From: Rhizodiscina lignyota
Lineage: Eukaryota
NCBI GenBank assembly: GCA_010015805.1
Contig: ML978124.1
Coordinates: 2,232,001 to 2,296,000 of the forward strand
Direction: 5' to 3'
DNA: 64,000 bases
Shown here: positions 1 to 64,000 of the stretch, piece by piece
Layout: the number at the start of each line of letters is the position of its first letter
Numbering within the stretch: the first letter of the stretch is position 1
The notes under the pieces: model-generated
Seen by the model: the letters and a program-made list of their open reading frames with translations, nothing else
Told to the model about the DNA's origin: nothing
Database searches by the model: none
Translations under genes and position numbers: made by a program

Positions 1-612
1 AAGATGCGGGAAACGATTTGAGATAGGGTTGATGTCGATGATGGGTGCAGTCGCAACGTATGCGAGATAACCAGTGAGACGCTGAAAGCCATCGGCATTG
101 TCGAAGGCCCAACACGGGAACAGAAGCTTGCTGGCGCTCGCCACATTGATGGTGATTACCTTTCGATCGAAGCATTCGTCGAACCACTTGGCCAGCGAAG
201 GATGGCGTGTGTCCACATCCAGCTCTTTGGCAGCCCAAAACAGATGCCACATCTCCTCGAGCTGTACGTTATACGTATACTCTTCGACGACACCATGGAG
301 CGCTCTCATGATGATCTCTACACTCTTGAAGCTCAGATCGTCAACCCATATAGTGGGTAGCTCGGAATCACCGTCCAAGGTTGACAACTGTTTGGCAATC
401 CATGGCGAGTACGGTGCGATCTTCGAGGAGGACACCTTGAACTCTATGACGCTGTGAATGTTGTGCGCGCCTGGTACAACCCTTTCAGGGTCTGCCAGAT
501 GCTTCACAACTTGCAAGATGAAGTCTGCATTTTTGCAAATGACGACACGGCGCGTCGAGTAGCTCACAGGCACGTCTTCAGACGCCTGTGTTGAGCTACT
601 CGGCGTAGTCAT
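1..612 (-). CDS. BTB/POZ-like fungal protein, 3' end runs off the window
   Basis: Open frame from ATG at 612 to position 1, absent from the ORF track because no stop lies in the window: MTTPSSSTQ...VICKNADFILQV...EFKVSSSKIAPYSPWI...SVEIIMRALHG...EEMWHLFWAAKELDV...LAKWFDECF...LLFPCWAFDNADGFQRLT. The pattern resembles fungal BTB-like proteins. Confidence 0.6.
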   Translation of the reverse strand, partial: MTTPSSSTQASEDVPVSYSTRRVVICKNADFILQVVKHLADPERVVPGAHNIHSVIEFKVSSSKIAPYSPWIAKQLSTLDGDSELPTIWVDDLSFKSVEIIMRALHGVVEEYTYNVQLEEMWHLFWAAKELDVDTRHPSLAKWFDECFDRKVITINVASASKLLFPCWAFDNADGFQRLTGYLAYVATAPIIDINPISNRFPHL

Positions 613-2479
613 CTTGAAAACGGAGCTGATCTTTTTATTAGACATTGGTAGTGTGATCAGAGGTCGACGGCAGAACTTTTACGTACCTCGTGTTTTGCTC
701 TCAGAGCTTTGGTTCAAGAGTGGAGTGCACACTGAAAACAGTGCGTGAGGTTGGGTTTTGACGCGATAAACGCTTAGTTGATGCGTGTAAGCCCAGTATT
801 TGTGGGCTGAAGCACACCAACAGGAAGAAAACAATTCTGCGTGGCGGAAGGAAAGAGGTTGTGTGAGTTCAAGTGAGGTGCAGGAAGGAGAAAGAAATTC
901 AAGTGTGTGGCGAGGATAAGGTTGTTGTTGTTAGCGTGACTGCCTGCCCGGGAAATTAGCTCAACCTTCACAACCCCCCAGCCAACACTGGAAAGTATCG
1001 GCTCCAGAGCTCGGTTTAACTCGAATCTAGCATCATTGTGAAGTCATACGAAGCGGGCACAGAATGAGTCGTCCAAGGTGTATCGGATATTTAAGAGTCG
1101 GCCTCATTTTATAGCGTCAAATCCACACGTGCATCTGGGAGTGAATTCGGGACGAGTCCTTGCTTCTCATACACTTCTTCCACCTTTCGTGGTCCCCAGA
1201 GAATTGACGGAGAGAGATTCTCTCAGTCGGAAATCGCACCATCATATGTACTTCTGTCGAAATTCCAGGCTCATTTACCAAAGAACAATTCCTGCAACTT
1301 TTTCCTACCACGGGAATGGATCCATTGACGTAAAGACAGTTATCGCTCAAGAGCTTAGGCATGCTGGAATTGATATTCAATACACAATTTGGGGGTTGGG
1401 GTTCATCATCAGTCACCCTAATAAAACTAAAAGCACAACAGACGAGTGGAGGTCAGAGCAAACGTTATATACTCGGCAACGTCCAAGCGCTTCGCTTGTT
1501 TGCATCCGAGACCGACGACCCTCTCACGAGCATTTCAAAGTACTAACCAGATGTCTACGTATGAGTGCAAGATGCATGCATCTCCTCGATTCCATCGCTC
1601 AATCTTCAAAGCCAAGCGGCTCCGGCCCTCGCGCAGCGTTGAATCCGTACTGTTCATCCGTCCCATGATCCTTGACGACAGTAACTTCGAAATCCGTATA
1701 CGTGGCTCCGAGGACGCACTCCAAGACTATTTCAAAAGACCAATATTTTAACATGAGAATCATTTTACTAAGGACTCAATCATGATGCATGCTAAAATGG
1801 CTTCCGATGCACATCTCCAGCCTGCTTTCAAATCCGCCACACCACTTCTCTGCTCGGCCATTTCAGAATGCAGGCTGCATGGGGATGAGGAGTCTCTTAT
1901 GCCCTTAGGATGTTAGAGTATGGCCTGATTAGACACGCCTTGGTAGTTACTCGTGCTACGCAGGAGCATGGCTTTGTTAACGCCAGTGGAAATTTTTCTA
2001 TCCCATGGAAATATTGTGCTTATGATCACACTTTGGCAGTTCATATGAGTGATAGCTATATGAACTTGGATACTGGAGTCATCTTAATGTCGAAGAAGGG
2101 GTAATGATTTTGATCATGTTACAATGTCACGGCCGATGGTTTTAAAGCCCATTGGACATCATTTCTGACTATCATATATCAGCACAGCATAGAGACCGAC
2201 TCCTAAGGACGTGGAAGTCGGAGTGCACAAGGTTTCCTCGAAGCTTTATGTAGTAGTAGGTATCGCTGCCTGCGCGTGTTGCTGCCTGAGCCGAACGTGT
2301 TAACATCGCCGCGTGCCTCATAACACACAGATTCATTCAACATACACACATCTTAGGCAGCAAACGGGTTCTTCCGAAGTGCTGTGCGCAGCAAAAAATT
2401 CAGTATTTAAATTCTTGCACCTCCAAAGCTCTTTCAACTCCTTCATCTTCCAACACCGTCAACCTCGACTAACGCAACG

Positions 2480-3349
2480 ATGGCGACAGTTGCACGCGGA
2501 TCCATTGGACAGCTGAAGGCGTCTCGCAATCTCCGCAAGCGAGCACCCGTCAACTACTGCGAAGAGAGCGACGGAGAACAGAGCGAGGGTGAAGTTTATG
2601 CTCCGATTGTCAAGGTACGCGACCATTCCGGAATGCCTGGCCATGCCATGTGTTACCTCTAGAAGTCAAGGACGCGAACGACCAAGGCACCAGCAACGAG
2701 GGAGCACTTCCCATTTCTCTCTCTCCCAGCTGAGCTACGCAACATGATCTACGACCTTGCATTCCCGGTGCCAGAGGACGTTTCCTTGGAATACATGACC
2801 CACCTTCGCCGCCGATGCGCTCGTGCATCCAACTTCGCCCCGGGCCATACCGGTCTTCTGAGAGTAAATCGCCAAATTTTTGCGGAGGCCGCGCCACTCC
2901 TGTATCGAGCGAACTTTGTGTTCGATGACATGAAGGCAATGTTCCAGTTTCTCGTGAACATTGGACCCTGCAAGAGCCAATTCATCCAACGCATCATCAT
3001 CCAGGACTTGAGATCCACGTCCGATCTAAACTGTCACGCTGCCTTCACTTTGCTCAGAGGTCTTCCAAATTTGAGAGACCTGGTGTTGAGCTACCCGTAC
3101 ATATCTACCGAAAGCAGTCTCTACAGGTCGCCGAGCGCCCTTGCGACCCGATTCTACTCGATTGCAGCTCACTGGATGGAGGAGGTCGCCAGAAAAAGTG
3201 GACGGTATGATGCGGCGGTAGACATCATCGACATCTCCAGGCATGTAAAACGGGCTAGTGTGTCGAGACTAATGACTGATGAAGAGCACTCCCAATGCCT
3301 CTCGGGCTTCACGCAAACGTTGCGGGGCCATTTGCACAATCATCGTTGA
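2480..3349 (+). CDS. F-box-like (DUF7730/2EXR-type) hypothetical protein, 2 exons
   Basis: Exon 1 2480-2614, GT-AG intron 2615-2662, exon 2 2663-3349 in frame. The spliced protein contains FPFLSLPAELRNMIYDLA and LLRVNRQIFAEAAPLLYRANFVF, typical of this fungal family. Confidence 0.7.
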
Positions 3350-4047
3350 AATGGCTCTTTGAACGCAATCCGGACAGCTGTGCCACTGGACCGAATACTT
3401 TCCCTTTCTTCATCGGCATCGACTCTTCGAAGGCGACTCCTTGCTCTAGGTTGCGTAAACCTAGCAGATGGAGTTGACCTTGCACACTTGCATCATCGGG
3501 CGGTTGTTTTCGTTGGACTGGAGCGATTTCCTTTTCTTCATTAGCCTTGATTCCTCAAAAGCGCTCTCCTTCGTCCCTCTGGGTTGTGTGAAGGTAGTCG
3601 ATGGAATTGCAAGTGCAAAACTTGCGTCCTCGGTGCTGGATAACCTGCAAAAGTAAATAGCTTTTATCATTTCCCTGACCCCAGATATCAAAGTCACACC
3701 ACAAAAGAAATACAAAATCTGTGCATTTCGTCTTTGACCCAAATCATGCAGTCTGAGGCCGGCCCCGTAGTGACATTGCCATTCTTAGCCGATTACCGAA
3801 AACTGACACCCAAACCCCGCTACCTCGATTAGGCCCGTATCCGTCCCCATATCAGATCTTAATAATAATGACCGTAGCTTACAATCGATTGACCAGTGAC
3901 TACTTCTTTCGTCTTCCCGCCGTCAATGCCCGTGTCTCACTTCCAGCACGAAATTCTATAAAGCTCCAATTCTCCCGCGTCTCTATAGTATCAATTCCGC
4001 TCTTCAGTCTGCCAATCGATCCCGTTCAATTACTCATTCTAGTCGCA

Positions 4048-5205
4048 ATGCCATACTCTCTCAAAGACCGCTCCGTCCTCGTAGTCGCCGGCTCTCGTGG
4101 CTTGGGGGCAGAGATCTGTCGCAAATTCGCAGCTGAAGGCGCGAAAGTGGCCGTCGGTTATGTCTCGAACAAAGCCAGAGCCGAGGACGTTGCGAAAGAG
4201 TGCCAGGAGAAGTACGGCGTGAAGACCGCCGTGTTCCAAGGAGACGGCGGCTCGTTCGCGGACTGTGAGCGGCTGGTGGAAGAGACGAAGAAGGAATTTG
4301 GGGGATTGGATGTGGTCATCAATAATGCGGTGAGTTTTGCGGAAATGCTCTCTATTAGCTTTTGTTTGGAATGGCAGCGGCGTCTAGTATGCGAATATTG
4401 CAGTTTGCATGCACAAATCGGTGAATCACAATTGCTTTTTATGCTCGCCTCAGAATATGCAAGAGGCGATTCCCTTCTACCTGATACAGCATTTACATAT
4501 GACCAGACCCACGAGATATCAAGTTTGAAACTGATACACTTTTTGCAGGGCTGGACCAAGTACACGCAGTTTGGTGATCTATATGCCCTCACTGAAGAGG
4601 AATGGGATAGGGTAAGCCCTAATCACAGAGCCATCGATGGCGCCTGCAAAGTATTAACTGTACTCATAGGCCTTCGCTGTCAACGTCAAAGGCCAAATGG
4701 CTCTCTGCCGGGCGGCTCTCCCAACGTTCAACGAGAACCCTGATGGTGGAGTTTACATCGTGACTTCCTCTGTTGCCGTAATTTCCCCTTTGTCCAAAAG
4801 TTCGTATTGCATAGACTTCTCTCTCTGACCGCTCGCAGGGGAAAAGTATCGGAGGCAGCGCAATGGCCTATGCCGTGACAAAGGCCGCCCAGCTTCAACT
4901 CATCAGATGTCTGGCGCAGACCCAAGGACCGAAAGCTCGCATCAATGCCGTCTTGCCGGGTTTGCTCTTGACGGAGTGGGTTGAGGACTTCCCAGACGAG
5001 TGGAAGAAGGGAGCCATGGCAAGGTCGGTGCTGAACAGATCAACGGATCTGGAGGATTGCGCAAATGTATATGTAATGCTTGCCAAGAACTCGTCCATGA
5101 CCGGCAACCTGATTAGCGTTGGTGAGTATTTCCGAAATTCGTCTGCAGTCATGTGCGTTCTTCTGACATTTGCCAGATGCTGGAGTAAATATCATTGGCC
5201 GATAG
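4048..5205 (+). CDS. Short-chain dehydrogenase/reductase (classical SDR), multi-exon
   Basis: MPYSLKDRSVLVVAGSRGLG (Rossmann GxxxGxG), LDVVINNAG, catalytic YAVTK, RINAVLPG and C-terminal MTGNLISVDAG. Introns include 4330-4548 and three short ones; stop TAG at 5203-5205. Confidence 0.9.
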
Positions 5206-5247
5206 GTAGACGTCATTTCCGCATGGAAGCCTGCAGACGAGAAAGCA

Positions 5248-6514
5248 TTACTCTTCGTCTTCGTCGGCTGATTCAGTCGCATCGAGGCCTTTCAGACATT
5301 CTTCCGCTTCTTTTGGAGATGTGATGCCCCAAACTCCACCACCCTTGACTGCACCCTTCATGCCCACCTCTTTCCCCACAAGGTTCCGTCCCACCTTCCC
5401 TGGCCCAACTCCAATCCATCTTCTGACTTTCTCTTCTTTGTCCAAGTACTTCACCGAGTCCCACCATTGCACCGTCTCCACGCATTGCCTAGCCAACAGA
5501 TCCTTCAATTGTTCTCTTGATTGCACCGGCCGCGCCGATACGTTCGATACAATTGGGAATGCGCCTGGAAAGGCGACGATATCACTGCCATCTGCACGCT
5601 TCGTGTTGTACAAAGTCTTCTTCATGAAGTCCATCGCAGGCTGCATCAGCGGGCTGTGAAACGGGCTATCACTCTTCAGGCGGACAGCTCTGGGATCGTG
5701 CCCGCCAAATTGCCGTAGGTGTGTCAAAAGCGTATTGATCTTCTCGATCGCGCCGCTCAACACGATCTGATTCTTGCTATTGATGTTTGCGATGAGCACC
5801 TGTTGCACCGCGGGCTCATCCTGCGCGGAGTCGTTCTTGCTACCAGGAGACGAGAGCCCCAGGAACTCGTATATCGCGTCGATGAGGTCCGTCATGCGTG
5901 ACTCGTTCTCGAGCACCAGTGCTACCATCCCGACCTCACCACCGAACTGGTCCGCAGCTTCGCGGGCGCATCGCCCCATTACCTCGCCTCGCTTCCGCGT
6001 CATCCGTAATGAGTCTTCAAAGTCTAGATATTCGCCAGCCACCAGAGCTGCGAATTCACCCAGCGAATGCCCAAGCGTGAAGTCTACTCTCTCTGCCGTC
6101 TTGAACCCAAACTCTTGTTCCAGAACGCGCAGTATCATCACAGACGTCGCCATGATCGCAGGCTGTGAGTTCTCCGTGGCCGTGAGCTCGGCATTGGTGC
6201 CTTCGGCGATGATCCTCGTGAGTGGGAGGCCCAGGACGGAGTCGATCTCCTCCATGACGGGCTTGACGGTGCGAGGGAAGGCGTCGAGCCACGGGTCAAT
6301 CATGCCAACGCGCTGGACCCCCTGGCCTGTTTTACGATTAGCAGGAGCAGAAACTGTACGCTGCAATGCTCTTACCAGGAAAGAAAATGGCCGTCCGTGG
6401 CCTCTTCGGCGTAGCGGAGCTTGCCCATCGCGCATGTCGTTTGCTGCTCGCTCGTGCCGGACGGATTGGGATGGAAGGTCTCAGAGGAAGAGTGGGAAGG
6501 CGTCTGGACGACAT
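5248..6514 (-). CDS. MCT1: Malonyl-CoA:ACP transacylase (mitochondrial FabD/MCT1-like)
   Basis: Arg/Ser-rich presequence from ATG 6514 (MSSRRLPTLPLRPSIPIRPARASSKRHARW). AIFFPG|QG is joined across a short intron. Also SQPAI, catalytic GHSLGE, ANINSKNQIVLSG and SPFHSPLM. Confidence 0.9.
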
Positions 6515-7106
6515 TGCGATTAAATTGGTCGTTCAAGCCATCAGAGAAGACCGGGATGAGGCAGCATGATCACCGCATTTGAGGTGTGGAGAAGTGACTC
6601 CAACTTGGATAATGCGCGGCGCGTCCTCAAGCTCGGCGAGACTGGCCCTCGGGAGATCTTCCATGTCCCCGCCGATGCGATGTCGGCTAGCCCAGCTCTG
6701 AATCATTTCCTCTAATCGTGCTTTCGCATGGCTTGAAAAGATTTGATTCATAAATTGGCCCAGATATCTTCTATGTCACACTACTAGGACGAGTGATTAG
6801 AATTCCTGAACGTTTCCGAAATAATGTGCATGCCACCTTCGCCATCAAATATCAAGTCCAACGATAGTGCTCATTGTATTTGAATCTATCAATTCGCCCA
6901 GCTAAGCCACATAGTTACATCCAAGATCTATTTCTTGCTGCGAGTTATCCATCCAGATCCTATTAACGCCTTGCTATCCAGATTCCCCTCCCAGAGCGAG
7001 CTGTGTCGTATCCAACCCCAAACCCAACATCATAAATCATGCACAAGAAACGACAGTGAAGATCCTTTTCCAAACCAATTTACCATCATTCATCCAAAAA
7101 TCCATC

Positions 7107-10100
7107 TCACATTGTCTTGCTCCCTTCTCTCTTATCCATTTCGAGTCCATCCTTCTTCTCTTTCTTGTCCCTCTCTTCCACCGCCTCATCATCAACGCTG
7201 CTCAGCAGACTCCTCCCATCTACATCAGCATTTACAACCCTCAACCTCTCCCTCGGCACCGTAAACATGACCTGCACATTCCGACTCTCCGCCGCCCTCT
7301 CAACATCCCACTCGTCATCCGGATCATCCCAGCTCTCCATCACACCACCCCAGTCTCTCGCTCCGCGCTTCGCTTTCCAGAAGCCTGCGTCAGACGCCGC
7401 ACGACGCGGAGGCGCAAAGTTGTTCCCATTCTTGTGCTTCGTAGGCGACGACAGCGCTGAATCTTGGAGTGTCCCGCTCCTAGGGCGGGTGGAGAACAGT
7501 GGGGAGCGCGTCGTCATGCTCGCGCTGCGCTGGCCTGGGTTGGCGCGGCGGATTGTGAGCACACGCCTGACGCTGCCGAACATGCTCATCGCGCCTCCAG
7601 TTATCGTCGTCGACGGGCCAGGACGACTCTGCGGTCTGTCTTGGCGCGTTGGGCTCGTTCCCGGCGTGGTGTTGTTATACGATATGCTGGTGAAGTCGTA
7701 GCCAGGATCTGCAGGGCGATGGGAGCCGAGAAGTGCCTCGCTTTCTGCTTGGAGCTTCGCAAAGCCGGTCGGGTTGCGGCTGTGCGCACTGTGGAAAGAC
7801 TCCGCTCCTACGGCGGACGAGTTGGTGTCCGCGCTTTCCTTTGTGTTCGGACGGGAGCCCGAGGAATGTGATTCGCGCCGCTGTCGTCTTGAGGAATTCG
7901 CAGCAGCATCGCTGAGATTCTGTTGAGGATGTTCTTGTGTCGGACTATCGTCTGGTGTGGTGAAAGGATTTTCAACAGTTGCACCAAGTCCAAGAGCGTT
8001 CCAGAGGCCAGAGGAACGGATGGAGAGATTCCTCGCTAGACTTCCTACGAGGGTAGGTGCAGCACCGTTGGAATGTGCAGAGATACCGGTCCGAGCGGAA
8101 TTGTCTGAAAGTGTAGAAGAAGTGCGATCGGATTTTGAAGGCGAAATGCGACCGCCAGTGTCCTTGAAGGTCTCCGCGTCTTTTGAATGAGCACGGGCAA
8201 CAGTCGGGCGAGATGGATGTATAGATTGGTCGAATTGTTCCGTCGGAGAGTTGCCTACTGGGTGACTTCTTAAAGGGTTATGTTCGGTGAAAGGATCGAG
8301 CGTAGTTGCATTAGACACTGTTGAAGCTTCAGACCGCTTCTTCTGATGCAACGCCTGAATCGAACCATGAGCGCCAGAGATATGCTCTTCGTCGCTCTCC
8401 TCGATCGGATGGATGATACTTAGACGCCTCTCGTCGTATCGTGGTGCTGCCTGATAGCCATTGCGAGTCGCGACACCTTTTCGAAGTCCTCTAGTTGGAC
8501 TAGGGATATCAAGCAACAGGCCAGTTCGCTCGGCATCATGACCACTCGTGCTGCGCCATCCGTGAGGCATGTTGGATGGGTTCGGCGAGGAGATGTGCTT
8601 CTCGCTATATGGCCCATCGCCGTAATAGTCCACTCCTGGAGCTATCTCTGCACTACCAGTGCTAGTCGTAGGCCGATGCGTGCCAAATGAGAATTGCCTG
8701 ATTTGATCCTTCCTGGCTTCACGCTTCCCGTGCAGTCGTCTCCGATACCAGAGGTAGAAAACCAGTAGTGCAATAATCGCCAGCGCACCAATGCCTAGGC
8801 CTACGGCGAGTCCCGCCTTCTGTGAAGTAGTTGACAAAAGGCCTCCATTACCTGTGTCTGATGCCACAACGGTGTCCTCGGGTGGGTCGTATGAAGAAAT
8901 CCATGAATTTGACGAGACATTGAAGAAGTACGCCTTTGAATTTTGCGTCATGGCATCTCTCCTCCTGAACTTTGATGATGAGGAAGACATCTTATAGCCG
9001 CCAATGATCATCATCACATCTCCGCTCAGCATGAGCGCATCGTGTCCGTAGATATTGGCGGGCGCAGTACCTGTCTGTTGAGGCACGGTCCAGCTCCAAG
9101 AACCAGATCCTCCATATCCTTCTCCGATATTCAAGACGGCCAGTTGAGGGTTCGCAGGTGTATTGACATTGCCAATCCAGCCGCCGAAGACGAAAATGCT
9201 ATTGCCGTCTAATGACAAAACCGCAGAATGACCCGAACGTGGTTCCACGTCGACATTTCCATCTCGCACCGCTAAGTCAGTATGCCCCCCGGACGGTTGG
9301 TCAATGGGTAAGAAATTCCAAGTTCCTTGAGGCAACGAGAAGAGCGCTACTTGGGACATGTTGATAAACGCAGCCTGCGTATGTCCTCCAATCATGACAA
9401 AATTCTGCTGCTGAGTCTGGGTGCCATCTGTCTCATTGGAGAATGTAGGAGCAAGCCCAGTTACGGTGAAGCCTGCTTCTGCAATGGGCTTGTTTCCAGT
9501 AGGAGCGGCATTCAGTGAGAATGGAGATGGGCTTGAACTTGCGCTGGATGAGTCTCTCGTGAATGAGAGTAACAGATTGGAATAGTTTGCTGAAGATTGC
9601 CAGGAGTCGGGGCCAGCATTGTACTCTTGCAAAGGACACATGCCTCCAAACAAATAGAAGTCGGAGTCTCCATCTGCTATGCTCGAAAAGGCAAGACCAG
9701 ATGCGAGGAAATTTGCGCCGTCCAAGGTGGCACTACCACTCTTATCCTGGCTGGAGAACGTCTGCTTTGTCCATGTACCATTGCCGTTGCTGTCCGAGTC
9801 GATCGGCTCGAATCTCCAAAGCGCCGCTTCTGGACTTCCTCCTCCACAGTTACCTGCATATGCTGTGATAATGCCGTTCTGGTCTATCGCCGGGCTGAAG
9901 GCTGTAGAGGTCCCGACGGCAAGAAAGGGAAGGCTCGAATAGAGTGTGATGATGGGCACATCATCAATACCAAGCGTTATTGATGTGTCGAGAGCGGATA
10001 GCTTGAAATCGTAGTTGGAGGATGGTTGGAATAGGTAAGCTAAGGTATCATTTCGTGATGAGCGGAAGATGCGTGTTGGATTGTACGGCAACTGAGCAGT

Positions 10101-10157
10101 CGCATGGGCCACAGAGAGCAGTAGGAGGCCCGCAGGTAATTGAAGGAGACGCACCAT
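7107..10157 (-). CDS. Kelch-repeat type I membrane protein (signal peptide, kelch beta-propeller, one TM helix, disordered tail)
   Basis: 1016-aa single ORF with an N-terminal signal peptide, kelch-type motifs (FYLFGG, FVMIGG, PRSGHSAV...IFVFGG, YGHDA...MMIIGG) and TM segment AGLAVGLGIGALAIIALLVFYLWYRRR. Confidence 0.8.
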   Translation of the reverse strand: MVRLLQLPAGLLLLSVAHATAQLPYNPTRIFRSSRNDTLAYLFQPSSNYDFKLSALDTSITLGIDDVPIITLYSSLPFLAVGTSTAFSPAIDQNGIITAYAGNCGGGSPEAALWRFEPIDSDSNGNGTWTKQTFSSQDKSGSATLDGANFLASGLAFSSIADGDSDFYLFGGMCPLQEYNAGPDSWQSSANYSNLLLSFTRDSSSASSSPSPFSLNAAPTGNKPIAEAGFTVTGLAPTFSNETDGTQTQQQNFVMIGGHTQAAFINMSQVALFSLPQGTWNFLPIDQPSGGHTDLAVRDGNVDVEPRSGHSAVLSLDGNSIFVFGGWIGNVNTPANPQLAVLNIGEGYGGSGSWSWTVPQQTGTAPANIYGHDALMLSGDVMMIIGGYKMSSSSSKFRRRDAMTQNSKAYFFNVSSNSWISSYDPPEDTVVASDTGNGGLLSTTSQKAGLAVGLGIGALAIIALLVFYLWYRRRLHGKREARKDQIRQFSFGTHRPTTSTGSAEIAPGVDYYGDGPYSEKHISSPNPSNMPHGWRSTSGHDAERTGLLLDIPSPTRGLRKGVATRNGYQAAPRYDERRLSIIHPIEESDEEHISGAHGSIQALHQKKRSEASTVSNATTLDPFTEHNPLRSHPVGNSPTEQFDQSIHPSRPTVARAHSKDAETFKDTGGRISPSKSDRTSSTLSDNSARTGISAHSNGAAPTLVGSLARNLSIRSSGLWNALGLGATVENPFTTPDDSPTQEHPQQNLSDAAANSSRRQRRESHSSGSRPNTKESADTNSSAVGAESFHSAHSRNPTGFAKLQAESEALLGSHRPADPGYDFTSISYNNTTPGTSPTRQDRPQSRPGPSTTITGGAMSMFGSVRRVLTIRRANPGQRSASMTTRSPLFSTRPRSGTLQDSALSSPTKHKNGNNFAPPRRAASDAGFWKAKRGARDWGGVMESWDDPDDEWDVERAAESRNVQVMFTVPRERLRVVNADVDGRSLLSSVDDEAVEERDKKEKKDGLEMDKREGSKTM

Positions 10158-11879
10158 CCCGAGAGAGTTCCCGTCGGGACAGATACGCGGTGTAGTTCGT
10201 TTGCGAGTCGTGCGAAGTCGGTTTACCGGGCCTTAAGGCGGGAGGAATTGGACGTCGAGCGCAATGCAGCGGGCGACATCATGCAACGGCCGAGACAAGA
10301 AACAAAGAATATGGCAGAAAGGAAACCGGAAATAGATTGATTGTGAAAGTGTTGAAGTTGTAAATTGCAAAAGGAGCTGACTGAATGCTGAGATATGTTT
10401 GATGGAGGGGTTGGCCTCTTGGTCGCAGAACGGGTCGTGATCGTAAACAGGGACCACAAGACGCACTCGCACGCAAGCCCAAGCCAAAGTGTGGAGCGTG
10501 AACAGCTTCTAGCCAATCGATACGAACAACGGCCGACGTGGATCTAGGTTCAGCTCATCCTTATCTGGAGTACTCTCCGAGGCGCGCTGGAGATGAAGGC
10601 GACGCGTTGTTTTGGGTTCGTTTCTGCGGTAACATGATGACAACCCAGGAGCTAAACCGCTTTCGAATTTATCCTCGTCTAATTTGAGAACCCCAAGCAG
10701 CCACCACCTCCGCTTCCATCTCCCTCCGTTATCTTATTACATGTTCGTGGTCACACACCTCCACTCATTTGCTACAATGACCCGCAGGAGACCAATGTCC
10801 GTTGCATGAACAGGTCGGGACATGATTGCCTCAGTAAACTTGTCTCAAGAAATTGAGCTGAGTGAGACCCGACCCGACGGGAACGCCAACCCAGCCACAT
10901 CTTCATTCACGAAGAGCGATATCGTGGGCAACTGGATATGCAAAAGGAAGGAAGAACACGAAGCTCAGATACCCTTAAGGGCAAAGGACACTATGTCCGT
11001 CGAGGTCAACATACTGAACCATTGCAAGGGCTCAGATCATAATATGTAACTATTCAGAAGTACGACGAGGCTTGCCGAAACCTTTCTGGGGAGTGCCATT
11101 AACTCCATGGACCATCTGGGCAAGCCTTAACAGATGATTCAGACTAGGTTGGACGAGATGTCTTCCCCTAACTAGCGCGCGCCTCCTTGGCTTCAGAGGA
11201 TTCATGAATCCTGTCGCGAAGCAGCTGTGCAAAGCCGGGCCTTGCCCGGATTCCATATCGCCTGAGATCGAAGGATATATTCTCCATCTCTACTAGCTGC
11301 GAGACGGTTAATCTCGTATGGCTGTGGAATTTCACAAGTCCAATCGAACTCCATTGCGAGGCTCCGGAAACCGTCAAATATATCTTCCACACCCAGGCGA
11401 AGCTACGCCTCTGAGTCGGAGCCTCCAATATAATATCTACGGACACAGCAAGTCTTATCGAATAACGTTTCTTGTGCAACTGTATGAACCCTTTCGAGTG
11501 CGCGCAAGCTTTAAAACCAGATTCCGCGCACTATTGAACGCATCTTCCACAGTTTGGCGAAGCTACGGCTCCGAGACACAGCATCCAACTGTACGATGCC
11601 TCCAGCATGGAAGGGCTTGGTCGAAGGTATCTCCTGCGCAAGGGCATTAAACTTCGTAGGTGAGCGCAAAGTCGTGCTGGCCTATTGGAAAGGGCCTGTC
11701 GGGGCAGAATGGTGCTGTTGGGCTTGAATTTGCCTTGATCGCGACAATTCGATTTCTGTCTAATCGTGCTCAATCGTTCAGGCCTGAAGCGCCGCATACT
11801 TATTTGGACAGCAAGAACGAATTCACCGTCGGAGCCATATATGGCCACGTTGTGTCGTCTATTGGATTTGGCCCTGATG

Positions 11880-12062
11880 TTAGATCACCACGACTGACTG
11901 CGGATGAGTTGAAACGTGCTCAGGAAAATAGATCTGGATTGTCCCAATATCCCAATATCCCAATATCGGTGATGGGTATAATTACGTCCGATCAACCTTT
12001 TGTCCGTTTGCTTCTGTAGCGTCCTGATTGGAGTTTGGAGCAAGCTAAGATACCATAACGCC
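11880..12062 (+). repeat. Dispersed degenerate repeat, copy A (homologous to the reverse complement of 63855-64000)
   Basis: TTAGATCACCACGACTGACTGCGGATGAGTTGAAACG...AGATCTGGATT aligns with the reverse complement of the window end (TTAGATCATCACGGCCGACTGCAGATGAGCTGAAACG...AGATCTAGATT). It contains (CCCAATAT)x3. Confidence 0.7.
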
Positions 12063-12091
12063 GTCATGCCGTGAAAATGGTCATGCAAATA

Positions 12092-13375
12092 TCAAGAACC
12101 TTTCGCCATCGACGCCATGTTCCTGACGGCCTTGCCGTCAGCGAGTTTCATTCCCCGAAACCACCCAAGTACCTCGCAGTCCTCACACCTGACAATCTTT
12201 TCGAGCAACTTGACGCGCTCTTTCAGTTTGTCGTTCTCGCTCTTCTCCTTTTGTCGCTCGCGTTCGAGCTGCTTGATGTAGGATGTCGCACTGGAGAGGA
12301 TCACCGCCTTGCTTGGCTTGTTGAGAGCCGGGTTGGGAAGATCCTCAATGTCTGCTCGATCGGCAGCGCCGTTGCAGGTGTCCGAAGGCGGCTGTTGAAG
12401 AGACGGGATGACTCGTCTTAGACCTTCGAGTTGTGCGTTGATTGATTCGCGGTATTTACGCTCGACTTGATTGTGTGGCATCCGGCCGCGGCCACGGGAT
12501 GCCCTGGACGTTGCGTATGCAACAGGAGGCGGGCTGTCGTCTGATACAGTTGAGGCCGGCTCCTGTTTGACTTTTATTCTAGTGTCGTTGGTCAGATCCT
12601 GTAGTGGTTCTTCTGATTCATCTCGGTCGTGCCTTTTCAAAAGTCGTTCTGGGGCCAGGGAATCGGGAGATACCGAGTTCTCGATGTCAGTCGGTGAGAT
12701 CAGTGCTTCCGGTGACTCGAGATTGATATTGTTCGAAAAGAGGAACGGCGCACATAGTCCTTCGCATGTGGACGGGTTGGGCGGAGTCCCTTCTTTGTCG
12801 AACTTGGGGCAGAGTGGTGAAGTCCAGCAAGACGATCGGTTGTCCGGTCGGGACGCGTCTCTTGATCGTTTCGTCGACGTCGTCGTCGTCGTTGTCCAGT
12901 CTCTCTCGTAGGGTTCGGTCGACTGGTTTTGTGTAGAGCCGTTGAGGTCTACCGGCGGGAAGCTCAGCTTATTGAAGGCTGGGTCTTCGAAGAGCGCCTG
13001 GATGGCAGGGTCGGCGAAGTCCAGGATGTCTGGAGACTGGGTCGATGATTGGGTTGATGGAATGTTGATGCTGTCCTCCTCTGGGGACATAGAAGAAGAC
13101 ATGTTCATAGCGTCGTGTGGTAATGAGAAGAAGTCTTGCTCGATGGATGGATCGAGGTAGTCGTAGTCCTGTAGCTGCGCAGTGGCAGAGGGGGCAAGAG
13201 TCGGGTCTGACTGGAGCTGCATTGTCGATTTGAAAGGGTTCATTGGACGGTAGGTGGTGCGATTGAAAGTGTCTCCTGATACAAAGTCCTGCTCACCCTG
13301 GTTGGTCGGGATGAGATCGGAGTATGTGAGGCTGTTCCTCGATCGCCGTTGTTGCGGTAAATAGCTAGACCCCAT
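12092..13375 (-). CDS. bHLH transcription factor
   Basis: C-terminal bHLH motif RMPHNQVERKYRESINAQLEGLRRVIPSL...KPSKAVILSSATSYIKQLE followed by a zipper-like stretch; 427-aa ORF. Confidence 0.9.
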   Translation of the reverse strand: MGSSYLPQQRRSRNSLTYSDLIPTNQGEQDFVSGDTFNRTTYRPMNPFKSTMQLQSDPTLAPSATAQLQDYDYLDPSIEQDFFSLPHDAMNMSSSMSPEEDSINIPSTQSSTQSPDILDFADPAIQALFEDPAFNKLSFPPVDLNGSTQNQSTEPYERDWTTTTTTSTKRSRDASRPDNRSSCWTSPLCPKFDKEGTPPNPSTCEGLCAPFLFSNNINLESPEALISPTDIENSVSPDSLAPERLLKRHDRDESEEPLQDLTNDTRIKVKQEPASTVSDDSPPPVAYATSRASRGRGRMPHNQVERKYRESINAQLEGLRRVIPSLQQPPSDTCNGAADRADIEDLPNPALNKPSKAVILSSATSYIKQLERERQKEKSENDKLKERVKLLEKIVRCEDCEVLGWFRGMKLADGKAVRNMASMAKGS

Positions 13376-14862
13376 GTTAAGTCTCAGGAGACAAGTATCA
13401 TGCGAGTCCGTGCTTGGTGCAGGTAGATGTGGTTGTTGGCGGGCTGTTGAGTCTGTTGGTCTGGTCGACTATGAGCGCATATGACGGAAGACTGAACAGT
13501 AGGTGTGTGATATATAGACTTCCAAAAAGAATTGAGAGTTAATCACAAGCGTCGCTTGGAAATGAGAAGCCTGAAGCGATAAACGTCGGGATCGTACGGT
13601 GTAAGTCCAAGGGAATTGTCTCGAATTCAAACCGAATGGAAGAGCCGACGTCCTAGGCGTAACCGTCTGTGACTGAGAGCGGTATCAGCCCAATCGCTCG
13701 AAGGCGTTGCTGGTGCACGGTTCTAGGCACATCACACCACCAGTTGGGATGTTAGCATGTCAGCGGGAATAACAGGGGCGAGGCCAGAATGTCAGGCCAT
13801 CATCTGGTGAGCGACGACGGAATCCTTGGGCGCCACGCTATTGCTGTTTAGGAATAATTTGGCTGTTTGTGAAAACGGAGCACGGATAAAGAATACGTGC
13901 TGACTGGCCGGGGACGTAACGTTCCACGCTGCAAATTAGGATAGTCAGGGTAAGTCTAAGGCTATGCCTGCCTACTGCAGTATAGGGCTCCTGGATTTAC
14001 GCACGTCGTAATTACCATCGTATAGAATACAGCGACACAGCCCCCTGAAATTCTCCGCATTGGCCAGGGTCTACTGCACGCTGCTGAGCGAGAAATGTCC
14101 GGATTCGCGGCGGCCTCCGTGGGCCCAATCTTCCCTTCATCCAGACCATTTTATTAAGGCTTTCCAGCATCCGCGAGAACCATCGTCGACCTATCTCACA
14201 TTTGGCGCATAAACGGCGGATCAAACCCAGATCTCCCCGACTTCGAGAACGTGGCGACCATGCTGAGCCCCCTACCTGCACGGGCGTCTTTCTCCGCCGT
14301 GCACCTCCACAGCGAGCCGTTATCGGTTTCAACTTTCACGAGCGCCGCGCACACAATGTCGCACTCAACAATGCCTAGGCATCTCGAACTGTCGTCACGA
14401 CCGCTCCATGACAATGCGAAATGAACGTCGAGAGCCGTGGAGGCCCGGTCTTTGCTCAATCTCTCAACTTTCAATCTCTCAGAGCGATTTCAATGAGCGT
14501 CGTCTTCAATGATCTTGTAGTCTTGTGTTTGTCACGACAGCTGAAATAGCTTCAGGAGTGGACAGTTCCACAAACCTCCGAGTATGGAGACGACTGAAGA
14601 TTGTAGTGAGTCTATGAAATCTTTAGTGTAGTGTCTATTGCTTTTGCAATGCCATCTCTGGCTCGGTCATTACTCTCTTTCTAACCTTACACGTGTACCG
14701 GGTTTCTTCAGCTTTACCTACCGTCCGTTTTGTGTTTGCATTCCAACTACTGTCACTCATTCATCATTATATCCGCTCGCACAGACATGTTTTCCAATCC
14801 GTGCTCAGGTTCGGAGAATTTAATCTATTTTCTTCAATTTTTGGGGCTGTCTACCTTGAAAC

Positions 14863-16030
14863 ATGGTATCTTCGCTTCTCATCCCAGCGCTGAGCGCGAT
14901 ATTAGCCATTGCTTCGCCGATCGACAACACCCAACCACGCGGCACGAATCCGATCTCCATTGCATCTGCAGAATTCCTGGGTAACCAAACCGCCGATAAC
15001 AGCTGCAGCCATCGCGATCTCGGCTTCCCAGGTTCGATAAACGGTAAATGGTATGCGGTCTACGGAGACACCTTGTGGTGCGCCCCAGGCGTGACGGATC
15101 CACTCAAGGACGACACCAGCTCATTCCATGGTATGGTCCGCGACTCGGTGTCTCTGATGACGGAGGACCCGCTCAAGGTGCACGACCTGTTCCTAAATGA
15201 CGATTCGCCGGTGCCGCACCAGAAACAGTTTGTTCCCTACAATGCTTCTTGGGGCGAGGACGCATCGTGGGGGTTTGGAGGCACAAGTCTTTGCGAGACG
15301 GATGCTGATGCCAAGGAGGCTGCAATATTCTTCCTTCGGGTGGGTCACATGCGGAAAGCGCGGCTACGCCGGCACAACTGACTCGAACAAGAACGCGAAC
15401 GACGACGGCCTGAAAGGCGCCGGTATTGGCCGAGTCAAAGTTCTCAATGGCACTCCAACGGTCGTTGAGCGATACGGTCACAACGGTTACTGGTGGGATT
15501 CGAGTACTAATCCGCGCTACGGGGACCTTCTGGCTTATTGCGACATCTGGTCTGACTACATATACGCAGTCGGAGGAGCGCCAACCAATGTAACGGATTT
15601 TATTGGGTCTTGTTATTCCTACATGGTGCGAGTCAAAAAATCGGAAGCGTTTGACCTTTCCAAGTACCAGTACTGGCACGGCGTACAGCGAGGTTGGAGC
15701 AGCACACGACTGGAAACTTTCAACTCTAATACGGCAATTTTCTGGGGCGTCGGACAGGGCCAGATTGTGTGGAATGCCCATTACGACTGCTATATTTTCG
15801 TCCATCTTAGTATAGCTGGCGACCAAGTCCTCCTCCGCACTGCGAAACGACCCGAAGGGCCTTGGTCAGCAGATGTTAAAGCCTATGACGTCTCGTCCTC
15901 GTCGCCCGGTGGCGGAATGGCATATGCAGGCGTTGCGTACCCATATCTTGACCACAGTGGCCAAACTCTTACGGTCGCGTACACAAAGATGCCGAATTGT
16001 ATCGAAGTTGTCAAACTCACTTTTGTGTAA
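14863..16030 (+). CDS. Secreted protein, DUF4185-like putative beta-propeller glycoside hydrolase, 2 exons
   Basis: Signal peptide MVSSLLIPALSAILAIASP. Intron 15340-15391 joins two ORFs in frame. Motifs RDLG...YGDT, YQYWHG..GWS, IVWNAHYDCYIFV, RTAKRPEGPWS and YAGVAYP. Confidence 0.6.
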
Positions 16031-16037
16031 ACCAATT

Positions 16038-17100
16038 CCAACCTCAATGCATTCAATCATAAGTCAGAACGAGTCTCGAAACACAACCAAACCGTTCGCT
16101 ACATGTGCTTTCAATTTTTAAATCTCTCTACTCGGCCCTCACAACCATATCAGCGCACTTCTTTCTATCCTACTTCAACACTCCCTTTCCCTTTCCCTTT
16201 TCCGCCCTTGCACCGAGCCCCCTATCTGCCCCGCCCTGCCTGCTACTCTCACGGTCTCATACACGGAGAGGCCAACTCTTATAGAGGTCATCAAGCTCAT
16301 GTTTGCAAGAATGAATCCCAAACTCAACGCATGAGATCCTAAGTCAGAAGGAGTCTCCGATGCCGATCGAACCATTCGCTGAACCCCGTTCCGCGAATCA
16401 AATCTCTCTCTTCAACTCTAACAGCCCTATCTCCGCACTATTTCCTGTCTTTTCTCCACCCTCTCCTTCTCCCATTGCGTCCCCTCCGCTGAGTTCCCGC
16501 CCCGCCCCGCTGTGATCAAACTCTTGATCTCGTACACAAGACCCCCAACCGTATCGAGCCCGTCAAGCTTTCGTTTACGTAATGGCAGTCCAACCTCTGC
16601 GCATGGAACTTGAAGTCAGACGGAGTTTCCTGATCTATTGAAGCCGTTCACTACACATCGTTTCACGTATTCAACTTTCCTGCTCAGCTTAGCCGCGTGC
16701 GCTTCCCGTGCTTGCTTTCAATTTCGCCCTGTATCTGTTTAACACGCACAACTCCGTCGACACAAGCAGACACCCAATTGTGTAGAGATCGTCAAGATTC
16801 ATTTGGTATTAATGAATTTCACCTTCGACAGGTGTCTGCCCAATACCCGGGCACCGCTCAGTAAAGCACACGCAGCCTCAACGCATCCAAGTCAAACTCC
16901 AAAGGAAACCCCCGTTCAATTAAAACTGTTCGCCAGAAACCGTCTCAATTCCGCAACGTCCTCACTCTCCGCCCTCCACTCCATCCCCTCGCCCTCCCTC
17001 CTCTCTCCATCACCACGCTCCTCCACCCTTCCACTCCCCTCCGCCGAGCTTCCTCTCTGCCCACCCATCTCCCTCCTCCGCTCCTCCGCCCTCCTCCTCG
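16038..17100. repeat. Degenerate tandem array, ~280-bp period, about 4 copies
   Basis: An anchor motif CTC(A/T)(A/G)(C/T)GCAT-N8-AAGTCAGA.GGAGT...AACC.TTCGC recurs at 16043, 16323, 16595 and 16877 (spacings 280, 272, 282), with pyrimidine-rich tracts following. Confidence 0.75.
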
Positions 17101-17490
17101 AGCTCCTCTCCTCCTTTGTCCTCTTGTTCCTCTCCTCCCTCTCCCTCCTCTCCACAACTCGTTCTTCCTCTGTTGGCGGCACCCGGCCCAGATCGGCCCA
17201 GGCGCGGCGTGCGCGCAGGTGTTCTTCCACGCCTGCCCGCTCGGGGGCGCGGCGCGCGGCGACGAGGTCGGCGTAGGTGCGCGGTGAGGTGCGCGCGGAG
17301 AAGGTGTGTTGTACAGGGGAGCTGTACGTAGGGTTACCTGGTTCTTTGCTTAAGGGGGGCGGGAGGGTACTTGCAGTGAAGGTGGGGAGGGTGCTTGAGT
17401 GCCCCTTGGGCGCGGCGCGGCGGCGGGTTGCTGGGTGGTAGTTGGGATGGTGGCGTCCTGCGCCGGGGAGGAGGAGGTGGTTGGAGACAT
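16916..17490 (-). CDS. Hypothetical low-complexity (Pro/Arg/Glu-rich) protein; structure uncertain
   Basis: TATA-like TATATATA at ~17563-17570 and an ATG in good context at 17490. The charged ORF ending at 16916 is in a different frame from that ATG. Confidence 0.35.
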
Positions 17491-17820
17491 TGTTGTGGGT
17501 GGCGGTGGAGGTTAAGGTGAGTTTCTAGAGAAGGAAAGGAAAAAGCAAGGTTGAACAAGCGGTATATATATGGTCCTGTCAATAGGCAGCAGTCAATAGG
17601 TCCTGTGAATAATATCAAGGCCGCGGCGGCTACAATCGGCCATTGATGCTGTCCATCGCATCCGCGGAGCGCAGGACAACGAGACAATAGCAACGATCAC
17701 GGGCTAGCTAGGCAGGGTAATATGATTTTATTAGCGACGTCATCAATCTAACGACGTGCTTAGGTACGCTATAGAACCGCACGGCGAAAAAAATGCATAA
17801 CATACAAGCCTCAAGAAACG

Positions 17821-19623
17821 CTACCTCCCCAATCCAAACCCTCCTCTCTTCTCATCTCTCGCGCCAAGTCCATCTCCCACGGGAGCAGGCGGTGGCTCAT
17901 AATCTGGCCGCGGTCCATCAACAGGTGGCAGATCTGACGCAATGGCATCCTCATAGCTGGGCGGAGCATCGTCATAGCCCGGTGGTACACTGGATTGGAC
18001 ATGCGCCTGGGGAGGCTGGCTGTGCTTAGTCGGGCTTGGGAGATAGCTGCTTTGCATTCCCGTGGGACTAGGATCGTAGACTGGGGAGGCCTCGCTCTCT
18101 CGTCGTGGAGGTTTGAGGGGTAGCTTCTCTGGGGGGGAGTTGTGCATTGCCTCGAGGAGGGCGGCGGGTGGACGGATGCCGGAGAAGACTTTGACGGGCA
18201 GACGGAGGGGAAGGACGGTCATTTGGCCCTGCATTTCGTGTAAGTACATTTCTTTGTGGTACTCAATTGGTTAATGGACTTACCCCTTTCTCGGTGCCGT
18301 ATCCCAGTCCCACGCTGATCTCCAGTTCATACTCCCTCTTCAGATTACACGTCACGAAAGTCGGAGCTACAGTGTTGGGCAGCTGCCTTCCAAACCAATA
18401 CTCCTTATTGATCTCCGTTTCGGCGCCCACTGGATCACTCGGCGAGCCCAGAGGAACACCCATATTTGCTGCCGTAACCAGCACCCAGCTATTCGACTCC
18501 CTCCGCTGCACCTCATGCGCTCTGACAAGCGTGTATCCAATTAGCACGACCTGCAGACTCTGCAGATATACAGGCTGATCCCGCTCGCTCAGCTGCTTCA
18601 CGATGATGCGCACGGGCAGGTCTTCATTGCACGTTATGATGGCGGGATTGGGCAGGCGGGCGTCAACGCTGAAGCGAGGAGGAGTTTTGAAGGCGTCGTC
18701 CGGTGCGGACATGGTCGTGGGCGACTTTTTGAAGAGGTTGGGGAAGGTGGCGCGGCGTCCCGCGTCTACTGGTGAGAGCAAGTCGGGGTTTTGGAATTGG
18801 TGTTGGCGCCGAGCGTATGTTTCTCCGTCGGAGCGCTGTCTGGGTGGTTCGATTGGAAAGAAATTGAATGGTACAATCTGTGTGATGATTTATTAGCCTC
18901 TTGATATTCCAATCTTTGAGCGCGAGTGCTTCGAGACTTACTGCGCGGGGATTCTGCTGCAGCAGTTGCGGGCGATTGACAGTGACTTTGCAGTAGTATC
19001 GAATCTCTGCTTCACCAGGGAAGTAGAGAGTGGGAGGCAACGTCGTCTTGACATGATGGGTGGGCGTTCTCGCAACCTCGAGACTCAGTCCCATAAAGCT
19101 GGAATTCAACTGAAGAGGATTCGGAGTATTACAAGCATTATTGAAGGGTATCTGTTTATGTTAGCCGCTTCTATGGCCGCTCCACATGAAGTGCAACGGC
19201 GCACCTTAAAAGAAAAGGGGTATTCGTGAATTCCAGGCGGTATGGTGTAGTTTCGTTCGAAGCCACCTTGGTCTGTAACTTGGCGAGGAGGCCATACTAC
19301 TTGCACTTTGTACAGGAGCTAGATAACAAGGTCTATCAGTTACAAGTCTTATTGGAATTCGCTAAATAGTGCTGCCTGAAGAACTATGGAATATCGCCAT
19401 GTCCAGACAGACGTACCTTGTGCACCTCCAGGACCGGCCTCGGCTTGTCATTGTATCCAGGCCGTCCTTGACTGATCAACCTCGTCCTCGACTCGCCCTC
19501 CAGCTTGACCGTGATGTTATTGACAGCATTGGCACTGCTCGTCTTCAGCACCACCTTCCCAGTGATCTCGTCTAGGTTGGTGAAGTGGTTCCTAGGCTTA
19601 TCGAGGAAGAGGTTGACGTTCAT
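17821..19623 (-). CDS. Alpha-arrestin (arrestin-related trafficking adaptor), multi-exon
   Basis: Arrestin-N motifs (ITGKVVL...NITVKLEGESRT, PPGIHEYPFSFK, LPPTL...AEIRYYCKVTVNRP), APTFVTCNLKREYELEISVG, and C-terminal PY motifs PPGY and PPSY. Confidence 0.85.
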
Positions 19624-20196
19624 AGCTTGATTGATTGTCTATCACCACATGAAGCTTGGGTGTGGCTTTCATCACAGTCCTCAGGCAACAAAGAAGAAAG
19701 TTCGTAAGGCTGTGCCACAGGGCCGTGGTGTGTCTTGTGCCGCCGATTTATATGGCGTCACGCGGAATGGGACGGGTACCGGTCTTCACTCAGTCAGGCA
19801 ATGGGAGGCTTAAGAAGGTGCAATTGAGCTTCATCCTGACGCGCTGAACTCGAACGCGCGTCGTTGCTCTCGTCCGACGGGGCTTTGAGCTTCGTTTAGC
19901 GGCGCGAAGGTCGTGAGGCTTTGAGGCTGTGCAGTGAGTCTTCGAGAAAGTGCGAGCGAGGGACGCTGGGCAGTCAGAGCCGGCGGCGGACACAGGTACA
20001 CGTCTTGGCAGGGCTACGTCAAACATGCGTCGCGTGCAATCCCTGCAGCACCGAAAGTTGATCAAACACCAAACCCTCTCCGCATCGTCTCCCAAACACC
20101 CCTCGAAACAAACTGCCATCACCCTCCTCCTTCTTACTTCAGCTGCAGACAGCTTAGAGCGAGGACGAAGCTGCAGAAGCAGCACCACCGCCCATC

Positions 20197-21023
20197 ATGG
20201 TAAGTCATCCCTCATACAAACGACCCACTGCTCCAGAACAAAGCTAACACTCTCACAGGCACGTAACTCTGAAAAAGCCCAGTCCATGCTCTTCCGCTTC
20301 CGCGCCCAGCAAGCCGCTGACCTCGGTATCCTCGACGTCGGCCGCACGCGCCGGCCCAAAGTCATCACCAGCATTGACAGTATCCCCGTCGCCGAGAAAT
20401 GGCGCGGCCAGGTGCTGAAAGAGATATCGCGCAAGGTGTCGCGCATCCAGGACGAGGCGCTGAGCGACTACCAGATCCGCGACCTCAACGACGAGATCAA
20501 CAAGCTATTCCGCGAGAAGTGGGTGTGGGAGCGGCAGATTCGGACGCTTGGCGGGCCGAATTATATGCGCGGCGGAGCGGTGGTGGACGACGATGGGAAG
20601 GAAGTTCCTGGTGGAGGCAAGGGGTATAGGTACTTTGGGCGCGCGAGGGAGTTGCCGGGTGTGAAGGAGCTGTTCGAGCAAGCGAAGGAGCCGCCGGATA
20701 GGGCGAAACGCGCGACGGAGAACAAGACAAGGGCGGAGTTGAGCAAGAACGTGGACGCAGCGTATTACGGGTATATGGATGAGGATGAGTCGTTGCTGGC
20801 ATACGAGGCCCAGAGGGAGAAGGAGGCATGGGATAAGTTTGCCGCTATGCCGGACGATTTGGATGACGATGCGGAAGAGGTAAAGACGGGAATGAAGCGA
20901 AGCAGGAAGAAGGAAGAGTGGGAGCCGATTCCTGATTTTATCATCCCGACTGTCCAAGAGGTTCAGGAACACCTGTTAGAGAGGAGACGTAAGAGGCTGA
21001 TGGAGAAGCTCGGTGATGAGTGA
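20197..21023 (+). CDS. ISY1: Pre-mRNA splicing factor Isy1
   Basis: ATG-only first coding exon (20197-20199), intron 20200-20258, then ARNSEKAQSMLFRF...EKWRGQVLKEISRKVSRIQD..LSDYQIRDLNDEINKLFREK..WE..I..LGGPNY and GYRYFGRARELPGVKELF. Confidence 0.95.
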
Positions 21024-21420
21024 TGAGCCATGCGAACTCCTATGGACAGGCTCACTAGCATGAAAATATTGAAAAGCTGGATAGTCACTCCAGTGATGGC
21101 TCCTTCTGGATTTCTGTCAACGGACAAGGAGTGGAACTGAAACGGCCGGACTTTGTGGCATGAGCATCTTTAAAAGGGAAATTGGATTGTCAATGCAGCG
21201 AGGGCGTTTCTGGAGTTGATGACGAGCTGCAAGCAAGATACACCTCACGGCCTCACTGGCACAAGCATGTGGAAAAATGAGAAAGTCAATGACTCGAAAA
21301 TACTTCATTTCTTTTTTGTTCATGGACTTCAAGCATATATACCCTCTAAAGCCGGCTACGCCGCGCCAGAAATGCACAAAGGTACAAATGCCATGCAAAA
21401 CTCCAATCGTGACCAAGCTT

Positions 21421-23217
21421 TTAGTCTTCGTCCCAGTTGGGATTTGGTCCAGGCGGTTTCGGCCCACCCGCCTGCCTCGCGACAATGATCTGATCGACGC
21501 TCAGCACCGTCCTCGCCGCCTCAGTCGCCAGCTTGATCGCCCACTGCTTCGTGACCAGCAGATCGAGGATACCTTCCTCCACCGCATCGACAATACCGGT
21601 GCCGTCTTCGTTCTCGATGTCGACGCCGCGGCTCCATGTGACTTCCTTATCTTGGCCCTTGCGCCCCTTGGCCACCTGCTGCTGTTGTGAGTGCGCCGTG
21701 TACAGCCTGCTCAGAACCTCTGTGGCGTCTAGACCGGCTGATTCTGCGAGCGTTCGGGGGATGACTTCGAATGCCTCGCCGTACTTGCGGATGGCGTACT
21801 GTGACAGGCCGGGCGTCTTCTCACCGAATGCGCGTATGCGCTCGACGAGCTGCATTTCTGTTGCGCCTGCGCCAGGCACGAGTCGTGCGTCTTTTGTGAT
21901 GGCCTTGAAGACATTGACACCATCGTCGACGGCTCGCTCCACGTCATCGAGGTGATTCTGCGTCGCGCCTCGTAGCACCAATGTCGCTGTTCTCGTGGTA
22001 TCATTCTCTTGTCTGAATACCGTCACTCGGTCACCGCCAATCTCCAGCGTTTCAACAACGTCGACGCTGCCCATCTCGTCGGGCATCGGTGCGCCCAGAC
22101 GAGCAAGAGGCGTGGCGCCCACCACGCGACACAGCCTCCGAAGCTCGAACTTCGAAAGGATCTTGATTACGAGCATATTGGAGCGATTGAGATAATGCAG
22201 CGCCAACTCCCCAATCGTAGACCCCGCAATCACAACCCTCACGCCCGAATCATGCAGCTCCTTGATAATCTGCTCCATCTGCGCTTCCTCGCCCTTTGTG
22301 AAATCCAACATCTCCTTCGCATTGTGCAGCAGCACCGTGCCCTTTGTCTCTGTCTGCGAAATGTCGATCGGGCACGAGAACACTCCTACTTTTGCTTTCA
22401 CCGCCTTCTTGATCGTGCCGTCGGGCTCGCGCCCAAACACCATGCCCTTGACTACCTTGCTCTGGTCCAGGCTACCACCCATAATCTTCACCACGCGGAT
22501 GTTATCGACGTTGAAGTTGTTCGGGTTCTTCGGGAGGACTGCGAGGACAGCTTCGGCGACCATATCGGCGAGGATGTCTTCGTTGCCTGATTGCTTTGCC
22601 GCAACCACTGTACGAATAGCTTTCGAAAGCTCCTCGAGCGAGCGCAGGTCGGTGACCTTATCGACTTCCAGCTCTGCATGACAAAATCAGCAACATCACA
22701 ACTTAAAAAGCCGGAAATCCCCTTAACCCACCTTCCAGCGTCTTAAGCGCAAAATCCTGCGCCCTCTCATACCCCTGCACTATATCACTTGTCTTGAGCC
22801 CCATCCTCAGCAGCTCCTCAGCCTTCTTCAACAGCTCTCCTGCCAGAACAATCACCATGTTCGTGGCATCACCCATCTCCGCCTCCTGCTGGTGGCTCGC
22901 CATAACCAAGAGCTTCGCAGCGGGGTGTACGACCTCGAGCTCTCGCAGAATCGTCGCGGCGTCCGACGTGAGAATCATCTTCTGGAGATGGTTGATGACG
23001 ATCTTGTTGCGGCCATATGGGCCTAAGGATGTCTGCACGGTGTGTGCGATCGTGGTGCAGGCGTCGATGTTGCGAATAACGGCGCCATCTTCGGCGTCGT
23101 AGCTACGCGAATGATGTTAGTGGGAGTTTGGCGTTTGAAGGAGAGAGGCTGGACATACTTCTGGTAGCCTTGTTTGAAGAGACCGGCATTCGGCGCGCTT
23201 GGTATTGAGAGGGACAT
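21421..23217 (-). CDS. CCT8: T-complex protein 1 subunit theta (chaperonin CCT8), 3 exons
   Basis: MSLSIPSAPNAGLFKQGY, TSLGPYGRNKIVINHLQKMILTSDAATILRELEVVHPAAK, GDATN, VLSVDQIIVARQAGGPKPP...WDED. Confidence 0.95.
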
Positions 23218-24968
23218 CTTGAAAGCGGGTGGTCGTGAGGTGGTTACATTTTCCAGAATTTTGGATGTCGTCGCGCGCACTTTTCATGAAGCTTTCGAGC
23301 GCGTCTGCCGAAGTTTAGCCGTGTGAGTCTTGAATTCTGATATCTCGCCCATTTCAGAGTATATTAGTGACGCAATCATACAGATCTCTCGAAAAGCCTA
23401 ACGATCGACAAATTCTATGTCTAAAAGCTGGCGCCAACACTCCCAACGCTTTCACATCGATCATTGAGCACTAGTTGAATCGTGCAAAATCGCTCTTCTG
23501 CTTCTTTCGGCTTACCGCTGTAGCTTACATCGAGGCAGAGCATGTCCGACTGTTTCGGGCTTGATTTCAGGCATGCAGAAAGAGTTATGTAAACATTGTA
23601 GCGCTGAAGCGAGGAGTTGGATGCTGGACAGATCATCTGTGAAGGGTCTATGTTCAGCTATTCAACGACTATTTCATTGTTTCTTCAGCCTCAATTCAAT
23701 CTTTCAAAACTCTTCTCTACCTCTTTCACCCGGTTGGTATACAGGGCCAGTGAGAGCTTTCTTGGAATGACCACTTCGGACATAGGATCAGGCTTCTAGA
23801 AAGAAGTATCTAAAAATTGTAGTGGCGAAGCGAAGAATGCGATATTAGGCAGAGCCAATGCCACAAGTCTGCGTCAGACTATTCAAGGGCTACCTCAGTG
23901 CCATGCATGGGGTATTCGACTTTGATATCACAGAGCCACCTTTGTGCCTCCCGTTGTTTGAGCATCTCCAGAGGGTATGCTTAGACCCATCTTAGACTTA
24001 GGGCCAAGCATGCAGGATGGCGCACTGTTTTCACAGATCACAGCGCGGCCAGTATTTCGATAAGTTGTTTGTTGAGATCACGTCTAATTGTATTAACAGT
24101 AGAATAAGACCGACGATTCTATCAGATAGTACGACGTTCGGCGGGGCCAGATCCTTGCCGTTCGGGAAGAAGACTGTGTCGACACGCTCAACCGGAAAGG
24201 TCGAATTTACCGAGGCAATGGCTCAGCATCATACCACGCCTTACTGCATGACGTCGATGCTCAGGTTGTCGAAGATGTAACCATATATCCACAGTCTCAA
24301 GAGATCTTTAGCGGAGAGGCTCTACAGCTCCATGATGATGCCAAGAATAGGGAGCCTTGGGCTAAAATGCAGGCAAACCCTATGTTGCGGAAATGCAATT
24401 GACGCTCTAAGTTCGATCAAAGAGGTTATTCATCACCATTTCAGCCACGTGAAAGCGCTGCTCTATGGCTTCCAACTCAAGCCTTTGCGCAAATTTAGAT
24501 ATTCTGTTTGTGTGAGCTTATGAGTTTACCCCCATGTCACGTGGTCAGTGGCGAATATACAGAAACGCCAAGACCAGATTTGTGCAGTAATGGCAGAATT
24601 ATCCAATCAAACAAGCCAAATTGCTTACAGATCACAAGTCGCACGATGTTATTTACATGCTAAATGTTATCAAACACGCTATTCAATGCCCGTTCAGCGC
24701 CGTAAACACTCTCCTCTATTGACTTCACCATATCTGTGGAGGGAATTTGAGATTTTATTGTGTGTTTGTGTGTGGGGACGCAAGCCAGTTAAGCGAGCGC
24801 CATGTGGTCACATTTAGAGTTTATTTGAAGTGCCCAAACCAGCACCGCCAACCCATATTGTCCGTTCGTGAGAAGTCCGACCACCCAATGTCGCCTGTCC
24901 GCCAAGAATGTCCCAATTGCCCGCTGCTCCCCCTTCCCCTCTAGACACCCGCTTCACGCCGAGCTTGT

Positions 24969-25100
24969 TTATGCCGCTTCCTGGCGCCAGAAATAGCCGT
25001 ATATGCGCCTTTTGAGGCAGCAGACCCAGGTGATCATCACGGCCAAGAAGAACAGGCTGAGGAGGAACAATATGAGGAAGATGGCGACGTTGTCCTTCAT
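24969..25100 (-). CDS. Candidate 43-aa single-pass membrane microprotein
   Basis: MKDNVAIFLILFLLSLFFLAVMITWVCCLKRRIYGYFWRQEAA. ATG in CAAGATG context, C-ending codon bias, and TATATAAA ~190 bp upstream on the same strand. Confidence 0.5.
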   Translation of the reverse strand: MKDNVAIFLILFLLSLFFLAVMITWVCCLKRRIYGYFWRQEAA

Positions 25101-25402
25101 CTTGATGTGGTATCTGTATATGGGATTATCCTCAAACAGGTGTTTCTGCCATCCCGAACTGATTATGGGCCTTACTGAGCTTGAAAGGGATTTGAGTGGT
25201 TGTAGAAGATGCTGAAAGCTTTGGTGGAGGTTTGTTGGTATCAGGTTGCGTTGGTGTAAGAAAGAAAGAGCCGATGGAAGGATGAGATTGTTTATATAGG
25301 CGTCTCGGGGGTGCCCCGTAACACCAGGACAATGTGTTTGATGTGAATGCTCCCGGTGAATAAGGCGGCAAGAAAGGTGCCAAGCTCCCACACCGCACTG
25401 CT

Positions 25403-28400
25403 TCATTCAATCCGCATCAATATCACCCTCAGCTTCTCTTGTAACACTGTTAATCTCTGCGGAACTGCCTCACGTAACACCCGCTCAATCTTCTCCAGCC
25501 ACATCTCGTGAAGCCCACACTCTTGTCCGGCATCCGCCAACTCTCTCAACTTCCTTCGAAACACGGAACCAGGAACGGGAACTCTCTTCGTCCGCAGCCT
25601 CCACACCATCAACACGTCGGCCGCACATATGACTTGCAGTCCTACTACAAACACTTCCGGCTTCCAGGTCCAGCCTAACGCCCCATCTTGATGCCCCTTC
25701 GCAGTGATAATAAGTGCATCAAGGCCTTCCACAACCCAAGTTGTAAAGGATGCCACAACATGCCTTGAAAGAGTCTCGGGAGACATTCGCTTGAGGACGC
25801 AAGACCACAGCGCAGCCTCCCTAACCTCATCAATATAAAGATTTTGTTTCTCTTCGACAAAGAGCGTGTTGTCCTCTTCGAATCCCTTCGCGATAACATC
25901 CCTCACTCTTCGCGGTCGGTCGAAGTCGGCAAACGATGGCTGACATAGCCTTTTGATGGCTTCAATACAAAGCTCTGTTGACCGAGGATAAGAGCGGATG
26001 AGGAAAGCAGCGAGATTCTGAGCGGCTTTCATAGGGATAAGAACTCCGCAGTTTCGAAGAAATCCTTGTCCAGTCAGGACGTCGGTAACAACAGCAGAGG
26101 CTAGATCCCTGATCTCATCGTCATCGTCATTGAGCGCATCGTATGTGACGAGGTATATCGGAAGGCATGCGAGGACAACGTTTCTGTTCAGGCAAGATTC
26201 TTGTGAGGACCAGAGGTGACGCAAACCCTTAAGTGAGCGGACAGACGCCATTCGAGCAGAGAAAGTCTGCAGGAATTGTCAGTTATAAATTCTTGCGCCT
26301 GTGGATTTACATACTCTTGGGTCGGCTAAGTTACTCTTCAGCACTTGTGCCAACGCCACCAATTCATCCGTCAAGCTATTCCAACTCCCCATGACAGACG
26401 CTTTGTCGCTGAGAGAAAGACCCCAGATGCATATCATAGCCTCTGACAGCGACGGAGAAGCTGATCCATCGAGTATAGACGTTGCCGAGATAGACACATT
26501 GGATAAGTCAACTTTGATGTGAAGAGAAAGCTCTGCCAGGGATTGGTACACGCCAGAGCGAACTTCTTCTTCCAATTGGCGTTGCGCAAGGTTGCAGATG
26601 GCCTTACCCAACAAGCATATTTGGGTGGTCCCATTGTTAGATTGTTGAAGGACATAATATTGCAGCCTCGTGATTGCGTGACAGCAAACTTGTGGGCTCG
26701 ATTTGGCCAACGAGTGAAGAACTTCGCTCACTTGTAGCTCAAGGTCCTCGTAAGGGCCTGCGTAGAGTAAACGCAAAAGGACATCCGTTGCAAGAGCTTT
26801 GCGGAACCAAACTGGTTGCTTCAGAAAACTTGGCGCGACTACCAGAGCAAGTTCATCGTTATATGTGTCAGCTGAGCCGTTCGTTTCGAGAAATTTCGTA
26901 CTATCTGCCGTCTCTGGTCAGTAAAACGATTTTGTGATATGCGTAGCACTCGGTCCATACTGCTCATTGTCATACCATGATTGATAACCGATGCGCTAGT
27001 CATGCTGAGCAGTTCAGTATATGCGGCTCGTGTGACTGGGCAAGCGTTGCGTTCGAAGAGGATGTCGAATCGTGCCAGTAGCCTTGTATGAGCTTTCTTT
27101 AGATCACCTGTACCGACATAAGCTTAGATAATGGAAAATACTACTGAGGACGCACTAAGTTCATCTATAAGCCCGTCACGACTACTCATCCTTGCGCGTA
27201 TGTAATGTTTCAACGTGAGAAGGAAGCCGTGTAGAGAGTTCTGGAGATGTGGGTGGTCTGGAACGGCGAGATCCCAGATACGTTCAAATTCGAGATCGCT
27301 TGTGAGCCGAACAAGAGTTCGTGCAGCCATATCACGGACATGCCAGTGAGAGCTTTCCGTTAGCTTCAACACTGGCTGCACGAACCGGGATCGCTGGTCC
27401 TTCAGAGGTGGAACTCTTTGGAGAAGATGCAAAGCAGGGAATACGGCTTCGAGAGCTCCAGGAGACTGCAAGGCTGAGGCTAATCCTTTGTCCCAAAGCT
27501 CAGGTTGATCATCGCCAGCGCCCAGCAAGCGCAATATGATATCCATCAAAGTCGGATAGTTTGAATACGAGAAGCGTGCAGTCTTGTTCTCAGACTCTTC
27601 CGATACATTCCCGGAATCATAGGTGCCGAGCATTCGATCAATCAATGCTCTGAATAGCATGAGTCCACAGTTCCGGATGGCCCACAAGGATGATCGTAAA
27701 CTCGAAGCGGCAAGGCCAAGACCGTCGAGAACATATCGCTCAGAAGATAGGCCTAGTTTGGAGTGAATGAAGATTGCTCTCAAGCAATTCATTGCATGAA
27801 CCTGCGGTAGAGGCACACTCCGATCCAAGCTATCGTCATTGGGTGTTGTTGCTATTTCAAACAGAGTCCGCATCGCTTCATGGAGCATAGGTCCATCTGG
27901 ATCAGCGCATATAATACCAGTCATGAGAGAGGGTAACCCGGCTGAGCGTCGGGTCAAGAATGCAGCTTTCGCTTCAATAGATTGAATTGCCCGTGCATAC
28001 CATGCGTGTATTAAATCTTGACTGCGAGGCTCCGTCGCAGTCATCGATCGAGTACAGCATGCAGCAAAAGTCTGTGCAACAGTTGAGAATGCACCCCGAT
28101 GGCGCAGGTCTGACAACTGAGTAAAACAAAGATCTCCTAATGCTGCAAATTCATCTTCGTCCAAAAAGCGTGTACTCTGAATGGCAGAGGAAGGCGTCTT
28201 GGTGATCATGATTCGTTGGAGAGCGCTCGACTCTTTCAAGGCTCGCCAACAGTAGCTCAGAACATCCTTTGTCGTCATGTCAGGGACATCATCGGAATCT
28301 TCCAGGACATAACCCTCTGGAGCGTCGTTTGATAAGACAGGACGTACAATCGTCCAGATGACAGGAAAAGAAGCATATATCCGTTGGTGTAGCGTTTTCC

Positions 28401-30649
28401 AGCGGACAACCGCGTCACTCGGGGCGGAGGAAAGACGATGGTAAAAATTAGCCTGCTCCAGCAAGTAACGCAGACTGATGAGAGTGCCATGCAATGGATA
28501 GGAACGAACTGCTTCAGGCAGCCCAGTGGTTGCAGCAGCTATTCCACGCTCGAGTTGGTCGAGGAGTTGTGTGAAAATTGTAATGTCAGTCCCAAGTGTA
28601 TTTTCTGAGTCTGTGACTAAATTACCGCCTGCGCAAGCTGCTGCAAACGAGACGGAATATGCGCGCGCAACGCCATCCGCCTGATCAGCACGTCCAGTTC
28701 GAAGCATAAGTCGCTCAGCTCTTGACAGGTACGCTCTTGTCATGGGGTTCACAAGTGCTTGAGTCGATGCGGATTCAGCAGGCCACATATGAAGAACCAC
28801 AGCAGCTGTCTGTCTGACATCATCGAATGGATCCATTAAGAGGTCTTGCAAAGATCGTAAAGTCCATGGAGTCAATATTTTGATAGCGAACGGCCATTTC
28901 AAGTCAACTTGTGCTTGCTTTGCTAAATTTTCCGTCGCAACCGCGGGATCGAGACCTGATCTCACCATCATCGCTAGAACTCTTATCGCCGTGAAGTGAT
29001 TTTGATAGGATGCGGAAGAGTGCATTTCACCAAGTAGGAACCTTGAAAGCCAGCGAACGAAGGCCTGGTGATAGTTGAGTTGGACAGTGGGACCTGATAG
29101 ATCAGAACGGACAGAAGAGCCAGACTTGTTGATGGCTTTCTGGAGGTATGCGCAAGCTCCACGCAATCGATCAAAGAGGCGCTGAACATGCCCGAGCAAT
29201 TCGCCTCGGAATTGTGCATCTGACTCGGAGATCAGAGATGGAAGAGCACTCCGCAACAGCCGAAGAGTCACGACCGTAAATGGAAGCGTTACGGCCGGAG
29301 AAGAAACGCATAGCGAAACTGCTGAAAGCCGGATAGTCGGAGATTGATCAACTATCAACGAACTGATAATTTTGACGGGAATGACGATAATTTCTTCCCG
29401 TAGAGCGATTTCAGAAATATCATCTACGAAAATCAGCGGTATGTATATCAGACATATTCATATCTAGGGAAAATTCACCTGTGTCCTTGACTATGCCTAG
29501 TTCTTTACCTGTCTGAAGAGCTGAGAAGAAAAGCTCGGTCTCAGCATCCCCCAGTCCATAGCCGCCGTGAGGTGTATCCATCGCATTGTCCGTGAGCAAC
29601 TGCGGCGCAATGCGTGCAAATGTTCTCATAGACTTCAAGAAGTTGAAGAAGTCACGAGTGCTTTCTCTGAACAACTTTGCAAACACAGTGTTTCGAAAAT
29701 TCTCCAAGCTATCTGGCTTTCGAATGACTGTGGCGACTATTGGATCAGCCCAGACTGGCGGATCGTTTAGGCCTCGTGACGGGCTGTATCCTGTACCATC
29801 CTTGGAATACTGCTTAAGGGCTTGAGAAACGAGTTGTCCTAAGGCAAGAGCAACGTCATTGTGGCTGATCCAAGTAAAAAGTTTGACAAGGAATTGGGAC
29901 AGAACTTCATCCGGTTTGGAAGAGCCTTGTCTCATGGGCTGGCGATCAAGAACCAGGGTCTCAAAGAATTGTAGTAGATGAGGGATTGAGATAATGCTCT
30001 TTGAAAGAAATTCAGTGAGACCCTGCAGAGCTGGTTTGATTTTGATATGCTCTCGGTCGACAAATATGATCCTAAGGAAAGCTCGGAGGGCCTCATCCCG
30101 CAATTCCACACTTTCGGTGCAGTGATTGAGTCGGTCTCTAAGATAGCTCGAGAGAGCTAATAATACCTGCCTCATGGATTTTGTCATAGAGACATCGGAG
30201 CGTTCAATGAAAGTGTCGAGCAATCTCTTCCACGCTTTCGTGTGTGATAGCGCTGCGTTAGTGGTGGCATCATGACTTTGTCTGGCAATGTCGAATATCG
30301 CGCAAGCAAAATTGCAAGCTGCTGCCCGATGCCTTGGTGGTAATCCAGGCTCGATTGATGTTGCCAAAAGGCTGTCAATCAGTTTTTCTAATGATCTGCT
30401 CCGCCGTCAGAATTTTCCTCTCTAGAGCTGCTTTCGAGCACTGACACATCATGGCGTCAGAGAGGCCATGGTCCTTACTTTACTGTCCAAGTCCCTGGTG
30501 ACCTCTGGCTTGGAGGTACAATTTGATGGACCGCTTTGAGCCATTCTCTCAGATTGTCTTCTGGAATGGGTGGCTCTGCTAAGAGCGTTTCTATGTCCAT
30601 GGCGATTGGTAATGTTGGAGAGCCCGTACTGCTTGGGGTCCTCATTCAT
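25403..30649 (-). CDS. TRM732: THADA/Trm732 family (DUF2428) ARM/HEAT-repeat protein, tRNA 2'-O-methylation cofactor; multi-exon, start uncertain
   Basis: Hallmark motifs CWRALKESS, LRHRGAFSTVA, TRRSAGLP, PQVHAMNCLRAIF, WAIRNCGLMLFRALIDRM, WHVRDMAAR and LFVEEKQNLYIDE across the ORFs at 29420-30367, 27124-29358, 26279-26776 and 25403-26251. Confidence 0.88.
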
Positions 30650-31752
30650 GGCCAGGGTCCTCGAACCCCGTGAAGAGTTGCTGAATGGTCATCTCACTCT
30701 TCACATTAGATGGATGTGGGATTGTAGCGTTCGGCTGTGTAAACCTTATCCTATACCCGATATGCAGCTAACCATATTCGGACGTGGCTGAAACTTGCAG
30801 AGACGATCGCGTATGCAGCTTAGTAACATCGAAAAAGGGGCCCGATATTTTAACCTCATCCCATCTCTTACCCAAGCGACCAGCTTTTTGAATCGAATTG
30901 AGTGACATTTTGTCCTTGCTACATGCTATATGATCTGTTTTACATCGTACCATAAAGTACGGCGCGACAACTCTGAGTCTCCAGTGCCCCCATGAGCGTT
31001 GGCTCATGGCCCTTTCCCAAACCGGCGATGCAAAGCCTGACATGTCCTCAGGAGACTGGTATTTGACAAATTTTCCTCCAAAGATCATATCACAACGAAA
31101 ATATCGAGCCAAAAAGAACCTTTGCAAGTTTGTTAAGTCTTCGTGGTTGGTATGTGTGATTCTGATTGAATCATTGAATGCGCTCCACAAATTTCTTAGC
31201 ACCCCAACGGGGCATTTTAATATTCCAATTCTTCAATACAATATGACACCTTTCTGTATTGCTTCTCTTCCTCTTGCCTAGTATAACCGAATGCCTTTGT
31301 ACTTCTTCAACAAACGCCTGAGGGTTTTGCATTGTTCGAAATGGCGGTCTCACTTGTAGCGGCCGATTCGCGAACCGTGATTTCTGCAGGAGGGTCAGCC
31401 CTGAGACAATTTTTGACGTTAGATGAAGGTAAATTCCTTGCTACGGCTTGGTCTCCAATCCTCTGTTGATGAATTATATCAGAAATGTAAAGGTTGGCGT
31501 CATGCACAACCCGAATGTTGCTGTGGGTTGTGGAAATGTGCAGGCCGCTGGCAGCTGCGGGGATCGGAAGTGCTGGGCGCTGGCAGTTGCGAGCTTGGAA
31601 TTGCAGCGTACTAACCGGATCTGGAGCTTGCTTTCTCTATTAGGTGCCTCAGTATTTTCTGGCTCAACTGCCCGCCGCCTCCGCTTCTCCTTGTGTCAAC
31701 TCTTCCTGCTCCTGCCCGATCATATCCACAAAGATCACAGAATCAATTCACA

Positions 31753-32631
31753 ATGGCCGGCGAGTTCATTTCATTCGAAGAATTCAATGCTCTCTTCGAA
31801 CAGAACCCGGATTTTGGCGTCGGCCTTCCCATGGACGATGTCTTCGATATTAACCTGCACAACCAGTTCTTTGGCGAGATCCTGCCGCCATATAGTGTCC
31901 CTCTAGGACAAGGGCATCATCCATCAACATTCACACCTCCACTGGATTCATCTTCGTTTACACCACATCCTCACCCGCAACAGCATCAAGTTGCGCCACG
32001 ATCACACGCACACCTCCTCCAATATCCCTCCGCGATGTATGCGCAGCTACAGCAGCAACGTCGCCATCTACCCTCGTCGAATCACCATCAACAATACGCG
32101 CCAATGCGTCGATATGGTGATCCCAGTCAAATTGTACAAGCGGCAGAGCGTCAACTGGCTGAGCTGACACAACCAGCTTGGCCACAGCATCATACAGCGG
32201 GTCATCCTCCTCCTCCTGCGCAAGCGCCGGTTCAGTTACCAACGCCGCCGCGAGAGCCTGTGTGGTTCTATGTGCAACCAGCAGCGACGAACCCAACGGT
32301 CGCTCAGCACCCCGCGCGCGCTGCAGGTCCAACGGCGGTCACGAAGCGGAAGCGCGCTCAGGCACCCACCCGCATACCCAACCGAAAACCAGCTAAGAAG
32401 CAAAAGCTCGCTGGTCCATCAACGCAAAGCCCGAGTCAGAACCCACCTGCGAACCCACCTGCGCCTCCGGCACAGCCGCAAATTCCAAGGCAAGACTCTG
32501 GCGGGGGCGAGCTCACTGCAAGGCAAATACTAGATGAAAGTCAGAAAGAGCTTGAGGGGGTGTATGGGGAAGACTGGCGACAGGGCTACCTGGACATGGC
32601 TCGTCTGGTACAGTATATAGAGAGACATTGA
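31753..32631 (+). CDS. Hypothetical Pro/Gln-rich protein with an NLS-like basic patch
   Basis: ATG in CACAATGG context, ~292-aa open frame, acidic N-terminus and TKRKR/RKPAKKQK stretches. Confidence 0.6.
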   Translation: MAGEFISFEEFNALFEQNPDFGVGLPMDDVFDINLHNQFFGEILPPYSVPLGQGHHPSTFTPPLDSSSFTPHPHPQQHQVAPRSHAHLLQYPSAMYAQLQQQRRHLPSSNHHQQYAPMRRYGDPSQIVQAAERQLAELTQPAWPQHHTAGHPPPPAQAPVQLPTPPREPVWFYVQPAATNPTVAQHPARAAGPTAVTKRKRAQAPTRIPNRKPAKKQKLAGPSTQSPSQNPPANPPAPPAQPQIPRQDSGGGELTARQILDESQKELEGVYGEDWRQGYLDMARLVQYIERH

Positions 32632-34328
32632 GGAACCTGCGCTTACGTCTTGTAGGATACCGAGTAGATGCATGTTGAAAGCTTAGGACGTTCTCCTAAG
32701 TTGAATCAAGAGATCCTGCGTGTAATCAAGACGATGCACGACTGGCACTCTATGCTGGCTTAAGTTCCGGCAACTTGTCACACATTTCTGTTTCTAGTTA
32801 TATGGGGTCTGAGGCGTTATAGGAGTAAATAAATAGGGATGGTGACTTCATTTAACATTGGAACCGGTAATGCTGAGGGTGATATGAGCGATGTACTGGT
32901 TTTCCATGCTGGCTCGAAGACTGTTACCCAGCCTTCCGTTCTATTTAAACGCAAAGCTGTGGAGGCGGCTCAAGCAAAAGAAGTCACTCCATAAGCTTGA
33001 TTACAGTGTAGTTTATCATCCTTTCTCTACTTATCAGAATTCAAACATCTGGTTGCAATGACACCGACATGTCATCTGGGCCTGAAGACTCTGTAAGCCT
33101 CAACAAGGGGTGCCGGCGCCTGACGAAGTTCCACTAGCTCCGTGTCCTTGCTCTAAGGTTGCCCATCGTGTTCGATGTAGCGTGAGGATTTCGGCGAATA
33201 TGGCTGTAGATTTAGGAATAGGCGTTGAAGGTCGAAACGAAGAGGGGACAGGGAGCGGCCTTGCTTGCCGAATAGATAGCCGCCCTCGCGTCTTTCCGCA
33301 TGTAAATCCAGGTGTTGTCTTTGCCTGTTAGAGCTGTGAACAGGTACTCAGTCAACCGCGGTAAGTTGTAACTCCTCCATCGATAGAGGAAAACTTGTGC
33401 TTTCGAGTCTCCTCACATAGTATGCGGTTGACTGCTGAGGGTAACGGGAACATATACACGAAATGTCCAATGTTGGCGCAAGATAAAGAGTGGATCCTGT
33501 ATGAAATTGAATATACCCTCCGCAAGCAAAAGAAATCACTTGAGGCCTGATTATCGTACGCCGCTTTTCGTCTTGAGGCAAAGGGTCGAGAATGCATATT
33601 TCTGTAAGTTGCGGAAGAAGAGTATGTAAGTGACGCACGAATATTACGACGTCGGAAGGGACACGGAGGAGACGATCGAGAAGGGAACTTTTGACATCGC
33701 ATTCGAGCGTGAGGAATCGACGAAGTATCTTACATTGCGCGGTGGTCACGCATGAAAGGAGTTCTGGACAAGCCTCAAGTACAGTAACTGGATGGCTTTG
33801 CGGGAATAATGTAATTGACTTCGATGTGACCTATTACATGCATACAACAGAAGGAAGTTATTTTCTGACACGAAGGACCCCAAACAATCGATCAAAAGAG
33901 CAGCTGCCTTTTATTTATAAGTCATTACCTCATCCGCCTTTTTATATAAAGTTAGACACGACCCACATCGGTGGACTTCGGTTCTCCGCATCTGATGGCC
34001 CTAGCTCAAGCTCTCCCTGCATTTTCCAGCGCGGCATCGTGCATGACTCTCGCAAGGCCTCGCAAGCCCGTCCACAAGTCCGTATCGGAAATGCTTCTCC
34101 CTGCCATTTCGCGCGAAACAAATGCAAATCGCCCGGCATACCTAACCCTAGTATTTGACAGGAGCGAATGAAGGAACCGGGCCGTGGGTCGCAGCCTTAT
34201 CTCCATGCATCTTTGTCATCCATATAAATAGTAGCCATTTCTCACCTCTTCGCCGTGAAATTGCAATTGACAGACCTACCAAACCCTGAACCGATCCTCG
34301 AGAAGTCCGACGAGTCAATTCCATCAAG

Positions 34329-34793
34329 ATGTCCACGAAAATCGGCCTCCCCGTGCCAATGCCCATGCTCCTCCCCGTCACCGGCACCGCGCTCGTCCCC
34401 TTCTCGGCCTACTTCCTCTTCCTCTCTCTGCGCATAACATACCACCGGCTCTCGAACCGCAAGTACGTCGGCACGAAGATGGGCGATAGCAACGAGGACC
34501 CGAAAGACCCTCTGTACTGCGCATACCGCTCGCACTCCAACTACGCCGAGAACCTGCCGCTCGCGCTGGCCCTGTGCGGCGTCGCGGAGCTCAATGGCGC
34601 GAGCCGCAAGACACTGGCGTATAGCATGACGGCGTTTTTCGTGCTGAGGGTGCTGCATGCGGAGTTTGGGATGATGATTCAGAGCGCGTTGGGGCTGGGC
34701 AGGATTCTGGGGTATTATGGGACGCAGACGTGGTTGACGGGCATGGCGATCTTCAATTGGGTGCTGGTGAAGGACTATTGGACTGCGCACTAG
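34329..34793 (+). CDS. MAPEG-family membrane protein
   Basis: Several TM segments with AYRSHSNYAENLPLAL...AELNGA and RVLHAEFG. TATAAATA box at ~34223. Confidence 0.85.
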   Translation: MSTKIGLPVPMPMLLPVTGTALVPFSAYFLFLSLRITYHRLSNRKYVGTKMGDSNEDPKDPLYCAYRSHSNYAENLPLALALCGVAELNGASRKTLAYSMTAFFVLRVLHAEFGMMIQSALGLGRILGYYGTQTWLTGMAIFNWVLVKDYWTAH

Positions 34794-35378
34794 ATGGCAA
34801 TGATGGTTGGGTGGAAGGTCTGCTTCGAAGTCGCAGTTGGAGTCAGTGAGCGTATGATTAAGCAGGGCGCACAGTGTAACATCAAATATTAGGCACGGAT
34901 GGAATTGTAAATATGCTAGCGCATTTTTTTTGGTGGTACACTCCGGTCGCCTATCGTACAAAATGGAAAAGAGGTGCAGGAGAAGGGGAAGGGGAACTCA
35001 TTGATGACGAGATTGATCTCGTGCTAGAGTTCGAACAATTGAAGTCAAGAGGAGTCGTGGTGAAGAAAAGAAAAACAAAAACAGATTGAGTCCATGAGTC
35101 CACGGGGCATCGCCGTGCACCCATTGTGTCATCCCCAGGAAACCCATCGTCAAATGCAATATCATCCTCTTGCTTATTCAAAAGCCGAAACAACTTTCCA
35201 ACCTCCCAACGTCAGGGTATGAGTTTCGTCAATCATAGGGTGCAAGAAGACCTTGCAGAAATCAAAGATACTGGTGATTCAGCATCATCCAGCTCAGTCG
35301 ATAATTCGCTTGGAGTTGGGCTTCCGTCGTAGCCTGCGAAGCCTGCGAAGCTGCTTGTACAGTGAGAGTAAAAGTACC

Positions 35379-38300
35379 TCAAGCATGACGATTGAAAGAG
35401 GAACCGTTCGAGTCATACCCACCAGCCATGTTGGCATCGAACCTGCCCTTGGGCATCTGTCCACCGGGGCCGACGTTCTCGCGGCGATCGTTCTGCGTAC
35501 GCTGGTGATGGCGCGCGTTCCAGTTCTCTCCTCCATTGCGAGGGCGGTTTTCAGGAGTCATGGGCGTCGACGTCACCTGCTCCTGGTTCATCGGGACGGC
35601 GGCGTAGTAGGAATGAGCGGGGACAGCGCCGTTGAAGTTGTAGGGAACATTGTAGGCATTGCGGTTGCCATCGTACTGAAGGGTGTGTGCCTGATGAAGG
35701 GGGACCGGCTGCACGTGTCCACCATAGGAAGTCGGGCCGTGAGTGTAGATTGGCCTGGCAGACTCGACCTTGGAATGGGCGGCAATCTCATCTTGACGCT
35801 TCTCGAGCTCCAGGATGCGGGAGGAGAGACCGTCCATCTTGTTCGACATGTCCATGTTAGCAGCCATCATCTTGTCGAAGCGGCCAGCAAGATCAGTTTG
35901 GAAGGCCTGGAAGTTCTCGATGAGTTTGGCCGTCTTGACAGTGAGGTCATCGTTGATGGCGCTCATGCGGGCGACTTGCTGCTCCATCTTCTGCTCCACG
36001 GCATCGATGCGCGTGTGCATGTCACCGAATTCCTTGCGCATGATGTCGTGCTCGGATTGCATGGTGTTGACCATCTGCTCGTGCATCTTGTTCTGCGAGT
36101 GGTGGAGTCCCTCGGCGACGCCCATGATGTGACGATTGACAACGTCAAAGTGAGTAAGGATGTTGCTGCCATCGTGAAGGAACATGCCAATGGGAGGATG
36201 AGATGACATGAAGCCTGGCGGACCCTCGAAACCTGGAGGGGGGAACGGAACGCCTGCACCGAAGGGATGACCAGCAGTGAAGGACGGCTCGCTGGTGGGG
36301 GGAGACATGGACGCATTCGAACCATCGTTGTGAGTGAAGAGCGGAGTTGGCATGGCACTTGGATAGTGCGCGACGTCAGGCGGATAGAAGCCAGTGGTCT
36401 CGCCAGAGCTACCCGAGTTGCGGTTGCCAAGCATTGCGGCCGTGTTAAGCATAGGCTGCAAGTTCGGAGCACCGTTCGAACCAGCCTGCATTGGAGCCTC
36501 GTTGCCAACTGGAGCAGAGTTGGAGTGGTGCTCGCCAGAGGGCATGATGCTGTCGGCAGCAGAAGTGGTGGAGTTGGAGTCACTCTCCGCGTGAAGCTGG
36601 TTGCGGAACTGCATGATTGCAGGCTTGTCAGAAGATTCGCGTGAAGCGCTTGAAGTATGATCAGTTGTCTTGTCGAAAGTCTTCTCTTCTGGAGTTATGG
36701 GCTCTTGAGAAACTTTCTTGACGATCGTGATTGTCTCCGTGCTTGGTTGATAGGTTCGAGGAAGAAGGATTGTGGAAGGAGGATAGTGGAGGTAGAAAGG
36801 CTGGGTCCTCTGTTTCAGAAGCTCGGTTAGCGCAAGAAATCGAGAGATGATTGGTGCGAAGTGAGGTGGCTGGGAGCGCATTCACAGTCGGGTGCTTGGT
36901 TTTTGGTGTTGTAGGCTCACTGAGCGGTGGGCGACCACAACACGCAACCCAAACGCGAAAACCTCGCGAAAACAGAAAACTCACCTTCTCTGGTCCCTTG
37001 TTTACGTTTTCTGACGGAAACGTGACGGAATACAAGCTCGGCGAGTGGAAGGCAGGCGCAACTCGGCCGCCTTTAAGCTCGCGCGCGCGCGCCTGCTTCC
37101 ACGCCTGAACTTGACCTTCGCTCCAGCGATCTCCCACTTTTGGTGCCTGCGCGTCATCGTCGCCTCCATTACCATTCTTCTCGTAATCTCCATAGCCAAG
37201 CATATCCGCGCTCTGTGAGCCTTGAAGCTGAATGTCGCCGTGCAGTGAATGCACGCTCGGAGCCTTCTGGATGAGGTCGTGATAGTCGTTGCGCAATTGA
37301 GGAACGCGCTGCACTGCGACCGACTTCTCATGAATCGCCTCAAGCTTGGGCTCTTCTGCAGGCACAGCCTTCAGCTTCGGCGGCGTATTCTTGGCGGGCG
37401 GTGAAGGAGGGATAGTTTCTACTTCAGCGGTAAAGCGAACGCTCTTCGATCTCTTGAAAAGCTTCTCCTCACCTTTACGCTCACGTTCACGCGCACTCTT
37501 GTCCCACTCGTTAGTGATGCCATCGCTCACAGTCCTGTTCGCCGACACCATTGGACGGCCCACACCCACACCCATACGGCCCAGTGTGGGCGAATCACCC
37601 GTTTCATCAGGCTCATAGACGCCCATGAGCTTCTGAAGCTTCGAAGGAAGATGCGAGAATGAGCCTTCCTGCTCCAACTTCGCCGTCTTCTGCTTCTCTT
37701 TCGAGTGGTGCTCGATCGCAGGCAGAGGCGGCAATGGCATCTTCGGTGGCGACATCAACACGGATGCAGGCTTCTCTGCCGCGCCAGCAAAGCTAGACGA
37801 AGACGCAGTCAAGAAGCTCGGGACAGAGATGTTCATCCCGAGAATCTTCTTCTTCGGACTCTTCGGAAAGTCGGATCGCTTGCCATCCTTGGAGGTGTCC
37901 ACAATCTTCTTGGCCGCATCATAGGTGAGTGTTTCCGGGAGCTCCTGGAAGCTGACCGCAGGTGGTGATGAGGGGACTTCGGTGGCGAGCATCCTCATGA
38001 TACTGTTCTCCTTGCGTGCCTCGATAGTTGCACGGGCAGTCGGAACTGCGCTGGCGCTACCCTCTGGGACGAGATTCAGGCCAAGCCCAGAAGGGCGGCT
38101 CTTCTTTGGCGTCATCGACACCGTGGATGCGTTCATGTCGCGTTCTGGCAAAGCAGTGATCGGCTCTTCAGAAGACGCACGTTGAGGAAGAGGATCAGTG
38201 TTGCGGGATGCTTGCTGTTATATCGAAATGGTCAACAGAGGCTATTGTTCTCAATAAACAATAGTGTACACACCTTTGCTTCGGCTTTCTCAAGCGCCTT

Positions 38301-38504
38301 CATCTCCTTCTCCTTGCGCTCTTGCTGCACCATAGCTTGATAGAAAGCGTTCGTGCGGGCGTGGTACTCCTTGTTGATCTTAGGAAAGCATCCAACTGAT
38401 TCAAGCTCCTCGTCGAATGGGTTAGACTTGGTGCTGTTGCTTCGAGTGCGAAAGGCACTCTTCTTTGGTGTTGTCGACTCCCGAGACGGTGGTGGCTTGG
38501 GCAT
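35379..38504 (-). CDS. Large hypothetical disordered protein with a C-terminal coiled coil, multi-exon
   Basis: Three long same-strand ORFs (38232-38528, 36661-38151, 35379-36881) joined by plausible GT-AG introns. Heptad region MHTRIDAVEQKMEQQV...LSSRILELEKRQ. Confidence 0.65.
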
Positions 38505-39337
38505 CCTGAATGAGCGTAAAGCAGTCAAGCAATCAATTTAGGGAGAGTTATCCAACGAACGACAAGACAGCCAGAGTCCAAGACGAGTATTGCTGCTCCC
38601 GAAGAGTTTGTGGTGTTCTTCGTGAGTGCAATGCTGAAGAGATTTGCTATGACACCACGCGAGGGGGTAGCTGTTAACAACACGCGTAAACAAACAGCGC
38701 GACGCGGCTAGCGGTGGCAATGTGCGGACGGTGATAGGGGAAAAAGCTTCAGCAATGACGATGCCGATTCCCCTCCGAGCACCAAAATATGGCGCCCAAT
38801 ACTCGACTTCGGCCTGATCCAAGGCTCGGAACACCGTACACCAAACAAATTACAGACCATACGAAGGATCCAGTCCACCTCAGAACTGTTATTGAAGTCC
38901 AAATGCTCTTGAAACCCCCAAAGTGAGCCCCTGGTGGCCCACGGTTGCAGATACGAAGCATAAATATGAAAAGGCAGCGGTCAATTTTTATTGAAATGTA
39001 CCTGAATACTAGTTTCTAGGTACGCCGCTGCTTGCGAGCTTGAAGTCTAATTGCAACTGTTATCAAAGGACACCGATGATGCTTGCTCAATCCTCAGAAT
39101 CCCTCAAAACCAACCACCAACACACGAAAGTGAGCAAATGAAAAGCAGCAAACCCACGAGCACCAGGACGCTGAGTTTATTTTCTCGCCTGAACCCCATG
39201 CAACACCCAGCACCTTTGGAACCCGCCAGTTGTACGGATCGCCTAAACAGAATTGAGGGCTGAAATCTCGGTGATTCAGCCATGAGTGAGTCCTCATGCG
39301 GACGATGATCTCAAGGGAGGTGAGGAGGCGGTTCGGA

Positions 39338-40207
<870 letters not shown>

Positions 40208-41199
40208 GATTGGAGCTCGAACCGAGAAGATATTATCCGGTGGTCTAGCGGAACCGTAAAAGTGGTGGTCGTAGAAAGTTACACCAAAAATATACAGAGA
40301 TCCTTATAGAGGGAGCGGGGCGTTTGCGCTGCGGGAAGGGCGACCTGTGAAGCCGTGTAGTGAAGTTGTGAAGTGGGAGAGTTTGGAGGGTAGGTTTATC
40401 CAAGCAGCCGGATTTGAGATGTCAAAAAGAGGCGCAGCCTGTAAAAGCTACCGCATTAGCATACAATCCAGCTGGACGAGGCTAAATGCCGCACGGAAGA
40501 GTCCTTACCGCGGTGTGTGCTTAGAAAACGCGTTGTACACGGGTGGGTATGATTTAGACGATCAGTGAAACTGTGTTTGTGTCGGACCCCCAGCGCTCCC
40601 TGGCCGTATATCTTGCGGGCGATGACGCCAGGCGAGCGTGCAGACTGGCTGCACAGGGGACCTGATGGGGATAAAGAAGGTAGAGAAGTGAAGAGAAAGT
40701 GGCGTATCGAGGTGGAGACTGCGGGATCGACGAGCTGACAGAGGTTGCAGTCAATTGAAGGGCTTAGAGCAGCTGTACGAACACAGGAAGTTGGGACTTG
40801 GGGCCGGGGTTGCGGCAGTCTTGGCAGCCTACGCTCCACGCGAAAGTGGCTCGAGTGAAGTGGGCCGAGTGGGTGGGTGCATCCACGCCGCGCCGAGTTC
40901 TGGACCTTGCACTTGAACAATCGACTCCCGGCGACCACGCGACATGCTCGCGCTTCCTGGCCACCGCTCACTTGCTATTGCTATTTTACAACTAGCTCTC
41001 TCCCTAACTACAGTTACAGAACGCCTTGCCTTGGTGCCTGACCTGATGCCATCCCGCTCTCAAGACACCCGCGAAGATACCGAGTCTCTGCCCGAGTAGT
41101 GTGATGCGAAAATGGCTCAAGGCAATGCCGAGCTGCGTCCTGCATATGCGGCTTAGCGCGGCATACGATAGCGGATATCTCGATTGCAGAGTTCGAGTA

Positions 41200-43329
41200 T
41201 TAATTGCGGACACGCTGAAGTAGAGCCGAGACCTTAGACTTCGACTCAGTATTAGTATCACGCAATTCTGTGCGAGGCAATGGTACCTCGCTTGATCCAG
41301 GTTCAGCACTGGGCTGATCACCGCCAATTACGACGCCCTTTACTTTTTGGTTCATCTACGACGCATTAGCTGTTAATCTTTCATATGTAGTCGAAGAGGA
41401 TTACCCACCTGATCGAGTCGATAATTCTTCATGAGAAGGCTGAGTGGTATCAAGGGAGCCGCCACACACACCGCTATGATTAGCAGGATGTGCATCGTCT
41501 CTTGATATGCTCGATTGATCGCAGCTCGCTCTGGAGAACCCATTGGCCATCCGGTTTGCGCGAGCGTTACATTTCCGTATATCGCTGTCGCCTGATCCTT
41601 GATATCTGGAGGAAGATATTTCGCTAGCTTCTTGGGGAGGTTGTTGGACCACACGGCGCCACTAATGCCATTACCAACAGCACCACCAACCTCCAAAATC
41701 GTGAGGAAGACGGCCGTTGCCGCTCCGACTGATTGATGGCTAGCCGATGCCTGGACACCTAATTGAGCAGGGACATTGAGAGTCCCTCCACCAATACCGA
41801 CGGCGATTTGACAGCCAACGAGAGTTCCAATCGACACACCCTCCTGGCGGTACCGTATCATCAGGCCGAGGCCCACTAGATATATGCAGGATCCGAAAGT
41901 GATGAAATACTTGTAATGGCCCGTGTATTTTATGAGCACGGATACCACGATGGACGCTACCGTCGATGTGAAGGAGAATGTCTGTGTGATATGGCCAGCT
42001 GCGGTAGTTCCGATGTTGTCCACGACGAGCAAGTAGCTAAAGAAATAGGGGTATACTGAAAGATAAAATGCCACTGATGCATCGTCAGTGGAGGCATTCT
42101 AAGACCGGCCAATGCAGAAGACTTACTGAAATAGAAGAATGCAATCGCCACTCCAACCACGACCGTCCGTTCTTTGAACAGCTCCCTAGGGAAGAATGGC
42201 CGCGGCGCCAACCTCCTGCTTCGTTCCCAAAAAGGAAATACGGCCATGCAGACACAACCGATGACAATCATTGCAATCATGCTGGGGTTGCTCCATCCTC
42301 CCTTAGCCGTGGCAGCCAGAGTCAATGGAAGCAAAATCAGCGAGATACCAGCCGACAAAAGTAAGAGGCCGAAGAAATCCAGATCAAACCAGAGCTGCCT
42401 GACAGCCTGGAAGAAGCTCTTGCCATTGAAGAAGGACGGAGGAAGAATTCCCATCTTCCCCGCCTTGCGCTGATTAAGGAACAAGGATAGAGCCAGCGGC
42501 ATGAAGGCTACAGGGAGCACTATTGCCCAAATTCCGTATCCCCATCTCCAGCTCGCCTCCAGGCGTATATCCGTCGCGATGATCGGACCGACCCACACCG
42601 TGAACAAGAATGGAAGATCTGGAATCGTGGAGAATAGCGCACGCCATAGGAGGTCGCTTGTATCGGCAATGAAGACCTGCTGCAGGATCTGAAGGCCTTG
42701 GGAGCCAGCAGAGTAGAATATTTGTGCAGAGGCGAAGGTCTTGACGTTGTTGGACCCAGCCTGCTGGATGTAACCGATGATGTATAGGCCTATCGCGATG
42801 CTGAATGATTCGAAGCGACCGAAAACGTCGGCAATTTTGGACATTGGTGGTTTGATGACGGCTTTATGGCGATTCAGTCAGTCATCAAGAAGCGCACAAC
42901 GCAGTTATGGATCCAACCTACCATTCACGACGCCCTGAACGACACTGACCGTTGACACAAGAGAGTGAGCAGCAAAAGCACTCGTTGCGAATGCCGTAAG
43001 ATTGCTCGTCGTCTGTTGCTCCAAGGAAGTCGATACAGCCATCAGATACAGTCTGTGTTACCTTAGCAGCGGGGTTCTCGCAGATACTGAAGCTACTCGA
43101 ACACCTACCCAAGATACGCAAATCCCAACGACCACTTCGTCCAAGCAGTACTGATGGCTTCGATTCTCTTCACTCCCGCTTGTGCTGATTCCCCGCTATC
43201 CAGCGAGGATTGGTCGTCCTCCCGAGCAACATAACTGCTGTTCTTTTCTACACCATTTCTTGGAAGTACAGCGGAGTCTTTGTTAGACGACGACGACTCC
43301 GCCGTAGCATAGTCTGGCGTATCAGCCAT
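41200..43329 (-). CDS. Siderophore-iron transporter (MFS, ARN/SIT/MirB family), multi-exon
   Basis: QAGVKRIEAISTAW, AFAAHSLVSTV, KPPMSKIADVFGR, LQQVFIADTSDLLWR, WRWGYGIWAIVLP, ERAAINRAYQ. The last exon ends at TAA 41200-41202. Confidence 0.88.
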
Positions 43330-43438
43330 GCCTACGTCTCATTTAAGAATTAAGAAGATAAAGTGAGACAGAAAAGAGTTGCACGAAAATCTCGCCTTTG
43401 ACCTCTCATGCACGTGCGGGGATGGATGAGAGTGAAGA

Positions 43439-43913
43439 ATCTGATAAATACGGAAAGGTAAGGAAAGGACTTATCTGATCTTAAACCTGAAAGACTCGTA
43501 TTTGGAAGTGGGGCCGGAGGCGCCGAGTGCGCACTGCAAGGGAACGTCACACAACCCAAGAGCACAGTTTTTTCGCCATCGTTTGCATAATCCCACGGCG
43601 AGGCAATTGGAGTGATGGCGTTGGGCAGTCGGTCTTAGTACCACTTGGCGAGCGCGGGTAGCGCGACGGTCCTTCCGCAGTAGACCGTTTTTGCCACTTT
43701 GCAGAATGGGTCTGGAAATTTTAAGCTAGCTATTTCAAGCTAATTTCAATCGTATAAACAGGGGTTTAGTCCATTAAGTTTTGCAACCGCTTAGAAGAAC
43801 CTGGTATAATAAGCTAAACAAGGCTTTAAATCCTACGCTATACCTCACAGATAACCCATTCTGCAAAGCAGGCAAAAATGGTCTAATCATTACGTATTTG
43901 AATCTTATCAGAT
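43439..43913. promoter_or_regulatory. Three SreA-type iron-repression GATA elements (ATCWGATAA)
   Basis: ATCTGATAA at 43439-43447, TTATCTGAT at 43471-43479 and TTATCAGAT at 43905-43913, all upstream of the siderophore transporter start. Confidence 0.8.
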
Positions 43914-44306
43914 CCCGATGTCGGTATCAGGGTTCAGGGCTAAGGATTTTGATGTTGCTCTTCTCTGAAAGGCTGCCGCTGCCTCCAACTAACCGCTAGT
44001 TCGTGTGACACCAGAGTCCATTCCATGAATCGAAAATGCTGCCGCAAACGGAGTTTTCGCGTCTTCTCGTACCTCTCCTCGCGCAGCTATTCGCACACCA
44101 AGTGCAGATGCCTAAGCAACATCTTAAGTGAACGCTAGAGGCTCGAGTCATGTTGTGGATGACTATCATTTCCATTCAGAGGAACCATCCCCGAGATTAT
44201 ACGAACGAATTATAAAGACGTCTCCATGAGCCTCAACTCCAAACGCCAACAGCATGCCGTGGGTTCGTCAATCGTGTGAGATCGAAAGACCCACTCTACT
44301 GTACAA

Positions 44307-46823
44307 TCATTTCTGAGCAGCGTCTTCTATTGGCCCCCCGGCCTCATCTCCTTTCGCAAACTCCTTCTCATCCTCTGCAATCTCATCCCACTCGCCATGC
44401 TCCCATACCATTTCAACATGCTTTACCGGGTGCAAAAGCACGCTTGGAAGACACATTCTCCCCTCGCCCGTCATCTCGAATTCTTCTCCACCATCATTGT
44501 TCACCTTGTAGCCCAACCACCTCGTCCATAGGTTCGCCGCAAACCCAGCGTTGTAGTACCAGGTTGTACCCTTAAAGTTGTGCTGCTGCTCTTCGCTAAA
44601 CACAGATTTCCTGCTTCCTCCGCTTGCGCCATTACGACCGTTGTTGAAGATCGCAGCGAGATATGATGTTGGCCAGCGCCGATCGATATATACCGGGTGA
44701 GGAGCATAGACGGCCTTCAGACCGTGGTGCAGACATGTCGTCGCAGGCCACATCTCACTGAACATGGTATGTCGCTTCAGCGCTACCTCGCGATGCATGA
44801 CCTCGAGCAGCCGACGAGAGTAGCGACCAGTGGTACCGATTGAAGAACGACGAGAAGGCGCACGACCTGAGGAGGTGTTGTAGCCAGTGTAGTCTTCCGC
44901 GAGGAGCCATTCTGTGCCTTCAGGATCGAAGAGCGGATTGAAGACTATCAGATCAGCTTCTTCGCCGACACCCCAACTGTACTTGTCATCTGCCAGATCA
45001 CTGGGTGGCTTAGGATCTTTCTTCGCTTCGAATTTATCCGTAGCATCAAGATCATCATCATCCGAACCCCAGATCGGCTTCTCTGGCTTCTGCTCCTCCT
45101 TCGGCCGCACATAGTCTGGTAGATTCGGATTCGAGCCAGCGAGCTTCGACCAGGCATTCGCAGCACTGTTTTTCCAAGAGTTGCTCGTGCCGTGCTCTGT
45201 CTGCACCCGAACCATGTGCTTGAAGTCATCCCAGGAGCCATGCTCAGATGGGACATAGAAGCGTGCATTGCGCTCCCATAATCCCTTCCGCGGCTGCTCT
45301 TTCGCCCACTTGCTGACGCGGTCTACAAGCTCGTAGTAATGGCCAATATATCGTACATCCATCTCCCAATGCCAGAAGAAATCATATTCCGGGTGCTGTT
45401 GTGCAAACCATTGCACAGGCATGAATGTGGAGCGGTAGACTCCATGAACAGGGAGTTCACGGTACATTGTATCCGCAATGCCGCCATAGACGAGGCCCAT
45501 CTGCCTCTCAGACCAAAGCGTGCCCATACCTGCAAATTCTGCTGGCAGAGACGCGTTCAAGACATTCTTGTAGGTCGCTTCGTCTGCCCAAATTTGAAGA
45601 TTGTCGTCTTTGACGTGGATCAGGAAGTGGATGGTATACTCGCCTCCAGAATTGATGGACAGCTCGGAGACCAGCGCGCGCAAGTAGAAAATGTCCTCCA
45701 CATCGTACTCGTAATCATGCCAGGTCCGGATGAGGACAGCTGTGCGAGGGAGCCTGCTTTTTGTCTTCTCTAAGGCAGCCGCTTCGGCTTTTCGAGCAGA
45801 GAGATGCGAAGGCGGAGTCCTGAGTTCATTCGAGTTTGCGGACGAGCTGAAATTGCCGACTTGCTTCGATGCCGTTCGAAACCGGTGCGCATTCTTCGCC
45901 AGACACCTTTCTTGCGCCCTCGCCCATTTCACGTTCCTGAAATCGACTGCTGGGGTCTGCGCCCAAACTTGCTCAACTCCGTCTCGATTGCCTTCCATAC
46001 CAGCACCACTTCCTCCTCTCTTCTGGCTATACCCCAAACCATAGGGGCCAAGCCGACCAAATCTGTCAAAGCATCTACTACTTTGGAGCCCCAAGACATC
46101 ATATGCGCCAATGATAGGATCCGGCATACCCTTGACAACTCCGGGATATGAGAGCAACGCCGGTATTCTGATACTCTCTTTCTCATCCAAGAAGCACTCC
46201 TTAGCCGCTTCATTCTTCTTGTACGGATTGAACGCCGTCGCTTTCATAAGTTCTGAGGACCGCCGATCCAGCGGCGTCGCCTCATTCTTCTCCTCTCCCT
46301 CGCTTCCCGCACTTGTCAAGTTTGCAATCTCCTCCAACTCCTTGTCCCTGTTCGGGTATTCAGGCTTATTCTTTCCTCTGCTAACAAGCGCTCTTATCCC
46401 ACCGTAGTACCGTTCAAGGAACGGGAACTCCTCCCATGGCGGCGCCTGCTCCGGCACATTTTGAAAACCCTGTTCAACTTGCTTCGCGGAGCTTGCGCTA
46501 AGCTGCCATAGTGTAAGTGCGAGCACTATAAGTGTGGATCCAAGGCATATGGAAAAGTAGCGGGAGTAGTTGTGCCGGAAGCGGGAGGTTGGACGCGACC
46601 ATGCTATTGCGCTGGGTTTCCGCCTGGTTCGGCCGTAATTGATGGATATTGAGGAGCGGCGAGAAGAGGTAGAGGAAATGTCTGGATCGTCATCATTGTC
46701 TGAGTCGAACGAAGCGCGCTTCTCGACGTCGGTGTCGCTTTCTGTGCTGTCGGAATGGTCGCTTGCTGGAAGGGAGGAGTAGCGCTTGGTGGTCTTGAAT
46801 GGATTGAGATGTAAGGAGAGCAT
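44307..46823 (-). CDS. DUF3405-family type II membrane protein (glycosyltransferase-like)
   Basis: One N-terminal TM helix followed by CFDRFGRLGPYG, RTAVLIRTW, LRALVSELS..SGGEY, YDFFWHWEMDVRYIGH, WGVGEEADLI, SEMWPATTCLHHGLKAVYAPHP and MCLPSVLLHPVK. Confidence 0.8.
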   Translation of the reverse strand: MLSLHLNPFKTTKRYSSLPASDHSDSTESDTDVEKRASFDSDNDDDPDISSTSSRRSSISINYGRTRRKPSAIAWSRPTSRFRHNYSRYFSICLGSTLIVLALTLWQLSASSAKQVEQGFQNVPEQAPPWEEFPFLERYYGGIRALVSRGKNKPEYPNRDKELEEIANLTSAGSEGEEKNEATPLDRRSSELMKATAFNPYKKNEAAKECFLDEKESIRIPALLSYPGVVKGMPDPIIGAYDVLGLQSSRCFDRFGRLGPYGLGYSQKRGGSGAGMEGNRDGVEQVWAQTPAVDFRNVKWARAQERCLAKNAHRFRTASKQVGNFSSSANSNELRTPPSHLSARKAEAAALEKTKSRLPRTAVLIRTWHDYEYDVEDIFYLRALVSELSINSGGEYTIHFLIHVKDDNLQIWADEATYKNVLNASLPAEFAGMGTLWSERQMGLVYGGIADTMYRELPVHGVYRSTFMPVQWFAQQHPEYDFFWHWEMDVRYIGHYYELVDRVSKWAKEQPRKGLWERNARFYVPSEHGSWDDFKHMVRVQTEHGTSNSWKNSAANAWSKLAGSNPNLPDYVRPKEEQKPEKPIWGSDDDDLDATDKFEAKKDPKPPSDLADDKYSWGVGEEADLIVFNPLFDPEGTEWLLAEDYTGYNTSSGRAPSRRSSIGTTGRYSRRLLEVMHREVALKRHTMFSEMWPATTCLHHGLKAVYAPHPVYIDRRWPTSYLAAIFNNGRNGASGGSRKSVFSEEQQHNFKGTTWYYNAGFAANLWTRWLGYKVNNDGGEEFEMTGEGRMCLPSVLLHPVKHVEMVWEHGEWDEIAEDEKEFAKGDEAGGPIEDAAQK

Positions 46824-47755
46824 TTTTGTAGCTTTCAATGATGATACCGGTGGTTACCGGAATGTGTGGCCCGATTTCGTCATGCGGAATTTATGTTCGT
46901 GAAAGTGATTGTTCGGCTGTCAACAAATCGTCAACGAAAGCGTTGAGGCCGGGTGCAAAAGTCGCGACGTGTAGCTTGATAAAAGCCGATAAAACGATAG
47001 GCTCTTACAGATTCAAATCTTGTGAGAACAACTTGAATTAAATTTTCCAATGTTAATGTGCTTTCTCCAGCGATGCTCGATGTCGCGTCGTCACTTATTT
47101 TCGTGGAACCGCTGCCGGAGCAACCACTGCGCTAGTCTGTAAGTGGTAAACATAGATTTTCCAGGAAAATTTTGGATTTTAGACATTACAATCCGGCCGA
47201 CTTGCGAAAGGCAGTAGTTATAGTATTAACATAGCACCGATTAAAAACAGCTGGTACTTGACACAAGTGGATGTCTGCCAGTCTTTGCGAGGGTTTGGAG
47301 ATGGCTTCTCTCCTGCTCCAATGCGACGATACACCAATGTCCAAGCAGAATGCCACTCCGCGAAATTATACGAAAAAAAGCTTCGTACTTACTATAGATA
47401 GAAAAGTTTCAATATTGGCGATGTAGAGAAAGGCCAGTCTGACTTGATACTGCTCTTGCAAAATTCCGGTTGTTCATTTTGCGGTCCTCATATCGAAGTA
47501 CGTCATCTAGTATTTGACGTCTGTTGGAATTAATATGTAGCAATACGCACAATTGACAGATTACAGTCAACCAGTGAGCTCATTATCGACGGTCGTCTGA
47601 ACATCAGACAGAATACAAAGGGTTAGCCATATCCATGCGATAGACCTTCCTGACACGAGCAACACGTTGAAGCAAATGGCCCCAAATATGTGATCTCAAA
47701 ATTTGACAAATTTGGATCTCATACAGCCATAGTAAAACCCGTCTATCAGCTACGT

Positions 47756-50287
47756 TCATCTACGTACGCTCCTACGCGCAGCGGAAGTACCAAGCGCAGA
47801 TGCAAGATTCCGAGCGGGAATAGTTCCCGGGCCGCGAGTTCCAGGGACTGAAGGATAAGGCATCTGCTCAACGGTATCTGGTCGCATTTGGCGTGAAGAG
47901 AAAACTTGAGGCCGAGGCATGCTTCCATATTGTGTGGTATGCGATACACCGGGGTTTCCCATACGAGACTGAAGAAAACTCTGAGAGTAAGGCGCTTCAA
48001 CCGGTCTCGGGACGCCATTCCGAGAAGGGACAATATCTCTAGTGATGTGTTGGTACATCGCTCCACGGGACAGGGAGTGGTTTACCAGCGGAATTGGCTT
48101 GATGGCATCTGTCCGCCTGATAAAACTTCTTGAATCCACACTTGGTCGACCATTGAGTGCATTCATAGAAGTTTTGAGATGAGCTGGAAATCTCGTAGTG
48201 GTGCTTACTTGCTGGGGCACAAGTGGTGCATTGGATCGGCTATGAGGCTCATTAATGAAAGAGAGACTGTTAAGGCTTGGTGGGTTCAGCCATTTCGATT
48301 GGTTCGCCATGGCTGGTACCTGCTGGTTCGGAATCTGCTGAGTTGCTGCGGAAGATTGAAAAGCGCTGTTGTAAAGATCGCCAGCGCTATCAGGAAGCAT
48401 GATAGTCCTTTTGAAGAACGGGCTTGCCACAGGTGTCTCGTTGATAAAGCCATTTCTCTGATGCGAAGGAGTTCTTGGCACCATAGATGCGTTTCGCGTA
48501 GGTAGCGATGGTGTTGATCGAACAGGAGCTACTTGACGATGGCCCGGCGCAACCTGATTTGAGATCTTTGCCCTTTGTGATGAAGTTGACACAGTTTCAC
48601 TACTAGCGAACTCCCTCTGTCGTTCGTCTCGTCGTGGCTCAGCCGAGGCTCTCACATTCTGCACCTGTGAGCCAACATTGATACGAAAGTCTGATTGAGG
48701 ATCATTGCGGGTCATTACGTGCGAAGACCTCGACGAATTTGTTGTGTGACGTTGTGGATGGTCAACAGCCATAGTTGACTCACGAGGTAGGTAGCCGTAC
48801 CTAGCTTCATATGGGGATGAAACACCGCGGGGTGACTTAGAAGATGGAGAGGCAAGGCTATGATGAGCTTGTAAGTGATTGTTGAATAGTGGTGCTACTG
48901 GCTCTTCGGAATAAGGACCTGTTACGGGATTTGTGAAATGTCGAGCAGAACGCATGTCTCTCTCGTCAACAGCTGCTTTGACAGAAACACTTTGCCATTT
49001 GCCATCTTGAAAAGCGCGGATCGCGACAGACTCTGAGTCGCCACTCATGGATGCGGCTTCACGTTGTGGTGTAGGATAGTGCCTGGATCGGGCATTCTCA
49101 GATCGCGGTAATGGGGGCGGAGGCATTGCGTCTCTGCTGCTGGATCTTTGGAAATCAAGATCTTCGACCTCGTTTTCCAGAAATTCGGAGTGTGTTCTCT
49201 TCTTGGAAGAGTTATCCGTGGGCTTGAAAGAAGGCAAATCGTCAGAGCTGGAAGCGTTCGTTGTAATCGAGTGGCTGCCGGGAGCATCGTTGTTCACCAG
49301 ATGTTGGACCGACCCGTTCTCCTGTACTGGGGGTTGAGAGCATGAAGGATCTTCAAGGGCTTTGAGCCTTGATATAACATCGATGAGGTCTTGCTGCCAG
49401 TTCACTCGAGGAATGCTTCTGCCAAACCCAAGTTTCACGAGGTGCGACCTTAAGAAATTTATTTCCCTTTTTAACGTCAGAAGGCTAATGGGAAAGCAGT
49501 CTTATCAATGGTTGAACTCACAAGGCCATGTCTTCAGCAGCGTGTATGACTCGCTCCCATTCAGCCTTCTGCTTCTCCAGGTTATGCAGCTGCTTCTCCC
49601 TCGCGGCTAACTCGGTCGTCCGTTCTGTTAGAACTTCTTGTAGACGTTCGTGATCTTTCACAGCGACGGAGAGGTGGCGCAAGCGGGTGGACAATTTTGT
49701 CTCGTCGCGAATCGATTTGTATAGTTCTTTGGTCACTTCAGTTCCGTATCGAGCCAGTTGGTGCCATTGAAACTGATATACTAATTAGTAGAAGATGCGA
49801 GCAATATTTGGGCGCGTGTCTTACTCTGAACGGTGCGTAGTCGGCCGATGCCTGCTGGACAATCCCCGGAGGCGTCTCGAAGAAGCTTTGAGGAATCGCG
49901 GGATCGTGATCATTCTTAGCGTCCTGATGCAGTGCAAATAGACGCTTCGGAGCGTCGTCGTTCTTTTCAGACACGCACAGTGGGCACGCGCTGCGAGGCC
50001 CGTCCTCTGCTTTGTAGAATGGTACGCCTGCGAGAGACAAAACACATCAGCTTCGAGTAGCAGAGTTTGCTGATCAATGTGCTCTTACCTCCGCCTTCGA
50101 GATGCTTGTTGCAGGTTATGTGGCCACATTCGGTCATCCAGAGTCTGGTAATTGTGCTCCTAGCGCGATTTGAACCATCGTGAAGTGCCGGCCAGGGTGA
50201 CGCATCTTTGTAAATGTCAGGAATCGTCGCGTGACATATTGAACAGCTGAAAATGATATCAAAGGGTCTGGGGGATGAAGTCTCCAT
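47756..50287 (-). CDS. RING finger plus coiled-coil protein, Zip3/Cst9/RNF212-like (putative meiotic E3 ligase), multi-exon
   Basis: CSICH...TECGHITCNKH...CPLC RING with His at the sixth ligand, then FQ and a coiled coil, then a long S/P-rich disordered tail. Confidence 0.6.
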
Positions 50288-50545
50288 TGTCTTGCGTGGG
50301 AACGATAGCAGGTGCGTTGCAATGGTAGAAGTTGAGGTGATCAGGATGCGGTGCGCGTGCCTTCCCTTTCTTCCAGTTCTCAAACGGCGGGGGCCGCCAC
50401 CCGTCCGCCACGGAATTCACCGGCATAGGCATATAATGAGAAAAGACCCTACACATTGGCTCAAACATTCTTTGCGTCAGGCACGAATGGCAGCAATAAC
50501 TTATGAAATGCAATTCAGGTTATGTACAGATGCTGCACCATCACT

Positions 50546-51241
50546 CTATTGGAATGTACGGCATGGGTAGCTATGAATCGTCAACTTCAGCATGAGTAAG
50601 GGTATTAGAGAAGGTCACTTACTTTCCACCGTAGGACTGATCTTCTAGCATATCATACTTCTTGGATGGCCCAGCACCTCCGAAAGCAACCGGCATGGGA
50701 GGCATTCCGTCTGGACCAAGAACTCCACTAGCAAGTCCCTTCTCCTTCTTGAAGAACGTAGCCAGACCCTTCTCTCCTTCCTCCTTCACCGCCACCAATT
50801 GCTTTGCTCCGGCATCTCCAATCTGCAGTACATCCTCCTTTGGACTGGCCTTACTGCCGACCGTCAAAAGAGCCACAACATCTCCCTGCTTCACCGTGCT
50901 CAGTTGTGAATACCGCCTTCGCACATCGCGTTTCCAGTATGGATTCTCTGCGAGGTCTGCAGCAGGCACCGTTACGGGATCATCGTAGGCGTTGGGGTCG
51001 TTCGCGCCTGGTGGTGGGTTTCGGAATTGGGGGTTGAGCGGGATACCGGTAGATCGTCCGGAATCAATAGCGAGCCATTTGTTGATGGTCGCCCAGATTC
51101 CTGTCGGTTGAACTGTGTATTTCTAGAGCCTTGTCAGATAACTATACTCTAAGGATCCGTGAGGGTGCATACTTTGAACGTGGAGGCGTGCCGAACTTGT
51201 CGAAGTGAGCTGCTTACGGCCAAGCCGCCTCTCCACAGCAT
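50546..51241 (-). CDS. Mitochondrial complex I accessory subunit (NUO-21.3a/NUZM type), 3 exons
   Basis: Presequence MLWRGGLAVSSSLRQVRHAST, then KYTVQPTGIW...RSTGIPLNPQFRNPPPG..DP..YDDPVTVPAADLAENPYWKRDVRR...YPCRTFQ. Confidence 0.9.
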
Positions 51242-51937
51242 TGTGAGGTACCTGCGAGGCTCTTCTCGCCTCCAATTGAGCTGATTTCACCGAGGAGAGG
51301 GCGTTTATGGACCAGGTGTATCGCACAACGAGGGAGGTGATGTCGGATTGATCCGATCGAAGCTCTATAGGGTTAGAGTACCTGAGTACGGCGGGCGTCG
51401 GCAAAGGTAAGGACATTACCCGGCTTCATTCCACGCACCTCGGTTGACATTTGGAAGTTTCAAAGTTTGTCTCTAGGGCACCATTCATATTTCTATTACC
51501 CGAAAATTTCATACCGAAATTGGCCTTGGTCTAATGCCTATTGAGAATTGAGCTGCCCAAGCTGAACAGCGTTGGATTGCATTCTCCTACCAGAGCAGTA
51601 CTCTGTAACACCAAAGTGCTATCTCAATCCGAAGTTTCCACTCTCCCACGAAGTTGCCACTTGACGTCGAAAGCTGTTGAATAGAGAGCTTACCTCCTTC
51701 CACCACAGTACTCCTTGTGCGTGGACGCAGTTGGCTGTACATGTTCACGAGGGGTCGCACTGTATGCGAGCTTCACGTTACCTCAACTTCAGCAGGCTAT
51801 ATTCTTACAGGAAGCGTCCAGAAAGTGGCCAAGCTCTGCAGCACTTGGATCTCACAGCACGGAAGTGGAATGCAATACTCACTGTGAACTTTATTTGTAA
51901 ATTTTCCTATCTTCACATATGGTATGGTGTGCGAAAA

Positions 51938-53174
51938 TTAGAAGATTGCCAACGCATTTGGCGGACTTCCGACAGATCCAGGAACATTCAATGGCGACGA
52001 AGTCAAGAGGAAGCTGTATCTTCCCAGCTTTGCGCAGGTCTCCGAAAGGGCTTTGAGATCCCACAGTTCGCCGATGTACATGCCAAAGAGACCGAGGAAG
52101 TATTGGTGGAGCACTGAGTACCGTTAGTCCCAGACTAAAACTTTGTCTGGCAGAACATACCGAGATCTTCTGTTCCACGTTCCTCTCCATTAACTAGCGG
52201 GGGAATGGTCTCGAACGCAATAGCATCGCCAGCGACTGCTGCGAAGTGATTGTTCCAGAACCATTTTGCGGTATCCTCTGTACCTTCCACGCCGCAAGTC
52301 CTGTGTGTTCCGAGCGCCTTGGCCTGCTCGCCACCGTCCATCGCACCCAAGGCCTCCGTGAAACCAGACCGGATGATGAAGATGTCACCAAACTTGAACT
52401 CAACACCTTGTGCCTTAGCTATCTGCTCAATCTCCTTGACGGTTATGCGCTTGGATTCGAATGGCGAGTATTTGATACCGTTATCGTCAGCCCACTTCTT
52501 GTAATCAATCAGGACACCGCGGCCGACCATTCCTCCACGAGTATGCCAGTCTATGCAAAGTTAATGGATGGACTTGTGGTATGTGGAGGACATATCGTAC
52601 GATTTAAGGTTGGCAATTTCATCTCAGTATCCCAAGAGCCAAACGGCTGTTCAAGATCCTTGGCTGTAAGTTTGTGTCCGTTGTATGTAGTCCCAGTTGG
52701 TTGGTGATTGAAGTGAACCAGACTATCCCACTGACTGCTACATTGGGTGTTGAATTCGACCTTTTGGCAATTAGCGATACTCATATGCTTTGGAGAAACC
52801 TTTGGCCAACCTCATCGTCAAAGCCATGGCATCGAAGGCCCTCCGGCGCATCCATGAAGCTCATGGTTTTGTGCACTAGACCTTTTCGGAAGAAACCCGG
52901 AGTCTGAATTGCTCCAATTGGCCAGCTGCGCGGATAGGTCAGCCTTTTCTAAGAGTTCCCAAGAACCGCAACTGAAGACGTACTTTAGCGAAACCGAAAC
53001 ACCATCCTTGCATTCCTTATAGGCTTCTTGGAGAACCTCTGGAGTCAAAAGATTCAACGTTCCCAGAGCATCCTTTTTGCCGCCTTTGTCAAAGACCCCC
53101 CAAGCACAGCCTTGGGGCATCCCATCCACCTTGGGCAGACTATCAAAGTCCGGAATGTTCAAGGTGTTTGCCAT
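51938..53174 (-). CDS. Cyclase-family (kynurenine formamidase-like) putative metal-dependent hydrolase, multi-exon
   Basis: AWGVF...DALGTLNLLTPE, EFNTQCSSQWDSLVHF, GGMVGRGVLIDY, GDIFIIRSGF, FAAVAGDAIAFE, LHQYFLGLFGMYIGELWDL and LNVPGSVGSPPNALAIF. Confidence 0.85.
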
Positions 53175-54517
53175 TGTGAAACCTGTCAATCACGATTGAA
53201 GGTTGATTGAAGAAGGAATCTCTCAGCGGTGTGCTAGAATATATATTACGGCAACGGGCGCTAGAGCCTAGCTAACACTCTCTGTTAAACTTGATGTGAA
53301 GTTGCCTTGTGTTTCGAATTGGGGCGGGATCAAGAGCTTTGGAATGGTCGAGAGAGGAAACAACGCCGAGCAAAAAGTTTAAAGAGCAATGCCTCAAGTG
53401 AGATGAGCTGAGAACGAGGATAAGAAGAGTGAAAAGTAATACAGACCACTCACTACCCCTCATGTATAGCCAGCCCCTCATCCCCGGGTGGAACATTGTA
53501 CCTAGGTCATAACGGCACTTCACGCCTTTCCATGACCCCACCTGATCGCTGCCGGGACAGTTCGCAGCTAATGTCAGTCGCGTCTTGGGGACGCGGAAAC
53601 CGATTCGCGAAACGCATGCGGAGCAATCTAGCGAGCGGCTAACTCGAAAGAGATAATCCTCGAGCTCCCTGGGCTTGAAGTTGCAGCTCTACCTAGCCAT
53701 CCCTCAAGTAATCGCCGAAAGCGAACAAACGACTATGGCACGGAGTTAGACAGCGAAACGGATGATGTGTGACTGTCACGTAGGTCTGCATCGAGAGCTG
53801 TTTATTAGGGAAATTTCTTTTACGCAGCTCTTCTATTTGCGGTCGGATTGGAATATATTGGCTTGGAGATACCTTCGCCAACTAATAAAATGTCCGGAAT
53901 TTGGAAGGCACATAGTTGCCACGTGACGTCACCTTTCACGCGCTCGGCCCGAACGAAAATCTGATCTCACGCGGAAGATTCCACATCAACATTACCTTAT
54001 ATCTTTACATCTAGACATCTACAATGTCCAGACATTCCACTTGAATCTCGACGCGTTCGACGCACTTCATTCCTAATATGACCATTTTCAATTTGAGGTG
54101 TACGGTGAGACCAAAACGGCGGGAAAGTATCCCGGAGAATTTAGGGAGCAACCGGCGCTCCAGGGGCATGCCACTCGAGTAGCCTATATGGAACGAGAGG
54201 AAGAAGTGCGATGTCTGGAATCCCGGTCGAGGGCCACGAACATCAGCATCATCCCGGCACTGTTATATTCTGCAGCAAAGACATTGCGATCCTCGCAGGA
54301 GATAAGAGGTCTCGGAGATTTGGTCTAGATCGAATCATCGATTATCTGGAAGCCTGAATCACAACACGCTGTCAAATTCACCGGGTAGTTGAACGGCTCG
54401 AGAAAAGGGCACTCTGAGAGTTTATTAACTTATCATACAGATCCACGAGTTAGATCATCCGTCATTACGTCCTCCAATCATCCATCGTGTACGATTCTAA
54501 AGCGCCAAGCGTGTCTG

Positions 54518-56437
54518 CTATTTCGGGTACAAGTTGGGATACGCCGATTTGATGATATCAGCGCCCTTCTCCGCAACCATGTACACGTCGTTCTGGATAC
54601 GGCAGTCTGGAATCACTGGGAACACAGATGCATCAATGACGCGGAGACCCTTCACGCCGTGGACGTTGAGGCCAGCATCAACCACACCCTGCTGGATGTT
54701 CTTCGACAGACGGGTAGTTCCGCAAGGATCTTGACCATATTAGCGATAACTTGAACGGGAATGGTGATGCACTTACGGAAGCCAGTCTGGGAGCGCTCCA
54801 AGATCATCTTGATCATTGCCTCATCGGAGTTACGAGGCATCGGCCATGGATAGTCCTCTCCAACAATATCCTTCATTCCATCGCCATTCATAACGATATC
54901 ATCGACCCATCTGACACCCTCACGGAGGGCAATTAGGTCAAGATCGTTGGAGAAAAAGTTGATGTTGGCATCAGGATCGTCAAGGGGATCAGCAGATTTG
55001 AGCTTCACCCAGCCGTTCCTCGATAGCGGGCGCATCAAGTCAACAATGACTGTGAGCCAGTCACCTGCTGGCGGTGTTGGGAAGTGCCACTGGAAGGCGT
55101 CGGAGAACATTGGCACGAAGTCGACCTCGAAATGAGGCTGGCCGGAAGGACCGAATGGATCAACGCCTCCGTTCTTTTCCTTGTATGCGACATACTCCTT
55201 CGATTTGTTGAAGTATTCATCACAGCGTGGGAATGCAACAAGCTCGAGAAGCCCACTGCTCAGAGGACCACCCTTGTTCTTCCTGTAAAGGGATACGGCA
55301 GCATCCTTGTTAGGGCCTGCGCGGAGCAAGTGACTATCGAGACCATAGCCGTCCTTGAGCTTGAAGACATGCGACAAGATGGGATGATCGAGAAGATTTT
55401 GGCCGACATGGGGAGACTTTACGAGCGGTTTGATGCCATGCCTCGAGAGTTCGTCTTCAGGGCCGATACCAGACAACATCAAGAGCTTGGGAGATTCGAA
55501 AACACCCAGAGAAACGATCACTTCGTGCTTGGCCTTGAATGTGTAGTCGCGGCCATCAGGTCCGAGCACAGTAATTCCAGCAGCCTTGTTGCCGTCAAAG
55601 ACCAGCTTCTTGGCGTAAGTGTGCGCCATCACGGTGATGTTGTCCTTGCCCTCAACAAACACTGCCGATGTTGAACGTTGGCCATTGTAGATAGTGCTAA
55701 CGCATTTGAAGAGGCCAGTCTGGGTACCGGAGTAAACGTCTGTAGTTATCTTCTGACCCTTGCTGACCCAGGCCTCCTCCAAGGCATCACGGAAAGGCTT
55801 GAGCTCTGGGATGAGGTCTGCGTGCGCAACATGCAGAGGCCCACTACGGCCAACGTGCTCGAGGTATGGGGAGAACAGCTTGTCATCGTCGTGATAGGTC
55901 GCCGGCTTGTCAAAGTATTCCTTGCAATTATCCCAGCTCCATGTCTCTCCGCCGTACTCGACCCAGTCGTCGATCGTCGGCTTGCTTCCGCGGACCCAGG
56001 TGTAATAGTTGCCGCAGCTACTTCCACCCAAGCACTTTCCACGTGTATTTGGCTTTTCGACACGTGTATACTCTGGACGGTCAATCAAAGTTGTCTTGTA
56101 ACCCCAGTCATATTGGCTTCCCCGTAGCTCAAATGCACGAGCAGGCGTGTTGATTTCCGGAATCTCTGTAGGGTTTCTAGCAGGCCGATGATCAGCATTC
56201 TATCATTGAACACATTGCCAAATCACCTAAACTTACGGTGGACCGGCCTCAATGACCAAGATCTTCACATTTGGGTTTTCTGCCAAACGTCCAGCTACAG
56301 TGCAACCTGCGGTACCGCCTACAGGGAGTCTAACGTCAGCAACGCGATGCTAAGGAACTCGAGGATGCCGTACCTCCGACCACAATGAAGTCAAACTCCC
56401 CCGGCGCATCCTTTGGTGCAGTTGAAGCATGAACCAT
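54518..56437 (-). CDS. GMC oxidoreductase, formate oxidase-like (His-Arg catalytic pair), 4 exons
   Basis: FDFIVVGGGTAG FAD motif, EKPNTRGKCLGGSS, PKLLMLSGIGP, VGQNLLDHP, AFQWHFPTP, QTGFHPCGT (His codon split by intron 54730-54776) and IPDCRIQNDVYMVAEK with Arg at the second catalytic position. Confidence 0.9.
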
Positions 56438-57458
56438 CTCGTTCTCTTACTACGAGCAATTGTTCCTAATGGTGAGACAGGCGTTTTCAGGTCGACGCTG
56501 GAGCTAAAGCTAAGCCGTTGCAATTGGAGAAGGCTGAGCTGGGCTTGATGCCATTGAGAACGATGAGCGAGCATACTTTATAGCTTACCTTCATGGTAAG
56601 TCTGCTACAGATGGCGTCATGCGCGATTGACTTCGTCGTGAAACGAATCGTCCGCTGCGTCCGGAGGCACGTTGGCCTCCTCGCGCGATACACATGGCGC
56701 ACGATCTCATCCACCACTCTCAATATGCAGCATGCATCAATCTCATGATTATCCCTTCGGGGCGAATGGATGCGCTATGGGACTGGCGTGAAGAAGTCCA
56801 TGATTAAGCATGCCGGCGCAAGGGTCTGGGTTTGAGGTTTTCTGGAGAAGGCAATGGTGGTAAACCCCAAAAGGTAAAGAAGGCGAGATAGACGAACTGT
56901 CAAACATGACAGCCGTTCTCTCATATGTCTCAAGTTTTGAATTTCTCTTCTCGCGCGAACTTTTGGTCCCTCGTTTTCTACTTTCACCCCCTGCACTGGG
57001 GTCATCAGGGGTACTCGTGCGAGTCGGCTAAACTCCGGAGAACTTCCAGTTTGGTTCCGTTGCTTCATCAATGGTTACTCATCTAGCTTGGACTACATTG
57101 TGGATTGCTGAATCAGAAATGCTTCTGTCTTATTGGGAGAAGACATGATGCGAGCCGCGAAGACATACGCCCGTCCTTTCTGCCCTAACCTCCAGTATTC
57201 CGGAGCATTCGGAGCAGATCTGGATCCTTGTGAATCGTCAAATTATGGGCATTGGTAACCCAGTTACAAGAGTCATGGATGTTAACACGGGAGTATATCT
57301 GCTTCTAAACACCAGCACAAACTTAACGATCATATCATCTTCTGCTTATTAGCAATCAGGCAGCTGCGAGACAACGTCTGATATCTCACGATTCCAATTT
57401 GGCAATTCAGGATCAATAATCCCCTTTTCCGCGGACCATCCTTTGAATCAACCTCACC

Positions 57459-59202
57459 ATGGGCTCTCTTACCCAAATTGAACCTCCGACGTACACTCTT
57501 GCCGAGGGTTGGCATTGGTCCCTTCTATTAATGCAACTGCTGTCTGACTAACATGACTAAGGATGCCCGATTGCCGACCCAACGACAGCTCAACGAGTCG
57601 GAAGTCAGCCGGTCAAGGGGCTTCTGCTCCTTCAGGATACCCAGTTGATCGAGACCTTGGCGCATTTCAGTCGCGAACGTATCCCTGAACGCGTTGTGCA
57701 CGCCAGTGCAGCAGGTGCATGGGGAGAGTTTGAAGTCACTCACGACATCTCCCACTTGACATCTGCAAAATTCCTCAATGGCATTGGCAAGAAATCAAAT
57801 GTTCTCCTACGAATCTCAACTGTCGGCCCCGAGCGCGGCTCGGCTGACTGTGTGCGAGATGTTAGGTACGTACCCTGTTGGCCTCAGTAGAAACGTGCTG
57901 GATCAGCTAATCTTTTCAAAGAGGGTGGGGAATGAAGGTGTTCACGGAAGAGGGCAATCAAGATTGGGTCTTCAACAGCATTCCAGTATTCTTTGTGCGA
58001 GACCCGATCAAATTTCCGTCTGTGAACCGGTCGCATAAGCGACACCCAGCGACGAACGTGCACGACTCAACGATGTTTTGGGACTTTCACGTGAACAATC
58101 CGGAGAGCATCCATGCCACCATGGCGCTTTTCAGTGATAGGGGAACTCCAGCAGATCTACGTCACCTGAACTCGTACAGTGGCCACTCGTACAAGTTCAC
58201 GAAGGAAGTAAGTTGGTTCAACCGCCACTCGTATACCTGCATATGTGGCTTGGACTTACTGCTCTCAGGATGGCTCCTTCTCATACGTCAGGATACATTT
58301 CAAGACCGATCTTGGTGTCAAGACCCTCACGAACGACGAAGCGGTCAAGCTCGCTGGCGAAGAACCTTCGCATCACACCGCCGACCTCTACGACGCCATT
58401 GAGCGTGGCGAGTACCCTTCGTGGACTATGTTCATCCAGGTGATGAGTCCTGCTGAGGCGGAAAAATATCGATGGAACATCTTCGACATGACGAAGGTGT
58501 GGCCACATGCAGACTACCCGCTGCAGCCCGTAGGGAAGCTTACGCTCAATCGAAATCCCACCAATTACTTCACGGATATCGAGCAAGCGGCATTCTCGCC
58601 ATCTACGTTGGTTCCTGGCATCGCCCCTTCTGCTGATCCGATGCTGCAGGCACGCATGTTTGCATATCCAGATGCTGCAAGATATCGCTTAGGAGCCAAC
58701 TACCAGCAGCTGCCTTGCAATCACCCTGTCAGCGAAGTATACTCGCCCTACCAGCGTGATGGCGCGTTCAGATACGCTAGCAACTACGGTGGCGACCCGA
58801 ACTACGTGCGCGCATCAGTCAAACTGGTCAAATACAAGGGCAAGCTCGGTGCCAATGGACAGGCTGACGAGGCCCATGACGATTGGATTGGAAGGGTGTC
58901 TGCATACTCATCAGAAGTCACAGACGAGGACTATCTCCAAGCTGCGGCCCTGTGGGAGGTCATGGCCAAGGACAATTCGCAGGACAACTTCGTGTACAAT
59001 GTCAGTCAGCATCTACAAAGCGCAGCTCCGCACGTGCAACAGGGCGCTTTTGGTAAGTCCTATCTATTCGGGCGCACATGTGTCCCCATGCACATTGGCG
59101 TTGATTACACGTTGGTAGCTGACGATGCAAGCAGAAATGTTCTCTCGGGTGAGGCCGGACCTAGGGAAGCGCATTGAGCAAGCAACGACGAAGGCCGTCT
59201 AG
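57459..59202 (+). CDS. Monofunctional small-subunit heme catalase, multi-exon
   Basis: LAHFSRERIPERVVHA (distal His), DWVFNSIPVFFVRDP (Asn), EQAAFSP and LQARMFAYPDAARYRLGANY (proximal Tyr). Stop TAG at 59200-59202. Confidence 0.95.
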
Positions 59203-60157
59203 CCATCTGGTTCGTGGATTTGCGGACACTTCTTGTGCATCTGAATTCCGAGATTTCGGAGAAATCTGGGGTAGAGTTTTTCACTTCGTAGAAATGCATT
59301 ATGACGACGTTTTGGCTCTTAGTGAAAGCTTGTGTATCTGACCGCCTATGATGCCTGCACTTCGATAGGACAACAGAGCATCCCCTGCAAACGTGAGCCA
59401 CAGAGATTCCACGGAAGCAGGCGTCGCCATCTAAGCGATAGCCGACGGACATAGAGCGAGTCTGGCCCAAGAGCGTCGATTAATTCCGCCGCTCCGCGTT
59501 TTGTCATCACAGTCCTGTCGCTTTAGCTAAGATTTGAGTAAGCCTGGCGCCGAGTCAGAACAGCTGTTTCCACTGTGCCTGCGTGCTCAGGCGGAAAAGG
59601 CATTATCGCTATCTTAAACAGGAACAGAAGCAGCGAGCCCTGGCGCGCAGTCCCAAACTCCTCCTTAGCGTGCAGATCGACTTGGGCTGCCGTTTGCCGC
59701 ATACGCGGCGAAAACAGGGTAGAAGGCGGCCCCGGGCCAATGGCTTCGTGGAAGCCCGGGGTTCCTTCGGTGGGCGCGGCGCTTGCGGCGTGCAGAAGGA
59801 CTTTTCTCGCAGGCGGCCAAAGTGCGGCTTAATTCCTCAAAGCTGTACGGCCGCAGGGTCGCGCTGCATCATCTGCGTGCAGAGGAAGATATAAGCATGA
59901 GCAGACCCTCGTCGATGACGTTGGAACAAATCGTTCCGCGCCTATAACGCTCGTATATGCGAGATTAGTTATGGGCAGATGTCTCAGAGTGGACTTGAGG
60001 ACGGCGAGAATGGTAAGGGGAATTTTTTGTTGCCGATAATCCCTATACACCCTCGACGGGGAGATCGGAGCATTCCATACATATACATCGCCAGCCCCCG
60101 GCACAACTCCGTTGCTGATTCAATTGTTACTACTCAGGTTCGACCATAGGTTCGACC

Positions 60158-62644
60158 ATGAGTACTGCTAGAAACTTCTCCGGTATACGCCGAACAAGAC
60201 CGTCATACAGCTGCGAGAACTGCAGGCTGCGCCGAGTGAAATGTGACCAGGTTAGCGACACCCGAGGACGGATGGCATTGTCGGTTGTTCAACGCGCTCA
60301 TAACGACAACAGGTTCACCCCAAGTGCGGAAACTGTACTCGAAACGGGACCGTATGCTCCTACCCAAGTGCGCCTTTAAAGAGAAAGTCACCTTCCGAGG
60401 ATCCGGTTTGTCAGCAAGGGAAGACGTCGCGTCGAAAGGTTGATGAGCCCACCCATTTCCGACATGGACATTTATCTCTCCAGAACGGAGGCCGCTCACG
60501 CTACACTGAGAACACCTTCTGGGCTTGTGTGGATGTTGAAGTGAGCCACTCCCCTGTCTACACCGCAAACGCGGAGACTAATCTGATTTCAGGGCCTTGA
60601 GCTAGATTCATTGCTATCAGACCTGCCTTTATTTCCTTTGGAGTCAGTCTGCTGTGCTGCCGACGATTCATCCCGCAATAACCCTCACAGCATGTCGTGC
60701 CGACATTTCGTCGGCACGACCGAGCCAAACTTCTCCTTCTGGGTCTCCAGACGGCCAAACATCGTCGAAGGAGACAGCCGAAGCCTAGCCGGAACACTCG
60801 TACAACTACCCCCGCGAGCGACATGTGACCAGTTGTATACCATCTTCCTCGCTGGTGTTCATCCGCTCATTCCGTTGATCTATCTGCCCGCTTTTGACAA
60901 GCAGTACCAGCGATTCTGGTCCTGGTATGAGCATTGGAACAGAAAAGACATCCCCGAGGGAGTCCTGCTGGAGAATCCCAGCTTCTTACCACTATTGCTA
61001 GCGGTGCTGTTTGCCGGTTCTATCGCGGCATCGAACATGGAGCCCGGGAGGACACCTTCCCCATCGCAGACACATAACCGCGAGTTACAGGCCAAGTTGT
61101 ACAACCTGGCATCTGATGCGCTGACATTGGTCGGCTTTCCTCACAACCCTGCCATATATTCTTTAATCGCCTTTCTCTTCATCCAGTCAATGCTTATCCT
61201 CGAGGAGGAGTCTCTTAGTTCCGTGTCGTTTGTTGCCGTCGCATTCCGTATCTGCCAGGCCATGGGCATCCACAAAGATGGAACAAACTTCGGTTTGCAT
61301 CCAATCCAGGTGGAGGAACGACGACGGGTGTGGTGCCACCTCATGCACCTCGACGTTATGACTTCGATGATATCCGGTCTTCCGCTAATCGCGTCCTCGG
61401 AGGCATTCTGCACCACCCAGATGATTGGCGAGTTAAGAGACGAATGGATCGGCAAAGAACGCGAGGCTTCTGCTGAGAATACTCATCTCTATCCCGGATA
61501 CATTCTGGCCGCCGGCAGATACGACGCCACATCTGTCATTCGTAATATCCTTCTCCGGCAATTCGCACCAACACCGATGAAATCCACAGACGTAAATCAG
61601 TTGAAAGGTACCATTGAGCGGCTGAGTCAGCGCTCGGAGGAACGGGCAAAGAGATTGGCTGCGTTGAACTATCCAGAGGCGTGGGCGCAAGACCCCACAA
61701 GTCATGGAGTTCATTCCCCTCCTCTCCCAGCTACACTTTCGGATGTTGAAGCATTTGATGGCTGGTCGCGAGATCTTCTCGTGATGATGGTCGAGAAAGC
61801 TTACTGTGTCCTATACCAACCATTAATGCAGGAGTTGAATCTTTGGCAGGAGCTCCGGACTGAAGCAATCCCACATTTCCAAGCGAACATCCGGATATTC
61901 CTTCGTCTCTGCAGCACAAAATCTTACAAACCGTTCCAATGGCTCTACCCAGGGGCGTACCAACCGCTTCAGCCCGCAGCAGTACTGCTCGTAGACCTGG
62001 CTAAGGAACCCAACTCACCGCAAGCTGCAGAGTCACGCATCTTACTCGAGCAAGTGTTCTCACTTCTGGGGCCTGAAGGACGAGTTGGCGCGGGAGTAAT
62101 GAAGCAGAGACACTTTTCTGATGGAGCGAAGAATGCTTGGGAACGACTTGAAAAGCTGAGGAGGAAAGTGTGGAAGAAGTTGGGACTGGACTCGAGCGTG
62201 CTTTGGTCCAGAACGATTGCAAGAGGGCAAGAGCAGGACATACCTGGGAGCAGTAGTGGCATGTTTTCCTCTCAAGGCTCAGACACGAGATTGGCGGAAG
62301 ATCCACCGTCGGTATATCCGAGCAGTGCGCAGATGGCCGAGGGGTCTACCGTGGAGCCTACCTCTACTGCGTACGTGTTGCAGCTGCCTCTGAATTTGAA
62401 AGCGCAGACTGCTAACAGCGACATTAGAACTCCATCACAGGCTGCGATGAACGACCTCTTTGTACCTCATCAACAAACATTCGCAGAGGGCTTGGAATCG
62501 TACCCGATCTCGGCTCCTGCCTCGGCACCAGGCTGGTTGGGAATGCAGCGAGATCCGGTGGAGATGGCTTCCGACTTCCTGGGTTCAGAGTATTCAGTAC
62601 CAGACTGGATGGGTTGGAATCATGGTGAAGATCCGTGGAGATGA
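60158..62644 (+). CDS. Zn(II)2Cys6 transcription factor with fungal-specific TF domain, 3 exons
   Basis: SCENCRLRRVKCDQ|VHPKCGNCTRNGTVCSY binuclear cluster, VHPLIPLIYLPAF, and AFRICQAMGIHKD...EERRRVWCHLMHLD. Confidence 0.92.
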
Positions 62645-63854
62645 TTTGCTGTTGTTTTGAGCGTTTCTTCTTGCGAACCTGAGCACGGTGTCAAAGCACC
62701 CACTGCATTTGTTCAGAAACAATTTGAAGATCCCCAAGTAGCGACTTGTGTTATTAGCAGATGTATTCAGTCAGCAACCTATGACACAACGTACCTCGTT
62801 TTCCGCCTCAAGCGATCCTCCAAAAAACTGTGAAGTCGGACATCATACCACATTTGCGCGACTAGACACTATCGGTGGCAGCATTCGGGATTAGACATAT
62901 CTGCCTAAACAATCGCTAGTGCTAATGTCGAGGAATATTACATAATCTCTATCAAATACCAATATTGTCTTAGACATGAAGTCCGGTTAAAGCTTGAGGG
63001 TCCAACCGGACTTTAGATGCGCCACATTGTGTCAGCGTCCTTGTGTCTATAGAGCCAGGGGTATCCAGGACGACCACGGCTGTCATTTGCACCGCTGGGG
63101 CTAACTTGTTTAAGTACAGTCAGCGAGAGATCCAATCATATGATGATTAATGGTCGTACTATTACGAACGGACCACGGCCGACGTCAAATGCTCTGCAAG
63201 TTATCCGTATCGATGTGCTCATTCGGTTACACCCCAAGGACTCTCGTGTCCATCGGTTCTACCATCCATCTGACTTGTTCGTGCAAACTCGAATGAAGCC
63301 CAGATCAGGAAAAGTACTTTAAGTTGCGCCAGGGTGAGTGGACTCCATTCAGCGTCAATACGCTGTATACTATCAGTTTGGTCCTGTTCTTCTTCGTACC
63401 TTTGTAGGAGGACAATGGTTGCTCCTTCGGACTCTCGGGGAACGCTTTCTGGACCAGCCCAACCTCGGAACGCGACATCGCGGCCCGATGGCATCGGCGT
63501 CTTGAGAGTATATTATTAATACTTTTACCGAGCCGTAGGGGCAGGCGGTGACAGAATGTCGGAGTCGGGATGCACTGTGGACGCTCAACCGGCCCTTTTC
63601 CGGAAGCCAAAGTTTACATACTTGTGGTATCTCTGAGATTATCATGTATCAATCGACAACGCACAGTCCCCTTCAGGATTGAGCTCTACTTGGAATCGCC
63701 ACGCTCTTCTCTTCCTCTATACATCAACCGACAGTACGCTCTCCTTTTCGGACTTCAAAGCTGCCCCAATGCCATCTCGATTTTCCTCTCATTCATCATT
63801 CGACACCATGCGGTATGCTTCAGGCTTTGAAGCTGTATGAGATCACCACACTAA

Positions 63855-64000
63855 AGTCGTTAATCCTATCTCAACGACTGTAGCACCGCCACAAAATCCA
63901 GACGGTGTTGAAGTAATATTCCCACTGCTGATATTGCAAAAATCTAGATCTGCTTCATCAACTCGTTTCAGCTCATCTGCAGTCGGCCGTGATGATCTAA
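63855..64000 (-). repeat. Dispersed degenerate repeat, copy B (truncated by the window edge)
   Basis: Its reverse complement aligns with 11880-12062; the strongest identity is over the last ~90 bp of the window. Confidence 0.7.

Follow-up and report, generated by a model that had tools for sequence, protein, structure and literature searches.

A recurrent regulator–catalase–formate oxidase gene cluster in Rhizodiscina lignyota, with a probable role in formate oxidation

The window considered here is a 64,000-nucleotide stretch of the Rhizodiscina lignyota contig ML978124.1 (assembly GCA_010015805.1). An earlier note had described in it four consecutive genes with no unrelated gene between them, namely a cyclase-family hydrolase and a GMC oxidase on the minus strand, followed on the plus strand by a catalase, head-to-head with the oxidase, and a Zn2Cys6 transcription factor. 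All four were found at the coordinates of Table 1, and models using GT..AG introns agree with this order and these strands. The annotated proteins carry consecutive GenBank accessions (KAF2101033 to KAF2101036), an unbroken series which indicates that the depositors likewise annotated no intervening gene. The cyclase-family model is identical to the annotated P0001, the catalase model and the annotated P0241 have equal length and the same first 25 and last 12 residues, and in the new oxidase model FDFIVVGGGTAGC is again intact, whereas the annotated P0121 interrupts it. The oxidase and catalase start codons are 1,021 bp apart.

Table 1. Genes and features of the Rhizodiscina lignyota locus (positions within the window)
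Feature	Position	Strand	Basis
Cyclase-family (PF04199) protein, 343 aa, 5 exons	51938-53174	-	Pfam match; gene model
Cyclase-family gene exons	53174-52984, 52925-52811, 52760-52601, 52550-52161, 52113-51938	-	
Predicted formate oxidase orthologue (GMC family), 585 aa, 4 exons	54518-56437	-	GMC_oxred_N and GMC_oxred_C
Oxidase exons	56437-56374, 56318-56237, 56176-54777, 54729-54518	-	
Oxidase–catalase intergenic region, 1,021 bp, presumed bidirectional promoter	56438-57458	.	Gene models
Small-subunit (clade 3) monofunctional haem catalase, 496 aa, 5 exons	57459-59202	+	Pfam Catalase
Catalase exons	57459-57507, 57562-57865, 57922-58207, 58269-59052, 59135-59202	+	
Zn2Cys6 transcription factor, 790 aa, 3 exons	60158-62644	+	Pfam Zn_clus and Fungal_trans
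Zn2Cys6 factor exons	60158-60250, 60313-60540, 60593-62644	+	

The GMC oxidase, noted for a His-Arg pair, had been read as a formate oxidase, and this identification holds: the protein matches the Aspergillus oryzae formate oxidase (AoFOx, 3Q9T/5ZU2) with an E value of 4e-182 over chain residues 41-512, and its C-terminal exon matches chain residues 511-577 (E 6e-24), PDCRIQN included. [quoted passage not shown] Judged by sequence, the window oxidase is a formate-oxidase orthologue and a close relative of the A. oryzae enzyme, and this similarity, together with the bacterial context described below, suggests specificity for formate. It has the GMC fold and domains in common with AoFOx (PDB 3Q9T, 5ZU2, 5ZU3) and, on direct reading, also has neither signal peptide nor PTS1. 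In contrast, AoFOx is treated in the paper titles listed for it and in PMC6563469 as an isolated enzyme and biocatalyst, and the sampled lineages grouping with the Rasamsonia/Penicillium branch of Eurotiales, none of which groups with the Aspergillus sequences, have no adjacent catalase. A context for formate oxidase in formaldehyde-resistant fungi has already been proposed (bioRxiv 10.1101/2025.11.10.687738, citing Kondo 2002).

The Pfam Catalase family is matched on three exons of the neighbouring gene (E 1e-37 to 2e-82); the closest solved structures are the fungal/yeast catalases 6RJN, 2XQ1 and 1A4E, and exon 4 is 67-68% identical to Cryptococcus catalase 2. A canonical C-terminal PTS1 is absent from 13/13 linked oxidase-catalase pairs, and likewise from the window catalase, which points to a cytosolic location of both enzymes. 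A missing PTS1 is also compatible with non-canonical peroxisomal import. In methylotrophic yeasts, a clade 3 catalase is the functional partner of alcohol oxidase, a GMC enzyme producing H2O2 from a C1 compound; both enzymes of that system work in the peroxisome, and their genes are not known to be adjacent. The likeness extends to the peroxisomal catalase 2XQ1, among the nearest solved relatives of the window catalase, but the window enzymes lack PTS1 and their genes lie head-to-head, accompanied by a probable dedicated regulator.

The proposal that oxidase and catalase form a linked pair is borne out well beyond the window. Of 67 metagenome loci, 16 have a catalase adjoining the oxidase, corresponding to 15 of 51 dereplicated lineages; where 3 kb or more of upstream sequence is available, the figure is 12 of 23 lineages. 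Among the 15 linked lineages, 12 are head-to-head (gaps of about 470 to 3,340 bp), two have the catalase in tandem upstream, and one, bacterial, has it downstream. When flanking ORFs were clustered all-against-all, oxidase, catalase and regulator alone recurred in at least three lineages, the other groups recurring to that extent being overlapping frames of the oxidase and catalase genes. Gene numbering, an approach validated on the window's own four accessions, puts catalase by oxidase in no fewer than 12 named species of fungi; the locus tags or accessions of the two genes follow one another directly in Cirrosporium, Cosmosporella, Rasamsonia, Chaetomium olivicolor, Colletotrichum plurivorum, Lasiosphaeris hirsuta, Lasiosphaeria hispida, Bombardia bombarda, Aulographum hederae, Cryptococcus neoformans, C. 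deneoformans and C. deuterogattii. In Tricladium and Halenospora the numbering differs by 2 and 3 (one or two genes between), and in Scytalidium lignicola homologues of regulator, catalase and oxidase lie on separate contigs. Because it recurs in many lineages, the adjacency of oxidase, catalase and regulator is far beyond chance.

Could this adjacency nevertheless be an accident of local gene-order history, devoid of functional coupling? About half of the informative lineages speak for it: 11 of the 23 whose upstream sequence reaches 3 kb or more have no catalase, including the nearest metagenome relatives of the window oxidase (L001/L009, L003) and the Aspergillus/Penicillium-like L056/57 and L058/59, while L041 retains no more than a 169-aa piece of the catalase, which its sister locus L043 lacks altogether, so that the coupling is evidently dispensable. 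The motif search likewise revealed no shared or conserved promoter motif above shuffled controls, and the sharing of a bidirectional promoter is thus something we infer. However, the pairing spans Dothideomycetes, Sordariomycetes, Leotiomycetes, Eurotiomycetes and Tremellomycetes while the remaining neighbours vary, and occurs in Actinomycetota with another catalase lineage and another gene order, making an accident highly improbable.

The Zn2Cys6 factor, whose CX2CX6CX6CX2CX6C cluster is legible across exons 1-2, had also been claimed for the cluster, rightly, as an orthologue accompanies the pair in Cryptococcus and at metagenome locus L044. With C. deneoformans P0582, whose gene adjoins the Cryptococcus catalase and oxidase genes, it shares 42% identity across 617 aa (414 bits), and in a search of 1.84 billion representatives the Cryptococcus relative ranked 11 of 1,621 matches (E 8.6e-109). 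Locus tags run in the order regulator, catalase, oxidase (AYX14_01851/52/53, AYX15_01801/02/03, CNBI3020/30/40), and L044 carries the same trio, with a regulator homologue 34% identical over 489 aa. Among the 15 catalase-linked metagenome lineages, the regulator was found in no more than two, one of them a weak match at L066 (23% identity, 75 bits); in the tree, the oxidases of the window, L044 and Cryptococcus fall in one 19-tip clade (support 0.978). In C. neoformans, the orthologues of the window trio lie side by side as CNAG_05255 (FZC2), CNAG_05256 (CAT2) and CNAG_05258 (GMC oxidoreductase), the Cryptococcus oxidase being 67% identical to that of the window; these names are as given in passages of PMC11237718, PMC13645139, PMC6282196, PMC12667325 and PMC8022950. 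Gene order and the JEC21 duplication described in PMC8022950 suggest that the Cryptococcus regulator cluster corresponds to FZC2/CNAG_05255. Our literature searches found no paper treating this trio as a unit or tying it to formate, and the whole word FZC2 does not occur in the main texts of PMC4391232 and PMC7090016. No Cryptococcus homologue of the cyclase-family protein was present among its best 120 matches.

A fungal primary-metabolism cluster with an embedded Zn2Cys6 activator is known in alcR-alcA of Aspergillus nidulans, which similarly places a small catabolic set beside such a factor, here a probable pathway-specific one. The window module differs in its substrate, which would be formate, in the putative nature of its regulation by the Zn2Cys6 factor, and in having a bacterial counterpart with PucR-type and LysR-type regulators.

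Does the cyclase-family gene belong to the same pathway? The earlier note held that its product, acting as a formamidase, would deformylate an N-formyl aryl amide, with the oxidase then acting on the freed formate, the catalase disposing of the peroxide, and the Zn2Cys6 factor controlling the set. The gene does follow the oxidase on the same strand, 1.3 kb downstream and with no gene between, and its protein (a PF04199 match) shares its fold with the family to which kynurenine formamidases belong. The cyclase gene was, however, found at none of the 67 oxidase loci, even though the downstream sequence reaches 3 kb or more in 26 lineages; none of the 109 flanking ORFs from 14 catalase-linked loci matches PF04199, and in Trichodelitschia bisporula and Fonsecaea nubica, the two named species in which both genes could be placed, these are on different contigs. 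The kynurenine formamidase motif HxGTHxDxPxH is replaced by QxSSQxDxLxH (QCSSQWDSLVH, with Q108, Q112, D114 and H118 invariant in 41 homologues), and identity to kynurenine formamidases is only 10-14%. The sole solved relative by sequence (E 1e-25), also the top fold match (E 1e-21), is 5IBZ, or MGS0169, reported in PMC5341072 as a metal-dependent carboxylesterase whose preference for an ester over the amide isatin amounts to some three orders of magnitude, the amide being cleaved about 1000 times less well. With two motif histidines missing and a carboxylesterase as nearest characterised relative, the protein is not supported as a formate-feeding formamidase. A Fusarium model, P0109, fuses a cyclase homologue with an aromatic hydroxylase, which points to aromatic or lactone catabolism. 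MGS0169 also favours very short acyl groups, pNP-acetate being best (PMC5341072), so that formyl esters are conceivable substrates, and a modified version has the hydrolase release formate from a formate ester. The deformylation step is unsupported, and a four-gene pathway seems very unlikely.

Most likely, the cyclase gene encodes an unrelated metal-dependent esterase or lactone hydrolase, a predicted member of the Gln-Gln-Asp-His esterase subfamily of PF04199. It has the Gln-x3-Gln-x-Asp-x3-His motif in common with MGS0169, whose Phe84, Arg87, His286 and Glu299 (PMC5341072) align with window F75, R77/K78, H288 and E301, but it is only 28% identical and its esterase role is putative; the trans-dienelactone hydrolase of Pseudomonas reinekei, cited in PMC5341072, offers a further comparison.

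Nine actinobacterial loci encode an oxidase homologue (54-58% identical), accompanied by catalase(s) in eight, a PucR-type regulator in seven and an NAD-formate dehydrogenase in six, one such dehydrogenase (L072:4782-5969) matching solved formate dehydrogenases with an E value of 7e-180. The actinobacterial catalase is nearest to 9T0L, 1GWE and 4B7F, the last two of which we take to be bacterial catalases, and fungal/yeast entries rank far lower. With a bacterial-type partner in one case and a fungal/yeast-type in the other, the catalase was recruited separately, and the oxidase–catalase pairing was assembled independently in fungi and Actinomycetota. These loci also bear on whether the module, while real, acts on another small acid, an aldehyde hydrate or an alcohol, the catalase being generic protection against H2O2. 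GMC enzymes frequently switch substrate, and no catalase adjoins the oxidase in the sampled lineages from the region of the tree to which the characterised A. oryzae enzyme belongs; against this, conservation of the four residues tied to formate oxidation and 8-formyl-FAD holds throughout, with 7/7 of the bacterial sequences checked retaining them, and the bona fide NAD-formate dehydrogenase beside the Actinomycetota homologue ties the oxidase clade to formate by context. A substrate other than formate is therefore unlikely, though less so than the readings discussed above.

The regulator–catalase–formate oxidase module is real: family identities are clear, active-site residues are conserved, and oxidase–catalase synteny is recurrent, with an orthologous regulator in one subclade. 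Literature searches returned no description of it. We consider it probable that these three genes of the window make up a module for NAD-independent formate oxidation, to which the cyclase gene is unrelated. Formate would be the in vivo substrate, converted with O2 to CO2 and H2O2 by a cytosolic flavoenzyme, formate oxidase. The catalase, without PTS1 and divergently transcribed, probably from the common 1-kb intergenic region, would clear the H2O2 by dismutation or with a second formate as electron donor, either route netting 2 formate + O2 -> 2 CO2 + 2 H2O. The gene layout suggests that oxidase and catalase may be co-regulated, and the adjoining Zn2Cys6 factor is the likely pathway-specific regulator. 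The cluster recurs from Rhizodiscina lignyota to Cryptococcus, and mycobacteria have another form of it.

The four genes that the earlier note had joined into one formate pathway, encoding a cyclase-family hydrolase, a formate oxidase, a catalase and a Zn2Cys6 regulator, do follow one another directly: spliced models built with canonical GT..AG introns, together with the consecutive accessions of the four proteins (KAF2101033 to KAF2101036), confirm the run, and the exon translations are 100% identical to annotated proteins of the dothideomycete Rhizodiscina lignyota. Two models of the public annotation, those of the oxidase and of the regulator, are corrected here. The annotated oxidase P0121 (593 aa) departs from the spliced model at intron 1 only, reading FDFIVHRVADVRLPVGGTAG at window 56237-56437 and thereby breaking the GxGxxG FAD-binding motif, which a GT..AG intron at 56373-56319 gives back as FDFIVVGGGTAGC. 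The annotated regulator P0428 is partial (657 aa) and begins inside the protein (window 60158-60592); upstream exons at 60158-60250 and 60313-60540 add the start codon and the full Zn2Cys6 cluster. The window also holds genes for a THADA/Trm732-family protein, an MFS transporter with TRI12-like similarity and a DUF3405 protein (27124-29457, 41373-42877, 44307-46853), for none of which an evident link to formate was seen, and no formate-related transporter, formamidase or oxalate decarboxylase was found in the rest of the window.

Genes of the window and features of related oxidase loci (L-numbers; coordinates within each locus)
Feature	Location	Strand	Product or remark
Cyclase-family gene	51938-53174	-	343 aa, identical to annotated P0001
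GMC oxidase	54518-56437	-	585 aa, spliced model
Catalase	57459-59202	+	496 aa, spliced model
Zn2Cys6 factor	60158-62644	+	790 aa, spliced model
Catalase fragment	L041:8380-8886		169 aa, upstream of oxidase
Split oxidase homologue	L068:6123-9269		Mycolicibacter icosiumassiliensis; inserted gene at 6686-7717
Cupin-domain gene (PF00190)	L071:5633-6415		downstream of oxidase homologue

The oxidase bears the GMC domains (PF00732 at E 1e-28, and PF05199 at E 7e-8 and 1e-16 on two exons; Pfam), and its exon 3 matches the structures of the A. oryzae formate oxidase (3Q9T, 5ZU2 and 5ZU3) at E 4e-182, against E 1e-37 or weaker for the next solved GMC enzymes. The final exon aligns to residues 511-577 of the A. 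oryzae chain, FHP and PDCRIQN falling at chain positions 510 and 553, or 511 and 554 once a numbering offset of +1 is applied, so that H516 and R559 of the window protein are the equivalents of His511 and Arg554, which we take to be the catalytic His-Arg pair of the A. oryzae enzyme (numbering after Doubayashi 2011). The His-Arg pair that had been claimed for the oxidase is therefore borne out by alignment. In the same enzyme, Arg87 and Ser94 are described as needed for formation of 8-formyl-FAD (excerpts of PMC11236828); their equivalents here are R94 and S101, the arginine and the serine each being conserved in 81 of 86 aligned sequences. By every sequence criterion testable (the E value of 4e-182, R94, S101, H516 and R559) the window protein is an orthologue of formate oxidase, as had been proposed, and the corresponding activity is predicted. 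A second formate-oxidase paralogue of Rhizodiscina lignyota, P0122, is encoded on another contig (860,553 bp); it is 76% identical to the window oxidase and sister to it (support 0.995).

The neighbouring catalase matches PF00199 across three exons (profile positions 5-381 of 383), and its model of 496 aa compares with a class size of about 500 aa. Among solved structures it comes closest to fungal and yeast enzymes (E 6e-77 to 4e-68), and RVVHASAAGA, FNSIPVFFVRD and RMFAYPDAARYR, read directly from the translations, presumably contain the distal His and Asn and the haem-ligating proximal Tyr at the positions known in mammalian catalase. It is a monofunctional haem catalase of small-subunit clade 3. 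Its C-terminus is KAV, without PTS1, and the canonical signal [SAC][KRH][LM] was found in none of the 13 oxidase-linked catalases, the 13 linked oxidase-catalase pairs inspected likewise being without PTS1; a peroxisomal assignment by way of PTS1 thus does not apply, and non-canonical signals may exist. As for the regulator, Pfam detects PF04082 at E 1e-13 and PF00172 at E 3e-4 on exon 1 alone, since an intron splits the Zn2Cys6 motif; all six cysteines of the binuclear cluster are present in the spliced protein, which upholds its identification as a Zn2Cys6 factor.

The first gene of the run does not bear out the role it had been given, that of a formamidase releasing formate. The only solved relative of its product by sequence is 5IBZ (E 1e-25), the structure of MGS0169, described as a metal-stimulated carboxylesterase in excerpts of PMC5341072. 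An AlphaFold model (pLDDT 78.8, pTM 0.85) predicts a cyclase-like fold, and a Foldseek search with it ranks 5IBZ best (E 1e-21, 28% identity), then isatin hydrolases, then kynurenine formamidases, the latter (4COG, 4CO9 and 4COB) standing well below 5IBZ at E 3e-6 to 4e-5 and 10-14% identity. The motif HxGTHxDxPxH, as given for KynB-type (PF04199) kynurenine formamidases in the part of PMC5341072 consulted, is absent from the protein, which reads Q108-C-S-S-Q112-W-D114-S-L-V-H118, where Q108, Q112, D114 and H118 show no variation across 41 homologues; the same source reports the modified motif Gln-x3-Gln-x-Asp-x3-His in a trans-dienelactone hydrolase as well. Sequence alignment with 5IBZ further places R77/K78, H288 and E301 at the positions of Arg87, His286 and Glu299 of MGS0169, which were validated by mutagenesis according to PMC5341072, so far as its text was available, and both the MGS0169-type motif and the substrate-site residues described there are all invariant or nearly so. 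The protein fits the MGS0169-type esterase subfamily, with a predicted esterase activity. Linkage points the same way, as tblastn found the cyclase-family gene at none of 67 metagenome oxidase loci, and a Pfam scan of 14 catalase-linked loci detected PF04199 in none of their 109 flanking ORFs. Because the kynurenine formamidase feature is missing and none of the 67 loci shows linkage, the deformylation step is dropped from the pathway, and the reading of this gene is corrected accordingly. A role on formate esters was also considered; it is conceivable, with nothing in its favour. In Fusarium mundagurra, one annotated homologue (P0109, 801 aa) is joined to a flavin monooxygenase of the 3-(3-hydroxyphenyl)propionate hydroxylase type; this model probably merges two adjacent genes, and hints at an aromatic-catabolism context for the esterase subfamily.

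The association of oxidase and catalase recurs well beyond Rhizodiscina. A query alignment of 24 oxidase orthologues recovered 67 metagenome loci, in which each of the four spliced proteins was then sought by local tblastn: a catalase lies beside the oxidase in 16 of the 67, and a regulator homologue occurs in two, L044 (34% over 489 aa, 286 bits) and, weakly, L066 (75 bits). Of the expected co-location of four genes, the pairing of oxidase with catalase is thus retained, the regulator is retained in one subclade, and the cyclase-family gene falls away. Once loci with oxidase genes at least 93% identical are merged into 51 lineages, a catalase is present in 12 of the 23 lineages with 3 kb or more of upstream sequence, and absent from 11 of the 23; as the tree places two of these 23 (L052 and L031/L033) among Actinomycetota, the fungal figure is 11/21. 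Including three with shorter flanks, the catalase-linked lineages number 15, twelve being head-to-head, separated by roughly 470 to 3,340 bp, and two having the catalase in tandem upstream. All-against-all clustering of the flanking ORFs returned only oxidase, catalase and regulator in at least three lineages, besides overlapping oxidase/catalase frames, and among the 109 flanking ORFs of the 14 catalase-linked loci there was no recurrent formate-related gene (transporter, formamidase or oxalate decarboxylase). The metagenome locus L022 (12,626 bases, GC 0.34) has only two ORFs of at least 150 aa, an intronless oxidase and an intronless catalase, head-to-head.

Catalase-linked oxidases are spread across the whole oxidase tree. 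At L041, the catalase fragment listed in the table covers residues 17-167 and is 78% identical to the window catalase, and L043, with a near-identical oxidase, has no catalase, an apparent decay of the partner gene. The scatter of linked oxidases and the L041/L043 pattern fit an old linkage with repeated loss. In named genomes, gene order was deduced from the order of accessions or locus tags, an approach validated by the window's own four genes. Oxidase and catalase carry consecutive tags, on contigs of equal length, in Cirrosporium novae-zelandiae (M1834_008538/37), Cosmosporella sp. (Fc.00g097930/40), Rasamsonia byssochlamydoides (VTN77DRAFT_8436/37) and Chaetomium olivicolor (VTI74DRAFT_11242/43), and their numbers are likewise consecutive in Colletotrichum plurivorum, Lasiosphaeris hirsuta, Lasiosphaeria hispida, Bombardia bombarda and Aulographum hederae, as well as in Cryptococcus neoformans, C. 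deneoformans and C. deuterogattii; in Tricladium varicosporioides and Halenospora varia they differ by 2 and 3. When proteins are clustered at 90% identity, the Colletotrichum catalase falls together with numerous 378-aa proteins annotated as 'Tyrosinase family protein asqI', whose accessions adjoin those of the catalase in some strains, perhaps through an artefact of clustering or annotation.

Across 13 divergent intergenic regions, the best 7-mers occur in 10 of 13 (shuffled maximum 9) and the best 8-mer in 7 of 13 (shuffled maximum 7), which is not convincing as a conserved motif. In the window, the cyclase, bidirectional and regulator upstream regions share five 10-mers against a shuffle mean of 6.3, and no 11-mers, and the CCGGAGCATTCGG site at 57200 has 10 bases in common with 60066, at chance level. 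That oxidase, catalase and regulator are co-regulated is what we infer.

The regulator leads to Cryptococcus. A search of 1.84 billion representatives with its large exon gave 1,621 matches, the 11th being the Cryptococcus homologue P0438 (E 8.6e-109), and Cryptococcus tags run regulator, catalase, oxidase (AYX14_01851/52/53, AYX15_01801/02/03, CNBI3020/30/40 and AAW45228/27/26). By BLASTP, the window regulator and the C. deneoformans member share 42% identity over 617 collinear residues, which is high across phyla for this fast-evolving family. The Cryptococcus catalase cluster includes 'catalase 2'; CAT2 is CNAG_05256 and a GMC oxidoreductase is CNAG_05258 in the portions seen of PMC11237718, PMC13645139, PMC6282196 and PMC12667325, and PMC8022950, in the section concerned, places the Zn2Cys6 factor FZC2 (CNAG_05255) within the segment duplicated in JEC21, a segmental duplication on chromosomes 8 and 12. 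All three genes are found in two identical copies in C. deneoformans JEC21 (P0396, P0415 and the regulator P0582; paired accessions, tags CNH03750 and CNL03750), in agreement with the position of FZC2 in the duplicated segment, and gene order suggests that the Cryptococcus regulator cluster is FZC2/CNAG_05255. The oxidases of the window, of L044 and of Tremellomycetes form one clade (19 tips, support 0.978), so the trio of regulator, catalase and oxidase marks a subclade and not all formate oxidases. In Scytalidium lignicola, homologues of the three lie on separate contigs.

A bacterial counterpart exists. A scan of one genome per prokaryotic species returned six loci with oxidase homologues of 54-57% identity, every one belonging to Mycobacteriaceae or to other Actinomycetota; when the family was searched as a whole, 3 of 401 sampled genomes, the starting genome included, carried the gene. 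Near the actinobacterial oxidase homologue, catalase genes occur at 8 of 9 loci (one to three copies, mostly co-directional, one copy of L069 being on the opposite strand), a PucR-type regulator at 7 of 9, and a gene of the D-2-hydroxyacid-dehydrogenase family at 6 of 9. The dehydrogenase of L072 matches solved NAD-formate dehydrogenases at E 7e-180; the gene is a fragment in L052 and in two segments in L070. NAD-formate dehydrogenase matches among the 73 loci are confined to the actinobacterial L052, L068-L070 and L072, none being found in the fungal loci. Catalase is missing from L071 and from L031/L033, which groups with it, and the count becomes 8/10 if L031/L033 is included. At L071, the sole actinobacterial genome locus without a catalase, the cupin-domain gene is accompanied downstream by genes for a metallo-beta-lactamase-fold and a lipocalin-like protein. 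At L068, the oxidase homologue is split by a gene with integrase-core (rve) domains, which looks like an insertion sequence disrupting the oxidase gene. The bacterial catalase is nearest to 9T0L, 1GWE and 4B7F, the last two of which we take to be catalases from bacteria, fungal and yeast entries ranking far lower, whereas for the window catalase the order is reversed. As the nearest structures differ, the oxidase clade was joined to catalase twice, from different catalase stock. The actinobacterial context, an oxidase beside catalases and an NAD-formate dehydrogenase, is independent contextual evidence for the substrate; together with the twofold joining to catalase, it is the strongest contextual argument for formate and for a selected pairing. 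The actinobacterial version likely results from gene transfer between kingdoms.

In the mechanism that we propose, a cytosolic formate oxidase would convert formate to CO2 and H2O2, the catalase transcribed divergently from it would clear the peroxide, and the Zn2Cys6 factor would probably act as a local activator. Catalases can use formate as a peroxidatic donor, and the net reaction (2 formate + O2 -> 2 CO2 + 2 H2O) would be the same for dismutation or for formate as that donor. A bolder version, which we hold to be doubtful, is that the trio forms a self-contained, mobile formate-detoxification cassette that would have moved between Ascomycota and Tremellomycetes, while the oxidase gene would have moved between fungi and Actinomycetota, there gaining a bacterial catalase and an NAD-formate dehydrogenase, with catalase compound I serving as a second, peroxidatic oxidiser of formate, consuming two formate per O2 without free peroxide.

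No description of the regulator-catalase-formate oxidase arrangement was found in the literature searched, which covers few supplements and leaves most subscription journals outside. By title, the matches listed for formate oxidase concern enzymology, biocatalysis or passing mention, and in the part of PMC8756645 seen it is merely one reaction of a metabolic model. In the searched portions of the Cryptococcus literature the three genes are mentioned separately only: in main-text tables, as far as these were accessible, CAT2 and CNAG_05258 appear only in different papers, never together, and one search of the PMC6282196 supplement returned CNAG_05258 and neither CNAG_05256 nor CNAG_05255. The pairing logic of a peroxide-forming oxidase with a catalase is known; what is new is a conserved, regulator-bearing formate oxidase cluster and its bacterial counterpart.

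Formate oxidase has so far been almost only an enzymological curiosity and a peroxide source for biocatalysis, its sole biological setting being an association with moulds that resist formaldehyde. Conservation of a cluster that includes a dedicated, presumably cytosolic catalase and a regulator of pathway type indicates that formate is disposed of in many fungi by an O2-dependent, NAD-independent route, and how these fungi deal with the peroxide by-product. As Cryptococcus neoformans has all three genes adjoining, cheap and specific tests are possible in a tractable species. In Cryptococcus, the cluster offers a function for three genes: that of catalase 2, the uncharacterised FZC2 and the gene of a GMC oxidoreductase seen in several expression studies. 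If the cassette reading were true, this would be the first physiological role for CAT2, FZC2 and CNAG_05258 of C. neoformans.
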